56,024 nucleotides of DNA. It comes from Coriobacteriales bacterium. Its GTDB lineage: Bacteria; Actinomycetota; Coriobacteriia; Coriobacteriales; UBA8131. The notes beneath the pieces were generated by a model, which was not told the origin of the DNA, ran no database searches, and saw nothing but the letters and a program-made list of their open reading frames with translations. The stretch is taken from assembly GCA_031263025.1 (NCBI GenBank), contig JAISGO010000046.1:1-56024 (forward strand), given 5' to 3'. Each line of letters starts with the position of its first letter. Position 1 is the first letter of the stretch. Of the stretch, positions 1-56,024 are shown in pieces. Made by a program: the position numbers and the translations under genes.

Positions 1-588
1 TACCGGTAGATAGGCCTTGACGCGCTTGATCGGCCCCCCTTTGGCGAAGCTTGCGCCGCGGGCGCGCTGAGCATAGATCAGCTTCTGGGCCTCGTCGAAA
101 GTAATAGGGATGAAACGCATCGCGATCGAGATGATCATGGCGATATCCTCCACCGGCACTTTCAATTTGCTAAGGGGGCGCATCAGCGTGGTGAAGGCGT
201 CGGTCAAAGCGACGATCGGAGTAGTAAGGGTTAAAAGCGAAGTCGCCACCACCAAGAAAAGGATACGCAAGACGAAGTAGAGCCCGCGCAGAGCGCCACT
301 CAAACTGACCGCGAAAATCGGGTAGAAGGTGATGGTGTTAGCCAAGAAAGTGAAGACCAGGATAAAAAGCACCGGAGTGATTCCCCTTGCCACGCTGCGC
401 AGGCCCAGCTTGGCAAGGATGATCATGACGACGAGGGCCACCCCGAGAATCGCCAGACCGATCCAACTATGTACCACGAAGAGGGCTACCGCATAGACCA
501 CGAGGAGGAGGAGTTTGACCCTGGTATCGGCCTTGTGCACTGGAGTAGTGCCAGGGACGTAATTACCGATCGGCAGACGTAGGGCCAT
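1..588 (-). CDS. ecfT: ECF transporter transmembrane (T) component, EcfT/CbiQ family; 3' end cut by the window edge
   Basis: Hand translation of the minus strand from the ATG at 588..586, which overlaps the TAA of the upstream ATPase gene as TAATG. Product reads MALRLPIGNYVPGTTPVHKADTRVKLLLLVVYAVALF...QRARGASFAKGGPIKRVKAYLPV. It is polytopic and hydrophobic, and it is coupled to ECF-type ATPases. Confidence 0.8.
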   Translation of the reverse strand, partial: MALRLPIGNYVPGTTPVHKADTRVKLLLLVVYAVALFVVHSWIGLAILGVALVVMIILAKLGLRSVARGITPVLFILVFTFLANTITFYPIFAVSLSGALRGLYFVLRILFLVVATSLLTLTTPIVALTDAFTTLMRPLSKLKVPVEDIAMIISIAMRFIPITFDEAQKLIYAQRARGASFAKGGPIKRVKAYLPV

Positions 589-2024
589 TAGCAGGGCCCT
601 TTCTTGCTGAGATGTCCCGCAGCCAGGAAAAGGCGGCGATCAGCTAAAGCCAGGAATTTGTCAATATCATGACTGACCAATAAGATACCCACCCCGACCC
701 GGGCTTGGTTGCGCAGAAGCTCAAAGACGAAGTCCTGCCCGCGCAAATCCAAACCAGCCGTCGGCTCGTCTAAAAGCAGAAAACGCGGCCGCATCGCCAG
801 CACCCCGGCAAGCGCCACCCGCCTTGCCTCACCCCCACTTAAGGTGAATGGCAGGCGCTCCCGATAGCTTTGATAGTCCAGGCCGACCTGGGACAAGGCT
901 TGCTCGACTATCTCGGCATCGCTTTGTCCGGTGAGCCCGAGGTTGTGCGGGCCGAAGAGAATGTCCCGCTCTACGGTCTGGGCAAACAGTTGCAACTCGG
1001 GATGCTGGAAGACCAAGCCGACTTGACCGGGCTGGACGCTTTGGGCATCAAGCCGAACCTGCCCCGTACTCGGTTCCTCCAGGCCCGCCGCAAGGGCCAA
1101 GAGGGTCGACTTGCCGGCTCCGTTCTTCCCGGTCAAAAGCAGGATCTCGCCAGCTTCAAGACTGAAGCTGACATCTTCGAGCGCTGCCTGTTCGGCTTGG
1201 GGGTAACGGAAGCTGACCCCATCAGCCTCAAGTCGGCCCAGCTGGCTAGGGCTGTTTTTTGCAGATTGACCCACTGTAGGAGCTGTCCTATGATCGAAAG
1301 CCTGGGCTTGCAAGGCGGACGTTGGCTTGGGGACACGCTCGGGAGCAAGTATTTTCGGGGACACGCTATGGGGTGTCCCCACTGCCCTCCCCTGCTCCAG
1401 ATGGAGAACGGCATCGCCGAGGGCAGCCTCGGCCGGATCGTGGGTGATATGTAAGATACCGCAGCCCTGTTCCTGCAACTCTGACATCGCGGCCAACACC
1501 TCGCCGCGCCCATCGCTGTCTAACATACTGGTCGGTTCGTCGAAGACCATATAGCGTGGGCGCATCGCCAAGAAGGCCGCGATGATCAAGCGCTGCTTCT
1601 CACCGCCGGAGAGGGTGTTGGGATCTCGCCCCTCAAAACCGCCAAGGCCCAGCGTGGCCAGGGCCTCTGGCACCCGTTGGTAGATCCGCTCTGCGGGCAG
1701 GCGCAGGTTCTGCAGGCCAAAAGCAACCTCATCGAAGACCGTGGTGCTGACGATCTGCACGTCGGGGTTCTGCCCTACCACGCCCACCCGGGGGCGCAGG
1801 CGTTGGGCCGCGGCACTGTCCTCCATCGCTTCGCCGTCTACCCAAACCGAGCCGTCTTGGGGAAGATAGAGCCCGTTGGCAAGACGGGCAAGCGTTGATT
1901 TACCCGATCCGTTGGAGCCTGTCAGGCAAAGCCGCTCGCCGCATTTCAGCTCAAAGCTGATGTCTATGACTGCAGGGCTTTCGCTATTGGGATAGGCGAA
2001 GCTGACATGGCGGAATTCGAGCAT
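588..2024 (-). CDS. ecfA: Fused double ABC ATPase of an ECF transporter (EcfA1-EcfA2-like)
   Basis: 478-aa ORF with two ABC modules. Walker A: GSNGSGKST and GKNGAGKST. Signature: LSGGEKQR and LSGGEARR. Walker B: MVFDEPTSMLD and LLLDEPTAGLD. Confidence 0.85.
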   Translation of the reverse strand: MLEFRHVSFAYPNSESPAVIDISFELKCGERLCLTGSNGSGKSTLARLANGLYLPQDGSVWVDGEAMEDSAAAQRLRPRVGVVGQNPDVQIVSTTVFDEVAFGLQNLRLPAERIYQRVPEALATLGLGGFEGRDPNTLSGGEKQRLIIAAFLAMRPRYMVFDEPTSMLDSDGRGEVLAAMSELQEQGCGILHITHDPAEAALGDAVLHLEQGRAVGTPHSVSPKILAPERVPKPTSALQAQAFDHRTAPTVGQSAKNSPSQLGRLEADGVSFRYPQAEQAALEDVSFSLEAGEILLLTGKNGAGKSTLLALAAGLEEPSTGQVRLDAQSVQPGQVGLVFQHPELQLFAQTVERDILFGPHNLGLTGQSDAEIVEQALSQVGLDYQSYRERLPFTLSGGEARRVALAGVLAMRPRFLLLDEPTAGLDLRGQDFVFELLRNQARVGVGILLVSHDIDKFLALADRRLFLAAGHLSKKGPC

Positions 2025-2088
2025 GCTTTTATTATACTGGTAGGCTCAACCGCCCCGCCGGCGCAACCCCAGCCGAGCAGAAAGGGCT

Positions 2089-2967
2089 TTAGGCCCCGAG
2101 CTCCGTCAAGTCGACCTGGCGCACCCGGTCGACCACATGGCCGAGGATGGCGGTCGCCAAATGCATGAATTCCGGCAGGTCCACCGCCGTGGTAGCGAAT
2201 TGCCGCGTTGCCGGTGCGCTACCGTCATTGAACAGCTCACGCCGTCGCAAAAGCCCAGCCACGTCTGCGGCCACTTCGTCAGCTGAGGAGATGATCGCCA
2301 CCCGCGGCCCCATGATGGTCTCGATGAGTGGACGGAGCAGAGGATAATGAGTGCAGCCGAGCACGAGGGTGTCGACCTGGCAGCGCTTGAGGGGATCAAG
2401 ATAGTCGCGGGCGATCTCTTGCAGAGCCGGGCGGGTATAGACTGAAGTCAGACGGGACATGAAAGTCTCGACCGGGTTGCGGTCGAGCTTTAAGCCAGAC
2501 TCGGCAATCTCCACGAAAAGGGGCGTCGCCGTGCTAAAAACGGTAATGCCGGCGTCTAGAGTACGGATGCTCTCAGCATAGAGGCCGGACTCGATGGTGG
2601 CCTTAGTACCGATCACCGCGACCCGGCGGTTCTGCGTGGCCTGAGTGGCCGCGCGCGCACCTGGCATGATCACACCTAAAACCGGAATGTCCAGTTCTTG
2701 TTGGAGTTCCGTCAGAGCAGCGGCGGTGGCGGTGTTGCAGGCAATGACCAAGAGCTTTATCTGCTGCTGGTCAAGCCAATGCCCGATTTGGAGGGCGAAA
2801 CGGCGCACCTGTTCGAGCGGTCGTGGGCCATAGGGGCAGCGGATGGTGTCGCCGAAATAGTAGATCGATTCTTGGGGTAAGAGCCGGGCCATTGCCCGCA
2901 CCACGGTCATGCCACCGATGCCGCTATCAAAGATCCCGATTGGCAGGTTGTTAGTTCTGTCTTGCAA
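2089..2967 (-). CDS. murI: Glutamate racemase
   Basis: Motifs IGIFDSGIGGMTV, VIACNTATA and LGCTHYPLL. The track ORF extends to 3018 but would then overlap the upstream peptidase gene by 68 nt. A TTG at 2967 gives MQDRTNNLPIGIFDSG, a typical N-terminus. The start is uncertain. Confidence 0.85.
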   Translation of the reverse strand: MQDRTNNLPIGIFDSGIGGMTVVRAMARLLPQESIYYFGDTIRCPYGPRPLEQVRRFALQIGHWLDQQQIKLLVIACNTATAAALTELQQELDIPVLGVIMPGARAATQATQNRRVAVIGTKATIESGLYAESIRTLDAGITVFSTATPLFVEIAESGLKLDRNPVETFMSRLTSVYTRPALQEIARDYLDPLKRCQVDTLVLGCTHYPLLRPLIETIMGPRVAIISSADEVAADVAGLLRRRELFNDGSAPATRQFATTAVDLPEFMHLATAILGHVVDRVRQVDLTELGA

Positions 2968-3628
2968 AACCCAGCATATAGAAGAGATAGAGCAGAGAGG
3001 AAAGTGCAGCCGCCACATAGGTCATGGCCGCTGCGGTCAGAACCGAACGCGCCCCCTTGTACTCACCGGCCATCAGCGGGAAACTGGATTTAATGTAGTC
3101 CAGGCCGCGGTGCGAGGCGTTGAACTCCACCGGCAGGGTAATCAGCTGGAAGACGATCACTGCCGCATAGAGGATAATGGCCGCCCAGACCAGGTTGAGC
3201 ATGCCTAAGAAGATGCCCACCAGCAAGACGAAGACCCAGGCGTTGGAACAGAAGTTGACTACAGGCAGGATTGCCGAGCGTGCCCGCATCGGGAGGAATC
3301 CTTCTGCATACTGCAAGGCATGGCCGCATTCATGACAAGCGACAGCCACCGCTGAGACGCTGGTCGAATTGTAAACGGTCTTGGAAAGACTGACCACACC
3401 TGTACGCGGATCGAAATGATCGGTCAGCTCACCTGCCACGCATTGCACGGAAACATTGGTAAGGCCGTGACTATTGAGCATCTGGCGTGCGACCTGGGCG
3501 CCGCTCAGACCCATCGCGACGCCGACTTTCTGCCAGCGTTTGTAGGTCATCTTGATCGCCGCCTGGCTACCCAAGCCCAGGGCTAGCATCACGACGATGA
3601 GCAGGATATATGAAAAGCTGAAAGGCAT
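2951..3628 (-). CDS. Membrane zinc metallopeptidase (Zn_peptidase_2-like, HExxH)
   Basis: 225 aa with an N-terminal TM segment, an HECGH motif and C-terminal TM helices. Confidence 0.75.
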   Translation of the reverse strand: MPFSFSYILLIVVMLALGLGSQAAIKMTYKRWQKVGVAMGLSGAQVARQMLNSHGLTNVSVQCVAGELTDHFDPRTGVVSLSKTVYNSTSVSAVAVACHECGHALQYAEGFLPMRARSAILPVVNFCSNAWVFVLLVGIFLGMLNLVWAAIILYAAVIVFQLITLPVEFNASHRGLDYIKSSFPLMAGEYKGARSVLTAAAMTYVAAALSSLLYLFYMLGFARQN

Positions 3629-3643
3629 TAACAGAGATTGTAG

Positions 3644-4357
3644 CTACAAGAAATGCATCTCATTCAACGGCGAGTAAACAAACCAGGCTTGGGTGATCAC
3701 ATTGCTCAGGGGCACATCGCCGAAATAACGGCTGTCCGAGGAATTGGTACGGTTGTCCCCCATTACCCAGATACAGTTCGCGGCTACCTTGTGCGGATAG
3801 GTGATGGTTATCCCGGGCGCGGTCGTCAGGGGCAGCGAGGGCTTGCCGTCGGTGTAGGGCTCGCTTAGGGCCTTACCGTTGACCACGACCTTGCCATTAA
3901 CTAGGTTAACCGTGTCCCCAGCAGTCGCGATTACCCGCTTAAGTAGGTCCTTGCTGCTCAGTTTGTCTTTGAAGACAATCACGTCGCCGGGCTCAGGCTG
4001 GCGAAACCAATACTGTACGTTTTCGGTCATGATCAGGCTGCCCGTCATCACAGTATCCTCCATCGAACCGGAGGGCACCTCATAATTGTCGATCGTGCCG
4101 GAAACGCGCAACCCCCCAACCACCAGGAAAACGACCAGGACGATTATGATATAGGGCAACAGGCTACGGAAAAGGGCGTATTTACGCGGCTTTTTCACGA
4201 AATCCTGGGGCTCCATCTGCAACATCTGGTGCGAGGCTGGAGGCTGCCCCATCAAAGGCGGGATTGGCTTGATGCGATTGTTTTGATTGTCCTCGTCCAT
4301 GGATCCGTCCGTTCCGACCTTCATACAAGCACTTCCGCCCGCCGAACCAGGAAACAT
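3644..4357 (-). CDS. lepB: Signal peptidase I (S26 family)
   Basis: Motifs PSGSMEDT (catalytic Ser), LKRVIATAGD (catalytic Lys) and GDNRTNSSDSRYFG. The track ORF runs to 4486 but would overlap rubrerythrin. Internal ATGs at 4357 or 4324 are more plausible starts. Confidence 0.85.
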   Translation of the reverse strand: MFPGSAGGSACMKVGTDGSMDEDNQNNRIKPIPPLMGQPPASHQMLQMEPQDFVKKPRKYALFRSLLPYIIIVLVVFLVVGGLRVSGTIDNYEVPSGSMEDTVMTGSLIMTENVQYWFRQPEPGDVIVFKDKLSSKDLLKRVIATAGDTVNLVNGKVVVNGKALSEPYTDGKPSLPLTTAPGITITYPHKVAANCIWVMGDNRTNSSDSRYFGDVPLSNVITQAWFVYSPLNEMHFL

Positions 4358-4406
4358 ATCACTGGCCAGACAGGCGGAAGTGTATTCAGCATAATCTAAG
4401 GAAGAC

Positions 4407-4964
4407 CTAGAAGTTCTCGCACAGCTCCTCAAAATAAGCTTGGGGATGGCCACAAACCGGACACACCGCCGGCGCCTCGCTGCCAAAATGGATATGGCCG
4501 CACTGGCGGCACTTCCAGGCCTTGACCCCGTCGCGCTTAAAGACCGCGCCGGCTTCCAGGCGGGCGATCAGTTGGTTGTAACGCTCGTCGTGGTGCTTCT
4601 CGATCTTACCGACTTCCTCGAACAACTGGGCGATCTGGGTGAAGCCCTCGGCTTTAGCGGTCTCGGCGAAACCCTGATACATCTCGGTCCACTCAAAGTG
4701 CTCGCCAGCTGCCGCATCCTGCAGATTGAACTTGGTGTCCAAGACCTTGCCGGGAGTGTTGCCGCCATCGTGCAGAATTTTGAACCACATCTTAGCGTGG
4801 GTGTTCTCGTTGTGCGAGGTCTCGCCGAAGATAGCGCCGATCTGCTGATAGCCCTCCTTGGCTGCCTGCTTTGAGTAGTAACCGTATTTAACTGAAGCCT
4901 GGGATTCGCCGGCAAAGGCCGCCTCCAGGTTCTTCTTGGTTTCGGATGTGTTGAAATCAGCCAT
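4407..4964 (-). CDS. rbr: Rubrerythrin
   Basis: 185 aa. Ferritin-like four-helix region (EAAFAGESQA, ENTHAKMW, EHFEWTEMY, EKHHDERY) plus a C-terminal rubredoxin-like CRQCG...CPVCG. Confidence 0.9.
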   Translation of the reverse strand: MADFNTSETKKNLEAAFAGESQASVKYGYYSKQAAKEGYQQIGAIFGETSHNENTHAKMWFKILHDGGNTPGKVLDTKFNLQDAAAGEHFEWTEMYQGFAETAKAEGFTQIAQLFEEVGKIEKHHDERYNQLIARLEAGAVFKRDGVKAWKCRQCGHIHFGSEAPAVCPVCGHPQAYFEELCENF

Positions 4965-5107
4965 GATTCTTCCTCTCTTTTCTTTGACTAGACCTTATTA
5001 TAGCTTTATGGCCCCCACTGTCTCAGAGGGCAAGTAACGCTTCGATGTCCTTTCAGGGCGCGCATCTCTTTTCTCATCGTTTTCGCGAAGCGCTTTCTGC
5101 CGATAAG

Positions 5108-5133
5108 GAAAAGGGCCCCGAAAGGCCCTTTTC
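5108..5133 (-). terminator. Hairpin terminator candidate downstream of the NlpC/P60 gene
   Basis: gaaaagggcc / ggcccttttc forms a 10-bp stem with a 6-nt loop. The flanking A/T tracts sit inside the stem, giving a bidirectional look. Confidence 0.5.
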
Positions 5134-5155
5134 CCATGTGCTTCACCTATTCAGA

Positions 5156-6310
5156 TCAATCGAAATGCAGGGCGCATTGGAAGTTGGAGGCGCTGCCATA
5201 GCGAATCCCCCAGGCTGCCCCCATCGCCTCGAGGGTCTGGCCGCCGCCGATATAGATGGCCACGTGACCGGGGTGCCAGAGCACGTCACCGGGCTGGGCC
5301 TCGCTCACCGAGTAGCGCGCGTCAGCGCTCGCGTACATCGCGCTCGAGCTATGTGGCAAGCTCGCCACACCGGCCTTGGCATAGCAGTACTTCACGAAAC
5401 CAGAACAATCGAAGTAGAAATTCGAGGTATCGTAAGCGCCCCAGACATAGTGGGAACTATGTGCCGGAGAGCCTACCCGTTTGTAGACATAGCTGGCCCA
5501 TTTGACTACACCGCTGTGGCCGGTAGCGTTGGCCGGGCGCGGAGCATAGGTCACGCTGCTGCTGCCCGATCCGCCAGGGTTACTGGGCGTATGAGTCGCG
5601 GCTTCTTCCAAGGCCAGGGCCCTGGCCTTGGCGTTGAGGCCCTTTAGTTCGGACTTCAAGGAGGCCTGGGCGGAAGCCGCCTGGTCACGAGCCTGTTTGG
5701 CCTCGCCCGCCTTCTCGCTGGCGACCTGAGCTTGGTTGTTGTACTGGGTATAGGCGTCCTGCGCGGTGGCCTTGGCCGTCTTGTTCTTGGCAATCAAATC
5801 GGCGTTGTCGTCATTGATGCCGTTGAGCAGGGTCCAGGTCGAGGTGAAAGACTGGAAAGAGGTCGCCCCCAGGAGCACGTCGAGAAAGGAGAAAGGGCCC
5901 TGTTTATACATCGCGGCCGCACGCTGGCCAAGTTCGCTTTGGGTCTGGTTAATCACTTGATTGGCGGCGTTGATACGTTTTTGTTGGGCTGCCATGTTGG
6001 TCTTGGCGGTCTGCTCGTCGCTGAGGGCGGAATTATAGGTATCGGACAGATTATCGAGCTTGGTCTGCTGCGCGGCAATCTTGGCGGCTACCGACTTGGC
6101 CTTGGCCTTGACTTGCGCCGCAGTCTCGGCATAGGCGAGATTGACCGACGATGCGCCCGAGCGGACAGGCTGGAAAGGCAGGAAAGTCACTGCCAGGAGC
6201 AAGGCTAGGGTCAGGCATACGAATCCGCGTAGGACTCCGCGTGCAGAAAGAAATCCTCCCGTTTTTGCGACATTTTGCTCTCTGCGCATTCTGTCTCCTT
6301 GAGTTGACAT
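5156..6310 (-). CDS. Secreted NlpC/P60 (C40) peptidoglycan hydrolase with an N-terminal coiled-coil region
   Basis: N-terminal TM/signal segment, an Ala/Gln/Lys-rich coiled-coil-like middle, and C-terminal FDCSGFVKYCY...GHVAIYIGGGQTLEA (catalytic Cys/His of NlpC/P60). Confidence 0.85.
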   Translation of the reverse strand: MSTQGDRMRREQNVAKTGGFLSARGVLRGFVCLTLALLLAVTFLPFQPVRSGASSVNLAYAETAAQVKAKAKSVAAKIAAQQTKLDNLSDTYNSALSDEQTAKTNMAAQQKRINAANQVINQTQSELGQRAAAMYKQGPFSFLDVLLGATSFQSFTSTWTLLNGINDDNADLIAKNKTAKATAQDAYTQYNNQAQVASEKAGEAKQARDQAASAQASLKSELKGLNAKARALALEEAATHTPSNPGGSGSSSVTYAPRPANATGHSGVVKWASYVYKRVGSPAHSSHYVWGAYDTSNFYFDCSGFVKYCYAKAGVASLPHSSSAMYASADARYSVSEAQPGDVLWHPGHVAIYIGGGQTLEAMGAAWGIRYGSASNFQCALHFD

Positions 6311-6365
6311 CCCTTATATGGTAACACAAGCCTCGTCCAAGTCAAGCCAGCCCAGCTAGAATGGT

Positions 6366-6647
6366 CTAGGAGATATCCAGGATAGGCTGCATCGTCTTGG
6401 GATTGTAGAGCTCGATATTTCCCGTCAAGACCTCGGCGTATTGAAAAGAGTTGCGCTCGCGGCGGTTACGGTTCTTGTGTAGCTCGGCATTGAAAAAGGT
6501 CGCGTAAAGCGACGTAATCACGCCGACGCTATCCAAATCGCGCGAACGACCCATATCCGCCATGAAACGGATCTTCTCGCCCACATGCTCAGACAGCTTC
6601 AGCTTGATGTCGGTAATGGTGATTTTCGGTGCTTCTTGTACGCTCAT
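6366..6647 (-). CDS. veg: Veg-family small protein (DUF1021)
   Basis: From the ATG at 6647: MSVQEAPKITITDIKLKLSEHVGEKIRFMADMGRSRD...RNSFQYAEVLTGNIELY. It resembles B. subtilis Veg (..ERVSYSYADILTETVEL..). The upstream part of the track ORF looks non-coding. Confidence 0.7.
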   Translation of the reverse strand: MSVQEAPKITITDIKLKLSEHVGEKIRFMADMGRSRDLDSVGVITSLYATFFNAELHKNRNRRERNSFQYAEVLTGNIELYNPKTMQPILDIS

Positions 6648-6696
6648 GATGAAGTAAAATGTCGGCATATTGTAGCACAGAAAGAGAGCAAAATCA

Positions 6697-7683
6697 ATGC
6701 AGACCGCATGGCTCTGTGCCGGGCAGGGCGCCCAGTTCGTCGGCATGGGCAAAGACCTCTACGATGCTTACCCTGAGACGCGTCCGATCTTCGATACCCA
6801 CAGCCTGGAAGCAGTGGCCCCAAACACTCAGCCAGACGGTAGCGGTCAGCAGGTCAGCCTGGCTGAACTCTGTTTCAACGGCGCCAAGGAGCGCCTCAAC
6901 GACACCCGCTACACCCAAGCCGCCATGGCTGCTTTCGCGGTCGCGGTCATCCAAGTCTTGAAAGGGCGGGGCCTTAGCCCTGACTACGCCTGCGGCCTTT
7001 CTCTGGGCGAGTACTGCGCTTTACATGTCGCTGACGTACTCAGCGCAGACGCTTTGATCGACCTCCTGGATTTCCGGGGCGCCGCCATGGCCGCAGCCTC
7101 GGCCCCCGACCAGGCAATGGTGGCTGTGCTCGGCCTTTCCGACCAGGCAGTCGAGGACTGCGTCAGTGGTATCCAGGCCGAGCTGCACGAGCGTTGCCTT
7201 GGTATCGCCGCCTGCGCCAACTTCAACTGCCCAGGACAAGTAGTGGTCTCTGGCAACGCCCCGGCGCTCGACCTCGCCAGCGAAGCACTCAAGGCAGCCG
7301 GGGCCAAGCGCATCCTGCCCCTGGCCACCAGCGGAGCTTTCCATACTCCTTTGATGCGTCCGGCCCAGCCCCCGCTCTCGGCCAAGCTCGCCAACACCTA
7401 TTTGCGCCCGCAGGCCCTCCCGGTCATCTTCAATGTCACCGGCCACCCTGGCGCCGACGACAAGGTCAAGGGGCTGCTCACCCGTCAGTTGATCTCGCCA
7501 GTACGGTTCTCCACCTGCCTACAGACCCTGGCCGCCGCCGGCGTCACCCGCTTCATCGAGATCGGCCCGGGCAAAGCCCTGACCGGCTTCGTCAAAAAGA
7601 CCCTCAAGGGGCTCGACGGGCTCGAAACCTACACCATCCAGGGCGCTGACGACCTCGAACGCGTCGCCGAAGCCTGCGCCTAG
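6697..7683 (+). CDS. fabD: Malonyl-CoA:ACP transacylase
   Basis: Motifs AGQGAQFVGMG, GLSLGEYCAL (active-site Ser) and SGAFHTPLM. Confidence 0.9.
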   Translation: MQTAWLCAGQGAQFVGMGKDLYDAYPETRPIFDTHSLEAVAPNTQPDGSGQQVSLAELCFNGAKERLNDTRYTQAAMAAFAVAVIQVLKGRGLSPDYACGLSLGEYCALHVADVLSADALIDLLDFRGAAMAAASAPDQAMVAVLGLSDQAVEDCVSGIQAELHERCLGIAACANFNCPGQVVVSGNAPALDLASEALKAAGAKRILPLATSGAFHTPLMRPAQPPLSAKLANTYLRPQALPVIFNVTGHPGADDKVKGLLTRQLISPVRFSTCLQTLAAAGVTRFIEIGPGKALTGFVKKTLKGLDGLETYTIQGADDLERVAEACA

Positions 7684-7771
7684 AACGCCCCATCGGGGAC
7701 ACCCTAAAGCGCCCCGCTCCCAAACGAGGACACTTAAAATCGCTTTTCTTTCATTCGGGGACACCGTAGCG

Positions 7772-7924
7772 GAGCACGCGAGTACCCGCAGGCGCCAAGC
7801 TCAGCGGAGTTAACCGCTCTTTTGAGCGGGAGAGAAAAGCATTGAGCTTGAACGAATGCGGGGGTGAGCGCGCGCAGTGTACTGGAGTACTCGAGCACGC
7901 GAGTACCCGCAGGCGCCAAGCTCA
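7772..7924. repeat. Pair of identical 32-nt direct repeats (7772-7803 and 7893-7924)
   Basis: gagcacgcgagtacccgcaggcgccaagctca occurs twice. The second copy abuts and overlaps the stop of the sugar transferase gene. Confidence 0.9.
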
Positions 7925-7942
7925 ATGCTTTTCTCCCCGCTC
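7824..7942. repeat. Inverted repeat: 7824-7850 is the reverse complement of 7917-7942, the 3' end of the sugar transferase CDS (1-nt indel)
   Basis: gagcgggagagaaaagcattgagcttg compared with the reverse complement of caagctcaatgcttttctccccgctc. The spacer is about 66 nt. Confidence 0.85.
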
Positions 7943-8542
7943 AAAGACCCCTTCACCGGAAAAGACAGTATAAAAGGTCCGCAAGAATATCTTGCAATCC
8001 AGCGCAAAACCCACGTGCTGGACATAATAACGGTCGAGGGCAAGGCGCTCGTGCCAGGCGATGGCGTTGCGCCCATAGACTTGGGCGTAGCCGGAAAGCC
8101 CAGGGCGCATCAACAGCTTCGCTTCTTCACCCGGACGATACAGGGCGACCTCCCGAGCGAGGTCGGGACGCGGTCCCAGCCAAGACATATCGCCTTTGAG
8201 GATGTTGAGCACTTGGGGCAGTTCGTCCAAGGAGGTCTTGCGCAGGAAAGCGCCGATTTTGGTCTGGCGGGGATCGTCGGCGGCGTTATAGGTGGAGCCG
8301 TCCGCCTCCTTCAAATCTGGAGCCCCCACCCGCATGCTGCGGTATTTGTAGAGGGTGAAAGCGCGCCCACCCCGACCGACCCGGGGCGCGTTATAGAAGA
8401 CCGGGCCAGCGTCCTCGTGTTTGATCAAAGGAGCACATATCAACCACTGGATCCCGATGAAAGGCAGGGCGATCAGGCTGAGTAAGATATCGAAGAGGCG
8501 TTTGACCACCCGTACATAGAAACTGTCAGCTCGTTTTTCCAA
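7922..8542 (-). CDS. Undecaprenyl-phosphate sugar phosphotransferase (bacterial sugar transferase family, priming enzyme)
   Basis: 206 aa with an N-terminal TM (KRLFDILLSLIALPF), YKYRSM, PRQTKIGAFLRKTSLDELPQVLNILKGDMSWLGPRP. Confidence 0.85.
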   Translation of the reverse strand: MEKRADSFYVRVVKRLFDILLSLIALPFIGIQWLICAPLIKHEDAGPVFYNAPRVGRGGRAFTLYKYRSMRVGAPDLKEADGSTYNAADDPRQTKIGAFLRKTSLDELPQVLNILKGDMSWLGPRPDLAREVALYRPGEEAKLLMRPGLSGYAQVYGRNAIAWHERLALDRYYVQHVGFALDCKIFLRTFYTVFSGEGVFERGEKH

Positions 8543-8659
8543 GACACCTTATTATAGTTGTCTAACCCGCAAAAACGAGGGGTTTTCCCAAAACAAAGCA
8601 CAACAGACAAGCTTGCCCGACTCCTCGCACGCCATGGCCCACGATGTTAAACTAAAAGG

Positions 8660-10090
8660 ATGATGAAGGTTGGCACGAAAGATGCCTTGTTGGTAAAGTC
8701 TGCACGGATTCTGCTCTGTGGGATCTTGGTCGCGCTCCTGGTCAACAGCGGCTTTGGCGGCGCGCGCCGCGCCTGGGCCTGGGACAACGGCGGCTCCTGG
8801 AATTGTGGCTGGTACGACAAGCACGCCACCATGCCTACGAGCACAGAGGATTGGCAAAACTACACCCTCAACGTCTTGAACGCCCATGGTGAATTCAGCG
8901 ACAACGGCACCCCAGGCAGTGGCACCGGCACCCATGACTTGATCCTCGAACAAGCCATCGCCAGCGCCCTACGCGGCGGGGCTGATGTCTCCTGGATCGA
9001 CGCCAGCACTGCCCGCCTCGCTACCGGAACCCCCGACTACACCTCAAACCTGAATAAATCTCCCGCCGAACATTTCTACCGCGGCACCCGTGGCTACAAA
9101 TGCGTTTATTGCCAAACCCCCAAGGCAGTCGGCCAACTCTACAACGAGACCAAGCAGGCCCTGGCCAAACACCAGTACAAGACGGCCAGCAAGAAACTCG
9201 GCTGGCTCGCACACTACCTCGGTGATATGAGCCAACCCTTGCACGTTGCCACCTATAGCCAGATGTATCCACTCGAGCGCCTTGGCGCAAAACGCCTCCA
9301 TAATATCCACTACCAGCTCGAAAGCGACCTCGGTTACTATATGGAGCACACGGTCTGCTGTTTGCCCAGCGCCTGGCCGAAAGACGTGCGTAAGATAGAG
9401 AAGTATCTGCCGGCTTTACAAAAAGTAGATGACCGGGACACCCCCCAGCAGATCCGCGCAATCTGGTTTGGCGGGGGCGTGCATAAGGCCCACAGCCTCA
9501 GCCGTAGCGCCCTTCAGACCACGGTCAAAGTGGCGAGCCTAACCCGCAACAGATTTGCCAAGAAGCTGATCGGCTATTGGACGAAATACGCGAAAAAGGC
9601 CCCAGGCAAAGGCTTCAAGGCCGGAAAGACCAAGACCTGGGGCAAAGCCACCGCCTATCTGGTCAAGACAGCCCCCGCCATGCTCAAGAACTCCGCAAAC
9701 TACCTCGGGGATCTGATCTACACCTTGTGTGAGGACAAAGACAGCAGCAAAGGCCAAGACCAGGTATCCTCCTTCAAAGTCAAGGTGAAAAAGCATTACT
9801 CGAAAAAAAGTTGCACGCTGAGCGAGAACATCAAGGTTAAGCTCAGTGACCAGCGCTCGGATAAGGCCCTGCCGGTCAGGCTACGTTGGTATAAGGGGAA
9901 GAAGTGCCTACATAGCTGCATCCGCTATACCGATGGGCGGGGCAGAATCAAGACCAGCTACACTTTCAAACGCAGCCGCAAAGTAGGCGCGGTCAGTCTT
10001 AGTATCTCCACTCCCACCGGCAGCCGCTACCAGACCCCGGCTATCGGACGCAGCCACCATAACCGAATCGCCCAGCTTAAAAAGGGTTGA
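8660..10090 (+). CDS. Secreted zinc-dependent phospholipase C / P1-nuclease-fold phosphodiesterase with a Lys-rich C-terminal region
   Basis: Signal peptide ending ARRAWA followed by Trp (WDNGG). Motifs HDLILEQA, EHFYRG and LAHYLGDMSQPLHVA match the B. cereus/C. perfringens PLC motifs SHFYDP and LHYLGDVNQPMHAAN. The C-terminal ~200 aa are very basic. Confidence 0.7.
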   Translation: MMKVGTKDALLVKSARILLCGILVALLVNSGFGGARRAWAWDNGGSWNCGWYDKHATMPTSTEDWQNYTLNVLNAHGEFSDNGTPGSGTGTHDLILEQAIASALRGGADVSWIDASTARLATGTPDYTSNLNKSPAEHFYRGTRGYKCVYCQTPKAVGQLYNETKQALAKHQYKTASKKLGWLAHYLGDMSQPLHVATYSQMYPLERLGAKRLHNIHYQLESDLGYYMEHTVCCLPSAWPKDVRKIEKYLPALQKVDDRDTPQQIRAIWFGGGVHKAHSLSRSALQTTVKVASLTRNRFAKKLIGYWTKYAKKAPGKGFKAGKTKTWGKATAYLVKTAPAMLKNSANYLGDLIYTLCEDKDSSKGQDQVSSFKVKVKKHYSKKSCTLSENIKVKLSDQRSDKALPVRLRWYKGKKCLHSCIRYTDGRGRIKTSYTFKRSRKVGAVSLSISTPTGSRYQTPAIGRSHHNRIAQLKKG

Positions 10091-10152
10091 GCCGATCCGC
10101 TACATCCTTATCATCTTGGCCCTGAGCGGATTTGGGGCCGTGGTGTTTGCAC

Positions 10153-10175
10153 TATAATCACTTTATACATGTATA
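10153..10175 (+). promoter_or_regulatory. Candidate -10 (TATAAT 10153-10158) followed by the 12-bp palindrome tatacatgtata (10164-10175)
   Basis: Read directly from the sequence, upstream of the first TagF-like gene. Confidence 0.3.
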
Positions 10176-10223
10176 CCGAAGGGAATATGGAGAAGCGCGC
10201 TGCTCGTTCTGTTTAAAAAATTC

Positions 10224-11741
10224 ATGCGGGGAAACCTTAACAAGGCCTTGATCTCGCCCCTGCTTTTTCTGCTTCCCCTGTTCGTCGTGTGCATCGCTGC
10301 CCTCTGTGGCCTTAGCTTTGCCTGGATCGACTTGGTAAGTATCCTGCTCTGTCTTGCTGGCGCGGTCGTACTCAAGAACCTGCGCCTGCTTCTCCGTTAC
10401 GCCACGAAAACCCTTGCCGTAAGTGTCTCGACTATCCCCGACCCCAACCCAAAGCGCCCCTTCTTTGCCTGTGCCAGCCTGGCCCTGCTGGCTGACCTGG
10501 TCTGTGCCGTCTTAATCGTGCCCCTTCCCCTCGCAGCCCTATGCTGCGCCATCGTCTGCTTGCTCATCTCCCTGGCTACGCTTGTCCTCTATCCCCACTC
10601 CAAGAAGATGATCGCCACTCACCAAAAGCAGTGTTGGAACTGGATAGAGTCGACTCCGGTTGACTTCAGCGTCTTCCTCTCCTATGGCAGCTTCAACTAC
10701 AACTACTTAGTCTGGGAGAAATTCTTACTTGCCACGGAGCGCAGCTACGCTCTGCTCACCTTTAAAGATTCGATCTTCAAGAGCCTCTCCAAGGAGACCG
10801 CACAGCCGGTGATTTGTTTTCGCAACAACTCCGATGCCGGACTGACCCGCTACTTTGACCTAATCAAGGGCCGGACTGTAGTGATCATCACCCATGGCCA
10901 GAAGAACCAGAAGATCTTCAAGATGCCTTACTTGCATAGTGTCTTCATCTATCATGGCGACAGTGACAAACAGAGTTCAGCTTCGAAGATGGCCGGGGCC
11001 TACGACCGCATTTTCATTGCCGGGCAGGCCGGTATCGACCGTTTTGCCGCCAATGGCGTCATGCTCCCAGCCGAGAAGTTCCGCATCGTCGGCCGCCCCC
11101 AAGCAGCAGGCATCCTGCCAGAAAAAGTCGCACTACCCGACCACAAGGACAAACCGACTTTCCTCTATGCGCCGACCTGGCATGGACCGGCTGAGAAGTA
11201 CAACTACAGCTCCCTGCATTTCGCTCCGAAAATGGCTGAGATCCTGGTCGCCAAGGGTTATCGGGTGATTTTCCGTCCCCATCCTATCTCTCTTTCCAAT
11301 ACAAACGAGAATCGTTACTGCGAACAAGTCAAAGCCATCCTCGCTGCCGACAATGCCGCCCATGACAGCGGGCACCTCTACGGCGAGGTGCCCGAAAGAA
11401 CCTGGGGCACGGTCGAATGCTTTAACCACTGCGACACCCTGATTAGTGATGTCTCCAGCGTGACCTCTGACTTCTTGTTCAGCCGCAAGCCGATCATCTT
11501 GATTTCACGCAAATGGAATAAAGCTGATTTCATCGCCAACTTCCCCGTCGCCCGCGGTGCCTATGTAGTCGAACATGACCTTGGCAACCTGGCCGAAGCT
11601 GCTGAACACTGTCTTACAGACGACCCCCTAGCTGCCCAGCGTGCCCAAATGCGCGACTACTACCTAGGCGATTTCCCCGACCAGTCCTATGAGTACAACT
11701 TCATCAACGCCCTGGTCGAAGAGATCGACCGCCACCACTAG
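10224..11741 (+). CDS. CDP-glycerol glycerophosphotransferase family protein (TagF-like) with a polytopic N-terminal membrane region
   Basis: About 130 N-terminal residues form several hydrophobic helices. The C-terminal part has FLYAPTWHG, RPHP and LISDVSSVTSDFLFSRKPII, typical of the Glyphos_transf family. Confidence 0.8.
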   Translation: MRGNLNKALISPLLFLLPLFVVCIAALCGLSFAWIDLVSILLCLAGAVVLKNLRLLLRYATKTLAVSVSTIPDPNPKRPFFACASLALLADLVCAVLIVPLPLAALCCAIVCLLISLATLVLYPHSKKMIATHQKQCWNWIESTPVDFSVFLSYGSFNYNYLVWEKFLLATERSYALLTFKDSIFKSLSKETAQPVICFRNNSDAGLTRYFDLIKGRTVVIITHGQKNQKIFKMPYLHSVFIYHGDSDKQSSASKMAGAYDRIFIAGQAGIDRFAANGVMLPAEKFRIVGRPQAAGILPEKVALPDHKDKPTFLYAPTWHGPAEKYNYSSLHFAPKMAEILVAKGYRVIFRPHPISLSNTNENRYCEQVKAILAADNAAHDSGHLYGEVPERTWGTVECFNHCDTLISDVSSVTSDFLFSRKPIILISRKWNKADFIANFPVARGAYVVEHDLGNLAEAAEHCLTDDPLAAQRAQMRDYYLGDFPDQSYEYNFINALVEEIDRHH

Positions 11742-11757
11742 GAGACCGCCCATCATC

Positions 11758-12960
11758 ATGTCGCACCGGATCAAGCGCCGCCTTAAGAAACGCGCGAAAC
11801 GCATCGCCCGCTTCCTCTTCTACAAAGTAGTCTTCCCTCGCCATTACCGCCGCCTCTGCCGACACCTTGAGGTTCAAAAACAAGCGGTTTTCCTACAATT
11901 GCGCGGTGATGACCTCTGCAACAGCTTCCCCTTGATGATGGAGCGGGCAAGCCAGGCTGGTTTTGACTGCAAGGTGGTTCTCCTGCGTCAATACGACATG
12001 CGCTATTGGCGCTTCATCAAAAACTGCTACCATGCGCTTTCGGCGATTGCCTCGGCCAAGCTGGTCTTCCTCGAAGACGCTTCCAATCTGATCAGCCTGA
12101 TTCCCCTGCGCTCCGAGACCAAGGCCATCCAGCTCTGGCATGCCTGCGGGGCCTTTAAGAAATGGGGGCTCAGCACCGGCGAGCTCAAGTTCGGCGGCAG
12201 CACCGAGCAAATCCTCAAATACCCCTACTACGCCCATCTCGACTTGGTCACAGTCAGCGCCGAAGAAGTGGCTTGGGCCTATCGTGAAGCCATGAACCTG
12301 AAAGCAAGCCCTGAGACCGTCCAGGCCGTCGGCGTGAGCCGCACCGACCGTTTCTTCGACCCGTCTTTCCGAAAACAAGCCCGAGTAGAAGTCGACCAGC
12401 GCATGCCCGCCCTGCAGGGCCGGGAAATCATCCTCTATGCGCCCACCTTTCGTGGCCGCGTGGCCAAGGCCAAGGCCCCTGACCAACTAGACATCAGGCT
12501 CCTGCGCGATACCTTACGCCGACATCAACTTGACCAGCACTACTGTCTCCTGATTCGCCACCATCCTTTTGTTAAAAAATTACCTGAGATTCCGACAGAC
12601 TGCCAGGGCTTCGCTTATTATGCCGACCCGGTTTTGGAGACAGACGACTTGATGTGCGCCGCTGCCATGATGATCACTGATTATTCCTCGGTGATGTTCG
12701 AATATTCCTTGTTCGAGCGGCCGATGATGTTCTTTGCCTACGATATCGATGATTACCTGGACTGGCGGGGTTTCTACTACCCCTATGACCAACTGGTGCC
12801 CGGTCCTATCATCAAGGATAGCTCTACCCTAGCCGAAGCTATCGTCAAGGCCAACCAAGGCTTCGACCCCAGTGAAATCAAGGCTTTCCGCAAGCGTTAT
12901 ATGGGCGCCTGCGACGGCCAAGCCACCGAACGGATCTGGCAAGCGCTTTGCTCCTTTTAA
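11758..12960 (+). CDS. CDP-glycerol glycerophosphotransferase family protein (TagB/TagF-like)
   Basis: ATG at 11758 preceded by GGAG at 11741. Motifs ILYAPTFRG, RHHPF and ITDYSSVMFEYSLFERPMMFFAYD. Confidence 0.85.
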   Translation: MSHRIKRRLKKRAKRIARFLFYKVVFPRHYRRLCRHLEVQKQAVFLQLRGDDLCNSFPLMMERASQAGFDCKVVLLRQYDMRYWRFIKNCYHALSAIASAKLVFLEDASNLISLIPLRSETKAIQLWHACGAFKKWGLSTGELKFGGSTEQILKYPYYAHLDLVTVSAEEVAWAYREAMNLKASPETVQAVGVSRTDRFFDPSFRKQARVEVDQRMPALQGREIILYAPTFRGRVAKAKAPDQLDIRLLRDTLRRHQLDQHYCLLIRHHPFVKKLPEIPTDCQGFAYYADPVLETDDLMCAAAMMITDYSSVMFEYSLFERPMMFFAYDIDDYLDWRGFYYPYDQLVPGPIIKDSSTLAEAIVKANQGFDPSEIKAFRKRYMGACDGQATERIWQALCSF

Positions 12961-13991
12961 AGAAAGCCATCCTGACCTGCGCACGTGGGTTCTTGCAGCT
13001 TGTCTATTGGTTATTCCGCCTGCGCCGCCCAAAACGGCGGATCTGCTTGATCAGTCGCCAATCCGACCAAGCCAGCATAGATTTCAAGATCCTGGCTGGG
13101 CTCTATCCCCATGTCCTTTTGTGCAAAACCATCAAAGCCGGCCTCTTCGGCAAGCTTGCCTATCTCCCGCATATGTTCAAACAGCTCTGGTGCATCGCTG
13201 GGGCACAGGTCGTGGTGCTCGACGGCTATTGTCTCGTGGTCAGCTTGCTCTCGCACCGTTCCACTCTCCGGGTCATCCAGATTTGGCACGCGATGGGCAC
13301 CCTCAAGAAATACGGCCTTGCCGCCCTTGGCCGCCCTGGTGGGCGCAGCCGCCAAACTGCCGAACTACTCCATATGCACCAAGGCTATAGCCTGGTCTTG
13401 GCCTCCTCAAAAGCCTGCATTCCTTCGGTGATGGAGGCATTCGGCTATCCCCGTGAGCAAGTCATCTGCGCCCCCCTACCCCATGCCTGGTCTTTGGCGG
13501 AGTTACCGCCAAAGACCAGAACAGGCAAATTGCAGGTGCTTTACGCGCCGACTTTCCGCCTTCAGGGGGAGCGCCTACAGCGGGCCCTCGAGCGACTCTG
13601 CGCTTGTTTTGACTTCGAGCACATGGATCTGACCTTATCCGCGCACCCCCTCTCCAAACTCGATCCGCCGGATCCCCGAGTCAGGGTCAGCCGACAGTCG
13701 ACCATACAAGCTGCAAGCCAGGCCGATCTCTGCGTCGTCGACTACTCAGCAGTGATGTTTGATCTCATGTTGATGCACAAACCGCTCTACTTCTATACCT
13801 TTGACCTCACAGAATATTTACAGGAACGGGACTTCTTTATCGACTTCGTGGCAGAGGCGCCTGGGCCCCTCTATCCAGATGCGACCTCAGTAGTAGCGGC
13901 TATCTGCGCTGACACCGCTGATACCACCTTACAACAAGCCTTTCTTAAACGCTATGTGGACTTAGACAGGCCTTTCCCAGCCCTGCTCTAA
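12948..13991 (+). CDS. CDP-glycerol glycerophosphotransferase family protein (shorter TagB-like paralog)
   Basis: Motifs VLYAPTFR and VVDYSAVMFDLMLMHKPLYFYTFD. Apparent TTG start overlapping the previous gene by 13 nt. Confidence 0.75.
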   Translation: MLLLKKAILTCARGFLQLVYWLFRLRRPKRRICLISRQSDQASIDFKILAGLYPHVLLCKTIKAGLFGKLAYLPHMFKQLWCIAGAQVVVLDGYCLVVSLLSHRSTLRVIQIWHAMGTLKKYGLAALGRPGGRSRQTAELLHMHQGYSLVLASSKACIPSVMEAFGYPREQVICAPLPHAWSLAELPPKTRTGKLQVLYAPTFRLQGERLQRALERLCACFDFEHMDLTLSAHPLSKLDPPDPRVRVSRQSTIQAASQADLCVVDYSAVMFDLMLMHKPLYFYTFDLTEYLQERDFFIDFVAEAPGPLYPDATSVVAAICADTADTTLQQAFLKRYVDLDRPFPALL

Positions 13992-15640
13992 ATAGTGGCT
14001 ACTGTTGCTTCCAGGTTGATCCGGCAGAACTCCTTCTTTGTGATCTGGGTCTTAAGCCTCGCCCCATCAAGCTCGCTATTCGTCTGTTCCTTGAAGAAGC
14101 TTTGTGCAGGGCCATCGAGGCAAGACTCGAGTAGGTTTATCCTCAAATCAACCGCTGCGACAACCAAGCGAAAACGGACACTGAGACCTCTCTGTGGACC
14201 GACTTGGGCCAATAGGGGCGACAGGTCAAGGCACGCCGAGAATCTCCGTTCACTCGTCTCAAAACCAAGGTCACGGCCGAGCGTACAATCTGGCGCACAA
14301 TCCTGCGCGCTGTGCGCCGGGGCCACTTCTGTACTAAGAGAGATGAACTGCTGCGGAGCCGACGTCGGCTTGCTGTCAACGACTGCCTCCATCACCAAAT
14401 CGCCTTGGTCTAAACCCGGTGCTAGGCGCGCGCACCCTGCCATGCAAAGGACACTACCATCGAGCGCACATTCCTCAAGCTTGAGCTGCTTGCAGAAAGC
14501 AAAGTCGATTGCCCCAACCTCTAACCGGGTCTCCTGCCAGGGCGCAGGCAGCTGGGCTGTTAGGGTCAGGTCTTCCCCTTTGCCAGAAAAAGACAACTGC
14601 AAGGGCCCTTGGAGCAATGCTTTAACTAATCCAGCTTGGGCGTGGTCTGTCTGTAGGAGGTATTGGGCGCAGAGTTTCTGGCGCAGGTCAAAATAGGCAC
14701 CCGCCCTGACCTTGTCTGGACGATAGAGCTGCTTGACCGCCTGGGCGGCCGGCGCCAAGACCGACTCAAGGGATAGGCCGCACTTGAGAAGGTATTGGAG
14801 CTGTAAAACCAAATGTTTGACCAACTTGGTATAGGTGAACTCCCCGGCCCGCGACCAATCAATGTACTTGCGCACATGCGCGGGCCAGAGTTCGAAATAA
14901 CGTTTGAGCGGCGCCAGGTCAGTCACATTCTTGCGGGTCAGGCTGGTCTCGTATTCCTCAGAATGATAATAGGGATAATCCCCGGCGATTGATATAACTT
15001 TAGCTAAGCCATAGACCTCTATCATGAAGAACATGTCCTCGCCGAGGACAAGTTGCGCCGGAAAGCGAATCTGGTTGTCAAGTAAGAATTGCCGACGGAA
15101 CAACCGGCAAGCTATCTGGGTGCGGAAAAGACGATGGTTGAAGATATCAACTTTGGCTTCGTTTTTACGTTCGAAGAGGCGTACCCGGTAATAGCGCTGT
15201 GTCGTCTCAAAGCGCCCGAACAGGGTGTCACTGTGCCAACGGTCGGCATGTCGCACAAGGCGGCGACAGGCCTCGGGATTAAGCCAGTCGTCGCTGTCAC
15301 AGAAGAAGAGGTAACGCCCCCTGGCGTGCTCTATGCCCCAATTGCGGGCAAGGGCGGGACCACCGAAGTGGGGCAGCTCGGCAATCTGGAAAAGATGAGG
15401 CTGGCGCCAGAACAGACGACGACGATAGCGCTTGGCCAGGCGGATGCTCCCGTCTGTCGAGCCGTCACTGACCACCACGATCTCAAGTCGGTCAAGGTCA
15501 ATCTGCTGCCCGACTAGATGGTCAAGGCAAGTTTGAAAATAAGGTAGCGCGTTGTAGACCGGTATCACCACTGATATATCCGGTGCTGTCGTCCTCCCAA
15601 ACAGCTGCCTTAGAAATTTACGCGGATGGAAATTTCGCAT
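13988..15640 (-). CDS. Family 2 glycosyltransferase with a long C-terminal extension
   Basis: From the ATG at 15640: MRNFHPRK...ISVVIPVYNALPYF, VVSDGSTDGS and FFCDSDDW. About 300 further aa have no motif I recognise. Confidence 0.85.
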   Translation of the reverse strand: MRNFHPRKFLRQLFGRTTAPDISVVIPVYNALPYFQTCLDHLVGQQIDLDRLEIVVVSDGSTDGSIRLAKRYRRRLFWRQPHLFQIAELPHFGGPALARNWGIEHARGRYLFFCDSDDWLNPEACRRLVRHADRWHSDTLFGRFETTQRYYRVRLFERKNEAKVDIFNHRLFRTQIACRLFRRQFLLDNQIRFPAQLVLGEDMFFMIEVYGLAKVISIAGDYPYYHSEEYETSLTRKNVTDLAPLKRYFELWPAHVRKYIDWSRAGEFTYTKLVKHLVLQLQYLLKCGLSLESVLAPAAQAVKQLYRPDKVRAGAYFDLRQKLCAQYLLQTDHAQAGLVKALLQGPLQLSFSGKGEDLTLTAQLPAPWQETRLEVGAIDFAFCKQLKLEECALDGSVLCMAGCARLAPGLDQGDLVMEAVVDSKPTSAPQQFISLSTEVAPAHSAQDCAPDCTLGRDLGFETSERRFSACLDLSPLLAQVGPQRGLSVRFRLVVAAVDLRINLLESCLDGPAQSFFKEQTNSELDGARLKTQITKKEFCRINLEATVATI

Positions 15641-15752
15641 CGTCCTTATTATAGGGGATAAAGCGAATTGCCAGGCCAAGCACGTCACCCACGTGCCCAG
15701 TCTGGCAATTCTCCAGTAGCGGCCCTACAAGAACCAACCTATGTTATAGGGG

Positions 15753-16442
15753 CTACTCCTTCTTGAGGTCGTCACGCCCGATCAGGTCATGTGCCTCCGG
15801 CGAGTACACCAAACCACCATGCTCCTTGCGTAGGAACATCAACTTGGTCGGCTCCAGGCCCTCGATATTAGCCAGATAGACATGCAACAAGATGAAGCAG
15901 ATGAAGACCCACATCAGGTAATAGTGGATAATCCGCACCACCATCAAACCGCCGCACCAGGAGACGAAAGCGGCAAAGGGGCCGATCGTGTTAGTCACGC
16001 TCCACAGGCAGCAACCGGTGAAAGCCATGATCAGGATCAGGATCGGGATGCAAAGATAGGAGATCTTCTGGGGCACGCCCAGCTTAGCAGATAGGGGATG
16101 CGTCTTCTTGAAGAACAGGTAATACTTAATCCACTGGATCCCTTGGTGGCGATTATCGCGCTGGGGCAACCAGGTCTTATAGTCAGTCACCGTCTCACGG
16201 GTGCCACCGGTAGGCGCAGATTTGACGAAGAAAGCCAGAACCACACGCACGATCATGTTGATAACTAAGATACAACCTAGGAAGATATGCGCGCCCCGGG
16301 CGATGCCCATGAAGCCCGGAAAGAAAGGATAGTGGATGTAGAAGCCCGTGAAGACCAAGACGATCATGCTGATCAGGTTGATCCAGTGGGTGACGACAAA
16401 GGGTAGCGGATGGGCTTGTTTGTAGTGTGCTAAATGTGCCAT
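15753..16442 (-). CDS. Ni/Fe-hydrogenase b-type cytochrome subunit
   Basis: 229 aa with four TM helices. The N-terminus FVVTHWINLISMIVLVFTGFYIH is typical of the Ni_hydr_CYTB family. It lies directly downstream of the large subunit. Confidence 0.85.
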   Translation of the reverse strand: MAHLAHYKQAHPLPFVVTHWINLISMIVLVFTGFYIHYPFFPGFMGIARGAHIFLGCILVINMIVRVVLAFFVKSAPTGGTRETVTDYKTWLPQRDNRHQGIQWIKYYLFFKKTHPLSAKLGVPQKISYLCIPILILIMAFTGCCLWSVTNTIGPFAAFVSWCGGLMVVRIIHYYLMWVFICFILLHVYLANIEGLEPTKLMFLRKEHGGLVYSPEAHDLIGRDDLKKE

Positions 16443-16445
16443 GTT

Positions 16446-18287
16446 CTACCTCCCTCCAAACGGCGTTGTTATGGTGTCGAAGGTCTGGCCACTACGCGGT
16501 TCGGCGATATGGATAGCACAGGCCACACAGGGGTCAAAGGAGTGTACGGTGCGCAGGGCATGGAGGGGCTTCTTCAAATCAGCGACCGGCACCCCGATCA
16601 GGGCCTGCTCCAGCGGGCCACGTACGCCACTTTGGTCACGCGGCGAGACGTTCCAGGTCGAAGGGATGATAATCTGGTATTTCTGGATCTTGTTGCCCAC
16701 GACCTTCTCGTAGTGGTAGAGGGCACCGCGTGGCGCCTCCCACATACCAGCGCCTTCGCCATCATAGCGGTTGGGCTTGACGAAAGTGCTGCTGTCGCCC
16801 TCGCGGATGGCCTCGATCAGCTCGTCCACCCAATCCTGCATACGCTCGGTGATATAGAGGGTCTCGACAGCCCGTGCCGCCCAGCGGCCCAAGACCGACT
16901 GGAGGGCACTCACGCCCAGGGTCTTGCCGGCCGACTTGCTTAAATGCGCAAGCATCTTGTCGATGTTGGTCTTGATGCTCGCAAGACCTTTCTGATAGGC
17001 ACTGTTGGTGGAGACAGTCGGATCATAATTCGAAGTCGCAGCTCGGGTATAGGCAACCAACATACGCGAAAGCGCAGTCGCTTCATAGGGCTTGCCACCG
17101 TAGCGCGGAGCCTTGGTCCAGGTATATTTACCCTCACGGTGGCCGAACTCGCTCTCGCTGGTCATCCCGGCTTGGCTCCCGTCTGGCTGGGTGATACCCT
17201 GGCGCGGATTGACCGGCGTACCGTCATCGCTGTAGAAAGCCCGAGCGGTGGTCTCGGTGATCTTGGTCTCGTCCGGATCGCTCAAGGTCTTGAGGTCGTC
17301 CTCAAGGACGCCGCCGGGCAGATAACGGCCGGCCATCTCGCGCCCTGCCGTGTCAAAAACACCCCAAGCGACATAGCGGCCAGCGCCCTTACCATAGGTG
17401 CCAGCGGTCTTAAGATAGTAAGGCGCGATCGCATAGGCATCTGGCACCATAGTGTTCTGCACCCAGTCGTGTAGCCTGTTGATGCGGTACTTGATATCGG
17501 CGAGCTTGTCCTCAGTCGGCATGAACGTGGTACCGCCTGGCACACTGCTCATGATATGGGGCATCTTGCCGCCGATGATGCCGCTGATCTCAGAGGAGAC
17601 CGCTTGCATCTCAAGCGCTTCAAGATAATGCGCGGTGGCAATCAGGTTAAGCTCTGGCGGGAGAGCATAGTCATTGTCCTTGCTGTCAAACCAGTTGCCA
17701 CTGAAGATCGAGAGCTGACCGTTGTCGGCGAAATTCTGCAGACGCGATTGCACCGCCTTGAAGTCGGAGACCTCGGTGCCAGCCGCCTTAGCCAGGTCAA
17801 CCGCATCTCCTGGGTTCGCCTTGAGGGCGTCCAGGGGGTTGACATAATCCAAGGCATTGAGGTTATAGAACCAAAGGATATTGGAATGTAGGAACTGTGC
17901 GCCTTCGACGAGATTGCGGATGATACGCGCCCCGTTGGGGATCTGGATACCATAGGCCCGCTCTCCGGCAAAACAAGCGGCATGGGCATGGGAGACCGGA
18001 CAAACACCGCAGATCCGCTGGGCGATATAGGCGGCATCAGTTGGCTCCTTGTTCTCCAAGACCAGCTCCATACCACGGAAAAGGGTCCCAGAGACCCAGG
18101 CATCGGCAACCTTGCCGTTTTCCACCTGCATGTCGATGCGCAAATGCCCCTCGATACGATTGACCGGGTCGATTACCGCCTGTTGGCCACCCTGGGTCAT
18201 CTGAGAAGCACCAATGCTACCTTGGATGGCTTTCAGATCCTTGCCACTCAAGGTTTTAGAGGTCATTTTGATTTTCTTGCTTGCCAT
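16446..18287 (-). CDS. [NiFe] hydrogenase large subunit
   Basis: Motifs RIEGHLRI, RICGVCPVSHAHA (N-terminal CxxC) and C-terminal DPCVACAIH, followed by a 20-aa tail of the kind normally removed by a maturation protease. Confidence 0.95.
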   Translation of the reverse strand: MASKKIKMTSKTLSGKDLKAIQGSIGASQMTQGGQQAVIDPVNRIEGHLRIDMQVENGKVADAWVSGTLFRGMELVLENKEPTDAAYIAQRICGVCPVSHAHAACFAGERAYGIQIPNGARIIRNLVEGAQFLHSNILWFYNLNALDYVNPLDALKANPGDAVDLAKAAGTEVSDFKAVQSRLQNFADNGQLSIFSGNWFDSKDNDYALPPELNLIATAHYLEALEMQAVSSEISGIIGGKMPHIMSSVPGGTTFMPTEDKLADIKYRINRLHDWVQNTMVPDAYAIAPYYLKTAGTYGKGAGRYVAWGVFDTAGREMAGRYLPGGVLEDDLKTLSDPDETKITETTARAFYSDDGTPVNPRQGITQPDGSQAGMTSESEFGHREGKYTWTKAPRYGGKPYEATALSRMLVAYTRAATSNYDPTVSTNSAYQKGLASIKTNIDKMLAHLSKSAGKTLGVSALQSVLGRWAARAVETLYITERMQDWVDELIEAIREGDSSTFVKPNRYDGEGAGMWEAPRGALYHYEKVVGNKIQKYQIIIPSTWNVSPRDQSGVRGPLEQALIGVPVADLKKPLHALRTVHSFDPCVACAIHIAEPRSGQTFDTITTPFGGR

Positions 18288-19654
18288 TATTTCGCAGCTC
18301 CCTTCTTCTTGGCCGCTTTCGGATCATAGAGCTGCGGCTGTGCGATCTTCAACTCCTCGTCGATCGCCTCATCCTGCATGTCTGCAGATAGATGTGAAGC
18401 CTCTTCGGCCGCCAGCGGTTTGTCGGTGATCGGGTGGTCGGGGTGTTTGAGATCGTAGTGACGGAAAGTCTCGAAATCGGCGCCGCCGGTCGTACGACCG
18501 GCCGCCCGCATCCCAAAGCCATGGACGATCAGGGCCAAGGCCACTAAGCCACCGACGCCATAGGCCAAGTAGGTCGGGTCGAACATGAAGTTGCCGATAC
18601 CGATGTGCTTGAAGCGGTTCAGGAAAGGAGAGTTGAGATCGACCCAACCATGGTCAGCCATATTGGGGTTAGCCTGGGCACAACCGATACAGGGAGCACC
18701 GGCTTCGATGCACCAAGAGACCTTGCGGTTCCAACGCACCAAAGGACAGTTCGAATAGGTTTGGGGGCCCTTGCAACCCATCGCATAAAGGCAATAGCCC
18801 TTGCTCTCCTCTTCAGAACCAAACTCATAAACGAACTCGCCGTTCTCGAAATGGCCGCGCCGCGGACAATTGTCGTGGATGGTCTGACCGAAGATCTCGG
18901 AGGGCATGTTGTACTCGTTGAGCTGGGGCAGTTTGTTCAAAAGCAGGTAGTCGACCAGCATCGCGATGATATGCTCGGGATTGGCTGGACAACAAGGCAC
19001 GTTGATGATCGGCGGGATGTCATAATCAAGCTGCCCCGCCGCCTTGGCTTTCTTCAAATAGGGCTCGACCCCGGTAGCACCTGCCGGATTGGGGCTCGCG
19101 GCTTGCCAGCCGCCGTCGACCGCACAATCACCAGCGCAGATGATAGCGACTGCGTTTTTGGCTGCCTTCTTGATCAGGTCAGTGGATTTCTCGCCGCCAA
19201 TCACCAAGGCGTTGTCGTTCCAACCCTCCATCAGGGCGCCCTCGATGATCAAGATGTAGCCGACCGGCTCGGTCGAGGTACTGCCGTCGGCGTTGCGCAC
19301 GGTCTTGGTGGCATTGATGGTCTGATCCATCGCCTCTTCCAAAGACCAGCCTGCGCCAGCAGAGAGGGTCTCGCTGTAGTTGAGCGAGATCAGCTCCAGG
19401 ATCACCGTTGCGACATCCGGGGTCGTGGCCGAGGCAAAGGACTCGGTGCAACCTGTGCAAGAAGCGAACTCCAACCACAAAGCCGGGGCCAAAACACCAC
19501 TGGTCGTTCCGATCACCAACTGCTCTGCGGCGTCTGCGATCTTCGGTACCATAGCCTGGGACAGCCCCAGGGTCGCAGCCACGCCCGCGCAGAACTTCAT
19601 GAAGCCGCGCCGAGAGACCCCGTGCGATTCCATCAAGCTATCAAAACTTGGCAT
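18287..19654 (-). CDS. [NiFe] hydrogenase small subunit with a Tat signal, a C-terminal TM anchor and a ~70-aa tail
   Basis: Twin-arginine motif SRRGFMKFCAG, FeS Cys motifs (CTGCTES, several CP/CxxC) and TM segment YGVGGLVALALIVHGFGM. The stop overlaps the large-subunit ATG (TAATG). Confidence 0.95.
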   Translation of the reverse strand: MPSFDSLMESHGVSRRGFMKFCAGVAATLGLSQAMVPKIADAAEQLVIGTTSGVLAPALWLEFASCTGCTESFASATTPDVATVILELISLNYSETLSAGAGWSLEEAMDQTINATKTVRNADGSTSTEPVGYILIIEGALMEGWNDNALVIGGEKSTDLIKKAAKNAVAIICAGDCAVDGGWQAASPNPAGATGVEPYLKKAKAAGQLDYDIPPIINVPCCPANPEHIIAMLVDYLLLNKLPQLNEYNMPSEIFGQTIHDNCPRRGHFENGEFVYEFGSEEESKGYCLYAMGCKGPQTYSNCPLVRWNRKVSWCIEAGAPCIGCAQANPNMADHGWVDLNSPFLNRFKHIGIGNFMFDPTYLAYGVGGLVALALIVHGFGMRAAGRTTGGADFETFRHYDLKHPDHPITDKPLAAEEASHLSADMQDEAIDEELKIAQPQLYDPKAAKKKGAAK

Positions 19655-19827
19655 AGCTTCTCCTTCAAATAAACAAAGATAGGCTTATCTTACATGAAAA
19701 ACCAGAGCTATGGTTTTGCCGGAAATTCACGGCCCTAGCAGGGCACGTTGTGTTTTAAGAAAATCCGTACAGCTGTGCCGGAACCATCCGGACGGAGCTG
19801 TTCGAAGGAGTCCTTAGGTGTTCGGAA

Positions 19828-20190
19828 CTACAATGCTCGCAAGCCACAAAGCTGACGGTATTTACGTAAGGTCAAGGCTAGGCGTGTGACATCTGGCTCA
19901 GCGATGAAATCGAAGGCTCCGAACTGCAGGGCCCGGAAAGCCTGGTGCTCACGTCCACCCACCACGACCAGGGCTGGCGCGGCCGGGGCCATGGCGAAGA
20001 TATCAGCCAGTTGCCGAGCGTGTGAGAAATCGCAGAAGAGCAGCTGGGGTAGATTGCTCTTGAACACATCGGAGAGGGCGGCCAGACTGTCTGTCTCCAA
20101 GACCACTTCCGCGCCCTCAACCTGCTTGAGTAGGCCCCCCAAACCGGTAAGTTCAGCTCGATTCCCCTGTAGTATCGCTATGCTCAGCAT
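19828..20190 (-). CDS. Single-domain CheY-like receiver with degenerate active-site residues (pseudo-receiver)
   Basis: 120 aa with a beta-alpha pattern: SIAILQGN, LLFCDFSH, LVVVGG, FDFIAEP. The acidic pair after beta1 and the conserved Lys before Pro are absent. Confidence 0.5.
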   Translation of the reverse strand: MLSIAILQGNRAELTGLGGLLKQVEGAEVVLETDSLAALSDVFKSNLPQLLFCDFSHARQLADIFAMAPAAPALVVVGGREHQAFRALQFGAFDFIAEPDVTRLALTLRKYRQLCGLRAL

Positions 20191-21505
20191 GCTTTGTCAG
20201 CGCTCCCATGTCTAGTTCAAAGTCCAAAAGGTGCTGGTTTTCCTCGCGATAGGTCTCAACCAAGGCTTGCTCGCTACTCTCTCCCGGCGAAACGCTATCC
20301 GCTGCCTCCGCAGAAGTCCCGCCGAACAACACCCGAAGCTGGATGTCGCCGCCGATATCCTGGGTCAAGAGCGGCCAGACTTTCTGGAAATCATAGTACT
20401 TCTGGCAGAATATTTCAGCATAGGCGATCGCCTCGGAACGCACCTTGGTGGCGCTGCGCAGATAGCCCCGTTTGAGGTTGCGCGGAGCCGCCAGCGCCCG
20501 CAACAAGGAGGTGCTGCGCACTTTTTGCATGATCCGACGATCGAGGAAAGTACCCGGGTAGGGAGTGAGGCTGCCCGGGCGGATCGGGTAGAGGTCGAAC
20601 TGGGATTTAGAGGACTCGATCTTGTGATATTCATAAATCCAGCGGTAGACGTCCTGGTCGAAACGCTGTACGGTGTCAGCCTCGGCTGGAGGCAAATGGC
20701 TGATCTGCCACTTGTTGTCGAAGAACACGACTCCGCCATAAATCAATATATTAATTAGATAGTCAAGATCTTCGCCGCGCGAGATCCAGGGATCGAAGGC
20801 GACACGGCTAAAAGCCTCCCGATGTACCGCGAAAAGGCCACCATACAAGTTGTTCGAGCTGGAGAGCCGGGCCTTGCGCATCGCCGACTCGATCCACTTA
20901 TTGAAAGCGACCCCCTGCGTCCAAAAGTGGTTGTACCACTTGCTCTTCAGCGGCGACGTATATTTACCCCTCTTATCCAGATAATACCCAGACTTGACCA
21001 GGATCGGCACCTTGTCCGGGGTAAATCCGCCTAGGCCATAGCAGGCCGTGCGCGCAAAATCGGGATCCTCCACCACCTCATCGTCGTCTATCCAAATCGC
21101 CACGTCAAGATTGAGGGCACAGGCGATACTGAGGCCGAAATTGCGGATCGCACCATAACTACCAAGGCCGATCTGCTTCTCAAGGTCCTCATAGCCCATC
21201 TCGGCCAAACGCCCGTGGAAAGCCGTCTCCACCTGATAGTCCATTAAAGTGATGGCCAGGTCTTCGGTATAGGGCCGACAAACGGTCGCGACTTTCTCGC
21301 CTGCCGCCTCTTCTAGCCCCTGTTCGGCCACGATTAAAAGATACACCGGCAGCTCGACTTGCGCGGCCACTAAAGAAGCTAGACAACGATGCAACTGGCC
21401 TTGGTAGTTGAGAGGGGTCATATGGTCGTAGGCCTGGGTCACGTTAATCCCATTGGTTTTGCGGCCAGATCCGACATAAGTCGGAATGAATATCGCTGCT
21501 TGCAT
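20153..21505 (-). CDS. GT-A fold, family-2-like glycosyltransferase (function unknown)
   Basis: Motifs IFIPTY, GAIRNFGLSIACALNLDVAIWIDDDE (GT2-like RN.G...DDD) and SRGEDLDYL. The start is either ATG 21505 or ATG 21577 (track). Confidence 0.55.
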   Translation of the reverse strand: MQAAIFIPTYVGSGRKTNGINVTQAYDHMTPLNYQGQLHRCLASLVAAQVELPVYLLIVAEQGLEEAAGEKVATVCRPYTEDLAITLMDYQVETAFHGRLAEMGYEDLEKQIGLGSYGAIRNFGLSIACALNLDVAIWIDDDEVVEDPDFARTACYGLGGFTPDKVPILVKSGYYLDKRGKYTSPLKSKWYNHFWTQGVAFNKWIESAMRKARLSSSNNLYGGLFAVHREAFSRVAFDPWISRGEDLDYLINILIYGGVVFFDNKWQISHLPPAEADTVQRFDQDVYRWIYEYHKIESSKSQFDLYPIRPGSLTPYPGTFLDRRIMQKVRSTSLLRALAAPRNLKRGYLRSATKVRSEAIAYAEIFCQKYYDFQKVWPLLTQDIGGDIQLRVLFGGTSAEAADSVSPGESSEQALVETYREENQHLLDFELDMGALTKHAEHSDTTGESS

Positions 21506-21636
21506 TAACTCATTGTAGTGCAAATCAATATCAGCCAACCCTCCCCCGCCGCTACAAGAAAAAGGCCTTCCTGGCACGGAGGTCTAGGCCGTAACGCTTT
21601 TTAACCAATAAAAACCCCACTGGCCTGTGCTTTTAA

Positions 21637-22569
21637 CTAGACAGTTCCGTATCCGAAGCGTTTTATCTGGTTGAGGTCGCGACGCCAGTTCTTGCGCAGC
21701 TTGACTTGGAGCTCAAGATAGACTTTAGCCTTGAGGAGCTGCTCAAGCTGCAGCCGGGCTGCGCTGCCGATCTGCTTGAGCTTAGCGCCGCCGCGGCCGA
21801 TCAGGAGCCCTTTTTGAGACTTGCGCTCAACATAAAGGTTTACATAGATACGATAGAGCTGCTTGCGCTTATCGAAGCCGATGCCGTCAAGCGCTACGCC
21901 AATGGCGTGGGGCAGCTCGTCAAAGGTAGCGCGCAGGGCCTGTTCCCGTACCAACTCAGCGACCTGGGTCTCAAGGTTCTGGCCGGTCTTCGCATCAGCC
22001 GGGTACCAAAGCGGGCCAAGAGGTAGTTGGGCTGCGCAAATCTGTATGAATTCCTCAACCCCCTCTCCTTCTAAGGCGCTGGTCTTGATTATCCGCAAGG
22101 GCGCTTGCGCCTTCGCGGACAAACCCCCAAGGCAGGTGTTGAGGGCCTCGGCGACCTTGACCGGTGCCGCCTGGGGCAGTGCGCATTTAGTGAGAACCGC
22201 GATCCAAGGCTTGCCCGAGGCCAGGAGATGACGCAAGACCCATTCGTCACCACGCCCGAAAGCCGCAGTGGCGTCAAGCAGGAAAGCCGCCATATCCCCG
22301 TCTATCAACGCCTGCAGGGCGGAATCGTTCAGACGTTGGCCCAGGTTGTCTTTGGGCTTGTGTAAGCCAGGAGTGTCCTGGAGGACCAACTGGAAATCGT
22401 CACGGGTCAGGATCGCGGTGATATTGTGCCGGGTGGTCTGGGCCACCTCGCTGGTAATCGCGACTTTGTCGCCGACTACGGCATTAGTGAGAGTGGACTT
22501 GCCGGCATTGGGCCGAGCGACTAGGCTAACGAAGCCAGAATGGAAATCTTGCGTGAGCATGAGCCGCAT
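21637..22569 (-). CDS. era: GTPase Era
   Basis: From the ATG at 22569: MRLMLTQDFHSGFVSLVARPNAGKSTL, DTPG, a C-terminal KH domain and ...RRDLNQIKRFGY. Confidence 0.9.
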   Translation of the reverse strand: MRLMLTQDFHSGFVSLVARPNAGKSTLTNAVVGDKVAITSEVAQTTRHNITAILTRDDFQLVLQDTPGLHKPKDNLGQRLNDSALQALIDGDMAAFLLDATAAFGRGDEWVLRHLLASGKPWIAVLTKCALPQAAPVKVAEALNTCLGGLSAKAQAPLRIIKTSALEGEGVEEFIQICAAQLPLGPLWYPADAKTGQNLETQVAELVREQALRATFDELPHAIGVALDGIGFDKRKQLYRIYVNLYVERKSQKGLLIGRGGAKLKQIGSAARLQLEQLLKAKVYLELQVKLRKNWRRDLNQIKRFGYGTV

Positions 22570-22574
22570 TTTAC

Positions 22575-22581
22575 TATAATG
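22575..22581. promoter_or_regulatory. Overlapping divergent -10 elements for leaderless era and rlmD-like transcripts
   Basis: Plus strand: TATAAT 22575-22580, 6 nt, ATG 22587. Minus strand: CATTAT (22581-22576), 6 nt, ATG 22569. The intergenic region is only 17 nt. Confidence 0.45.
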
Positions 22582-22586
22582 CCTGC

Positions 22587-23927
22587 ATGTCAGATTCAAA
22601 ACAGGTCTTGCGCCTGCAAATTGAAAGGCCCAGCTATGGCCCACAGATGATCGCGAAGCGCGACGACGGCAAGACCATCCTGGTCGAAGGGGCCATGCCA
22701 GGGGATTTAGTAGAGGTTGAAATCCTCAAGGAGCACCCACGTTATAGCGAAGCTAGGACGTTGCGGGTGCTTAGGCCTTCCAGCCAACGAGTTGCTCAAA
22801 TATGCGAATATATTGATATTTGCGGCGGCTGTCCTTGGGCGGGCCTGGACTATGCTGACCAACTTTCCTACAAGCGGCAATCCTTACTTGACGCGCTCAG
22901 CCACATCGGGAAAATCACCGCTGCCGAGCAAGTCTCGACCATTCGCCCTCAGGAACGAACCTGGGCTTATCGTAATAAGGTGGTCTTTGATCTCTCCCCC
23001 ACCTGCGGAAAGCTGAAGCTCGGCCTGCACGCGCGCCGTTCTAGCCGAGTCATCCCCGTTGAACACTGCCCCCTACTCGCCCCTCCCCTCCAGGATCTGC
23101 CACAACGTCTGAACGGGGCCCTCAATTATCTCTTCCATGGGCATGGTGATGACCTGTTACGGGTACAAGCGCGCGCGGCCCTCCATCTACCTAGCTTTGA
23201 ACTCGCGCTGTGGACAAGCACCGCCCCGCTTGATCGCGCCCTTCTCGCCAAAGTTATACAAGATGCCCTGCCCCGACCAGGTCTGACCTCTCTGGTGCGC
23301 GTCTTAGTCAACCCACGGCGCCAGGTTCGGGGGGTCGAACGCCTGGCCGGCAGCGGTTATTGGCAAGAGCGGCTCGCAGGATATGGATTCAAGGTTAGCG
23401 CTCCCTCTTTTTTCCAAGTAAACACGGCTGCGGCCGAAGGCTTAGTCGAGGCCGTGATGCATCAGGTTGACGGCTTAGGACTTGCCCCAGATAGTCAGGT
23501 CGCAGATCTCTTTTGCGGTGTTGGCAGCTTTACCCTACCACTCGCAAAACGCTTTGCCCATGTTGTGGCAATCGAGAAGACCGCCTCTAGCTTACAGGAC
23601 CTCCGCCGCAACCTCAAAGACAACCAGCTTGGAGACAAGGTCCAGGTTTACGGTGATGAAGTCGGCCATCGACTAAAACTTGAGGGGCGCTACCAACTCA
23701 TCTTGGTCGACCCGCCGCGCAGCGGCCTTGACCCTGCCGCACGTGCCCTGCTCTTGGATGCGCGGCCGTGCTACCTGATCTATATCTCCTGCAACCCAAG
23801 CAGCTTGGCCCGGGATCTCACGCACTTCCTGCAAGATGGCTATAGGCTGCGCCAACTACGGCCCTTTGACCTTTTTCCCCAAAGCTATCATCTTGAGTCG
23901 CTTTGTCTGTTGAAGGACTCAAGATGA
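22587..23927 (+). CDS. 23S rRNA (uracil-5-)-methyltransferase, RumA/RlmD family
   Basis: N-terminal TRAM-like region, Cys cluster CEYIDICGGCPW, SAM motif DLFCGVGSFTL and ISCNPSSLARD. Confidence 0.85.
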   Translation: MSDSKQVLRLQIERPSYGPQMIAKRDDGKTILVEGAMPGDLVEVEILKEHPRYSEARTLRVLRPSSQRVAQICEYIDICGGCPWAGLDYADQLSYKRQSLLDALSHIGKITAAEQVSTIRPQERTWAYRNKVVFDLSPTCGKLKLGLHARRSSRVIPVEHCPLLAPPLQDLPQRLNGALNYLFHGHGDDLLRVQARAALHLPSFELALWTSTAPLDRALLAKVIQDALPRPGLTSLVRVLVNPRRQVRGVERLAGSGYWQERLAGYGFKVSAPSFFQVNTAAAEGLVEAVMHQVDGLGLAPDSQVADLFCGVGSFTLPLAKRFAHVVAIEKTASSLQDLRRNLKDNQLGDKVQVYGDEVGHRLKLEGRYQLILVDPPRSGLDPAARALLLDARPCYLIYISCNPSSLARDLTHFLQDGYRLRQLRPFDLFPQSYHLESLCLLKDSR

Positions 23928-23943
23928 TAGCAATATATTAATA

Positions 23944-24807
23944 TTATGAGACCATACGAGTAAGCAGTCGGTCGAGATCCTCTTCGTCTTTGAATTCGAT
24001 CTCTATCTTGTTCTTGCCCCTAAGGCTCTTGACACGCACGTTAGTATCCAAGACCTGGCGGAGCTTCCTTGCCGCAATCTTAAAAGAGCGCGGGGCAGGT
24101 GCGCGTTTGACCCTTTCGATCCCTTGTACCGAATAAAGCCTTGCCATGTTCTCGGTTTCACGCACAGAAAGCTTTTCGTCAACGACCTTGTGGGCAAGCT
24201 TGATTCGGGCAGCTTCATCCGGTAGGGACAATATCGCACGTCCGTGTCCTGCGCTCAACTTATTGTCGAACATCAACTCCTGGACTTCTTCGGGCAGATC
24301 AAGCAAACGCAGGGCATTAGAGATAGTGGTCGGTTGCTTCGAGACGGCTTCGGCAAGATCTTTCTGCTTTTTACCCGATAACTCAATCAGGCGCTTATAG
24401 CCGCGAGCCTCCTCGATTGGATTAAGATTAGCTCTTTGCAAATTCTCCACTAAGGCAATCTGTTGGGTCTCTACATCATCCAAAGCCATGATCTTAGCGG
24501 GGATAGTCTCCATGCCGATCTTCTTGCAGGCCTGCCAGCGGCGCTCGCCAGCGATGATCTCATATTGGGCATGGCCTTTGCCTTTGTCCGGTAGAGGCCG
24601 CACCAGAATCGGCTGAAGTAAACCGTCTTTTTTAATAGATGCTACTAGTTCTTCTATTTTGTCTTCGTCGAAGTTGCTTCTTGGCTGGTAAGGATTCGGG
24701 CTTATCTTCTTTATGTCTATCTCTAAAAAATCAACGTTCGCGCCGCTCTCCGCAGACGCCTCGCTGAGCAGGACATTCAATCCTTTACCTAGTCCGCCTT
24801 TAGCCAT
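23944..24807 (-). CDS. parB: Chromosome partitioning protein ParB/Spo0J
   Basis: Motifs GLGKGLNVLL, LLQPILVRP and IIAGERRWQA, plus an HTH region. Confidence 0.9.
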   Translation of the reverse strand: MAKGGLGKGLNVLLSEASAESGANVDFLEIDIKKISPNPYQPRSNFDEDKIEELVASIKKDGLLQPILVRPLPDKGKGHAQYEIIAGERRWQACKKIGMETIPAKIMALDDVETQQIALVENLQRANLNPIEEARGYKRLIELSGKKQKDLAEAVSKQPTTISNALRLLDLPEEVQELMFDNKLSAGHGRAILSLPDEAARIKLAHKVVDEKLSVRETENMARLYSVQGIERVKRAPAPRSFKIAARKLRQVLDTNVRVKSLRGKNKIEIEFKDEEDLDRLLTRMVS

Positions 24808-25574
24808 TATGCTCTCCTTAGAACTTCACGGGCAAGAGATCTATACGCATTTGCACCTTTTCCCGAGGAATCATACTCGAGAACCGATTGACCATAACTT
24901 GGAGCCTCGGCAAGCCGCACTGTGTTGGGAATCATAGTATCGAAAACTTTATTACCAAAGTATTTACGCACTTCCTCAACAACCTGTTTTGACAAGGTTG
25001 TTCTACTGTTATACATTGTAAGCAAGACGCCTAGAATGTCCAAATCACTATTAAGCCGACTTTTGACAGTTTTTTCTGTATCAAGAAGTTTTGACACACC
25101 TTCCAGTGCGAAGAATTCGCACTGGATTGGAATCAAGATATCAGTTGCCGCAGTAAGCGCATTAATAGTTAGCTGCCCCAAAGAGGGAGGACAATCAATA
25201 AGAATGAAATTGTATTCTTGCACGACCGGCTGCAACAACTCTTTCAAACGTAATTCCCGCGCAGTTTGACTTATCAACTCAACTTCGGCAGCTGCAAGAT
25301 TAATTGTGGCAGGCATAATATCGACATTTTTCGTATTAGTACTTAAAATTAAATCCCTAGCCGGAACTTCGTTTATCAGACCATCATATACACAAGCTTG
25401 GACGATGCTCTTGTCGATGCCTAAGCCACTTGTGCTATTACCTTGAGGGTCAAGGTCAACGATTAGGACTTTCTTTGAGTCGTCGCCAAGGGCAGCGGCC
25501 AAGTTTATCGTTGTCGTTGATTTGCCTACACCGCCTTTTTGGTTGATAATAGCTATGTTCTTATTGGGTTTCAC
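24807..25574 (-). CDS. parA: Chromosome partitioning ATPase ParA/Soj
   Basis: Deviant Walker A IINQKGGVGKSTTT. The GTG at 25574 is preceded by AGGAGG (25584-25579). The track start at 25595 lies inside the parS palindrome. Confidence 0.9.
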   Translation of the reverse strand: MKPNKNIAIINQKGGVGKSTTTINLAAALGDDSKKVLIVDLDPQGNSTSGLGIDKSIVQACVYDGLINEVPARDLILSTNTKNVDIMPATINLAAAEVELISQTARELRLKELLQPVVQEYNFILIDCPPSLGQLTINALTAATDILIPIQCEFFALEGVSKLLDTEKTVKSRLNSDLDILGVLLTMYNSRTTLSKQVVEEVRKYFGNKVFDTMIPNTVRLAEAPSYGQSVLEYDSSGKGANAYRSLAREVLRRA

Positions 25575-25583
25575 TTTACCTCC

Positions 25584-25607
25584 TAAAGTTTTCACGTGAA
25601 AACTTTA
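25584..25607. promoter_or_regulatory. parS-like site 1 (24-bp perfect palindrome)
   Basis: TAAAGTTTTCACGTGAAAACTTTA. The core TTTCACGTGAAA is identical to the canonical parS tGTTTCACGTGAAACa. It lies between the HIT stop and the parA start. Confidence 0.75.
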
Positions 25608-25961
25608 ATCTACCGCACCCATATTGATAGGCATCTTGGCTCCGCCGAGTAGGTGTAAATGAAGATGATGTACGGTCTGCCTCGCATCATCACCTGTATT
25701 GATACAGATGCGATAACCAGTTTGATCGATACCACAGATTTGCGCAACTTTCGGTGCTGCAGCGAGAAGTTTACCTAAAAGCACTTCTGGAACACCATCG
25801 GCAACGCTTGCATAATGCTCTTTGGGAATAAGCAAAACGTGATGAGGCATTTGCGGGTTAGCATCTTCAAAAGCTAAAACTGATTCGTCCTCATAAACTT
25901 TGTTGCTAGAAAGTTCTCCGCTGATGATTTTACAAAATACGCATTCATTGTCAAGGATCAT
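25605..25961 (-). CDS. HIT (histidine triad) family protein
   Basis: 118 aa with CVFCKI and the HHLHLHLLGG triad. Confidence 0.9.
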   Translation of the reverse strand: MILDNECVFCKIISGELSSNKVYEDESVLAFEDANPQMPHHVLLIPKEHYASVADGVPEVLLGKLLAAAPKVAQICGIDQTGYRICINTGDDARQTVHHLHLHLLGGAKMPINMGAVD

Positions 25962-26003
25962 GCTTTCTCCTTCGTTTAGCTAATTTCAGTATAACTTATT
26001 GTA

Positions 26004-26025
26004 AAACTTTTCACGTGAAAAGTTT
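26004..26025. promoter_or_regulatory. parS-like site 2 (22-bp perfect palindrome)
   Basis: AAACTTTTCACGTGAAAAGTTT, located between rsmG and the HIT gene. Confidence 0.75.
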
Positions 26026-26118
26026 AGTTTAAGAAAGATTGATTGGAACACAATACGGTGAATGATATATGTTATAGCTAAAACAAGTAAATCCCCGCCA
26101 CAAACAGCTTATTCAGCG

Positions 26119-26778
26119 CTATTTCAGGGGATGCTTTTGAGCTTGGCCGTTCCTGCGTGGCAGTTTAATGCGCGCTTCTCTAACTTTTTCGTAGCTTAAG
26201 ACCACTCGGCTGGTCACATTGTCCGAAAGAAAAAACTCACGCTTTGATTTAAATTTGAAGCCAAGAATATCAAGGATGTTTTTAGCGTCATTTACTTCAG
26301 AAAGACAATGCTTACCTTTATATGCAACAAAAACGCCGCCCATGCTTAGAAGTGGTGATGCTAATTCTAGTAGAGAACTCAAGTTTGACAAAGCGCGTGC
26401 AGTTACTACGCTAAAGGAATCAGCCTTAGAAAGTACCTTACTGAATTCCTCAACCCTTTGGTTGATAACCGTAATCTGCTTCGCCAAATCTTCCTGTTCC
26501 AAAAACTTTTGCAGAACGGCGGCTTTTTTGCGCGAAGCTTCGACTAAAACCGTTTTGCGACGGGCCATCACTGCAAGCGGTATACCAGGAAACCCTGCGC
26601 CACTACCTATATCACAAAGCGCCCCACCAGGAGCTTCGTTAACTTCAGGTAGGGCGCTTAAGGAGTCTTCAAGATGCAGCAGTCTCGCAGAAACAAAGTC
26701 GCGGATTGCAGTGAGGTTTAATTTCGCGTTTTGTTCTAAAACATAGTGCAGATGCTTGTCTAAGATAGGCTCATTCAT
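26119..26778 (-). CDS. rsmG: 16S rRNA (guanine527-N7)-methyltransferase
   Basis: SAM motif DIGSGAGFPGIPLA. Conserved position in the ori-proximal jag-rsmG-parAB block. Confidence 0.9.
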   Translation of the reverse strand: MNEPILDKHLHYVLEQNAKLNLTAIRDFVSARLLHLEDSLSALPEVNEAPGGALCDIGSGAGFPGIPLAVMARRKTVLVEASRKKAAVLQKFLEQEDLAKQITVINQRVEEFSKVLSKADSFSVVTARALSNLSSLLELASPLLSMGGVFVAYKGKHCLSEVNDAKNILDILGFKFKSKREFFLSDNVTSRVVLSYEKVREARIKLPRRNGQAQKHPLK

Positions 26779-27367
26779 CGTTACCTAAATAAATCACCAC
26801 AACATGGCGCCGCATGCCCTCACCCTCAGACTCGGTAGTCACTTCAGGGTCATCAGTCAAAACCCGGTGGATGATCCTCCGGTCAGCGGGCCGCATCGGT
26901 TTCATACGCACGGGCCCCTTTACTTTCTTAGCCTTGCGCGCGGTGTTGAGGGCAAGCTGTTCCAACCTTTGATAGATCCGGCTTTTATAACCTTCTATGT
27001 CTACGGTAAAAGGATAACGGAAACCAAGCTCTTTCACAGAAGCAGCAATCAGATAAGACTGCAAGGCCGCGAGATTGCGCCCGTACTTTCCGATTAGAAG
27101 CGAATCAGCAACGCCGTTTACGTCAAGGATAAGCTCGCCATCATCACCCTCATATTCATCAATGGTCGCATCACTAGCATCAAAGTAGGCAAGGACTTCG
27201 CGCAATTTTGCAATAATTACATCTGCGACATGATCGAGCTCTTCTTCGTCAAGATCGGTACGTAGGGGAGCCTGTTCAGAATTTGCCTCCTCTGCTTCGT
27301 CCTTTGGCGTCACCAAATCAGTCTCATTGTTATCGACTTCTGTTTCCATCTTCTCTTCTTCAAGCAT
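26771..27367 (-). CDS. jag: Jag/KhpB-type RNA-binding protein (KH + R3H domains)
   Basis: Acidic N-terminus and C-terminal R3H-like PMRPADRRIIHRVL. Lies downstream of yidC. Confidence 0.85.
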   Translation of the reverse strand: MLEEEKMETEVDNNETDLVTPKDEAEEANSEQAPLRTDLDEEELDHVADVIIAKLREVLAYFDASDATIDEYEGDDGELILDVNGVADSLLIGKYGRNLAALQSYLIAASVKELGFRYPFTVDIEGYKSRIYQRLEQLALNTARKAKKVKGPVRMKPMRPADRRIIHRVLTDDPEVTTESEGEGMRRHVVVIYLGNDE

Positions 27368-27392
27368 GACCGCTCCTTAATATATTAATGTG

Positions 27393-28193
27393 TTAATTTT
27401 TTTTACGAGGTCTGGCCTTATGTTCTTTGCGGTCGACCGAGACTTTAACGGGGGTTACGTCTACCATCTCCTCGGCTTTGTGCTCATCCTCGTGTTTGAG
27501 GATAGCACGTGAACCGAATTGCTGGGCCACACCGATGATAGAAGAGACATCCCAATACAAAAGTACGCCAGCCGGGGCCGACCAGCCGATCCAGAGCATC
27601 ACTGCGGTCATTACCAACATCATAATTAGAGTGGACTTCTGCTGGGTTTGGTTGTTGTTCATTAAAAGCATTGGTACAATCATCGAAGCGCCGAAAATCA
27701 AAAGGGAGATCAAATAGGGGAGGAAGGCAATCAGACCGTCGCCGAAACCGCTTGGGTTGGTCATAATCGCCGCAAAGGCGTCACTTGGCTTCAAGCCAAG
27801 GTTGGGCATGATGTTATAGAAAGTCGGTGTAACCCCCGGGGCCAGGGAGCCATTACTTAGCTGCAGCAGGGCATTATAAAGCAGCATGAAGATCGGCATC
27901 TGTAAGATCATCGGTAAGCAACCGGCCAGGGGGTTGAAATGCGCCTCTTTGTATATCCGCTGCATTTCTTCTTGGATGCGGCGCTGGTCTCCGGCATATT
28001 TTTCTTGGATTGCCTTGATCTGTGGTTGCAGCTTCTGCATCTTGTAGCTGGTCCGGAACTGTTTACGGGTGATGGGGTAGATCAACAAGCGGAAAATGAT
28101 CGTGATGATGATGATGGCAAGGCCCCAGTCACCACACCAGCTCTCTACCCACTGGATCGCATCAAAAACCCATTCTGTCAGTACTTGCCACAT
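27393..28193 (-). CDS. yidC: Membrane protein insertase YidC (short Gram-positive type)
   Basis: 266 aa. Motifs ITRKQFRTSYKMQKLQPQIKAIQEKY and NPLAGCLPMILQMPIF, with a basic C-terminal tail. Confidence 0.9.
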   Translation of the reverse strand: MWQVLTEWVFDAIQWVESWCGDWGLAIIIITIIFRLLIYPITRKQFRTSYKMQKLQPQIKAIQEKYAGDQRRIQEEMQRIYKEAHFNPLAGCLPMILQMPIFMLLYNALLQLSNGSLAPGVTPTFYNIMPNLGLKPSDAFAAIMTNPSGFGDGLIAFLPYLISLLIFGASMIVPMLLMNNNQTQQKSTLIMMLVMTAVMLWIGWSAPAGVLLYWDVSSIIGVAQQFGSRAILKHEDEHKAEEMVDVTPVKVSVDRKEHKARPRKKN

Positions 28194-28205
28194 GGCAGCT
28201 CCTTC

Positions 28206-28448
28206 TTATAGCTGATCCGGAACCGGATCATATCCGCCGTGACAGAAGGGGTTGCAACGTATGATACGTTTCAGGCCAAGCCAGCCTCCACGAAGAAGGC
28301 CGAAACGGTTGATGGCGATGCGCGTATATTCCGAGCAGGTCGGCATGAAACGACAGCATGGTCCAAGCGCCGGTGAAATACACCTTTGATAGAACAGCAC
28401 AAGCAACATACCGACTTTGCGCGGCACAACCTTCAAGAAACTTAACAC
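28206..28448 (-). CDS. yidD: Membrane protein insertion efficiency factor YidD
   Basis: [19 protein letters not shown]...[14 protein letters not shown]. Confidence 0.9.
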
Positions 28449-28480
28449 AGACCCTTCTTCAGCGTTTATATGCTTTTGTC

Positions 28481-28807
28481 TTAGCTGTATTTTAACTTAT
28501 TCGCAAGTTTGTCGAAAGCGCTACCTAGGTCACGCTGCAGCTCCCCGAAAGGCCGACCAACCGTGTGTTTGGTCGCCAACAACACGACCTCTGCCTTGGG
28601 CAAGGTCTGGAGATCAGCCAAGGCAGCGCGCAAACGCCGTTTCGCCCGGCTTCGTTTTGGTGCACTACCCAAACGTTTGCCAGCAAGGACTGCATGACAA
28701 TATTGATCGGCGGGAGACCAAAAAAGAACAACGCCGGGAGAACTGATCTTCTTCCCGGCGTTAAAAACCTCGTTGATACGCTGTTTGCTCTTAAGCGTTT
28801 TGCGCAT
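28481..28807 (-). CDS. rnpA: Ribonuclease P protein component
   Basis: 108-aa basic protein directly downstream of rpmH. Confidence 0.85.
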
Positions 28808-28815
28808 GCTCCGCC

Positions 28816-28956
28816 TTAGCCAGCCACAGTCAAACGCTTGCGACCCTTAAGGCGCCGGCGCGCCAAAACCCGACGACCACCCTTGGTTGCCATCCGCGCA
28901 CGAAAGCCATGACACTTCGCACGCTTACGCTTATTTGGTTGATAAGTTCTCTTCAT
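28816..28956 (-). CDS. rpmH: 50S ribosomal protein L34
   Basis: Not in the ORF track because it is under 60 aa. Hand translation: [46 protein letters not shown]. Confidence 0.95.
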
Positions 28957-28989
28957 CTTCTTCAGTCCTTCTTGCTAATCAGAAAGTAT

Positions 28990-29260
28990 CATTATACACG
29001 ATACTCCGTACCAGGTAGGCATCGTGTTTGTGGCTTTTTAGGAATATCTCACACAAACTCACAAAGAAGCAGGGTAGGTTTTTTACTTTTGAAGATAGTT
29101 TTTCACAGCTGTTAAATTTTTTGTGAGTTTCTTAGAAACTACCTGTATTCATACGTGTTTTCTTTTCGCCATTTTTCAAAATTGTTTCTTTTTATCCAAT
29201 TTCATAGATGTTTCGCAACGTAGATAGGAGAAGTTGTTCGGCAATATCTGTGAATTACTT
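28990..29260. promoter_or_regulatory. oriC-like AT-rich region 1 with a cluster of DnaA-box-like 9-mers
   Basis: TTATACACG 28992-29000; TATCTCACA 29045-29053; AAACTCACA 29055-29063; TTTTTCACA 29099-29107; TGTGAGTTT (rc AAACTCACA) 29122-29130; TTATCCAAT 29192-29200; TGTGAATTA (rc TAATTCACA) 29249-29257. Confidence 0.6.
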
Positions 29261-29283
29261 TGTTAAAAGCCTATAATACTGAA

Positions 29284-30099
29284 ATGCCCCTAGATAGCCC
29301 AAATATTAATATGGTGCCCTCTACTGAAAGTGTCCATTCCGCACGTATTGCCGTATATGACTCGATGTTGGCTGCTCCTCGAGTAGTGGAAATCGAGGAA
29401 AGCGATATTTCAGCTTTCATTGAAAACATTGCTGACACAACTTATCGTTCCGCAAAGGAGCTCGGTGGCCGTCTGCCTTTTACCGTCATCCATGAAATCG
29501 CTGAGAACTTCATCCACGCGCACTTCCTTGAATGTACGGTTTCTATCCTCGAAGGCGGAAACACCATCCGTTTCTCCGACCAAGGCCCTGGCATCAGGAA
29601 AAAAGAACAGGTGCTTGAACCTGGAGTAACCTCGGCCAGTCAAGAGATGAAACGCTATATCAAAGGGGTCGGATCAGGTTTTCCTATCGTTAATGAGTTT
29701 TTACAGACTTCTGGTGGCTATCTCTTGATTGATGACAACGCCGTTTCTGGCGCGGTTATCACCATTGCCCTAACCAGCCAAGCTACTTCATCAAACCATA
29801 CCCATTTAACGGTTTCACCTCACTTACAAGAAAATTCCGGTTTTAGCCTTTCCGCTTCATCTGTTCTTTCCTTAAAAACAAATGAAGTGTCCGCCCTTGA
29901 ATTTATCTACGATAACGCCGTGGCTGGACCTACCGATCTCTCTAGAGCCTTTAAAATCAGCACGGCGACAGCTTTTAGGACCCTAAAAAAATTAGAGAAC
30001 CAAGGATTTATTGAACGTACACCTAATAAAAAAAGAATTATTACGAACTCCGGTGTAAACTATATCGATAATGTCCGATCAAATAAGCACACCTCTTAA
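29284..30099 (+). CDS. GHKL (SpoIIAB/RsbW-like) ATPase domain fused to a C-terminal winged-helix DNA-binding domain
   Basis: N-box-like HEIAENFIHAH, G1 SDQGPGI, G2 GVGSGFPIV, and C-terminal wHTH-like LSRAFKISTATAFRTLKKLENQGFIER. TATAAT at 29272-29277, then 6 nt, then ATG at 29284 (leaderless geometry). The track start is a TTG at 29260. Confidence 0.6.
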   Translation: MPLDSPNINMVPSTESVHSARIAVYDSMLAAPRVVEIEESDISAFIENIADTTYRSAKELGGRLPFTVIHEIAENFIHAHFLECTVSILEGGNTIRFSDQGPGIRKKEQVLEPGVTSASQEMKRYIKGVGSGFPIVNEFLQTSGGYLLIDDNAVSGAVITIALTSQATSSNHTHLTVSPHLQENSGFSLSASSVLSLKTNEVSALEFIYDNAVAGPTDLSRAFKISTATAFRTLKKLENQGFIERTPNKKRIITNSGVNYIDNVRSNKHTS

Positions 30100-31498
30100 A
30101 ACCACCTGGCAGCAAATACTTGATTTGCTCGCAGAAATCGATGAGACTAAATCTTCCCGAGCCCAGGGCATCTTGGCTAATCTACACCCGATTAGCCTTG
30201 AAAACCATATCTTGCTTCTTGGCACTGAATTAGTAATCGCCAAACAATGGACAGAAAAACATTATAAGAAATTTATCACTGACTCCTTACAAATCATCTT
30301 CGGTGAACCTTATGATGTGTCCGTCATCATCGAAAACGAACAGGACTCCCAACAAGCTCAAACGCAGACAACTAATAAAGCCTCCCAGCAAGACACCAGT
30401 ACTTTTTCCACAATCTTTCCTTCTAAAAATAAAGAAGACACAACACCTCCTCTAATCACTAACAAGACTTTTGAGAATTTTGTGGTTGGAGAATCAAACC
30501 GCACCGCCTATGACACTGCCCTCGGCGTTGCTGGCGCGCCAGGCGCTGGACTTAATCCTTTTTTTATTTATGGTCGTTCTGGGCTTGGTAAAACCCATCT
30601 CCTTTTTGCTATATATAATTATATTCGCCGTTATCTACCTCATCTTAAGGTCTGTTATGAGGCTACTATAGACTTTGTCAATGAATATATTGAAGCCGGC
30701 GCTTCACATAGTTACGACCGTTTCCGGCGTAAATATTTTAGTTATGACGTTTTCCTACTTGACGATGTTCAACAACTTGAAGGTAAAGTTGAGACGACGA
30801 ATATGCTCTTCGAACTATTTAACAATTTCATCATGCATAATAAGGCAATCGTTTTAAGCGCTGACCGTTCTCCTTCGGAAATTGATATCGACGAGCGTTA
30901 TACCTCACGTTTTGCAATGGGAATCACAGCAGATATACAAAAGCCAACTTTTGAGATGAAAGTAGCAATCTTCAACAATTTCAAGGATTATTATTGCAAC
31001 ACCCTCCGTATTAATAATTTTAAGCTCGATAATGAAATAATCGAATATATCATCGGCCTCTCTGGGCCGAACATGCGCGAACTTGATAGCGCTGCGATGA
31101 ATTTGGTTTATTTCTATAAGAGTCGGCGTGGTGACCAAAACTATCAAAAATTTGACCTTAAAACGGTTGCTAGTGTGATCAAAGGTTCTTTCTCCCACAC
31201 AAGTAAGGAAATCTCAATCAAGGAGATCCAAAAAGCCGTAGAAAAACATTTTAACGTCACGCATAATGAACTTCTTAGTAAGTCAAAAAAGCATGATATC
31301 TCATCAGCAAGACAAATAGCGATGTATCTGAGTACTGTGCTAACCTCTGCTTCGACTCCAGATATTGGTAATGCTTTTGGCGGCTTTCATCACACTGCGG
31401 TGATGTACGCAAAGAAAAATATTATAAAAAACTATATGAGTAACCCACAGAAAAAGGCGGAGATAGAAAACCTTGTGAGATTATTAAGAAATTCTTAG
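30071..31498 (+). CDS. dnaA: Chromosomal replication initiator protein DnaA
   Basis: AAA+ motifs GRSGLGKTHLL and LLDDVQQL. C-terminal DNA-binding domain: SARQIAMYL...IGNAFGGFHHTAVMYA. Confidence 0.95.
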   Translation: MSDQISTPLKTTWQQILDLLAEIDETKSSRAQGILANLHPISLENHILLLGTELVIAKQWTEKHYKKFITDSLQIIFGEPYDVSVIIENEQDSQQAQTQTTNKASQQDTSTFSTIFPSKNKEDTTPPLITNKTFENFVVGESNRTAYDTALGVAGAPGAGLNPFFIYGRSGLGKTHLLFAIYNYIRRYLPHLKVCYEATIDFVNEYIEAGASHSYDRFRRKYFSYDVFLLDDVQQLEGKVETTNMLFELFNNFIMHNKAIVLSADRSPSEIDIDERYTSRFAMGITADIQKPTFEMKVAIFNNFKDYYCNTLRINNFKLDNEIIEYIIGLSGPNMRELDSAAMNLVYFYKSRRGDQNYQKFDLKTVASVIKGSFSHTSKEISIKEIQKAVEKHFNVTHNELLSKSKKHDISSARQIAMYLSTVLTSASTPDIGNAFGGFHHTAVMYAKKNIIKNYMSNPQKKAEIENLVRLLRNS

Positions 31499-31652
31499 CT
31501 TAAGCCTTTTTGTTTGGGTGTAGCTAAAAAAATCTCACAGATTAAAAAAATATATACGCATAAGTAATGGTTTAGGTTTGATAAAACTCACAATCTCACA
31601 GGACTTATAGTTATTAACTATTATTTATAACTACTTTATAAAAGGAGAGCAG
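31499..31652. promoter_or_regulatory. oriC-like region 2 (dnaA-dnaN spacer) with the same 9-mers and AT-rich unwinding candidates
   Basis: AATCTCACA 31531-31539; AAACTCACA 31584-31592; AATCTCACA 31592-31600. Very AT-rich runs at 31540-31570 and 31603-31645. Confidence 0.6.
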
Positions 31653-32747
31653 ATGAAATTCTCTATTGAAAAGACGGCCTTGTCAAAGGCGCTTAATATT
31701 GTTTCTAAGGGCATCATGGCGAGAGGCGCGATTCCTATCTACAGCGGAATCTATGTTGAGGCTTCAAATGATGGTTTAATCATTAAAACTACCGATCTTG
31801 AAATTTCTATCAAGACTATCGTTTCTGCTAACGTTGAAAGTCTTGGCAAGACCATCGTTCCAGGAAAACTTTTTCTTGATATTATTAAAAGCTTGCCAAA
31901 TGGGGCAGTAACTTTTGAACAAAATAATAACCAAGCAAATGTTCTCACAACCGGCGCGGTTTTTAATCTGCATACGATGAGTGCTGATGATTTTCCTGAA
32001 TTTCCTGCAACAGCCACAGAAAAAACGGTGAGTATCGAAAGCCAGATGTTTAGTCAGGCGGTTAATCGGGTGGTAAAAGCTGTTTCAAAAGACGAAACGC
32101 GTGCTATCCTTAATGGTGTTTGTTTAACGGTTAAGCCCGAGGAAACAAGTTTTGTAGCAACAGATTCTTTTCGGCTTTCTCTTTACTCAATAAAAACAGC
32201 TTCTCAACAAAGTATGAATTTAATCATCCCCGGGGCAGTAATCGAAGAAGTCAGCCGTCTTGCCTTAGAGAATAGCGATACCCTAACTATTGGGGAAGCC
32301 AAGAACCAAATTATTTTCAGCTTTGGTAATACCTCTTTTATCTCACGTAAAATCGAGGGGAATTATCCTGACTATAATAAAATTATTCCAGATACTTCCC
32401 TTACGAGCACTAAAATCAAAACGAAAGATTTTCTTGAAGCCATTAAAAGGGTTTCCATCCTTGCTGCTGAACATACAGCAATACGTATTAAGATAGAGGA
32501 TAACGTACTTACTGCTTTTGCGAATACCCAAGATGTTGGTGAAGCAACCGCAAGTCTTGACTGTGAACAACAGGGGGAGGCCATCGAGATTGGCTTTAAT
32601 CATCAATACATTCTTGATGGGCTTTCAAGTGTTTCTGCTGAGACTTGTGAGTTTGATACCCAAACCCCTGGTAAGCCTGGTGTTCTTAAAGAAGCCGACG
32701 AAAAAACCAGTTTCATCTATTTAATGATGCCGGTCAACCTTAATTAA
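31653..32747 (+). CDS. dnaN: DNA polymerase III beta sliding clamp
   Basis: 364 aa. MKFSIEKTALSKALNIVSKG..., three-domain length, downstream of dnaA, SD AAGGAGAG. Confidence 0.95.
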   Translation: MKFSIEKTALSKALNIVSKGIMARGAIPIYSGIYVEASNDGLIIKTTDLEISIKTIVSANVESLGKTIVPGKLFLDIIKSLPNGAVTFEQNNNQANVLTTGAVFNLHTMSADDFPEFPATATEKTVSIESQMFSQAVNRVVKAVSKDETRAILNGVCLTVKPEETSFVATDSFRLSLYSIKTASQQSMNLIIPGAVIEEVSRLALENSDTLTIGEAKNQIIFSFGNTSFISRKIEGNYPDYNKIIPDTSLTSTKIKTKDFLEAIKRVSILAAEHTAIRIKIEDNVLTAFANTQDVGEATASLDCEQQGEAIEIGFNHQYILDGLSSVSAETCEFDTQTPGKPGVLKEADEKTSFIYLMMPVNLN

Positions 32748-33053
32748 ATGAAAGCCTCCCTACAAGAACAATATGGACTTTTATTAGAGAGTTTAGGTGG
32801 CAAGCAAAGCGCGTCGCGGGTAAAGGCCAAACAAGAGTTTCTCGCTTTATTGCCTTCCCAAAAAAGACAATATATTGATAATGTTGTCTTTATACCAGGC
32901 GAAAAAGGAAAAATAAGGGTCTGGGTGAAAAACTCGCTGATCTCCGCTGATTTAAAAATGCAGGAGCAATACCTTCGTTTTGCTTTAAGTAAGGCATTAA
33001 AGCAGGATATCAAAGGTATATATTTTTCACTTTGTCACAATACGTTACAATAG
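32748..33053 (+). CDS. DUF721/DciA-like small protein (tentative)
   Basis: 101 aa starting at the nucleotide after the dnaN stop. The pattern ...[42 protein letters not shown] resembles DUF721 proteins found near dnaN/recF in Actinobacteria. Assigned from memory of the family only. Confidence 0.45.
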
Positions 33054-33060
33054 TCCACCT

Positions 33061-33148
33061 GGAGAGATGGCAGAGTGGTCGAATGCGGCGGTCTTGAAAA
33101 CCGTTGACCCATAAGGGCCCGGGGGTTCGAATCCCCCTCTCTCCGCCA
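33061..33148 (+). tRNA. tRNA-Ser (anticodon TGA)
   Basis: Acceptor GGAGAGA/TCTCTCC, anticodon loop CTTGAAA, long variable arm, TPsiC GGGGGTTCGAATCCCCC, encoded CCA. Confidence 0.9.
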
Positions 33149-33159
33149 ACGAAGCATCG

Positions 33160-33636
33160 ATGGTAACTATGATACATAATGACCGACACTATATGCAAAA
33201 AGCCCTTGATCAGGCACAAAAAGCCGCTTCAATCGGAGAAGTGCCGGTTGGTGCGGTAGTAGTCTGTGAGGGGCATATCGTCGGGCGTGGATTCAACTTA
33301 CGTGAACACTATCAAGATCCATCTGCTCACGCAGAATTTCGCGCAATCCTACAAGCGGCGCGAAAATTGAAAAGCTGGCGATTACTCGGTTGTGATGTGT
33401 ATGTAAGTCTTGAGCCTTGTTTAATGTGTGCGGGGCTGATGCACCAAGCACGGATACGCACCTGCGTTTTTGCAGCTTGTGATCCAAAAGCAGGTGCTCT
33501 TGGTAGCCTTTATCAAATTCATCAAGACCAGCGTTTAAACCATCGTTTTGATGTGCGCTCCGGCATTCTCGCCGACGAATCTGCCGCGATACTTAAATCT
33601 TTTTTTAGAAAGGCCCGTACTAAGTATGCAAAATGA
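33160..33636 (+). CDS. tadA: tRNA adenosine(34) deaminase
   Basis: Motifs HAEFRAI and PCLMCAG (CDA zinc motifs). Confidence 0.9.
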
Positions 33637-34642
33637 AGTAGTACAACTAGGCGACGGTGGTGGTGGATCGCTAACCGCAAAACTAATTGATCAGATATTC
33701 TTCTCAGCCTATCAAAGCAAATATCTTAATCAAGGTAATGACGCAGCAGATATCGGTATGGACAGCAATCACATCGCTGTTTCCACCGATAGTTTTGTTA
33801 TTACCCCAGCCTTTTTTAACGGTGGGGATATCGGCCACCTCGCAGTCTGTGGAACAGTCAATGATGTTGCAACGAGTGGCGCCTATCCTCGTTATCTCAC
33901 CGTTGCTTTTGTCATTGAAGAGGGTTTTTCCTTGGCTGATTTAAAGAGAATCGCCCAAAGTATCGCAGATACCGCTGCAAAAGCCCAGGTTCAAATAGTC
34001 AGCGGCGACACTAAAGTAGTGGGGCATGGGGAGATAGACGGGATCATCATCAACACCACAGGCATTGGAATCTATCAACGGCCTTATAAGATAGGCGGAC
34101 AAAACCTTCAGCCTGGCGATAAACTGATTCTTTCTGGTACTTTAGGTGACCATGGTATCGCGATCATGGCTGACCGTCTTAAGTTGAGCCAAAAACTCAG
34201 CTCTGATGCCGCACCGCTTAACCTGATGATGCAGGATATTATCAAAGCCGTAGGTGCTTCAGGAGCAGTGAAGACAAAACAAGGCGTTCACGCCTTTCGC
34301 GATCCAACGCGCGGCGGACTTGCTGCGACCTTGAATGAATTCTGTCAGCAGTCAAAAGTCGATATCTATATCGACGAAGAGAAGATACCAGTTAAACCTG
34401 AAGTCGAGGCAATTTGTGAGACCCTTGGTCTTGATATCTTACAAGTCGCGAACGAAGGGAAGATCGTCTGCGCTTGCAGCGCTGAATGCGCGACTGAAAT
34501 ATTGTCATTAATGCCGGCCGATGCAGCCTTGATCGGAGAAGTAACAGAAGGGAAAAAGAACAAGGCATATTTACGCACAGCCTTTGGTTCGACGCGGATT
34601 ATCGACAATCTTGCCGGGGAGCAGCTACCGAGGATTTGCTGA
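33626..34642 (+). CDS. hypE: Hydrogenase maturation protein HypE (carbamoyl dehydratase)
   Basis: From the ATG at 33626: [15 protein letters not shown]... Motifs STDSFVITPAFFNGGDIGHLAVCGTVNDVATSGA, SGDTKVV and DPTRGG, plus the C-terminal PRIC. Colinear with E. coli HypE. Overlaps tadA by 11 nt. Confidence 0.9.
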   Translation: MQNEVVQLGDGGGGSLTAKLIDQIFFSAYQSKYLNQGNDAADIGMDSNHIAVSTDSFVITPAFFNGGDIGHLAVCGTVNDVATSGAYPRYLTVAFVIEEGFSLADLKRIAQSIADTAAKAQVQIVSGDTKVVGHGEIDGIIINTTGIGIYQRPYKIGGQNLQPGDKLILSGTLGDHGIAIMADRLKLSQKLSSDAAPLNLMMQDIIKAVGASGAVKTKQGVHAFRDPTRGGLAATLNEFCQQSKVDIYIDEEKIPVKPEVEAICETLGLDILQVANEGKIVCACSAECATEILSLMPADAALIGEVTEGKKNKAYLRTAFGSTRIIDNLAGEQLPRIC

Positions 34643-34708
34643 AAAAGACAGCGGGGGAGACGGAAGTTTCTTAATAAAGCGAAAGGGGCTTTTAAGTATA
34701 ATCGTAGG

Positions 34709-34795
34709 TAACTTAGGCGGCATGATCTGTCGAACCTGGTCAGGCCTTGACGGGAGCAGCCATAAGATAAGATTATGCGCGCCTAAGCCCTTAGT
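34709..34795 (+). ncRNA. ffs: Signal recognition particle RNA (small bacterial 4.5S type)
   Basis: ACCTGGTCAGGCCTTGACGGGAGCAGCCATAAG matches the conserved helix-8 motif (E. coli ACCAGGUCAGGUCCGGAAGGAAGCAGCCAAGG). The flanks pair: cttaggcggcat with atgcgcgcctaag. TATAAT at 34697-34702. The ends are approximate. Confidence 0.7.
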
Positions 34796-34820
34796 TGGAC
34801 TTGTGTAAACGAAGAGGAAA

Positions 34821-36125
34821 ATGACCCAGCTTCACAACAGCGGTTTTTCACATGAGATAAATCCTCTGACGGCGCCACGGCGTCCGGCGGACTACCATAC
34901 AAAGCCGCAAAAAGAGCCGAAGCTCCCTCCGCTTGGTCGGAAGTCCCACAAAAAGCAGGCCATATCTGTTTTGCTTAGCCTGCTCATTCTGTTACTGATC
35001 GCCATAGGTATCGTGTGGTACCTGAACTTCCGCAGTATCAGCATTAGTGTAGAAGGCAGGCAAATATCCGTGCCGGCCAATACCACTTACGCGAAATTAC
35101 AGAGCGATGGTTATCTTAAAGCCAACAATGGTAACCTCCTCGCGGTAACCGGAACGATTCTGACCAAAGGAGCCGGGGCGTCCTGGCAGGCTTTCGATAA
35201 CGGCGTCTCGGTCAGCGATCTTAACCAGGTGGTACCCGATGGCGCAGTGATTACCTGTAAGAATGGTTCTGATGATACCGAGCCAGTGACGAGTTCGAAC
35301 AGCAAAGTGATTCCTTGGACTTGGCAAATCGCCGGGGGTAACAAGTTCAATTTCTATAATTCGACTCTTCATGTCCTAACTCAAATCGGTAAAGACGGTG
35401 AGGGTGCTACTCAAACCGGCGATATCAGCGGACAGACCGTTGTTGAAAACGAATACATCAAAATGCAGCCACAAATCATGAAGGACATTTCTGCTGAGAC
35501 CAAAGGTAAGGAAAAAGTGGTCTGTCTGACTTATGATGACGGTCCGAGCCCAGACTGGACGCAGAAGATACTTAAGGTCCTCCAACAAAACAAAGTCAAG
35601 GCGACCTTCTTTGAGATCGGTAACGTAGTGAAGAACTACCCCAGCGTCAGCAAAGATGTCGTGACTGCAGGTATGGAACTCTGTTCACATTCCTATAACC
35701 ATTCACCAAGTCATTACCTCAACAAACTAAGTGAAGCGGAAGCCAAGAAAATGGCCGAAGAAGGAGTTGCGGCCATCAAGGACGCGACTGGCGTGACCAC
35801 CACCTATCTGCGTCCACCCGGTGGAAACCTCAATGCAACCGCTATTAAGGGTATCGGTAGTATCATCACCGCCTATATCGGATGGAACATCGATACGGAC
35901 GACTGGCAACGGCCAGGAGCTAACAAGATATACCAAACCGCCCTCAACGGGGTGAAGAAGATCGGATCAGGCTCGGTTATCCTAATGCACGACGGAGGGG
36001 GAGACCGTTCGGAGACCCTTGCCGCCACTAAGAAGCTTATCCCCAAGTTGAAGAAAATGGGCTATAGCTTCATCACCATCGACCAGTTGATAAAGATACG
36101 GAAAAGCGAATTAGGCCTTAAGTAA
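34821..36125 (+). CDS. Membrane-anchored polysaccharide deacetylase (NodB/CE4 family)
   Basis: N-terminal TM. Motifs LTYDDGPS, KATFFEIG, CSHSYNH, YLRPPGG and LMHDGGGDR. Confidence 0.85.
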   Translation: MTQLHNSGFSHEINPLTAPRRPADYHTKPQKEPKLPPLGRKSHKKQAISVLLSLLILLLIAIGIVWYLNFRSISISVEGRQISVPANTTYAKLQSDGYLKANNGNLLAVTGTILTKGAGASWQAFDNGVSVSDLNQVVPDGAVITCKNGSDDTEPVTSSNSKVIPWTWQIAGGNKFNFYNSTLHVLTQIGKDGEGATQTGDISGQTVVENEYIKMQPQIMKDISAETKGKEKVVCLTYDDGPSPDWTQKILKVLQQNKVKATFFEIGNVVKNYPSVSKDVVTAGMELCSHSYNHSPSHYLNKLSEAEAKKMAEEGVAAIKDATGVTTTYLRPPGGNLNATAIKGIGSIITAYIGWNIDTDDWQRPGANKIYQTALNGVKKIGSGSVILMHDGGGDRSETLAATKKLIPKLKKMGYSFITIDQLIKIRKSELGLK

Positions 36126-36126
36126 G

Positions 36127-37227
36127 ATGTCTTCACCAAAACCTTTAGCCCAGGCGCCCAAACACGCAGCAGGCACCATTGATTTACCAGAGGTAGAGGG
36201 CCAACACAGTAAAAGCCACCAGGTGGGGAAAGGTCATCACCTTTGGGTGCTTCTAATCGCGCTTTTGTTAGTCGCGGCGGCAGCGTTCCTCATCGTTTTG
36301 TTAGTAGTTAGGAAAAGCCCCCAACAAAACACGAATAGGTCTGAGGCGCCAGCTATTAGTGCCTCTCAAACACCGGTTAGCCCCGATGCGCTCACCACAC
36401 AAGCCAGCGGCGGACAAGTTATTCCCTGGACATGGAAATTTGTGACTAAGGGCAAGGACATCTATTTTTATAGGGACACCTTTCACATCCTAACCCAGAC
36501 AGGCCGCAATGGTATCGCCGGTGGCAGCCAGCCTTTCGCGATGCAGCCCCAGGTCGTTACAGATGTCTCTGCTCAAACCAGCGGGCCAGAGAAAGTGGTT
36601 TGTCTGACTTATGACGACGGCCCAAGTCCGACCTATACCAAGAAGCTCTTGAAGATTCTCCAAGATAATGACGTTAAGGCGACTTTCTTTGAAATAGGCA
36701 GCGAGGTTAAACGGTACCCGGATGTCTCTAAAGCGGTGGTTGATGCAGGTATGGAACTCTGCTCACATTCCTATAATCACTCACCAAGCCATTATCTGAG
36801 CCGCTTAAGTCCGACCGGGGCCAAGCAAATGGCGGTCGAAAGTGTCGAGGCGATTAAACAGGCGACTGGCGTGACCACCACCTATCTGCGTCCGCCCGGC
36901 GGCTGGCTTGATCAAAAGGCGATCAAAGGCATCGGCAACACCATCACTGCCTATGTCGGCTGGAATATCTCCACTGGCGACTATCTACGGCCAGGTGTGA
37001 ACAAGATTGTCAGCCGGGTGGTCAATGGGGTAAAAAAGATCGGCTCAGGTTCGGTGCCGCTGATGCATGACGGCGGCGGAGACCGCTCGGAGACCCTGGC
37101 CGCCACCAAGGTCATCATCCCCAAACTGAAGAAGATGGGCTATAGCTTCATCACCATCGACCAGCTAATCAAGTTGCGCGAGAAAGAGCTTGGCTTAAGC
37201 CAAGCTGAACCAGCAGCGCTATCTTGA
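36127..37227 (+). CDS. Membrane-anchored polysaccharide deacetylase (tandem paralog)
   Basis: Same CE4 motifs. Starts 1 nt after the stop of the previous gene. Confidence 0.85.
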   Translation: MSSPKPLAQAPKHAAGTIDLPEVEGQHSKSHQVGKGHHLWVLLIALLLVAAAAFLIVLLVVRKSPQQNTNRSEAPAISASQTPVSPDALTTQASGGQVIPWTWKFVTKGKDIYFYRDTFHILTQTGRNGIAGGSQPFAMQPQVVTDVSAQTSGPEKVVCLTYDDGPSPTYTKKLLKILQDNDVKATFFEIGSEVKRYPDVSKAVVDAGMELCSHSYNHSPSHYLSRLSPTGAKQMAVESVEAIKQATGVTTTYLRPPGGWLDQKAIKGIGNTITAYVGWNISTGDYLRPGVNKIVSRVVNGVKKIGSGSVPLMHDGGGDRSETLAATKVIIPKLKKMGYSFITIDQLIKLREKELGLSQAEPAALS

Positions 37228-37312
37228 GCTTGCTCTGTTAAGAAACCATTAGATTTTGAACGCAGCCTGAAGAACCAGGCCGCCGTGTTGTGAATATCGC
37301 TAACATAAGGTT

Positions 37313-39469
37313 ATGAAGGAATCAGCCCTTGAAGGTATCCGCAAGACTTCACGTTTCCAAAAACGACTGGAGGTGACATCCCCCTATGAGCCAGCAGGGG
37401 ATCAACCCCAAGCAATCACGAAGTTGGTCGAGGGAGTCGAACAAGGTCTGCGCTATCAGACCCTGCTTGGGGTGACTGGTTCTGGCAAGACCTTCACTAT
37501 GGCAAAGGTGATAGAGGCCGTACAAAAACCGACTTTGGTAATGGCTCCCAACAAGACCTTAGCGGCCCAACTTGCGGCAGAGCTCAAAGAGTTCTTCCCT
37601 CACAACGCAGTCGTCTATTTCGTCTCTTACTATGACTACTACCAACCAGAAGCCTACGTGCCGCAAACCGACACTTTCATTGAAAAGGATGCCTCGATTA
37701 ACGAGGAGGTCGAGAAATTACGCCATCAAGCTACCTCTTCATTGCTCAGCCGCAATGATGTGATCGTGGTAGCGAGCGTCTCCTGTATCTATGGTATCGG
37801 GTCGCCCCAGGACTATGCCGGGATGGCAGTGTTCCTAGATAAGGCGGAAGGCTACGATCGCGACGCCCTACTTGAGGACTTGATCAACATCCAGTATGAC
37901 CGTAACGATTACGAACTCCTACGTGGGACTTTCCGAGTGCGTGGCGACAGTGTTGACATCTTTCCGCCCTATGCCGAGAACCCCTTGCACGTGGAGTTTT
38001 TCGGCGACGAGATCGAGGCCATCTCAGAGGTCGACAAGGTGACGGGAGAAGAACTCTCCTCTTTTCAGAACACGCCGATTTGGCCAGCCTCACATTATGT
38101 GACCGAGCGCGGTAAGATCGACCACGCTCTGGACACCATCAAGGACGAACTCGAACGACGGACTATGGAGTTTACCGATGCAGGCAAATTATTAGAGGCC
38201 CAACGTCTGCAAATGCGCACTAACTATGACCTTGAGATGCTCTCCACCATGGGTTTCTGTTCTGGTATCGAGAACTACTCCAGGCATTTGGATGGACGTA
38301 AGCCAGGCGAGCCACCTTGGACTCTGATTGACTATTTCCCCAAGGACTTCCTTTGTATCATCGACGAGAGTCATGTTACCGTGCCGCAGATCGGTGGCAT
38401 GTACGAAGGTGACCGCTCGCGCAAGGTGACCCTGGTCGAGCATGGCTTCCGTCTACCCTCGGCGCTGGACAACCGGCCCCTGCGTTTTGACGAATATGAG
38501 GCACGCATCCCCCAATTCATCTATGTCAGTGCGACACCGGGAGACTATGAACTCAAAGTAGCAGAGGCCAAGGTCGAACAGATTATCCGTCCGACCGGTC
38601 TGCTTGACCCAGAGATCGAGGTGCGGCCAATCCGCGGCCAAGTCGACGATATCATCGCCGAAGCGAAAGAACATGCCCAGGCGGGGGAGCGCGTACTGAT
38701 TACCACCTTGACCAAGAAAATGGCCGAAGACCTGACTGACTATCTGCTTGACAACGATGTCAACGCCCGCTATATGCATTCGGACATCGGTACGGTCGAG
38801 CGGGTCGAGATCCTGCGCGATCTGCGTTTGGGTAAGTTTGACGTGTTGGTCGGGATCAACTTGCTGCGCGAGGGACTAGACCTCCCCGAAGTCACTCTGG
38901 TAGCGATCCTGGACGCCGATAAAGAAGGCTTCTTGCGCAACTACCGTTCGCTGATCCAGACTATCGGGCGGGCCGCACGCAACGTCAGCGGTAAGGTGAT
39001 CATGTACGCAGACGCCTTGACGGATTCTATGAAAAGGGCAATCGACGAGACCCGGCGGCGGCGCAAGATCCAGACCGAATTCAACTGTGAACACGGCATC
39101 GAGCCGACTACTATCCACAAAGCCGTCAGCGATATCATGTCTTTCATCGATGACCAGGAAGGTGGGCTTGGCGGTGGTTCAGAAGCGAAAGCCAGCAAAG
39201 ATCCTCAGAGCTTGGCCGAGGAGCTGGCTGGGCTGGGACGTGGTGAGGCCTTGCGCATCCTTGACTCGATGGAAAACGAGATGGCGGCGGCGGCCACTGA
39301 TATGGATTTCGATCGAGCGGCCGACCTGCGTGACAAGATTATTAGCTTGCGGGCCCAGGTTGAGGGTAGCGAGGAAAGCGCGGTTTTGGAGCGCTTGCGC
39401 AAGAATGCGCGCCAGGGCTCGAAATACGGAGCACGCAAATCACGGGCACGTTCGCGAATGAAGCATTAA
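37313..39469 (+). CDS. uvrB: Excinuclease ABC subunit B
   Basis: Motifs GVTGSGKTF and DESH, helicase motifs, and the C-terminal UVR motif [12 protein letters not shown]. Confidence 0.97.
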
Positions 39470-39497
39470 ACGCGTTAGTAGGACTCACGAGAGACGG

Positions 39498-39585
39498 GTT
39501 CGCCTGCTCAGACAGTCCTCGCCGCAGATGCCTTAACCCTCCTGGTGGTCAACACGCGGCTGCGGAACTCGCAACCAAGCGACAC
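39498..39585. repeat. Intergenic repeat element, homologous to 53728-53812
   Basis: Shares tcgcctgctcagacag, tcgccgcag and acgcggctgc(g/a)gaactcgca with the second copy. The spacing from the first block to gaactcgca is 65 nt in both copies. Confidence 0.8.
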
Positions 39586-39621
39586 CCCTATGAGCCTTGA
39601 ACATGTTTGATAGGAAAGAAT

Positions 39622-39697
39622 TGGTGGAGATGATGGGATTCGAACCCACGACCCTCAGATTGCGAACCTGATGCTCTCCCAGCTGAGCTACATCCCC
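39622..39697 (-). tRNA. tRNA-Ala (anticodon CGC)
   Basis: The reverse complement folds as GGGGATG..CATCTCC with G3:U70, anticodon loop TTCGCAA and encoded CCA. Length 76 nt. Confidence 0.9.
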
Positions 39698-39762
39698 ACA
39701 CGCAACCAGCAAAATTGTAACATAAAAGCGTGACTTTAAGGTATACTAATGCCTGCGTTTGT

Positions 39763-39838
39763 GCGCCGTTAGCTTAGTTGGTAGAGCAGAGGACTCTTAA
39801 TCCTAAGGTCCGGGGTTCGAGTCCCCGACGGCGCACCA
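39763..39838 (+). tRNA. tRNA-Lys (anticodon CTT)
   Basis: Acceptor GCGCCGT/ACGGCGC, anticodon loop CTCTTAA, TPsiC CGGGGTTCGAGTCCCCG, encoded CCA. Length 76 nt. Confidence 0.9.
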
Positions 39839-39860
39839 AATCTTCGCTATTCGGTATATC

Positions 39861-40538
39861 ATGAAAAAAATTCACGCTTGCATCTTTGACCTTGACGGCA
39901 CCTTGTTCGATTCCACGGCGATGTGGGCACAGGTGGATAAGGATTTTTTGGCCAAGCGTGGTTTTGCGGTACCCAGTGACTATCGGGCTCATATCGCCAC
40001 CATGAGTTTTGCCGAGGCCTCCGCCTATACCGTCAAACGTTTCCAGCTTAAGGAGGACCCTGCGGCTTTATGCGAAGAGTGGTTCGCTATGGTCGAGCAG
40101 GCCTACGCCGAACGGATCGAGCTCAAAGCCGGGGCCGGGGCCTATCTACGGACTTTGAAGGCGGCTGGAGCCAAGTTGGCGGTGGCGACTTCTTCGACGC
40201 CGCGATTATACCGGGTGGCCCTTGAGCATTTGCAAATCGCTGGACTCTTTGATTATGTGGCAAGCGCCGACCAAGTAGGGGTCGGCAAAGAACGCCCGGA
40301 CGTCTATCTGTTTGCGGCTGCGCGGCTTGGCATCAAACCCGAACATTGTTTGGTTTATGAGGATATGCTTAAGGGCCTCTGTAGCGCTAAAGCAGCTGGT
40401 ATGGTGACAGCAGCGGTTTTGGATGAGGCTTCGATGACAGATTGGGAGGCCTTGCGCAGGGAAGCCGACCTCTCCTTTTGCGATTATGCCAATGCGCCTA
40501 ATCTAGCTGCTCTTGGCTTACTCCCTGTCAAAGCATGA
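39861..40538 (+). CDS. HAD-superfamily hydrolase (subfamily IA phosphatase/beta-PGM-like)
   Basis: Motif I IFDLDGTLFDS, with later T/S and K..DD motifs. 225 aa. Confidence 0.85.
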   Translation: MKKIHACIFDLDGTLFDSTAMWAQVDKDFLAKRGFAVPSDYRAHIATMSFAEASAYTVKRFQLKEDPAALCEEWFAMVEQAYAERIELKAGAGAYLRTLKAAGAKLAVATSSTPRLYRVALEHLQIAGLFDYVASADQVGVGKERPDVYLFAAARLGIKPEHCLVYEDMLKGLCSAKAAGMVTAAVLDEASMTDWEALRREADLSFCDYANAPNLAALGLLPVKA

Positions 40539-40550
40539 TATACTTGCACT

Positions 40551-41381
40551 ATGTATCGTTTTCCCACATTGCCACCGATTGCTGATGACGCCAACAAATA
40601 TACCCGCGGGGCTTTGCTCATCCTTGCAGGGTCTTATGGGTATCCCGGAGCGGCGATCCTTTGCGCCAGGGCCTCCGCACGATCCGGCGCTGGCTATACC
40701 TTGCTGGGAATGCCCGCCGAAGCGGCGCCTTTCGGGAAGAACCAACTCCAGTCGATTCCGGTGCTGGCGATGGGCGATGGCGATTTTTTTGATGAACAGG
40801 ATCTAAAGAAGATCGAGCCCTTGCTCGGACGCTATAACGCAGTGGTTTGCGGTCCGGGAATCGGGGTACAGAAGAGCACCCATCGTTTCGTTGAGCAGCT
40901 GCTTGAGTCGATTCCCTCCCCTCTGCTGCTTGACGCCGACGCCCTCAACTGCATTGACAACAAACGCATGGTCAAGGCCCTGCAACAGCGTTTGGCCCCG
41001 ACCATCCTTACCCCACACGGGGGCGAGCTGTTGCGCCTCTACCAAAACGTCGAGGTTAACACGCCCAAGGCCTTGGCCCAAGTCACCGGCTCAGTAGTGG
41101 TCGCGAAAGGGCCGGATACAGTGATTTGTGATAGCCAAACCACTATCAAGGTCTCAAATGGTACTGCTGCCTTGGCCAAGGCAGGCACTGGAGACGTCTT
41201 GGCTGGGGTGATCGGTGGTCTGCTGGCCCAGGGCATGGTACCCTTTGACGCGGCAGTGGCGGGTGTCTATCTGCATGCCGAAGCCGGCGTGAAAGCCGAG
41301 GCAAAAATCGGTCGCCGTTCGGTAGTGGCAGGCGATGTGACTAAGTTCTTAGTGTCGGCGATCAAGGACTTAGAGAAGTAG
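40551..41381 (+). CDS. nnrD: ADP-dependent NAD(P)H-hydrate dehydratase (YjeF C-terminal/carbohydrate kinase domain)
   Basis: Motifs KYTRGALLILAGS, CGPGIG, KGPDTVI and GTGDVLAGVIGGLLAQG. Confidence 0.85.
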   Translation: MYRFPTLPPIADDANKYTRGALLILAGSYGYPGAAILCARASARSGAGYTLLGMPAEAAPFGKNQLQSIPVLAMGDGDFFDEQDLKKIEPLLGRYNAVVCGPGIGVQKSTHRFVEQLLESIPSPLLLDADALNCIDNKRMVKALQQRLAPTILTPHGGELLRLYQNVEVNTPKALAQVTGSVVVAKGPDTVICDSQTTIKVSNGTAALAKAGTGDVLAGVIGGLLAQGMVPFDAAVAGVYLHAEAGVKAEAKIGRRSVVAGDVTKFLVSAIKDLEK

Positions 41382-41383
41382 TC

Positions 41384-43222
41384 TTATAGCGCAGGGAAGC
41401 TGATCTCGCCTGCGAACTTGGCGGCGAAGTCGGCGAGAGACATGGCACCTTGGTCACCTGCGTGGCGGTCACGCACAGAGACAGATGTGGCCGCGACCTC
41501 GTCGTCGCCGACCACCAGCATGTAGGGGACCTTCTGCTTTTGGGCGCGACGGATCTTGGCGCGCATTGGTTCGTTTTGGGCGTAGACCTCGACCCGGGCA
41601 CCGCCCTGGGCGCTTGCCTCAGGCAGGACACGCAGCTTGGCGGCGACTTGCTCAGCGTAGTCGAGATGACGGTCGGCGATCGGCACCACCACCGCCTGGG
41701 TCGGCGAGAGCCAGGCCGGCAGGGCTCCGGCGTAATGTTCGAGCAGGATGCCGAGGAAGCGCTCGATCGAACCGAAGATGGCCCGGTGCAGCATCCAGGG
41801 CTGCTCCTCGCCGTTATCGGCGGTGCGGTAGGTCAACTTGAAGCGCTCCGGGAAGTTGAAGTCGACCTGGACGGTGGAACATTGCCAGGTCCGCCCAATC
41901 GCGTCTTTCACCTTGATGTCGATCTTGGGGCCGTAGAAAGCGCCGTCGCCCTCGTTGATATCGTAGGCGAGGCCGTAGCGCTTGCAGGCGTTCTCCAACG
42001 CCGACTGGGCCTGCTCCCATTTTTCGTCCGAACCGATCGAGTGCTCCGGCCGAGTCGAGATCTCGGCCATGTAGGGGAAACCGAAGGTGCTCATAATGGC
42101 GTCGACCAACTCGAGGATCTTCACCACCTCGTCTTCGACCTGGTCGGTGCGACAGAAGAGATGGGCGTCGTCCTGGGTGAAACCGCGCGCCCGCAGAAGC
42201 CCGTGCACCACGCCACTCATCTCGTGGCGATAAACGGTACCGAACTCGAAGTAGCGGATCGGTAACTCCTTGTAAGAGCGCAGCTCGTCAGCATAAAGTA
42301 GCACGTGCCCCGGGCAGTTCATCGGCTTGACACCGTATTCGGAGAGCTTCGACCCGTCCTTCTCCTCGCTCTCGTCGATGTTGAAGAAATACATGTTCTC
42401 ATGGTAGAAGTCATAATGCCCGCTGCGCTTCCAGACGTCGGCGTTGTAGATGTGTGGGGTGATAACCTCTTGATAACCTCTCCGGTACAGGCCCTGGCGC
42501 AGCCATTCCTGGAGCACCCGGATGATGCGGGCCCCGTTCGGCTTGTAGAGGGGCAGGCCGACCCCGGCTTCCTCCGAGGTCATGTAGATGCCGAGTTCGC
42601 GGCCGAGCTTACGGTGGTCGCGTTTCTCGGCCTCCTCGATCTGCTTAAGGTAAGCGTCGAGCTCTTCCTGGCTGAAGAAAGCGGTGCCATAGACCCGCTG
42701 CAGCATCTGCCGGTCGGCGTCGCCGCGCCAGTAGGCTCCAGCCAGCTTGGTCAACTTGAAAGCGGCGAGCTCCGAGGTGTTCGCGATGTGCGGTCCACGA
42801 CAGAGGTCGAGATAGACCTTAGCGGCGTTACGCGCTTCCGCGTCCTTCGCGGCCAGCGCCGCTTCAGCGTCCCCTTGGATGTAAACGGTGATCTCCTCGT
42901 CCGCAGGCAGCTCGTCAATCAACTCGAGCTTGAGCGGCTGGTCAGCGAAGATCGCGCGGGCTTCGCCCTTGTCCACGACCTTGCGGGTGAAATCCTCATG
43001 GCGGCCGACGATCTTCTTCATCCGCTTCTCGATTGCCTTAAGGTCGTCCGGCCCCAAAGTCTCCGGGAGCTCGATGTCATAGTAAAAGCCGTTCTCGACC
43101 GCCGGTCCGATTCCGAAATGCGCCTCCGGATGCAGCTCCTGGATGGCCTGGGCCATGATGTGCGCGGCGCTATGCCGCAGCATCTGTAGGTTCTCCGGGG
43201 TATGTTCAAGCTGTCCTGACAT
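41384..43222 (-). CDS. thrS: Threonine--tRNA ligase (no N-terminal TGS domain)
   Basis: LRHSAAHIMAQA (editing domain HxxxH) lies at residue ~15. Class II motifs and an anticodon-binding C-terminus are present. 612 aa. Confidence 0.95.
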   Translation of the reverse strand: MSGQLEHTPENLQMLRHSAAHIMAQAIQELHPEAHFGIGPAVENGFYYDIELPETLGPDDLKAIEKRMKKIVGRHEDFTRKVVDKGEARAIFADQPLKLELIDELPADEEITVYIQGDAEAALAAKDAEARNAAKVYLDLCRGPHIANTSELAAFKLTKLAGAYWRGDADRQMLQRVYGTAFFSQEELDAYLKQIEEAEKRDHRKLGRELGIYMTSEEAGVGLPLYKPNGARIIRVLQEWLRQGLYRRGYQEVITPHIYNADVWKRSGHYDFYHENMYFFNIDESEEKDGSKLSEYGVKPMNCPGHVLLYADELRSYKELPIRYFEFGTVYRHEMSGVVHGLLRARGFTQDDAHLFCRTDQVEDEVVKILELVDAIMSTFGFPYMAEISTRPEHSIGSDEKWEQAQSALENACKRYGLAYDINEGDGAFYGPKIDIKVKDAIGRTWQCSTVQVDFNFPERFKLTYRTADNGEEQPWMLHRAIFGSIERFLGILLEHYAGALPAWLSPTQAVVVPIADRHLDYAEQVAAKLRVLPEASAQGGARVEVYAQNEPMRAKIRRAQKQKVPYMLVVGDDEVAATSVSVRDRHAGDQGAMSLADFAAKFAGEISFPAL

Positions 43223-43369
43223 AGTTTCACTCCTTGGTTTTATAAGGGATTATAAAACATCAGGCTGCCCCTCCCGAACCGCAAGCCAGGCCGTGACTTG
43301 CATTTTGTCGGAATGGGGGTATAATAGTTCGTTTTTACCGGGGAAGATGAACTTTCTAGGTAGCCCTCC

Positions 43370-43537
43370 ATGCAGAAGTCGCGCACACATAATCCTAAGG
43401 ACATCGCCAAACACGTGCTCAAAGGCATCGGCCTCACCATCAAGGGCTTGGTTCCGGTAATGGTGATCTATGCTCTGTTCTTATTAGCGCTGGCCTTACT
43501 GGTAACTATCTTGCGTGTGGCGATCCGGGGCCTGTAG
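43370..43537 (+). CDS. Candidate 55-aa single-pass membrane protein immediately upstream of trkH
   Basis: Not in the track because it is under 60 aa. Hand translation: MQKSRTHNPKDIAKHVLKGIGLTIKGLVPVMVIYALFLLALALLVTILRVAIRGL*. Third codon positions are mostly G/C. The stop lies 2 nt before the trkH ATG. No clear SD. Confidence 0.35.
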   Translation: MQKSRTHNPKDIAKHVLKGIGLTIKGLVPVMVIYALFLLALALLVTILRVAIRGL

Positions 43538-43539
43538 CG

Positions 43540-45126
43540 ATGTGGGCGCGTTTTCATAGGCGGGACATCCCGGTTATCCTGCACTATATCGGTTTATTGG
43601 TGATCGTATTAGCGGCTTTGGAGCTAGTACCGCTGGCCACGGCCTTGATTTTTGGTGAATGGGAAGCCGCCGTACGCTATTTCTTCAGCGCTGGGTTAAC
43701 TTTCGCTTTCGGGATGGCCCTGCGCATCACGGTGACGGGGGACTGCTCGATGGATAAGCGCCAAGCGGTCGCCATTACGGTCTTGATCTGGGTGGTGTTT
43801 GCCTTGTTGGGCGCCGTACCGCTGGCCCTGTCCGGGCATTATTGCTCCTATTTTGATGCGGTCTTCGATAGCATTTCCAGCTTGACCGATACGGGGCTTT
43901 CCCTTATCAACGACCTCGACCATATGGCTAATGCCGATGATACCTGGCGCTTCGCGATGCAGTTCATCGGCGGGCAGGGGGTGGTCTTGATTGCGCTGTC
44001 GCTCGGTATCTTCACCAAGGCCGGTTCCTCCCTGTATTCGGCGGAGGGACGGGATGAGTCGATCGTTCCCAATATCAAGAGCACCGCGCGTTTCATCTGG
44101 CGGGTCTCAGGGGTAATGGTTTTGTTCGGAACTGTCATCTTGATGTTTATCTGTTTGTTTTTGGGATTCAAACCGCTGGATGCGTTCTTCAACGGCCTTT
44201 GGATCACCATCGGGGCCTATGACACCGGCGGATTGGCCCCCCATGCTCTATCATTAATGTATTATCACTCTTGGCCCTTTGAGATCGTGACCATGATGTT
44301 GATGCTCTTCGGTGCGACCAACTTCATCCTCTACGCCCAGATCGGCAAGGGCTTCTGGCGCCAGGTGGTGAAGGACATCGAGGTGCGTACTTTGGCCCTT
44401 TGGATGCTGGGGATGCTCGCGCTGTTCGTTTTAGCGATGATGGGCGGCAATTTCCTAACTGATGTATCCGGCTTGGTTAGACGGGGCGTCTTCACCGTAA
44501 TCAGTGCGGCGACCTCGACCGGTTTCACCGTGCTTTCGACCAACCAGATGGCCACCTTGATGACTAGCGGGGCACTCTTCGTGATCGCGATCGCGATGGC
44601 GATCGGGGGGTCCAGCGGATCCACCGTCGGCGGTATCAAGGCTATGCGCATAGGTATTATCGCCAAGAGTGTCGCGCTTAAGGTCAAGGCCTTCCTATTG
44701 CCGTCTTCGGCTCTGGTGCGGACAGATTATTACCATATCAACCGGCGTAAGCTCTCACCAGAGCTGATGATGAGCGCGATGGTGGTCTCCATCCTTTATG
44801 TGATCAGTTTCGTGATCGGGTCTTTCGTTGGGATTGCCTGCGGCTACGACGGGCTGGCCTCGGCCTTCGAGTCGATCAGCGCGGCAGCTAACAACGGCCT
44901 TTCGACTGGGATCACTGCAGTCGGGATGCCGCCGGTCTTAGAACTGACCTATATGCTGCAGATGTGGCTGGGGCGCTTGGAGTTTCTGAGCGTGCTGGCG
45001 ATCATCACTGGCTTCATCGCCTCTTTCAAGCGCCGGCGCAACAATCCCCTGGCGCCAGTTCATCGCCGTCGAGCCGAGAAGGCCGCCTTACCGCAAAACT
45101 CCGACCAACCGGCAGGGATGCGCTGA
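43540..45126 (+). CDS. trkH: TrkH/KtrB-family cation (K+) transporter membrane subunit
   Basis: 528-aa polytopic protein with repeated M1-P-M2 selectivity-filter-like motifs (TDTGLS, FIGGQGV, YDTGGL, ATSTGFT, ANNGLSTG). Confidence 0.9.
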   Translation: MWARFHRRDIPVILHYIGLLVIVLAALELVPLATALIFGEWEAAVRYFFSAGLTFAFGMALRITVTGDCSMDKRQAVAITVLIWVVFALLGAVPLALSGHYCSYFDAVFDSISSLTDTGLSLINDLDHMANADDTWRFAMQFIGGQGVVLIALSLGIFTKAGSSLYSAEGRDESIVPNIKSTARFIWRVSGVMVLFGTVILMFICLFLGFKPLDAFFNGLWITIGAYDTGGLAPHALSLMYYHSWPFEIVTMMLMLFGATNFILYAQIGKGFWRQVVKDIEVRTLALWMLGMLALFVLAMMGGNFLTDVSGLVRRGVFTVISAATSTGFTVLSTNQMATLMTSGALFVIAIAMAIGGSSGSTVGGIKAMRIGIIAKSVALKVKAFLLPSSALVRTDYYHINRRKLSPELMMSAMVVSILYVISFVIGSFVGIACGYDGLASAFESISAAANNGLSTGITAVGMPPVLELTYMLQMWLGRLEFLSVLAIITGFIASFKRRRNNPLAPVHRRRAEKAALPQNSDQPAGMR

Positions 45127-45620
45127 TGAGTAAGCATCTGGCTGCTCCAGCTGGCGCTTTAACGCCAAGCAACAACGCTAATGTGCCGACGGCGACTACG
45201 ATCGCCGCCCTGGATAAAAGTAGCGGCACCCTGAACAACCATTTGGTCAGCTTCAGTGGTGAGGCGATCGGCGACGTAGTGAACGCCGAGCCTGGCTACA
45301 AGTGGGTCACCGTTGCCGATACCGGTGACAACAATGCGATCAGCGTGTATATGACCGATCAAGAGGTCGCCCAGATCCATGATTTCGGGTTCTATGGGCA
45401 AAGCGGCGACCTCATCACGGTGGATGGTATTTTCAACCTCTCCTGTCGCCAACACGATGGCTTGACTGACGTGCACGCGACTACGGTGAGCGTGAGCAGT
45501 GTCGGCCACGCTGACCCAGCCGTACCTAGTATGACCATGTTGGTGCTGGCCTTGGCCCTGATCTTGGTGGCGATCCTGATCGGAGTGGTGCATCATCTGC
45601 TGCGTGAGCGCAATATGTAG
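45126..45620 (+). CDS. Hypothetical protein, beta-rich (OB-fold-like) domain with a C-terminal TM anchor
   Basis: The ATG at 45126 overlaps the trkH TGA (TGATG). Reads MSKHLAAPAGALT... and ends MTMLVLALALILVAILIGVVHHLLRERNM. The longer track ORF (from 44964) lies inside trkH. Confidence 0.5.
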   Translation: MSKHLAAPAGALTPSNNANVPTATTIAALDKSSGTLNNHLVSFSGEAIGDVVNAEPGYKWVTVADTGDNNAISVYMTDQEVAQIHDFGFYGQSGDLITVDGIFNLSCRQHDGLTDVHATTVSVSSVGHADPAVPSMTMLVLALALILVAILIGVVHHLLRERNM

Positions 45621-45686
45621 CGATTGAACCAGCATGGGGCAAGGCCCGTTTCGGTGGGGCCTGCTCGCATGTTCTAAAATGAGGGC

Positions 45687-46508
45687 ATGTTCACCTCAGA
45701 TACCCATATGCACACCCTTTATTCCCATCATGGCGAGGGCACGGTCGACCAGCTGTGTCGGAGCGCCCTAGCCAAGGGTTTTGATTTAATCGCGATTACC
45801 GAGCATCTGACCTTGCCCGATTTCGAGGATCCTGAGCGTCATTACAGCATGGCGCCAGAAGAACAACCGATTTATATCGAACAGATCGAGGAGGCGCGTG
45901 CGCTTTATCCCCGATTACGTATCCTCTGTGGCTGTGAGGTCGACTGGCGCCAAGGTGAGGCTGCCCTACAATGGATCGATCAATGGTCAGAACCTTTCCA
46001 GATCAAGCTAGGTTCTGTGCACATGGTGCCAGACGACAAGGGCAACAGCCGACCTTTTGACAGCCCCGGCAATCCCGAGGTCTGGCAGGAGCTTGGCCCT
46101 GATGAGGTCTGGCGGCGTTATTTCCGGCTTTGGCAGGATGCGGCGGCCAGCCACCGCTTTGACATCATGAGCCATCCTGACTTACCCAAGAAGCTTGGCT
46201 TCTATCCCTCTTTCGACTTAGGCCCCTATTATCAGCAGATGGCGCAGACGGCCGCAGCAGCCGACGTCTTAGTCGAGGTCAACACCTCTGGACTGCGCTA
46301 TAAAGTGGGGGAGATGTATCCAAATCCCGAGCTGTTGCGCGAGTTCAACCAGGCCGGCGTCGGCTGCGCGATTGGCTCGGACGCGCATGACCCGGCCCTG
46401 GTCGGCGCTGACTTCGACAAAGGCTACCAGCTCCTGCGCGATTGCGGTTACCGCGAGATCACCGTCCCGCTCGGCGGTGGCGAGCGCAAACACATCGCGC
46501 TGGGCTAA
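45687..46508 (+). CDS. PHP-family histidinol-phosphatase (HisJ/HisK type)
   Basis: Motifs DTHMHTLYSHHGEG, ITEH, GSVH and GSDAH. Confidence 0.8.
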   Translation: MFTSDTHMHTLYSHHGEGTVDQLCRSALAKGFDLIAITEHLTLPDFEDPERHYSMAPEEQPIYIEQIEEARALYPRLRILCGCEVDWRQGEAALQWIDQWSEPFQIKLGSVHMVPDDKGNSRPFDSPGNPEVWQELGPDEVWRRYFRLWQDAAASHRFDIMSHPDLPKKLGFYPSFDLGPYYQQMAQTAAAADVLVEVNTSGLRYKVGEMYPNPELLREFNQAGVGCAIGSDAHDPALVGADFDKGYQLLRDCGYREITVPLGGGERKHIALG

Positions 46509-46515
46509 GGCTGTG

Positions 46516-46589
46516 CGAGGACACTTGAAATGGCCTTTGAGCGACACTCGCATTCGTGAGCAGAAACTGGGCGGTTTTAAGTGTCCTCG
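46516..46589. repeat. Inverted repeat with 15-nt arms (46516-46530 / 46575-46589); the arm sequence also occurs at 7725-7739
   Basis: cgaggacacttgaaa compared with the reverse complement of ttttaagtgtcctcg (1 mismatch). cgaggacacttaaaa is present exactly at 7725-7739. Confidence 0.8.
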
Positions 46590-46688
46590 AAGCTAGAGGT
46601 AGGTCGGTGGCTGAGGTGTTGGTTTTGTTGATATGCCCCCCTGTTGCCCTTTCCTTTGATACACTATAAGCCGAAAGAAAGAGGCAAG

Positions 46689-47492
46689 ATGCATTTCACG
46701 AAGATACAGGCGACCGGTAACGATTTCATCATGGTCGAGGACTGGGCGGGGGCGCTCGAGCTCGCGTCGGAGCAGGTGGCGCGGCTGTGTGACCGTCACT
46801 TCGGGATCGGCGCCGACGGGATCATCCAGTTGCGCACCCCGGCGAGCGGCGGGGCGGCGGCCTATATGCACTACATCAACGCTGATGGCAGCCTGGCCGA
46901 GATGTGCGGCAACGGCGTGCGTGCGGTCGGGCGTTACCTGGTCGCGCAGGGGCGGATCGAAGAGCTGCCGGGTGGGGCCGAGTTTGCGGTCGAGACCCTG
47001 GGTGGCCTAAAGGAGTTGGTCTACGATGCAGCAGCAGCGGACGGCGCGGGTGCTTTCAGTGTCAACATGGGCAAGCCGGAGCTGCTTGGCACCAAACAGG
47101 TCGAGGACCTGCAGTTGGCGGCGGTGAAGATGCCCAACCCTCATGCAGTGGCTCTGGTCGAGGACTTCGACTTCGACCTCGCCCAAGTCGGGCGCATCGT
47201 GGAGAACGCGACCGCGGTCTTCCCGGAGAAGACCAACGTGGAGTTCGTGCAGGTCCAAAATCCGCTGATGTTGAAGATGCGGGTCTGGGAGCGCGGCGTG
47301 GGGGAGACCCTGAGCTGCGGAACAGGCGCCTGCGCGGCGGTTGTGGCCTGCGCGTCGGCTAAACTCGCCGAGCGTAAGGTGGAAGTCGAAGTTGCCGGCG
47401 GTAAACTCCAGATAGAATGGCAAGCCGACGACACGGTCAGCCTCTCCGGCCCAGCTGAGATCGTCTATGAAGGTGAGATCGAGGTTGCATGA
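46689..47492 (+). CDS. dapF: Diaminopimelate epimerase
   Basis: From the ATG at 46689: MHFTKIQATGNDFIMVED. Motifs MCGNGVR and SCGTGACA (the two catalytic Cys). Confidence 0.9.
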   Translation: MHFTKIQATGNDFIMVEDWAGALELASEQVARLCDRHFGIGADGIIQLRTPASGGAAAYMHYINADGSLAEMCGNGVRAVGRYLVAQGRIEELPGGAEFAVETLGGLKELVYDAAAADGAGAFSVNMGKPELLGTKQVEDLQLAAVKMPNPHAVALVEDFDFDLAQVGRIVENATAVFPEKTNVEFVQVQNPLMLKMRVWERGVGETLSCGTGACAAVVACASAKLAERKVEVEVAGGKLQIEWQADDTVSLSGPAEIVYEGEIEVA

Positions 47493-49030
47493 TGACGCAA
47501 AAGCAAGATGACAATAGTACGAAAAGCCAGGCCATCCAGACCGCACCGGTGGTGATCGACGACCCGATCGAGGTGCGTAAGAACAAGCGCCTCGCCCTGC
47601 TCGAAAGCGGCGAGCTGCCTTATAAGTTCAAGTTCGACGCTGACGCCACTATTTTTGAGATTCGTGAGCGCTATCAGGATTTGGAGAACGAAGAGGGGTC
47701 CGGTGACCAGCTCAGGCTGCGCGGACGGGTGATGTCGATCCGCGGTCAGGGCAAGTTGCAGTTCCTCACCCTGCGCGACGCCAGCGGTGAGATCCAGGTC
47801 TTCTGTCGCGTGAACGATGTCGACGAGGCCAGCTGGGCCACCATCAAGAGCCTCGATATCGGCGATTTCATCGGTGTATGCGGCGAGATCACTCGTACTC
47901 GGCGCGGCGAGCTTTCGATCGCCCCAGGCGAGGTGACGCTGCTGACCAAGGCGCTGCGGCCGCTGCCGGAGAAGTTCCACGGCCTGGCCGACAAGGAGAC
48001 CCGCTATCGCCAGCGTTACGTCGACCTGGTGATGAACCCAGAAGTCGCCGACACCTTCCGCAAGCGCTCGCGCATCCTTTCCAGCATCCGCCACACCGCC
48101 GAGGACGATGGCTTCATGGAGGTGGAGACGCCGATGCTGCACCCGATCCCCGGCGGCGCCAACGCCCGCCCCTTCATCACCCACCACAACGCCCTCGACA
48201 CCGACTTCTACTTGCGGGTCGCGCCGGAGCTGAATCTGAAGCGTCTGCTGGTCGGCGGTTTCGAGCGGGTCTTCGAGCTCAACCGCTGCTTCCGCAACGA
48301 AGGCATGGACCATTATCACAACCCTGAGTTCACCACCTTCGAGGCCTACCAGGCCTACACCGACCTCTACGGCATCGCTGACCTGACCAAGCGGGTGATC
48401 CAGGCGGCCTGCCTGGCGGTGCAGGACAGTCTGCAGATCAGCTACCAGGGGCGGGCCATCGACCTGTCCGGCGACTGGCCCTTCCGGCCGATGGCGGAGC
48501 TGGCGACTGAGGCGGCGGGGGAGCAGGTCGACTTCGACCGCAGCCTGGAGGATCTGCGCGCCCTGGCTGAGAAGTCAGGCGCTCGGGTCTTGCCGTCTTA
48601 TGGTAAAGGCAAACTGATCAATCTGATCTATGACCAGCTGGTCGAGGAGCATCTGATCGCGCCGACCTTCGTGGTCGAGCATCCGCTGGAAACTTCGCCT
48701 CTGGCCAAGAAGCATCGCAGCAAGGCCAACGTGGTCGAGCGCTTCGAGCTGATCATCGCCGGGCATGAGTACGGCAACGGTTTCTCCGAGCTGAACGACC
48801 CAGTCGACCAGAAGGAACGCTTCGAGGCCGAACAGGCCGCCCAGGCCGCCGGCGACGTCGAGGCGATGGGCTATGATGCCGACTACGTGCGCGCACTTGA
48901 GTACGGCATGCCGCCGGCTGGCGGTGTCGGCATCGGCATCGACCGCCTGGTCATGCTGCTTACTGACAGCGAGTCAATCCGGGACGTCTTGCTCTTTCCC
49001 CACATGCGGGCTGAGAGACAGGAAGTTTAG
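47489..49030 (+). CDS. lysS: Lysine--tRNA ligase (class II)
   Basis: OB anticodon-binding domain, FMEVETPML, and class II motifs ending GGVGIGIDRLVMLLT. Confidence 0.95.
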   Translation: MMTQKQDDNSTKSQAIQTAPVVIDDPIEVRKNKRLALLESGELPYKFKFDADATIFEIRERYQDLENEEGSGDQLRLRGRVMSIRGQGKLQFLTLRDASGEIQVFCRVNDVDEASWATIKSLDIGDFIGVCGEITRTRRGELSIAPGEVTLLTKALRPLPEKFHGLADKETRYRQRYVDLVMNPEVADTFRKRSRILSSIRHTAEDDGFMEVETPMLHPIPGGANARPFITHHNALDTDFYLRVAPELNLKRLLVGGFERVFELNRCFRNEGMDHYHNPEFTTFEAYQAYTDLYGIADLTKRVIQAACLAVQDSLQISYQGRAIDLSGDWPFRPMAELATEAAGEQVDFDRSLEDLRALAEKSGARVLPSYGKGKLINLIYDQLVEEHLIAPTFVVEHPLETSPLAKKHRSKANVVERFELIIAGHEYGNGFSELNDPVDQKERFEAEQAAQAAGDVEAMGYDADYVRALEYGMPPAGGVGIGIDRLVMLLTDSESIRDVLLFPHMRAERQEV

Positions 49031-49031
49031 T

Positions 49032-49140
49032 GCATAAAAGTCACTATTCGGTCGAGTTCGCGTCTGTCCGGTCGCTCGATACCGCTAGGTAACTTCGCGC
49101 CCGGCCAGACGCGAACTCGACTTGAATATCGACTTTATGC
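49032..49140. repeat. 109-nt imperfect palindrome after lysS; the interior shares blocks with the 53.5-53.7 kb repeats
   Basis: gcataaaagtc...gactttatgc outer arms. Perfect 15-bp inner arms tcgagttcgcgtctg (49052-49066) and cagacgcgaactcga (49106-49120). ctcgataccgct-aggtaacttcg (49075-49097) recurs at 53588-53612. Confidence 0.85.
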
Positions 49141-49296
49141 CGACTCTAAAGAAAGCGGAGGAAGAAAAGCAAGAGTTTCCCCAGATGCGCGTACCTCCGC
49201 GTCTGAGGGCGTCCCTTGCTATAAGGTATACAGGTTTTCCGTGCCAGTTGGATTTGCTCGTAACTGAATCGTCAAAACATTTTCCCGCTAGGAATC

Positions 49297-49302
49297 TATA
49301 AT
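49297..49302 (+). promoter_or_regulatory. Candidate -10 (TATAAT) for clpC
   Basis: Lies about 40 nt upstream of the clpC ATG. The SD-like AAAAGGGG follows. Confidence 0.3.
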
Positions 49303-49341
49303 AAAGGCACTTAGATTTAGCAATCCGAAAAGGGGCATTGC

Positions 49342-51954
49342 ATGGCATTCGATAGATTCACCGACAAGGCGCGCAACGTGCTCTCCACCGCCCAGGCCGA
49401 GGCCAAAGAGCTGGAGCAGGTCTATGTTGGCACCGAGCACATCTTACTTGGCCTGCTCAAAGAAGAAGACGGAATCGCTGCCGAGGCCCTGTCTGAACTC
49501 AGGGTCAGTTTCGATGAGGTCAGGTTCCAGATCCAAAATAAGACCACGGCTTCGCCCGATTTCGATCCTGAGCAGCACTTGAGTTTCACTCCGCGGGTTA
49601 AGAAGGTTTTGGAGCTGGCCCTGCGTGAGACCATGCACTTAGGCCAGAACTACATCTCCACCGAGCATATCCTGCTTGGGATGATCGGTGAAGGCGGCGG
49701 CAAGGGCATCAAGATCCTAGAATCGATGGGCATCGACCTTGACCTTTTGCGTAAGACGGTCATGAGCAAGATGAAGAAACAGCCGGTGATGGCAGGCGAC
49801 ATCCCGAGTGAGCCACATAAGTCGGGCGATACCAAGGTGCTTGAGGAATTCGGCACCAACTTGACCGATAAGGCCAAGAAAGGTGAGCTTGACCCGGTGG
49901 TGGGGCGCGAACATGAGATCGAAAGGGTGATGCAGATCCTGGCCCGACGTACCAAGAACAACCCTCTGCTCCTCGGGGATCCGGGGGTCGGTAAGACCGC
50001 TATTGCCGAGGGCCTGGCCGAGCTGATCGCTGGCGACCAAGTACCGGATATCCTGCGCGGCAAGGATTTGATCACCTTGGATGTCTCGGCGATGGTGGCC
50101 GGATCGCGTTACCGGGGCGATTTCGAGGAGCGGGTCAAGGACGTGCTGAAGGCGGTCAAACAAGCCGAAGGCCAGGTCATCCTCTTTATTGATGAGATTC
50201 ACACCCTAATCGGCGCAGGCAGCGCCGAAGGCACCATGGATGCCGCATCAATCCTGAAACCCCCTCTGTCCCGGGGTGAGATCCAGGTGATTGGCGCGAC
50301 CACGACCGACGAATACCACAAGCACCTTGAAAAAGACGCCGCCCTTGAGCGTCGTTTCCAGCCGGTGATGATCGAGGAGCCTTCTAAAGAGGAGACCTTG
50401 GAGATCCTTGAGGGGCTTAAGGATAAGTACGAGACCCATCATCGGGTGCGTTTCTCGGAGGAGGCGCTGGCGGCGGCGGTCGACCTGTCTGACCGCTACG
50501 TACAGGACCGTTTTTTGCCAGACAAGGCCATCGACGTAATCGATGAGGCAGGCGCACGCATGCGCATCCGCAATATGACCTTGCCGCCAGACGTGCACAA
50601 GCTTGATGAGAAGTTGGCCAAACTGCGCACTCGCAAAGACGAGGCGGTGGCCAAGGAGGAATTCGAGAAAGCCTCCAAACTGCGTGAGCAGGAAAAAGAC
50701 CTAGTAGCTGAACGCAAGCAGCTTGAAGACAAATGGATGAACGAGACTGAGAAGGAGTTCGTTACCGTCACTCCGAATGAGATCGCCGAGGTGGTCTCAA
50801 TGTCCACTGGGGTGCCAGTCTCCAACCTGACCGAGGCTGAGACCGATAAGCTCTTGCGGATGGAGAAGGTCCTGCATGAGCGGGTAGTCGGCCAAGAGGA
50901 GGCGGTGACGGCGGTAGCCAAGGCGATCCGACGGGCCCGTGCCGGCTTAAAGGATCCCAAGCGCCCAGCCGGCTCATTCATCTTCCTCGGTCCCTCTGGC
51001 GTCGGTAAGACCGAGCTTTCCAAGGCTCTGGCGGAGTTCTTGTTTAATTCCGAAGACGCTCTGATCTCCTTTGACATGAGCGAATACATGGAAAAGCATA
51101 CAGTGTCACGCCTGGTCGGCTCGCCTCCGGGTTATGTCGGCTACGATGAGGGCGGCCAGCTCACCAAAGCCGTGCGCCAGAAGCCCTATTCGGTGGTCTT
51201 GTTCGATGAGATCGAGAAGGCTCATCCGGATGTCTTCAATATCCTCCTGCAGATCCTCGAAGAGGGCCGTCTTACCGACGGCCAAGGCCGTAAGGTTGAC
51301 TTCCGCAACACCGTTATCATCATGACCTCCAACATCGGCGCACGCGAGATCGCCCAGGAGGCGCCGATCGGCTTTGGCGGTGGCGGAGGCCGGGGTATGT
51401 CCGACGACGAGATCAACACCCGGGTGAAAGCCGACTTGAAAAAGACCTTCCGTCCAGAGTTCCTCAACCGGGTCGATGAGGTCATCGTCTTCAAGTCGCT
51501 TACCGATGAGCAGATTGCCCAGATCGTGGAGTTGATGGTCGCTGAGCTGCGCGAGCGTCTGATCGCCCAGGGTATGTCGATAGAGCTGAGCGATGCGGCC
51601 CGCCTCCATATCGCCCGTCAGGGCACCGATACGACCTATGGGGCACGTCCCCTGCGTCGGGCGATTCAGCGTTTGATTGAGGATCCCGTCTCTGAGCAGG
51701 TACTTGAGGGCAAATGCGGGGAAGGCGACGTAATCAAGGTCGATTACGATAAAAAGGCGGATAAGCTGACCTTCAAAGCTGCCCCCGGCAAGATCCCAGA
51801 GCCACGCAAGAAAGAGAGCTTGGCCAAGCGTGAGGAGTTGGTCTCAGCGGTCTTCAAAGGCGGTAAAAACCGGGTAATATACAGCGAGGGGTCTTCTGTC
51901 CCTGGTACCGATGCGAAGGGCGCGAGCTCAGATGGACAATCCAGCGCCGTCTAA
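49342..51954 (+). CDS. clpC: ATP-dependent Clp protease ATP-binding subunit ClpC
   Basis: Two Clp_N repeats, two AAA+ modules ([18 protein letters not shown]) and a UVR-like linker motif. 870 aa. Confidence 0.95.
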
Positions 51955-52828
51955 GGTAGGCGGTTATTTTAAAGCGACTGATGAGATAGACCCGGTTTAC
52001 GGGCCCCAGGTACTGGAGCGCCCTCGGGTGCTTGATGCACGGGAGCGCCGCCACGGCATCTCCCCTGCGGCCCTTGAACTTGAGGGCCAGGTCGCCAAAC
52101 ACCCTAAGACCTGTGCGGTGATCCTGGCCGGTGGGGTCGGGGAGCGTTTCGGCAGCGACCAGGGCAAACAACTCTACGAGGTCTGCGGCAAACCACTTCT
52201 GACTTGGAGCGCCGAGGTTTTCGATAGCGTGGCTGACGTCGGTCAGATCGTGATCGTCTGTCCGCCTGAACGCCGCCAGGAATACTGCCAGCAAGCGATT
52301 GACCGCTTCCCCTTTGTCACTCCGGTCAGTTTCGCCGACGCCGGACAGGTGCGTCAGCAGTCTTCCTATGCCGGAGTACAGGCGGTGCCGGAGCAGTTCG
52401 AGCTAATCGCCCTGCATGATGGCGCACGGCCTTTGATTTCGGCCGATTTGGTCAAAGTGGTGATCGATACGGTCAAGGGCGACATCGATATCGACGGCGC
52501 GGTGATCGGCTATCCGGCGATTGACACTCTCAAGCTGGTCGACCGGGAACGCAATATCATCGGTACGCCAGATCGCAGCCAGTTATGGTTGGCTCAGACT
52601 CCACAAGTGTTTAGGGCAGCGGTGATCCGCGAAGCCCACCAACTAGCCCTAAGCGATGGTTTCATCGCCACTGACGACGCCACCTTGGTTGAGCGGATCG
52701 GCGGCCGGCTCTCTTTTGTGGTCGGCCCGCGCGACAATATCAAGTTGACCATGCCCGAGGATTTGACTGCTATCCAGGCTGGCCTCAAACGCAGACTCGG
52801 TCAAAGCTCTAAGCAGAGGGTGGGCTAG
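51932..52828 (+). CDS. ispD: 2-C-methyl-D-erythritol 4-phosphate cytidylyltransferase
   Basis: AVILAGGVGERFG and an IspD-like body. The start is uncertain (ATG 51911, ATG 51932 or GTG ~52027). The N-terminal extension overlaps the clpC end. Confidence 0.85.
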   Translation: MDNPAPSKVGGYFKATDEIDPVYGPQVLERPRVLDARERRHGISPAALELEGQVAKHPKTCAVILAGGVGERFGSDQGKQLYEVCGKPLLTWSAEVFDSVADVGQIVIVCPPERRQEYCQQAIDRFPFVTPVSFADAGQVRQQSSYAGVQAVPEQFELIALHDGARPLISADLVKVVIDTVKGDIDIDGAVIGYPAIDTLKLVDRERNIIGTPDRSQLWLAQTPQVFRAAVIREAHQLALSDGFIATDDATLVERIGGRLSFVVGPRDNIKLTMPEDLTAIQAGLKRRLGQSSKQRVG

Positions 52829-52829
52829 G

Positions 52830-53303
52830 ATGCATATCGGTTTTGGCTATGACGTGCACGCCTTAGGGCGAGGCCGTGAGCTGGTGCTTGGTGGCGTGCG
52901 AATCCCCTATCCCTATGGCTTGATCGGGCATAGCGACGCTGATGTGCTCAGCCATGCCGTGATGGACGCGATCCTGGGGGCGGCGCGTAAGGGTGACATC
53001 GGAGAGCTCTTCCCAGACGACGACCCACGCTATGCCGGAGCGGATTCAATCGAGCTGTTGCGTAGTGTGCGCGCGCTTGTACCCGGCGATCTTGACCTGG
53101 ATTGTGTGGTGGTTTGTCAGCAACCAAAACTTGCGCCTTATCGCAAGGCGATGCGCGAACGCCTTGCCGAAGCCCTCGGAATGCCTCTCCAAGCGGTTGG
53201 GATTAAGGCTACTACCAGCGAGAAGCTCGGTTTTACGGGACGCGGTGAGGGTATTGCCGCCTATGCGGTATGTCTCTTAAAAAATCCTGAAACTCGCATT
53301 TGA
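52830..53303 (+). CDS. ispF: 2-C-methyl-D-erythritol 2,4-cyclodiphosphate synthase
   Basis: Motifs IGFGYDVHAL and HSDADVLSHA. 157 aa. Confidence 0.95.
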   Translation: MHIGFGYDVHALGRGRELVLGGVRIPYPYGLIGHSDADVLSHAVMDAILGAARKGDIGELFPDDDPRYAGADSIELLRSVRALVPGDLDLDCVVVCQQPKLAPYRKAMRERLAEALGMPLQAVGIKATTSEKLGFTGRGEGIAAYAVCLLKNPETRI

Positions 53304-53332
53304 TTTTCGCAACAAATTTGATTTTCATAACA
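53298..53332. repeat. Tandem 17-18-nt direct repeat (atttgattttcgcaaca / aatttgattttcataaca)
   Basis: Read directly. It starts inside the last codons of ispF and ends about 18 nt before a TATACT hexamer. Confidence 0.7.
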
Positions 53333-53362
53333 ATTTCAGGATTACCGTGCTATACTATCACC

Positions 53363-53505
53363 GTCTTCTGAAACGTAGCCCTTGAAATACAGGGAGTAGG
53401 AAGGTTGTTCGGACGGCAAGGGCAGCCTCAAGGCTGTTATAATTACCGCGAAGTAAAATTCGCAGTTCAGCTCTTCCCTCTCCTCCCTGAAGAGTTTGAA
53501 TTTTC
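53363..53505 (+). ncRNA. Candidate small RNA with a CU-rich (anti-SD-like) terminal loop
   Basis: TATACT at 53351-53356. Several short hairpins: ccgtc..gacgg, cagcc-tcaa-ggctg, gcgaa-gtaaaa-ttcgc. Terminal hairpin ctcttc (53471-76) / gaagag (53489-94) with the loop cctctcctccct, followed by tttgaatttt. No family assignment. Confidence 0.25.
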
Positions 53506-53546
53506 CCTAACCCCCTCCCTAAAGCAGAGCCTGCCCTACCGCCTTC

Positions 53547-53654
53547 CTTTTCTTGTTTATTTGGCACATTCGGGCTTCGCGTCAGCCCTCGATACCGCTT
53601 AAGGTAACTTCGGTCTGCCGCTCAGCCAGACTGCACTCAAATAAACAAGAAAAG
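53547..53654. repeat. Perfect 16-bp inverted repeat pair (53547-53562 / 53639-53654) flanking a repeat unit
   Basis: cttttcttgtttattt and aaataaacaagaaaag. Confidence 0.85.
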
Positions 53655-53702
53655 ACCATCTCCGAGATCGGCACATTCGGGCTTCGCGTCAGCCCTCGAT
53701 AC
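53563..53702. repeat. Identical 33-nt direct repeats (53563-53595 and 53670-53702), with a partial third copy at 53881-53890
   Basis: ggcacattcgggcttcgcgtcagccctcgatac occurs twice. ttggcacatt recurs at 53881. actcaaataa occurs at 53635 and 53851. Confidence 0.9.
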
Positions 53703-53727
53703 GACCAGACGCGACGGCTAGCAGAAG

Positions 53728-53812
53728 GCTCGCCTGCTCAGACAGGTTTCGCCGCAGTCGCGTTGACCTAAACGGCAATCAGAACGCGGCTGCAGAACTC
53801 GCATTCGAGCCC
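53728..53812. repeat. Intergenic repeat element, homologous to 39498-39585
   Basis: Same conserved end blocks and the same 65-nt internal spacing as the copy after uvrB. Confidence 0.8.
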
Positions 53813-53926
53813 TCTGCCAACCGTCGCTTGCTCTTGCTTGTCCCGACTGAACTCAAATAAGTGAAAAACCACTTCTGGCCTTGGCACATTTTGAGTCCCG
53901 CGCCTGTCTAAGGCACTCCTGTTTGC

Positions 53927-54241
53927 TTAAAGGGTGCGCAGGCGGGGTTTGCGGGGGCTCTTGTCGAAGGGTGAGAAGATCGTGCTCAGGCTCACCCCCA
54001 GCGCATCGCAGATGCGCTTGACGTTGGCGATTGAGGGGTTACGACGCCCCTGCTCGATGAAGCCGATATAAGCGCGGTGCAGGCCGACCAGGTCGGCCAG
54101 CTCGACTTGGGTCAGGTGGTGCTCTTTGCGCATCACCGACATCCGTTTGCCGAAGCTTCCAAGGAACTCCCGCTCAGTTTCTGAAGCCCGTACTTTGGGC
54201 ACGCGTGTGGCCGTCTTCGACCTTGTCTTGGCTGTTGGCAT
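53927..54241 (-). CDS. XRE-family helix-turn-helix transcriptional regulator
   Basis: LTQVELADLVGLHRAYIGFIEQGRRNPSIANVKRICDALGV. 104 aa. Confidence 0.8.
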   Translation of the reverse strand: MPTAKTRSKTATRVPKVRASETEREFLGSFGKRMSVMRKEHHLTQVELADLVGLHRAYIGFIEQGRRNPSIANVKRICDALGVSLSTIFSPFDKSPRKPRLRTL

Positions 54242-54444
54242 AATTACTCACTTTCCCTATAGCTGCAGTTTGCCAAAAATCCGAGTGCCTTGGCTCTGAC
54301 ATTATGTAGAAAAAGCCCAGTAAAACAAAGAAACTGAGAACAAACTGTGTTGGGAAAACACCGCACAAGTCCTTTTTGCCGTTTCGAATGGCCTTAGGCG
54401 ATAGGTTAGAATAACCTTATCCATTGCAACTCCAAGGAGATACT

Positions 54445-54912
54445 ATGTCTGTTTCAGACCAGCCTTTAGTTGGCATCATCATGGGCTCGGCCAGCGACGC
54501 CGAGGTGGTGCAGAAGGCCCAAGACCAGCTGGACGCTTTCGGGCTGCCCTATGAGGTAATCGTGGCCAGCGCCCATCGCAACCCCGATAAGGTACGCAGT
54601 TGGGCTGCGGCCCTGGCCGGGCGAGGGGTGAAGGTGGTGATTGCGGCGGCTGGTAAGGCAGCGGCCCTGCCTGGTGTGGTCGCAGGTTTTACCACCTTGC
54701 CGGTGATCGGGGTGCCGATCAAGACCAGTGACCTCGGCGGCCTTGACTCCCTACTTTCCATCGTCCAGATGCCGAGCGGGGTGCCGGTAGCCACCGTGGC
54801 GATCAACGGCGCTAAGAACGCGGCTATCCTGGCTTGTGAGATCATTGCTAGCGGCGATTCGGCTTATGCCGCCAAGATGCGGCAATACAAAGAGGACATG
54901 GCACATGCCTGA
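54445..54912 (+). CDS. purE: 5-(carboxyamino)imidazole ribonucleotide mutase (PurE-family)
   Basis: ATG at 54445 after AAGGAG. Motifs GIIMGSASD, SAHRNP and IVQMPSGVPVATVAI. Confidence 0.85.
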   Translation: MSVSDQPLVGIIMGSASDAEVVQKAQDQLDAFGLPYEVIVASAHRNPDKVRSWAAALAGRGVKVVIAAAGKAAALPGVVAGFTTLPVIGVPIKTSDLGGLDSLLSIVQMPSGVPVATVAINGAKNAAILACEIIASGDSAYAAKMRQYKEDMAHA

Positions 54913-55246
54913 TTGTACAAAAGGCAGTAACGGGGGCCCTTATCTAAGCTCAGTGCAGGTTCGTCGGATCGCGGACTATACCCGGATTGACCTACCTGAG
55001 GCCAAGTTGCCCCAAATGACCACTGACCTCAATAACATCATCGAGACCCTACAGCCGATCCGTGCCTATGACCTGGAGGGGGTCGAACCGACTTTCCATC
55101 CGATTGCCGGACTTTCCAACGTGATGCGGGAAGACCAGGTCAAGCCGGGGCTGGATAAGAGCGTTGCCCTTTCAATCGCCCCCCATGTCGAGGATGGCCA
55201 GTATCGAGTGCCCTCCATTCTGGGCGACAGCGGAGCTGATGCTTGA
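54905..55246 (+). CDS. gatC: Asp/Glu-tRNA amidotransferase subunit C
   Basis: From the ATG at 54905. Reads ...VRRIADYTRIDLPEAKL...NIIETLQPI...VEPTFHP. Overlaps purE by 8 nt. Confidence 0.85.
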   Translation: MPDCTKGSNGGPYLSSVQVRRIADYTRIDLPEAKLPQMTTDLNNIIETLQPIRAYDLEGVEPTFHPIAGLSNVMREDQVKPGLDKSVALSIAPHVEDGQYRVPSILGDSGADA

Positions 55247-56024
55247 TGCGTTTCGATGAATATAAGGAGCTTTCCCTTTGTCAGATGGCGGCGGCGGTGC
55301 GAGCTAGGGAGCTTGACCCTGCTGAGCTGCGCCTTGCCGCCTTGGCTGCGATAGAGGAGTTTGACCCCAAGGTGGGTGCCCTCCTCTCACTATGCGAACT
55401 TGATTCCGAACAGGCCCAGACTCTGGATGCGCAAGGTGCAAAGTCGCTTGCCGGAGTGCCGATGGCTTTCAAGGACAACATGAACCTGATCGGTAGCCAC
55501 ACCACCTGCGCCTCGCGGATGCTGGCGGACTACCTATCGCCTTATACGGCGACCTGCGTACAGCGCTGCCTGGACGCCGGCGCCACTGCTATCGGCAAGC
55601 TCAATATGGACGAGTTCGCTTTTGGGTCATCGACTGAGACCTCGGCCTTCCATCCTACCCACAACCCCTGGGACCTCGCGCGGGTGCCGGGCGGCTCATC
55701 CGGCGGCAGCGCCGCGGCGGTGGCGGCGGGGATGCTGCCGGCGACTTTGGGTTCTGATACCGGCGGATCGATCCGTCAGCCCGCTGCTTTTTGCGGCGTG
55801 GTCGGGATGAAGCCGACTTATGGCGTGGTCTCACGTTATGGGGTGGTGGCCTTTGGATCCTCACTTGACCAGGTCGGGCCTTTTGCGCGCAGCGTGGCCG
55901 ACGTGGCGACAGTGCTTGATGCGATCAGTGGGCGCGACCCCCTGGACTGCACCTCACAGCCGGTCGCCCAGCATTTCGCCGATTATGTCCAACGTGGCGT
56001 GGAGGGGATGCGCATCGGGGTGGT
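55246..56024 (+). CDS. gatA: Asp/Glu-tRNA amidotransferase subunit A; 3' end cut by the window edge
   Basis: The ATG overlaps the gatC TGA (TGATG). Hand translation: MRFDEYKELS...GVPMAFKDN...GGSSGGSAAAVAAG...GSDTGGSIRQPAAFCG (amidase signature). Confidence 0.95.
   Translation, partial: MRFDEYKELSLCQMAAAVRARELDPAELRLAALAAIEEFDPKVGALLSLCELDSEQAQTLDAQGAKSLAGVPMAFKDNMNLIGSHTTCASRMLADYLSPYTATCVQRCLDAGATAIGKLNMDEFAFGSSTETSAFHPTHNPWDLARVPGGSSGGSAAAVAAGMLPATLGSDTGGSIRQPAAFCGVVGMKPTYGVVSRYGVVAFGSSLDQVGPFARSVADVATVLDAISGRDPLDCTSQPVAQHFADYVQRGVEGMRIGV

Follow-up and report, generated by a model that had tools for sequence, protein, structure and literature searches.

The locus raises two questions: what kind of protein is encoded between rpmH and dnaA in a Coriobacteriales bacterium, and whether that protein takes part in chromosome replication. 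We analyzed a 56,024-nucleotide stretch of DNA from this organism (contig JAISGO010000046.1 of assembly GCA_031263025.1; referred to here as the window). In the window, parB, parA, rsmG, jag, yidC, yidD, rnpA, and rpmH lie on the reverse strand and are followed, across a 327-bp spacer, by the open reading frame under study (the ORF) and dnaA on the forward strand and then, across a 154-bp spacer, by dnaN. Further neighbors of the ORF are tadA and a purM-like gene. The reading frame is open from a TTG at 29260, and the ATG at 29284 leads to a stop codon at 30097 to 30099, giving a product of 271 amino acids; an alternative ATG at 29311, the choice of a public gene caller (P0001), gives a 262-amino-acid product. 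A TATAAT hexamer, and not the ORF start codon, begins at position 29272. The ATG at 30071 is supported as the dnaA start because the DnaA proteins of relatives align from residue 2 to 13 of this reading. These coordinates confirm the original prediction of a 271-amino-acid ORF in the rpmH-dnaA interval that shares 29 nt (30071 to 30099) with the beginning of dnaA. The overlap holds in the window but is not a general feature: the distance from the ORF stop to the dnaA start in relatives ranges from -14 to approximately +270 nt, mostly below 60 nt, and the two genes overlap in three genomes, the window included. The ORF is a real gene, with homologues at E values as strong as 1e-73 and 1552 protein clusters at E <= 1e-3. 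Of the two genes that border the module, rpmH is 64 to 95% identical to the rpmH genes of 76 related loci and dnaN is 35 to 45% identical to the dnaN genes of relatives.

Table 1. Features of the rpmH-to-dnaN region, numbered by position in the window
Feature	Position	Strand	Description
rpmH (ribosomal protein L34)	28816..28956	-	46-aa ORF; left border of the origin module
Upstream spacer	28957..29283		327 bp, 34% GC; variant DnaA boxes; presumed to contain the promoter of the ORF-dnaA operon and to form the upstream half of the bipartite origin
CTCACA, upstream spacer	29048, 29058, 29122	+, +, -	Variant DnaA boxes; motif enrichment
TTCACAG, upstream spacer	29102, 29248	+, -	Variant DnaA boxes
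TATAAT hexamer	29272..29277	+	6 nt before ATG 29284; possible -10 element for a leaderless transcript
ORF	29284..30099	+	271 aa; GHKL ATPase domain, variable linker, and winged helix; predicted first cistron of the dnaA operon
GHKL (Bergerat-type) ATP-binding domain	29335..29781	+	Residues 18-166; HATPase_c matches, invariant motifs, AF2 model
Low-complexity linker	29782..29868	+	Residues 167-195; pLDDT <50, alignment gaps
MarR/TrmB-type winged helix-turn-helix	29869..30081	+	Residues 196-266; Pfam MarR, Foldseek, pLDDT ~97
dnaA	30071..31498	+	475 aa; Pfam Bac_DnaA 160 bits, Bac_DnaA_C 84 bits
dnaA-dnaN spacer	31499..31652		154 bp, 28% GC; variant boxes, then a DnaA-trio-like AT-rich stretch; predicted unwinding site
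CTCACA, dnaA-dnaN spacer	31534, 31587, 31595		Variant DnaA boxes ahead of CTTATAGTTATTAAC... (from 31604)
dnaN (beta clamp)	31653..32747	+	Preceded by a strong Shine-Dalgarno sequence; right border of the module

An ortholog of the ORF is encoded in at least 474 species-level genomes, nearly all of them from Coriobacteriia. When the family profile was searched against 1.84 billion representatives, 686 clusters were matched at E <= 1e-3, defining a sharply bounded family. Approximately 72 of the best 80 loci have the same order, namely, rpmH on the reverse strand, a DnaA-box cluster, the ORF and dnaA on the forward strand, a second set of boxes with DnaA-trio-like repeats, and dnaN, also on the forward strand. 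The genes of the cultured species Gordonibacter pamelaeae are likewise ordered rpmH, ORF, dnaA, and dnaN, in the same orientations. Of the rearranged genomes, six have a single inverted block made up of the box cluster, ORF, dnaA, and trio element, and in two others the ORF and dnaA point away from each other on either side of the box cluster. The gene adjoins dnaA or its DnaA-box cluster in 80 of the best 80 loci and is found elsewhere in none. These data establish that the linkage of the ORF to dnaA and the box cluster is strict across the class. The original prediction depended on a conserved ortholog at this position, and that matter is decisively settled, since orthologs hold the position across the Coriobacteriia. 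A literature search found no publication on the protein, in agreement with the earlier statement that no equivalent had been characterized. As a general matter, gene adjacency may persist for reasons other than common function.

The product had been described as a GHKL-type ATPase fused to a C-terminal MarR/TrmB-type winged helix, and this description was upheld: both domains passed their Pfam thresholds. The window protein matches HATPase_c across residues 66 to 163 with 31.2 bits (cutoff, 26.4), and the same model is matched by all 20 sampled family members (best E = 2.6e-11). The ATPase domain begins with a conserved beta-hairpin and helix (ARIAVYD..PR) and contains an N box (E71-x3-N75), a G1 box (D99-x-G101-x-G103), a G2 box (G128-x-G130-x-G132), and T160; no variation occurs at E71, N75, D99, G101, G103, G128, G130, or G132 across 20 diverse members. 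In an AF2 model of this domain alone (pLDDT, 80; pTM, 0.81), the order of strands and helices is that of the Bergerat fold. Foldseek was performed first with the whole protein, which gave weak matches because the model consists of two domains and a floppy lid, and was then repeated with the ATPase domain alone. The top 50 matches to the latter, at probabilities of 0.66 to 1.0, were to catalytic domains of histidine kinases or to related GHKL kinases; the best E value was 4e-4, TM-scores were only 0.30 to 0.40, and the ATP lid was poorly modeled. The models give only moderate structural backing for the GHKL fold. Searching the family profile against PDB sequences returned KinB, CheA, MutL, and VicK.

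Both by sequence and by fold, the best matches to the ORF are the histidine-kinase catalytic (CA) domains of the HATPase_c type (HK853, KinB, CheA P4, and CpxA), with which it has the N, G1, and G2 motifs and the strand/helix order in common. The protein nevertheless does not have the architecture of a sensor histidine kinase: Pfam detects no HisKA domain in the window protein and only approximately 45 residues (beta-beta-alpha) precede the N-box helix. Unlike histidine kinases, the ORF has no DHp/HisKA, phosphoacceptor histidine region, sensor, membrane part, or nearby response regulator; its ATPase is instead fused to a DNA-binding domain of its own, and its profile has diverged so far that it matches only the 686 clusters from 1.84 billion cited above.

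The linker that joins the two domains varies in length from approximately 10 to 300 amino acids across the family. No additional Pfam domain was found in the long members, and the architecture is constant. The C-terminal domain of the window protein matches Pfam MarR across residues 200 to 249 (35.4 bits; cutoff, 24.6), and Foldseek aligned it with MarR, Hpr, and MexR at rmsd values of 0.9 to 2.5 Å across approximately 70 to 80 residues; the C-terminal 70 residues superpose on the MarR-type winged helix at 1 to 2 Å. Its invariant residues are S226, T229, and R232 in the recognition helix and K250-R251 in the wing. PADLOC defense-system models gave only a generic winged-helix match. As in Csa3 regulators (CARF plus winged helix), a ligand-binding domain is joined to the winged helix. 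In contrast to MarR proteins, the ORF lacks the N- and C-terminal dimerization helices, and its sensor is a GHKL ATPase on a disordered linker; the model has one helix before the helix-turn-helix and one after the wing (residues 199 to 270), with the disordered linker ahead. Among the solved structures in the search, a single one, of the DIP2311 type (PDB 3lmm), aligned over the full ORF (279 alignment columns), and the match was weak (TM-score, 0.37; 10% identity), DIP2311 being much larger at 556 residues. We take DIP2311 to be composed of AlbA_2, a GHKL-like HATPase_c_4, and a C-terminal winged helix; if so, it is a precedent for the domain order of the ORF. We know of no link between the DIP2311 family and dnaA.

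The GHKL domain of the window is 56% identical to that of relatives, compared with 46% for the AAA+ domain of DnaA, 37% for DnaN, and 46% for YidC. The pattern of sequence conservation demonstrates strong purifying selection on the ORF. Since the N, G1, and G2 box residues and the recognition-helix and wing residues are invariant at a member identity of only approximately 45%, nucleotide binding has probably been retained and the DNA target is probably conserved.

The TATAAT hexamer had been taken, with the ATG 6 nt downstream, as a leaderless arrangement. This layout is present in the window sequence, but a consensus scan found no acceptable -35 partner, which makes the promoter reading weak, and relatives have not conserved the layout. 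No Shine-Dalgarno sequence was found ahead of ATG 29284. Among 80 loci, a TANNNT motif lies close to some candidate start in 19 and a Shine-Dalgarno sequence of at least 4 nt is present in 34. A leaderless start as a family trait was rejected, given that its recurrence in relatives is not above chance expectation. Between the ORF and dnaA, the window contains no terminator-like site on the forward strand and no consensus promoter. In two chicken-gut metatranscriptomes that cover one related locus (L069), fragments of the ortholog and of dnaA were present at similar depths and none came from the upstream spacer, as judged at the contig level and at low depth. In one metatranscriptome run, a contig extended across noncoding spacer, suggesting DNA carryover. 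We infer that the ORF and dnaA are cotranscribed. The window organism itself derives from a termite-gut metagenome, for which the sequencing runs are of DNA only.

Placement of the ORF inside oriC, downstream of a cluster resembling DnaA boxes, was also part of the original prediction. The canonical box TTATCCACA, with at most one mismatch, is absent from both window spacers, but a variant is enriched there: 6 of the 20 window copies of A[AT]CTCACA fall within the two spacers (481 bp), where approximately 0.17 would be expected, and the variant copies occupy the positions of the canonical boxes of relatives. The cluster in the window is one of variant boxes, and the DnaA of the window likewise has a deviant signature. 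In 69 relatives, the equivalent upstream spacer has a median of 11 sites matching TTWTNCACA (<=1 mismatch), and TTATCCACA (<=1 mismatch) occurs in the upstream spacer of relatives at 3.9 per kb versus 0.19 per kb in flanking genes. At the dnaA-dnaN position, relatives have two boxes followed by gtgCTTATTACTACTA and then AT-rich sequence, and k-mer enrichment agrees. Cumulative GC skew and GC content both reach their minimum within the dnaA-dnaN spacer. The ORF is thus inside oriC in the bipartite sense only, the predicted unwinding element being in the dnaA-dnaN spacer. A chimeric contig was considered as the origin of the low-GC region and was rejected because the GC change forms a smooth V and not a step. 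CTCACA was also considered as an operator for the winged helix and rejected; it is more likely this lineage's own DnaA-box variant, because it lies at the canonical-box positions of relatives beside the trio-like repeats. After DnaA boxes were masked, no conserved operator or palindrome was found upstream of the ORF in 69 loci, and the sole shared element, of approximately 26 nt in about 16 of the 69, is probably the rpmH leader. Rfam identified no RNA family in the spacers.

Because an ATPase-winged-helix gene lies directly before dnaA, in the origin module, throughout the Coriobacteriia, its product is a strong candidate regulator of chromosome replication, as argued from position and conservation. 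The best explanation, to which we assign a probability of roughly 0.5, is a class-specific, one-polypeptide, ATP-dependent DNA-binding regulator that is made together with DnaA and acts on the dnaA promoter or the origin. The module would consist of the DnaA-box cluster, the ORF, dnaA, and a second element of DnaA boxes, DnaA-trio-like repeats, and AT-rich DNA, with the ORF embedded in the bipartite origin. An upstream promoter controlled by the boxes would produce the protein in step with DnaA, and nucleotide binding by the GHKL domain would alter its self-association. Since the winged helix is without MarR dimerization helices, pairing would need the ATPase domain. Pairing would then set the strength with which the winged helix binds DNA at the origin or the dnaA promoter, and the ATP state of the cell would tune dnaA transcription, DnaA assembly at the origin, or both. 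ATP-dependent dimerization, the DNA target, and the effect on replication are thus proposed properties of the protein. Counting against this explanation, catalytic domains of the histidine-kinase type normally do not dimerize on ATP binding, unlike those of GyrB, MutL, and MORC.

The proposed role, modulating initiation at oriC or dnaA expression, resembles that of lineage-specific DnaA/oriC regulators such as Soj/ParA, YabA, SirA, and Spo0A in Bacillus, HobA in Helicobacter, MtrA and AdpA in other Actinomycetota, and CtrA in Caulobacter. Soj, an ATP-dependent, dimerizing, DNA-binding ATPase that switches DnaA activity, is the nearest analogy in logic. Searches of Pfam, NCBIfam, and PDB sequences gave only kinase, MutL, and winged-helix families, with no homology to Soj/ParA, YabA, SirA, Hda, DiaA/HobA, SeqA, or response regulators. 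To our knowledge, none of the listed regulators is the first cistron of a dnaA operon inside an origin module, and none has a GHKL fold.

The original prediction favored a different biochemistry, in which the GHKL domain acts as an anti-sigma-like serine kinase or partner-switching module. Its partner, and possibly its phosphorylation substrate, would be DnaA or a different initiation protein, and the winged helix would hold the complex at the origin. In both SpoIIAB/RsbW and the ORF family the GHKL domain is a stand-alone unit of approximately 150 amino acids in which an additional helix precedes the N-box helix, so that size and order are nearer to SpoIIAB/RsbW than to a DHp-attached kinase catalytic domain; the invariant Glu four residues ahead of the N-box Asn and the JGI annotation of several members as "anti-sigma regulatory factor (Ser/Thr protein kinase)" point the same way, and tight coupling to dnaA suits a stoichiometric partner. 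The claimed kinship is not supported by the family models, however. Pfam HATPase_c_2 (PF13581) is absent at E <= 1 from the window protein and from 20 of 20 members, TIGR01925 scores 14.1 bits against a cutoff of 135, and no anti-sigma kinase appears in the PDB search with the family profile or in the top 50 Foldseek matches, both of which point to generic histidine-kinase catalytic domains. Moreover, neither a sigma factor nor a STAS antagonist is encoded by the neighboring genes, which include those from parB to dnaN, tadA, and the purM-like gene, and we know of no anti-sigma kinase with a DNA-binding domain. We consider this biochemistry quite unlikely.

It is unlikely, too, that the protein is a one-component transcription factor of the ordinary sort, such as one that senses ATP or some other ligand, with a regulon unrelated to replication and a position beside dnaA that was frozen by accident in the class ancestor. 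Winged-helix regulators of the MarR/TrmB/Csa3 type are usually generic, members carry the NCBI name "TrmB/ArsR family transcriptional regulator," and our search found no origin-specific operator. Against these points, the linkage has outlasted at least two independent kinds of rearrangement, the gene lies beside dnaA or the DnaA-box cluster at every one of the 80 loci, the recognition helix is invariant across the class, and the ATPase domain is better conserved than DnaA, which would be unusual for a peripheral regulator. A further alternative is a structural origin factor: an ATP-gated clamp or bridge on DNA, comparable to the GHKL dimers of the MORC/MutL type or to CTP-gated ParB, might organize or tether the origin for segregation or topology and not regulate DnaA. 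The long flexible linker to the DNA-binding domain would suit a tether, the strongly conserved N-terminal hairpin could serve as an exchange strap, and MutL N-terminal domains were among the profile matches. The HATPase_c_3 (MutL/MORC-type) matches are nonetheless below any threshold (8 of 20 members; best E = 0.01), and the protein has neither an S5-like transducer, which together with these scores separates it from MutL, GyrB, and MORC, nor a second dimerization domain. In addition, parA and parB are already nearby for segregation. Such a structural role appears very improbable.

Control of DnaA is largely uncharted outside E. coli, Bacillus, and Caulobacter, and we found no description of it for Coriobacteriia in searchable papers. 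Among the members of this class are the gut bacteria Eggerthella and Gordonibacter, which are studied for the way they metabolize drugs and compounds from the diet. Tentatively, the regulator favored here might represent a new class of replication-initiation regulators, the first with a GHKL ATPase: ATP gated, origin bound, and translated from one mRNA with DnaA in stoichiometric amounts, it would license or restrain the assembly of DnaA at the bipartite oriC of all Coriobacteriia and may be essential. Should the replication link prove wrong, the family would remain a clean marker of the class, and its strongly selected function would await an explanation. The ORF is a concrete entry point, as it travels with dnaA and the boxes through rearrangements, is predicted to combine nucleotide sensing with DNA binding, and occurs in a class with cultured species. 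If the link is true, replication control would gain a new fold as well as a new logic, that of a regulator translated from the initiator's own mRNA, and the unusual rpmH-dnaA interval of the class would be explained.

The ORF between rpmH and dnaA was delimited on the plus strand of the window (see the table). The overlapping dnaA start is credible, because alignments with the DnaA of relatives begin at residues 2 to 13 of that reading. Between the ORF start and dnaA, neither a terminator-like site nor a convincing promoter was found in the window. The surrounding genes make up a textbook origin region, and the minimum of the cumulative GC skew lies at 30 to 32 kb. Two Pfam models matched the ORF protein: HATPase_c at residues 66 to 163 (31.2 bits; cut-off, 26.4) and MarR at residues 200 to 249 (35.4 bits; cut-off, 24.6). 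Immediately 3' of dnaN, the window also carries a 101-aa ORF and then a tRNA-Ser gene.

Positions of features in the window, in the ORF protein, and in the L069 locus (Candidatus Aphodovivens avicola ortholog)
Feature	Position	Strand	Detail
parB, parA, rsmG, jag, yidC, yidD, rnpA, rpmH		-	left of ORF
Module right of rpmH			327-bp spacer, ORF, dnaA, 154-bp spacer, dnaN
rpmH-ORF spacer	28957-29283
Variant-box regions	29045-29130, 31530-31602		A[AT]CTCACA in place of TT[AT]TCCACA
Open reading frame	29260 to stop 30097-30099	+
TATAAT	29272-29277		6 nt 5' of ATG 29284
ORF start	ATG 29284	+	271 aa
Alternative ORF start	ATG 29311	+	262 aa; choice of public gene caller (P0001)
dnaA start	ATG 30071	+	29-nt overlap with ORF
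DnaA DNA-reading signature	31380-31410		FHHTAV
dnaA-dnaN spacer	31499-31652
Box-box-gtgCTTATTACTACTA-AT-rich layout	31584-31640
101-aa ORF 3' of dnaN	32748-33053		no Pfam match
tRNA-Ser	33061-33148		anticodon TGA
N-terminal hairpin of ATPase domain			ARIAVYD..PR, conserved
N box	residues 71-78		E71-I-A-E-N75-F-I-H78-A
G1 box	residues 99-103		D99-Q-G-P-G103-I
Lid, invariant residues	residues 107-122		K107, P113-G114, S117-A118, M122
G2 box	residues 128-132		G128-V-G-S-G132-F-P
Last strand	residues 156-160		G156-x-V-x-T160
L069 ORF	3914-4720
L069 dnaA	4730-6337

Searches with the ORF protein returned 1552 clusters at E <= 1e-3 (best match, about 50% identity and E = 1e-73), and a Gordonibacter MAG query returned 4383 at E <= 1e-10. 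Members are named in databases as "ATP-binding protein," "helix-turn-helix domain-containing protein," or "TrmB/ArsR/MarR family regulator," with the JGI label "anti-sigma regulatory factor." Named carriers include Gordonibacter pamelaeae, G. urolithinfaciens, Eggerthella sinensis, E. guodeyinii, and E. hominis, as well as Paraeggerthella, Rubneribacter, Arabiibacter, and Raoultibacter. When one genome per species was scanned, at least 474 genomes contained a relative. The best 80 of these were from Coriobacteriia, apart from a few bins whose odd labels are likely errors, since both rpmH and the gene order in these bins resemble those of Eggerthellaceae. Species-representative genomes L014, L037, L062, and L079 are labelled Oscillibacter, Eubacteriales, Melainabacteria, and Alloprevotella; their origin contigs have Eggerthellaceae-like gene order and rpmH (77 to 88% identity), and bin contamination or mislabelling probably explains the labels.

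In 72 of the best 80 loci, ORF and dnaA shared a strand and the ORF lay immediately 5' of dnaA; the order was rpmH< ORF> dnaA> dnaN> in 66 of those 72 and in the chromosome of cultured G. pamelaeae. In six loci (L015, L054, L063, L065, L073, and L076), ORF and dnaA were jointly inverted relative to dnaN and rpmH. The large DnaA-box cluster remained 5' of the ORF in all five inverted loci scanned, and a trio-like element remained 3' of dnaA in L063. We describe these six species as having one inverted block that runs from the box cluster through ORF and dnaA to the trio element. In L049 and L059, ORF and dnaA were divergent, with the box cluster in between. In relatives, the first plausible start of dnaA lay -14 to about +270 nt from the ORF stop, mostly at less than 60 nt; therefore, tight linkage is general and overlap is confined to a few genomes. 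The original prediction had placed a GHKL ATPase joined to a winged helix between rpmH and dnaA, and this description was correct; an ortholog at that position is also conserved in relatives. The overlap with dnaA and the putatively leaderless TATAAT arrangement, which it also described, are present in the window but are not general features. These data show that the ORF is a real, strongly selected, class-wide gene that encodes a GHKL ATP-binding domain and a wHTH and has a fixed association to dnaA and its DnaA-box cluster.

When the window was compared with the 80 relatives, median identities were 56% for the GHKL domain, 46% for both the DnaA AAA+ core and YidC, 37% for DnaN, and 35% for the ORF winged helix. 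By this measure, constraint on the ATPase domain exceeds that on the neighbouring essential proteins. The window derives from a termite-gut metagenome and was found in no RNA run; expression data were found for the L069 ortholog. Two chicken-gut metatranscriptomes contained small contigs within the L069 ORF and within dnaA at similar depth, and neither contained a contig from the 900-bp upstream spacer. A third run had one 3160-nt contig that extended from the spacer through the ORF and across most of dnaA, possibly as a result of DNA carry-over. This is weak evidence that the L069 ortholog is expressed at about the dnaA level.

Members have a constant architecture: an N-terminal extension that varies, then the GHKL domain, and finally the winged helix, which is attached by a disordered linker roughly 10 to 300 residues long. 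Mean column identity over 20 diverse members was 45%, and the ATPase domain was much better conserved than that. The N, G1, lid, and G2 motifs are conserved, and thus the Bergerat-fold nucleotide-binding equipment is intact. In AlphaFold2 models (full length, pLDDT 74; ATPase domain alone, pLDDT 80 and pTM 0.81), the elements followed the expected order: a pair of strands and a helix, then the N-box helix, a second strand pair that ends in G1, the lid, the G2 helix, and a last pair of strands. Each of the top 50 Foldseek matches of the domain was either the catalytic domain of a histidine kinase or a related kinase (HK853, ZraS, EnvZ, CheA P4, CpxA, KinB, and BCKDK), with high probabilities yet TM-scores of just 0.3 to 0.4. 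The models therefore support a GHKL fold, but not tightly. The domain has diverged far from ordinary kinases: among 1.84 billion representatives, its profile recovered just 686 clusters at E <= 1e-3, of which 306 reached E <= 1e-30.

The winged helix was modelled with a pLDDT near 97 and superposed on MarR, Hpr, and MexR at 1 to 2 Å. It lacks the MarR dimer interface; the helices through which true MarR proteins dimerise do not flank it. Residues S226, T229, and R232 of the recognition helix and K250 and R251 of the wing were invariant across the class in the 20-member alignment, which suggests a conserved DNA target. Searches for an operator other than DnaA boxes found none. About 16 related loci share an element of about 26 nt, AAGTTACTGTAAATCTGAAAGGAAAA, in the spacer between rpmH and the ORF but not in the flanks; rather than an operator, this is probably the leader of rpmH with its ribosome-binding site.

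In relatives, TTATCCACA (<= 1 mismatch) occurred at 3.9/kb in the rpmH-ORF spacer and 4.3/kb in the dnaA-dnaN spacer, compared with 0.19/kb in surrounding genes, and the upstream spacer held a median of 11 TTWTNCACA sites (<= 1 mismatch). The dnaA-dnaN spacer had a fixed layout, in which gtgCTTATTACTACTA follows one or two boxes and is itself followed by AT-rich DNA; its box-box form is kept across Coriobacteriia (for example, in loci L077 and L060). The basal unwinding system of Bacillus consists of DnaA boxes followed by DnaA-trios and the unwinding element. The Coriobacteriia spacer resembles this system, and we therefore predict that unwinding takes place downstream of dnaA, in the dnaA-dnaN spacer. 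On this reading, the origin is bipartite and its two halves flank ORF and dnaA together, the only sense in which the ORF is "inside oriC," as had been proposed.

A motif scan of the window spacers found no canonical DnaA box. Instead, 6 of the 20 copies of A[AT]CTCACA in the 56 kb fall in the two spacers, and those in the dnaA-dnaN spacer occupy the canonical-box positions of relatives (AAACTCACAATCTCACAGGaCTTATAGTTATT). We read this motif as a putative DnaA-box variant of the window's lineage. The deviant DnaA signature of the window, compared with (R/K)DH(T/S)(T/S)V in 72 of 75 relatives, is in line with such a variant, and initiator and box may co-vary in this lineage. Across positions 24000 to 38500, GC content falls from about 57% to 35 to 38% at the dnaA-dnaN spacer (31.2 to 31.8 kb) and then recovers, forming a V-shaped trough about 14 kb wide centred on the predicted unwinding site. 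Because the change is smooth and shows no step, a chimeric assembly is an unlikely source; no comparably broad trough was visible in the 8.7-kb loci of relatives.

We propose, with a probability of about 0.5, that the ORF protein joins co-transcription with dnaA, nucleotide-governed self-association and DNA binding, and action at the dnaA promoter and/or origin. The protein would be co-transcribed with dnaA from a box-controlled promoter upstream. Nucleotide binding by the GHKL domain would govern self-association, and self-association would in turn govern DNA binding, the winged helices being predicted not to dimerise alone. By acting on the dnaA promoter and/or the origin, the protein would couple initiation to ATP status. 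In function, the closest analogue would be Bacillus Soj/ParA, a DNA-binding ATPase that dimerises in an ATP-dependent manner and acts as a switch on DnaA, although the two share no homology.

The original prediction instead favored an anti-sigma-like kinase or partner-binding module directed at DnaA. By sequence and fold, the nearest relatives of the ATPase domain are histidine-kinase catalytic domains, but the ORF protein lacks the DHp domain and acceptor histidine of sensor kinases. Kinship to SpoIIAB/RsbW did not hold: the RsbW/SpoIIAB-specific Pfam model matched 0 of 20 members (a MutL/MORC-type model matched 8 weakly), TIGR01925 reached 14 of the 135 bits required, and no sigma or STAS partner lies by the ORF. 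A family profile run against PDB sequences found KinB (E = 1.8e-4), CheA, MutL, and VicK and no anti-sigma kinase. A kinase or partner-binding module directed at DnaA is quite improbable. A generic regulator, its position before dnaA being historical, is somewhat less improbable but still unlikely, and we consider it very unlikely that the protein has a structural role at the origin, as an ATP-gated clamp or tether.

The novelty of the ATP-gated regulator proposed here lies in the fusion of familiar domains and its origin-embedded context. Among the Foldseek matches, the only solved structure aligning over the full ORF length was PDB 3lmm (DIP2311), a weak match that we take to be a GHKL-like domain with a C-terminal wHTH. 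We know of no DnaA regulator whose gene is the first cistron in a dnaA operon. A full-text literature search of limited coverage found no publication on the ORF protein, which is absence of evidence only. To our knowledge, no system of replication control is known in Coriobacteriia, and the ORF gene, with the functional role that we infer for it, is a direct, testable handle on such control.
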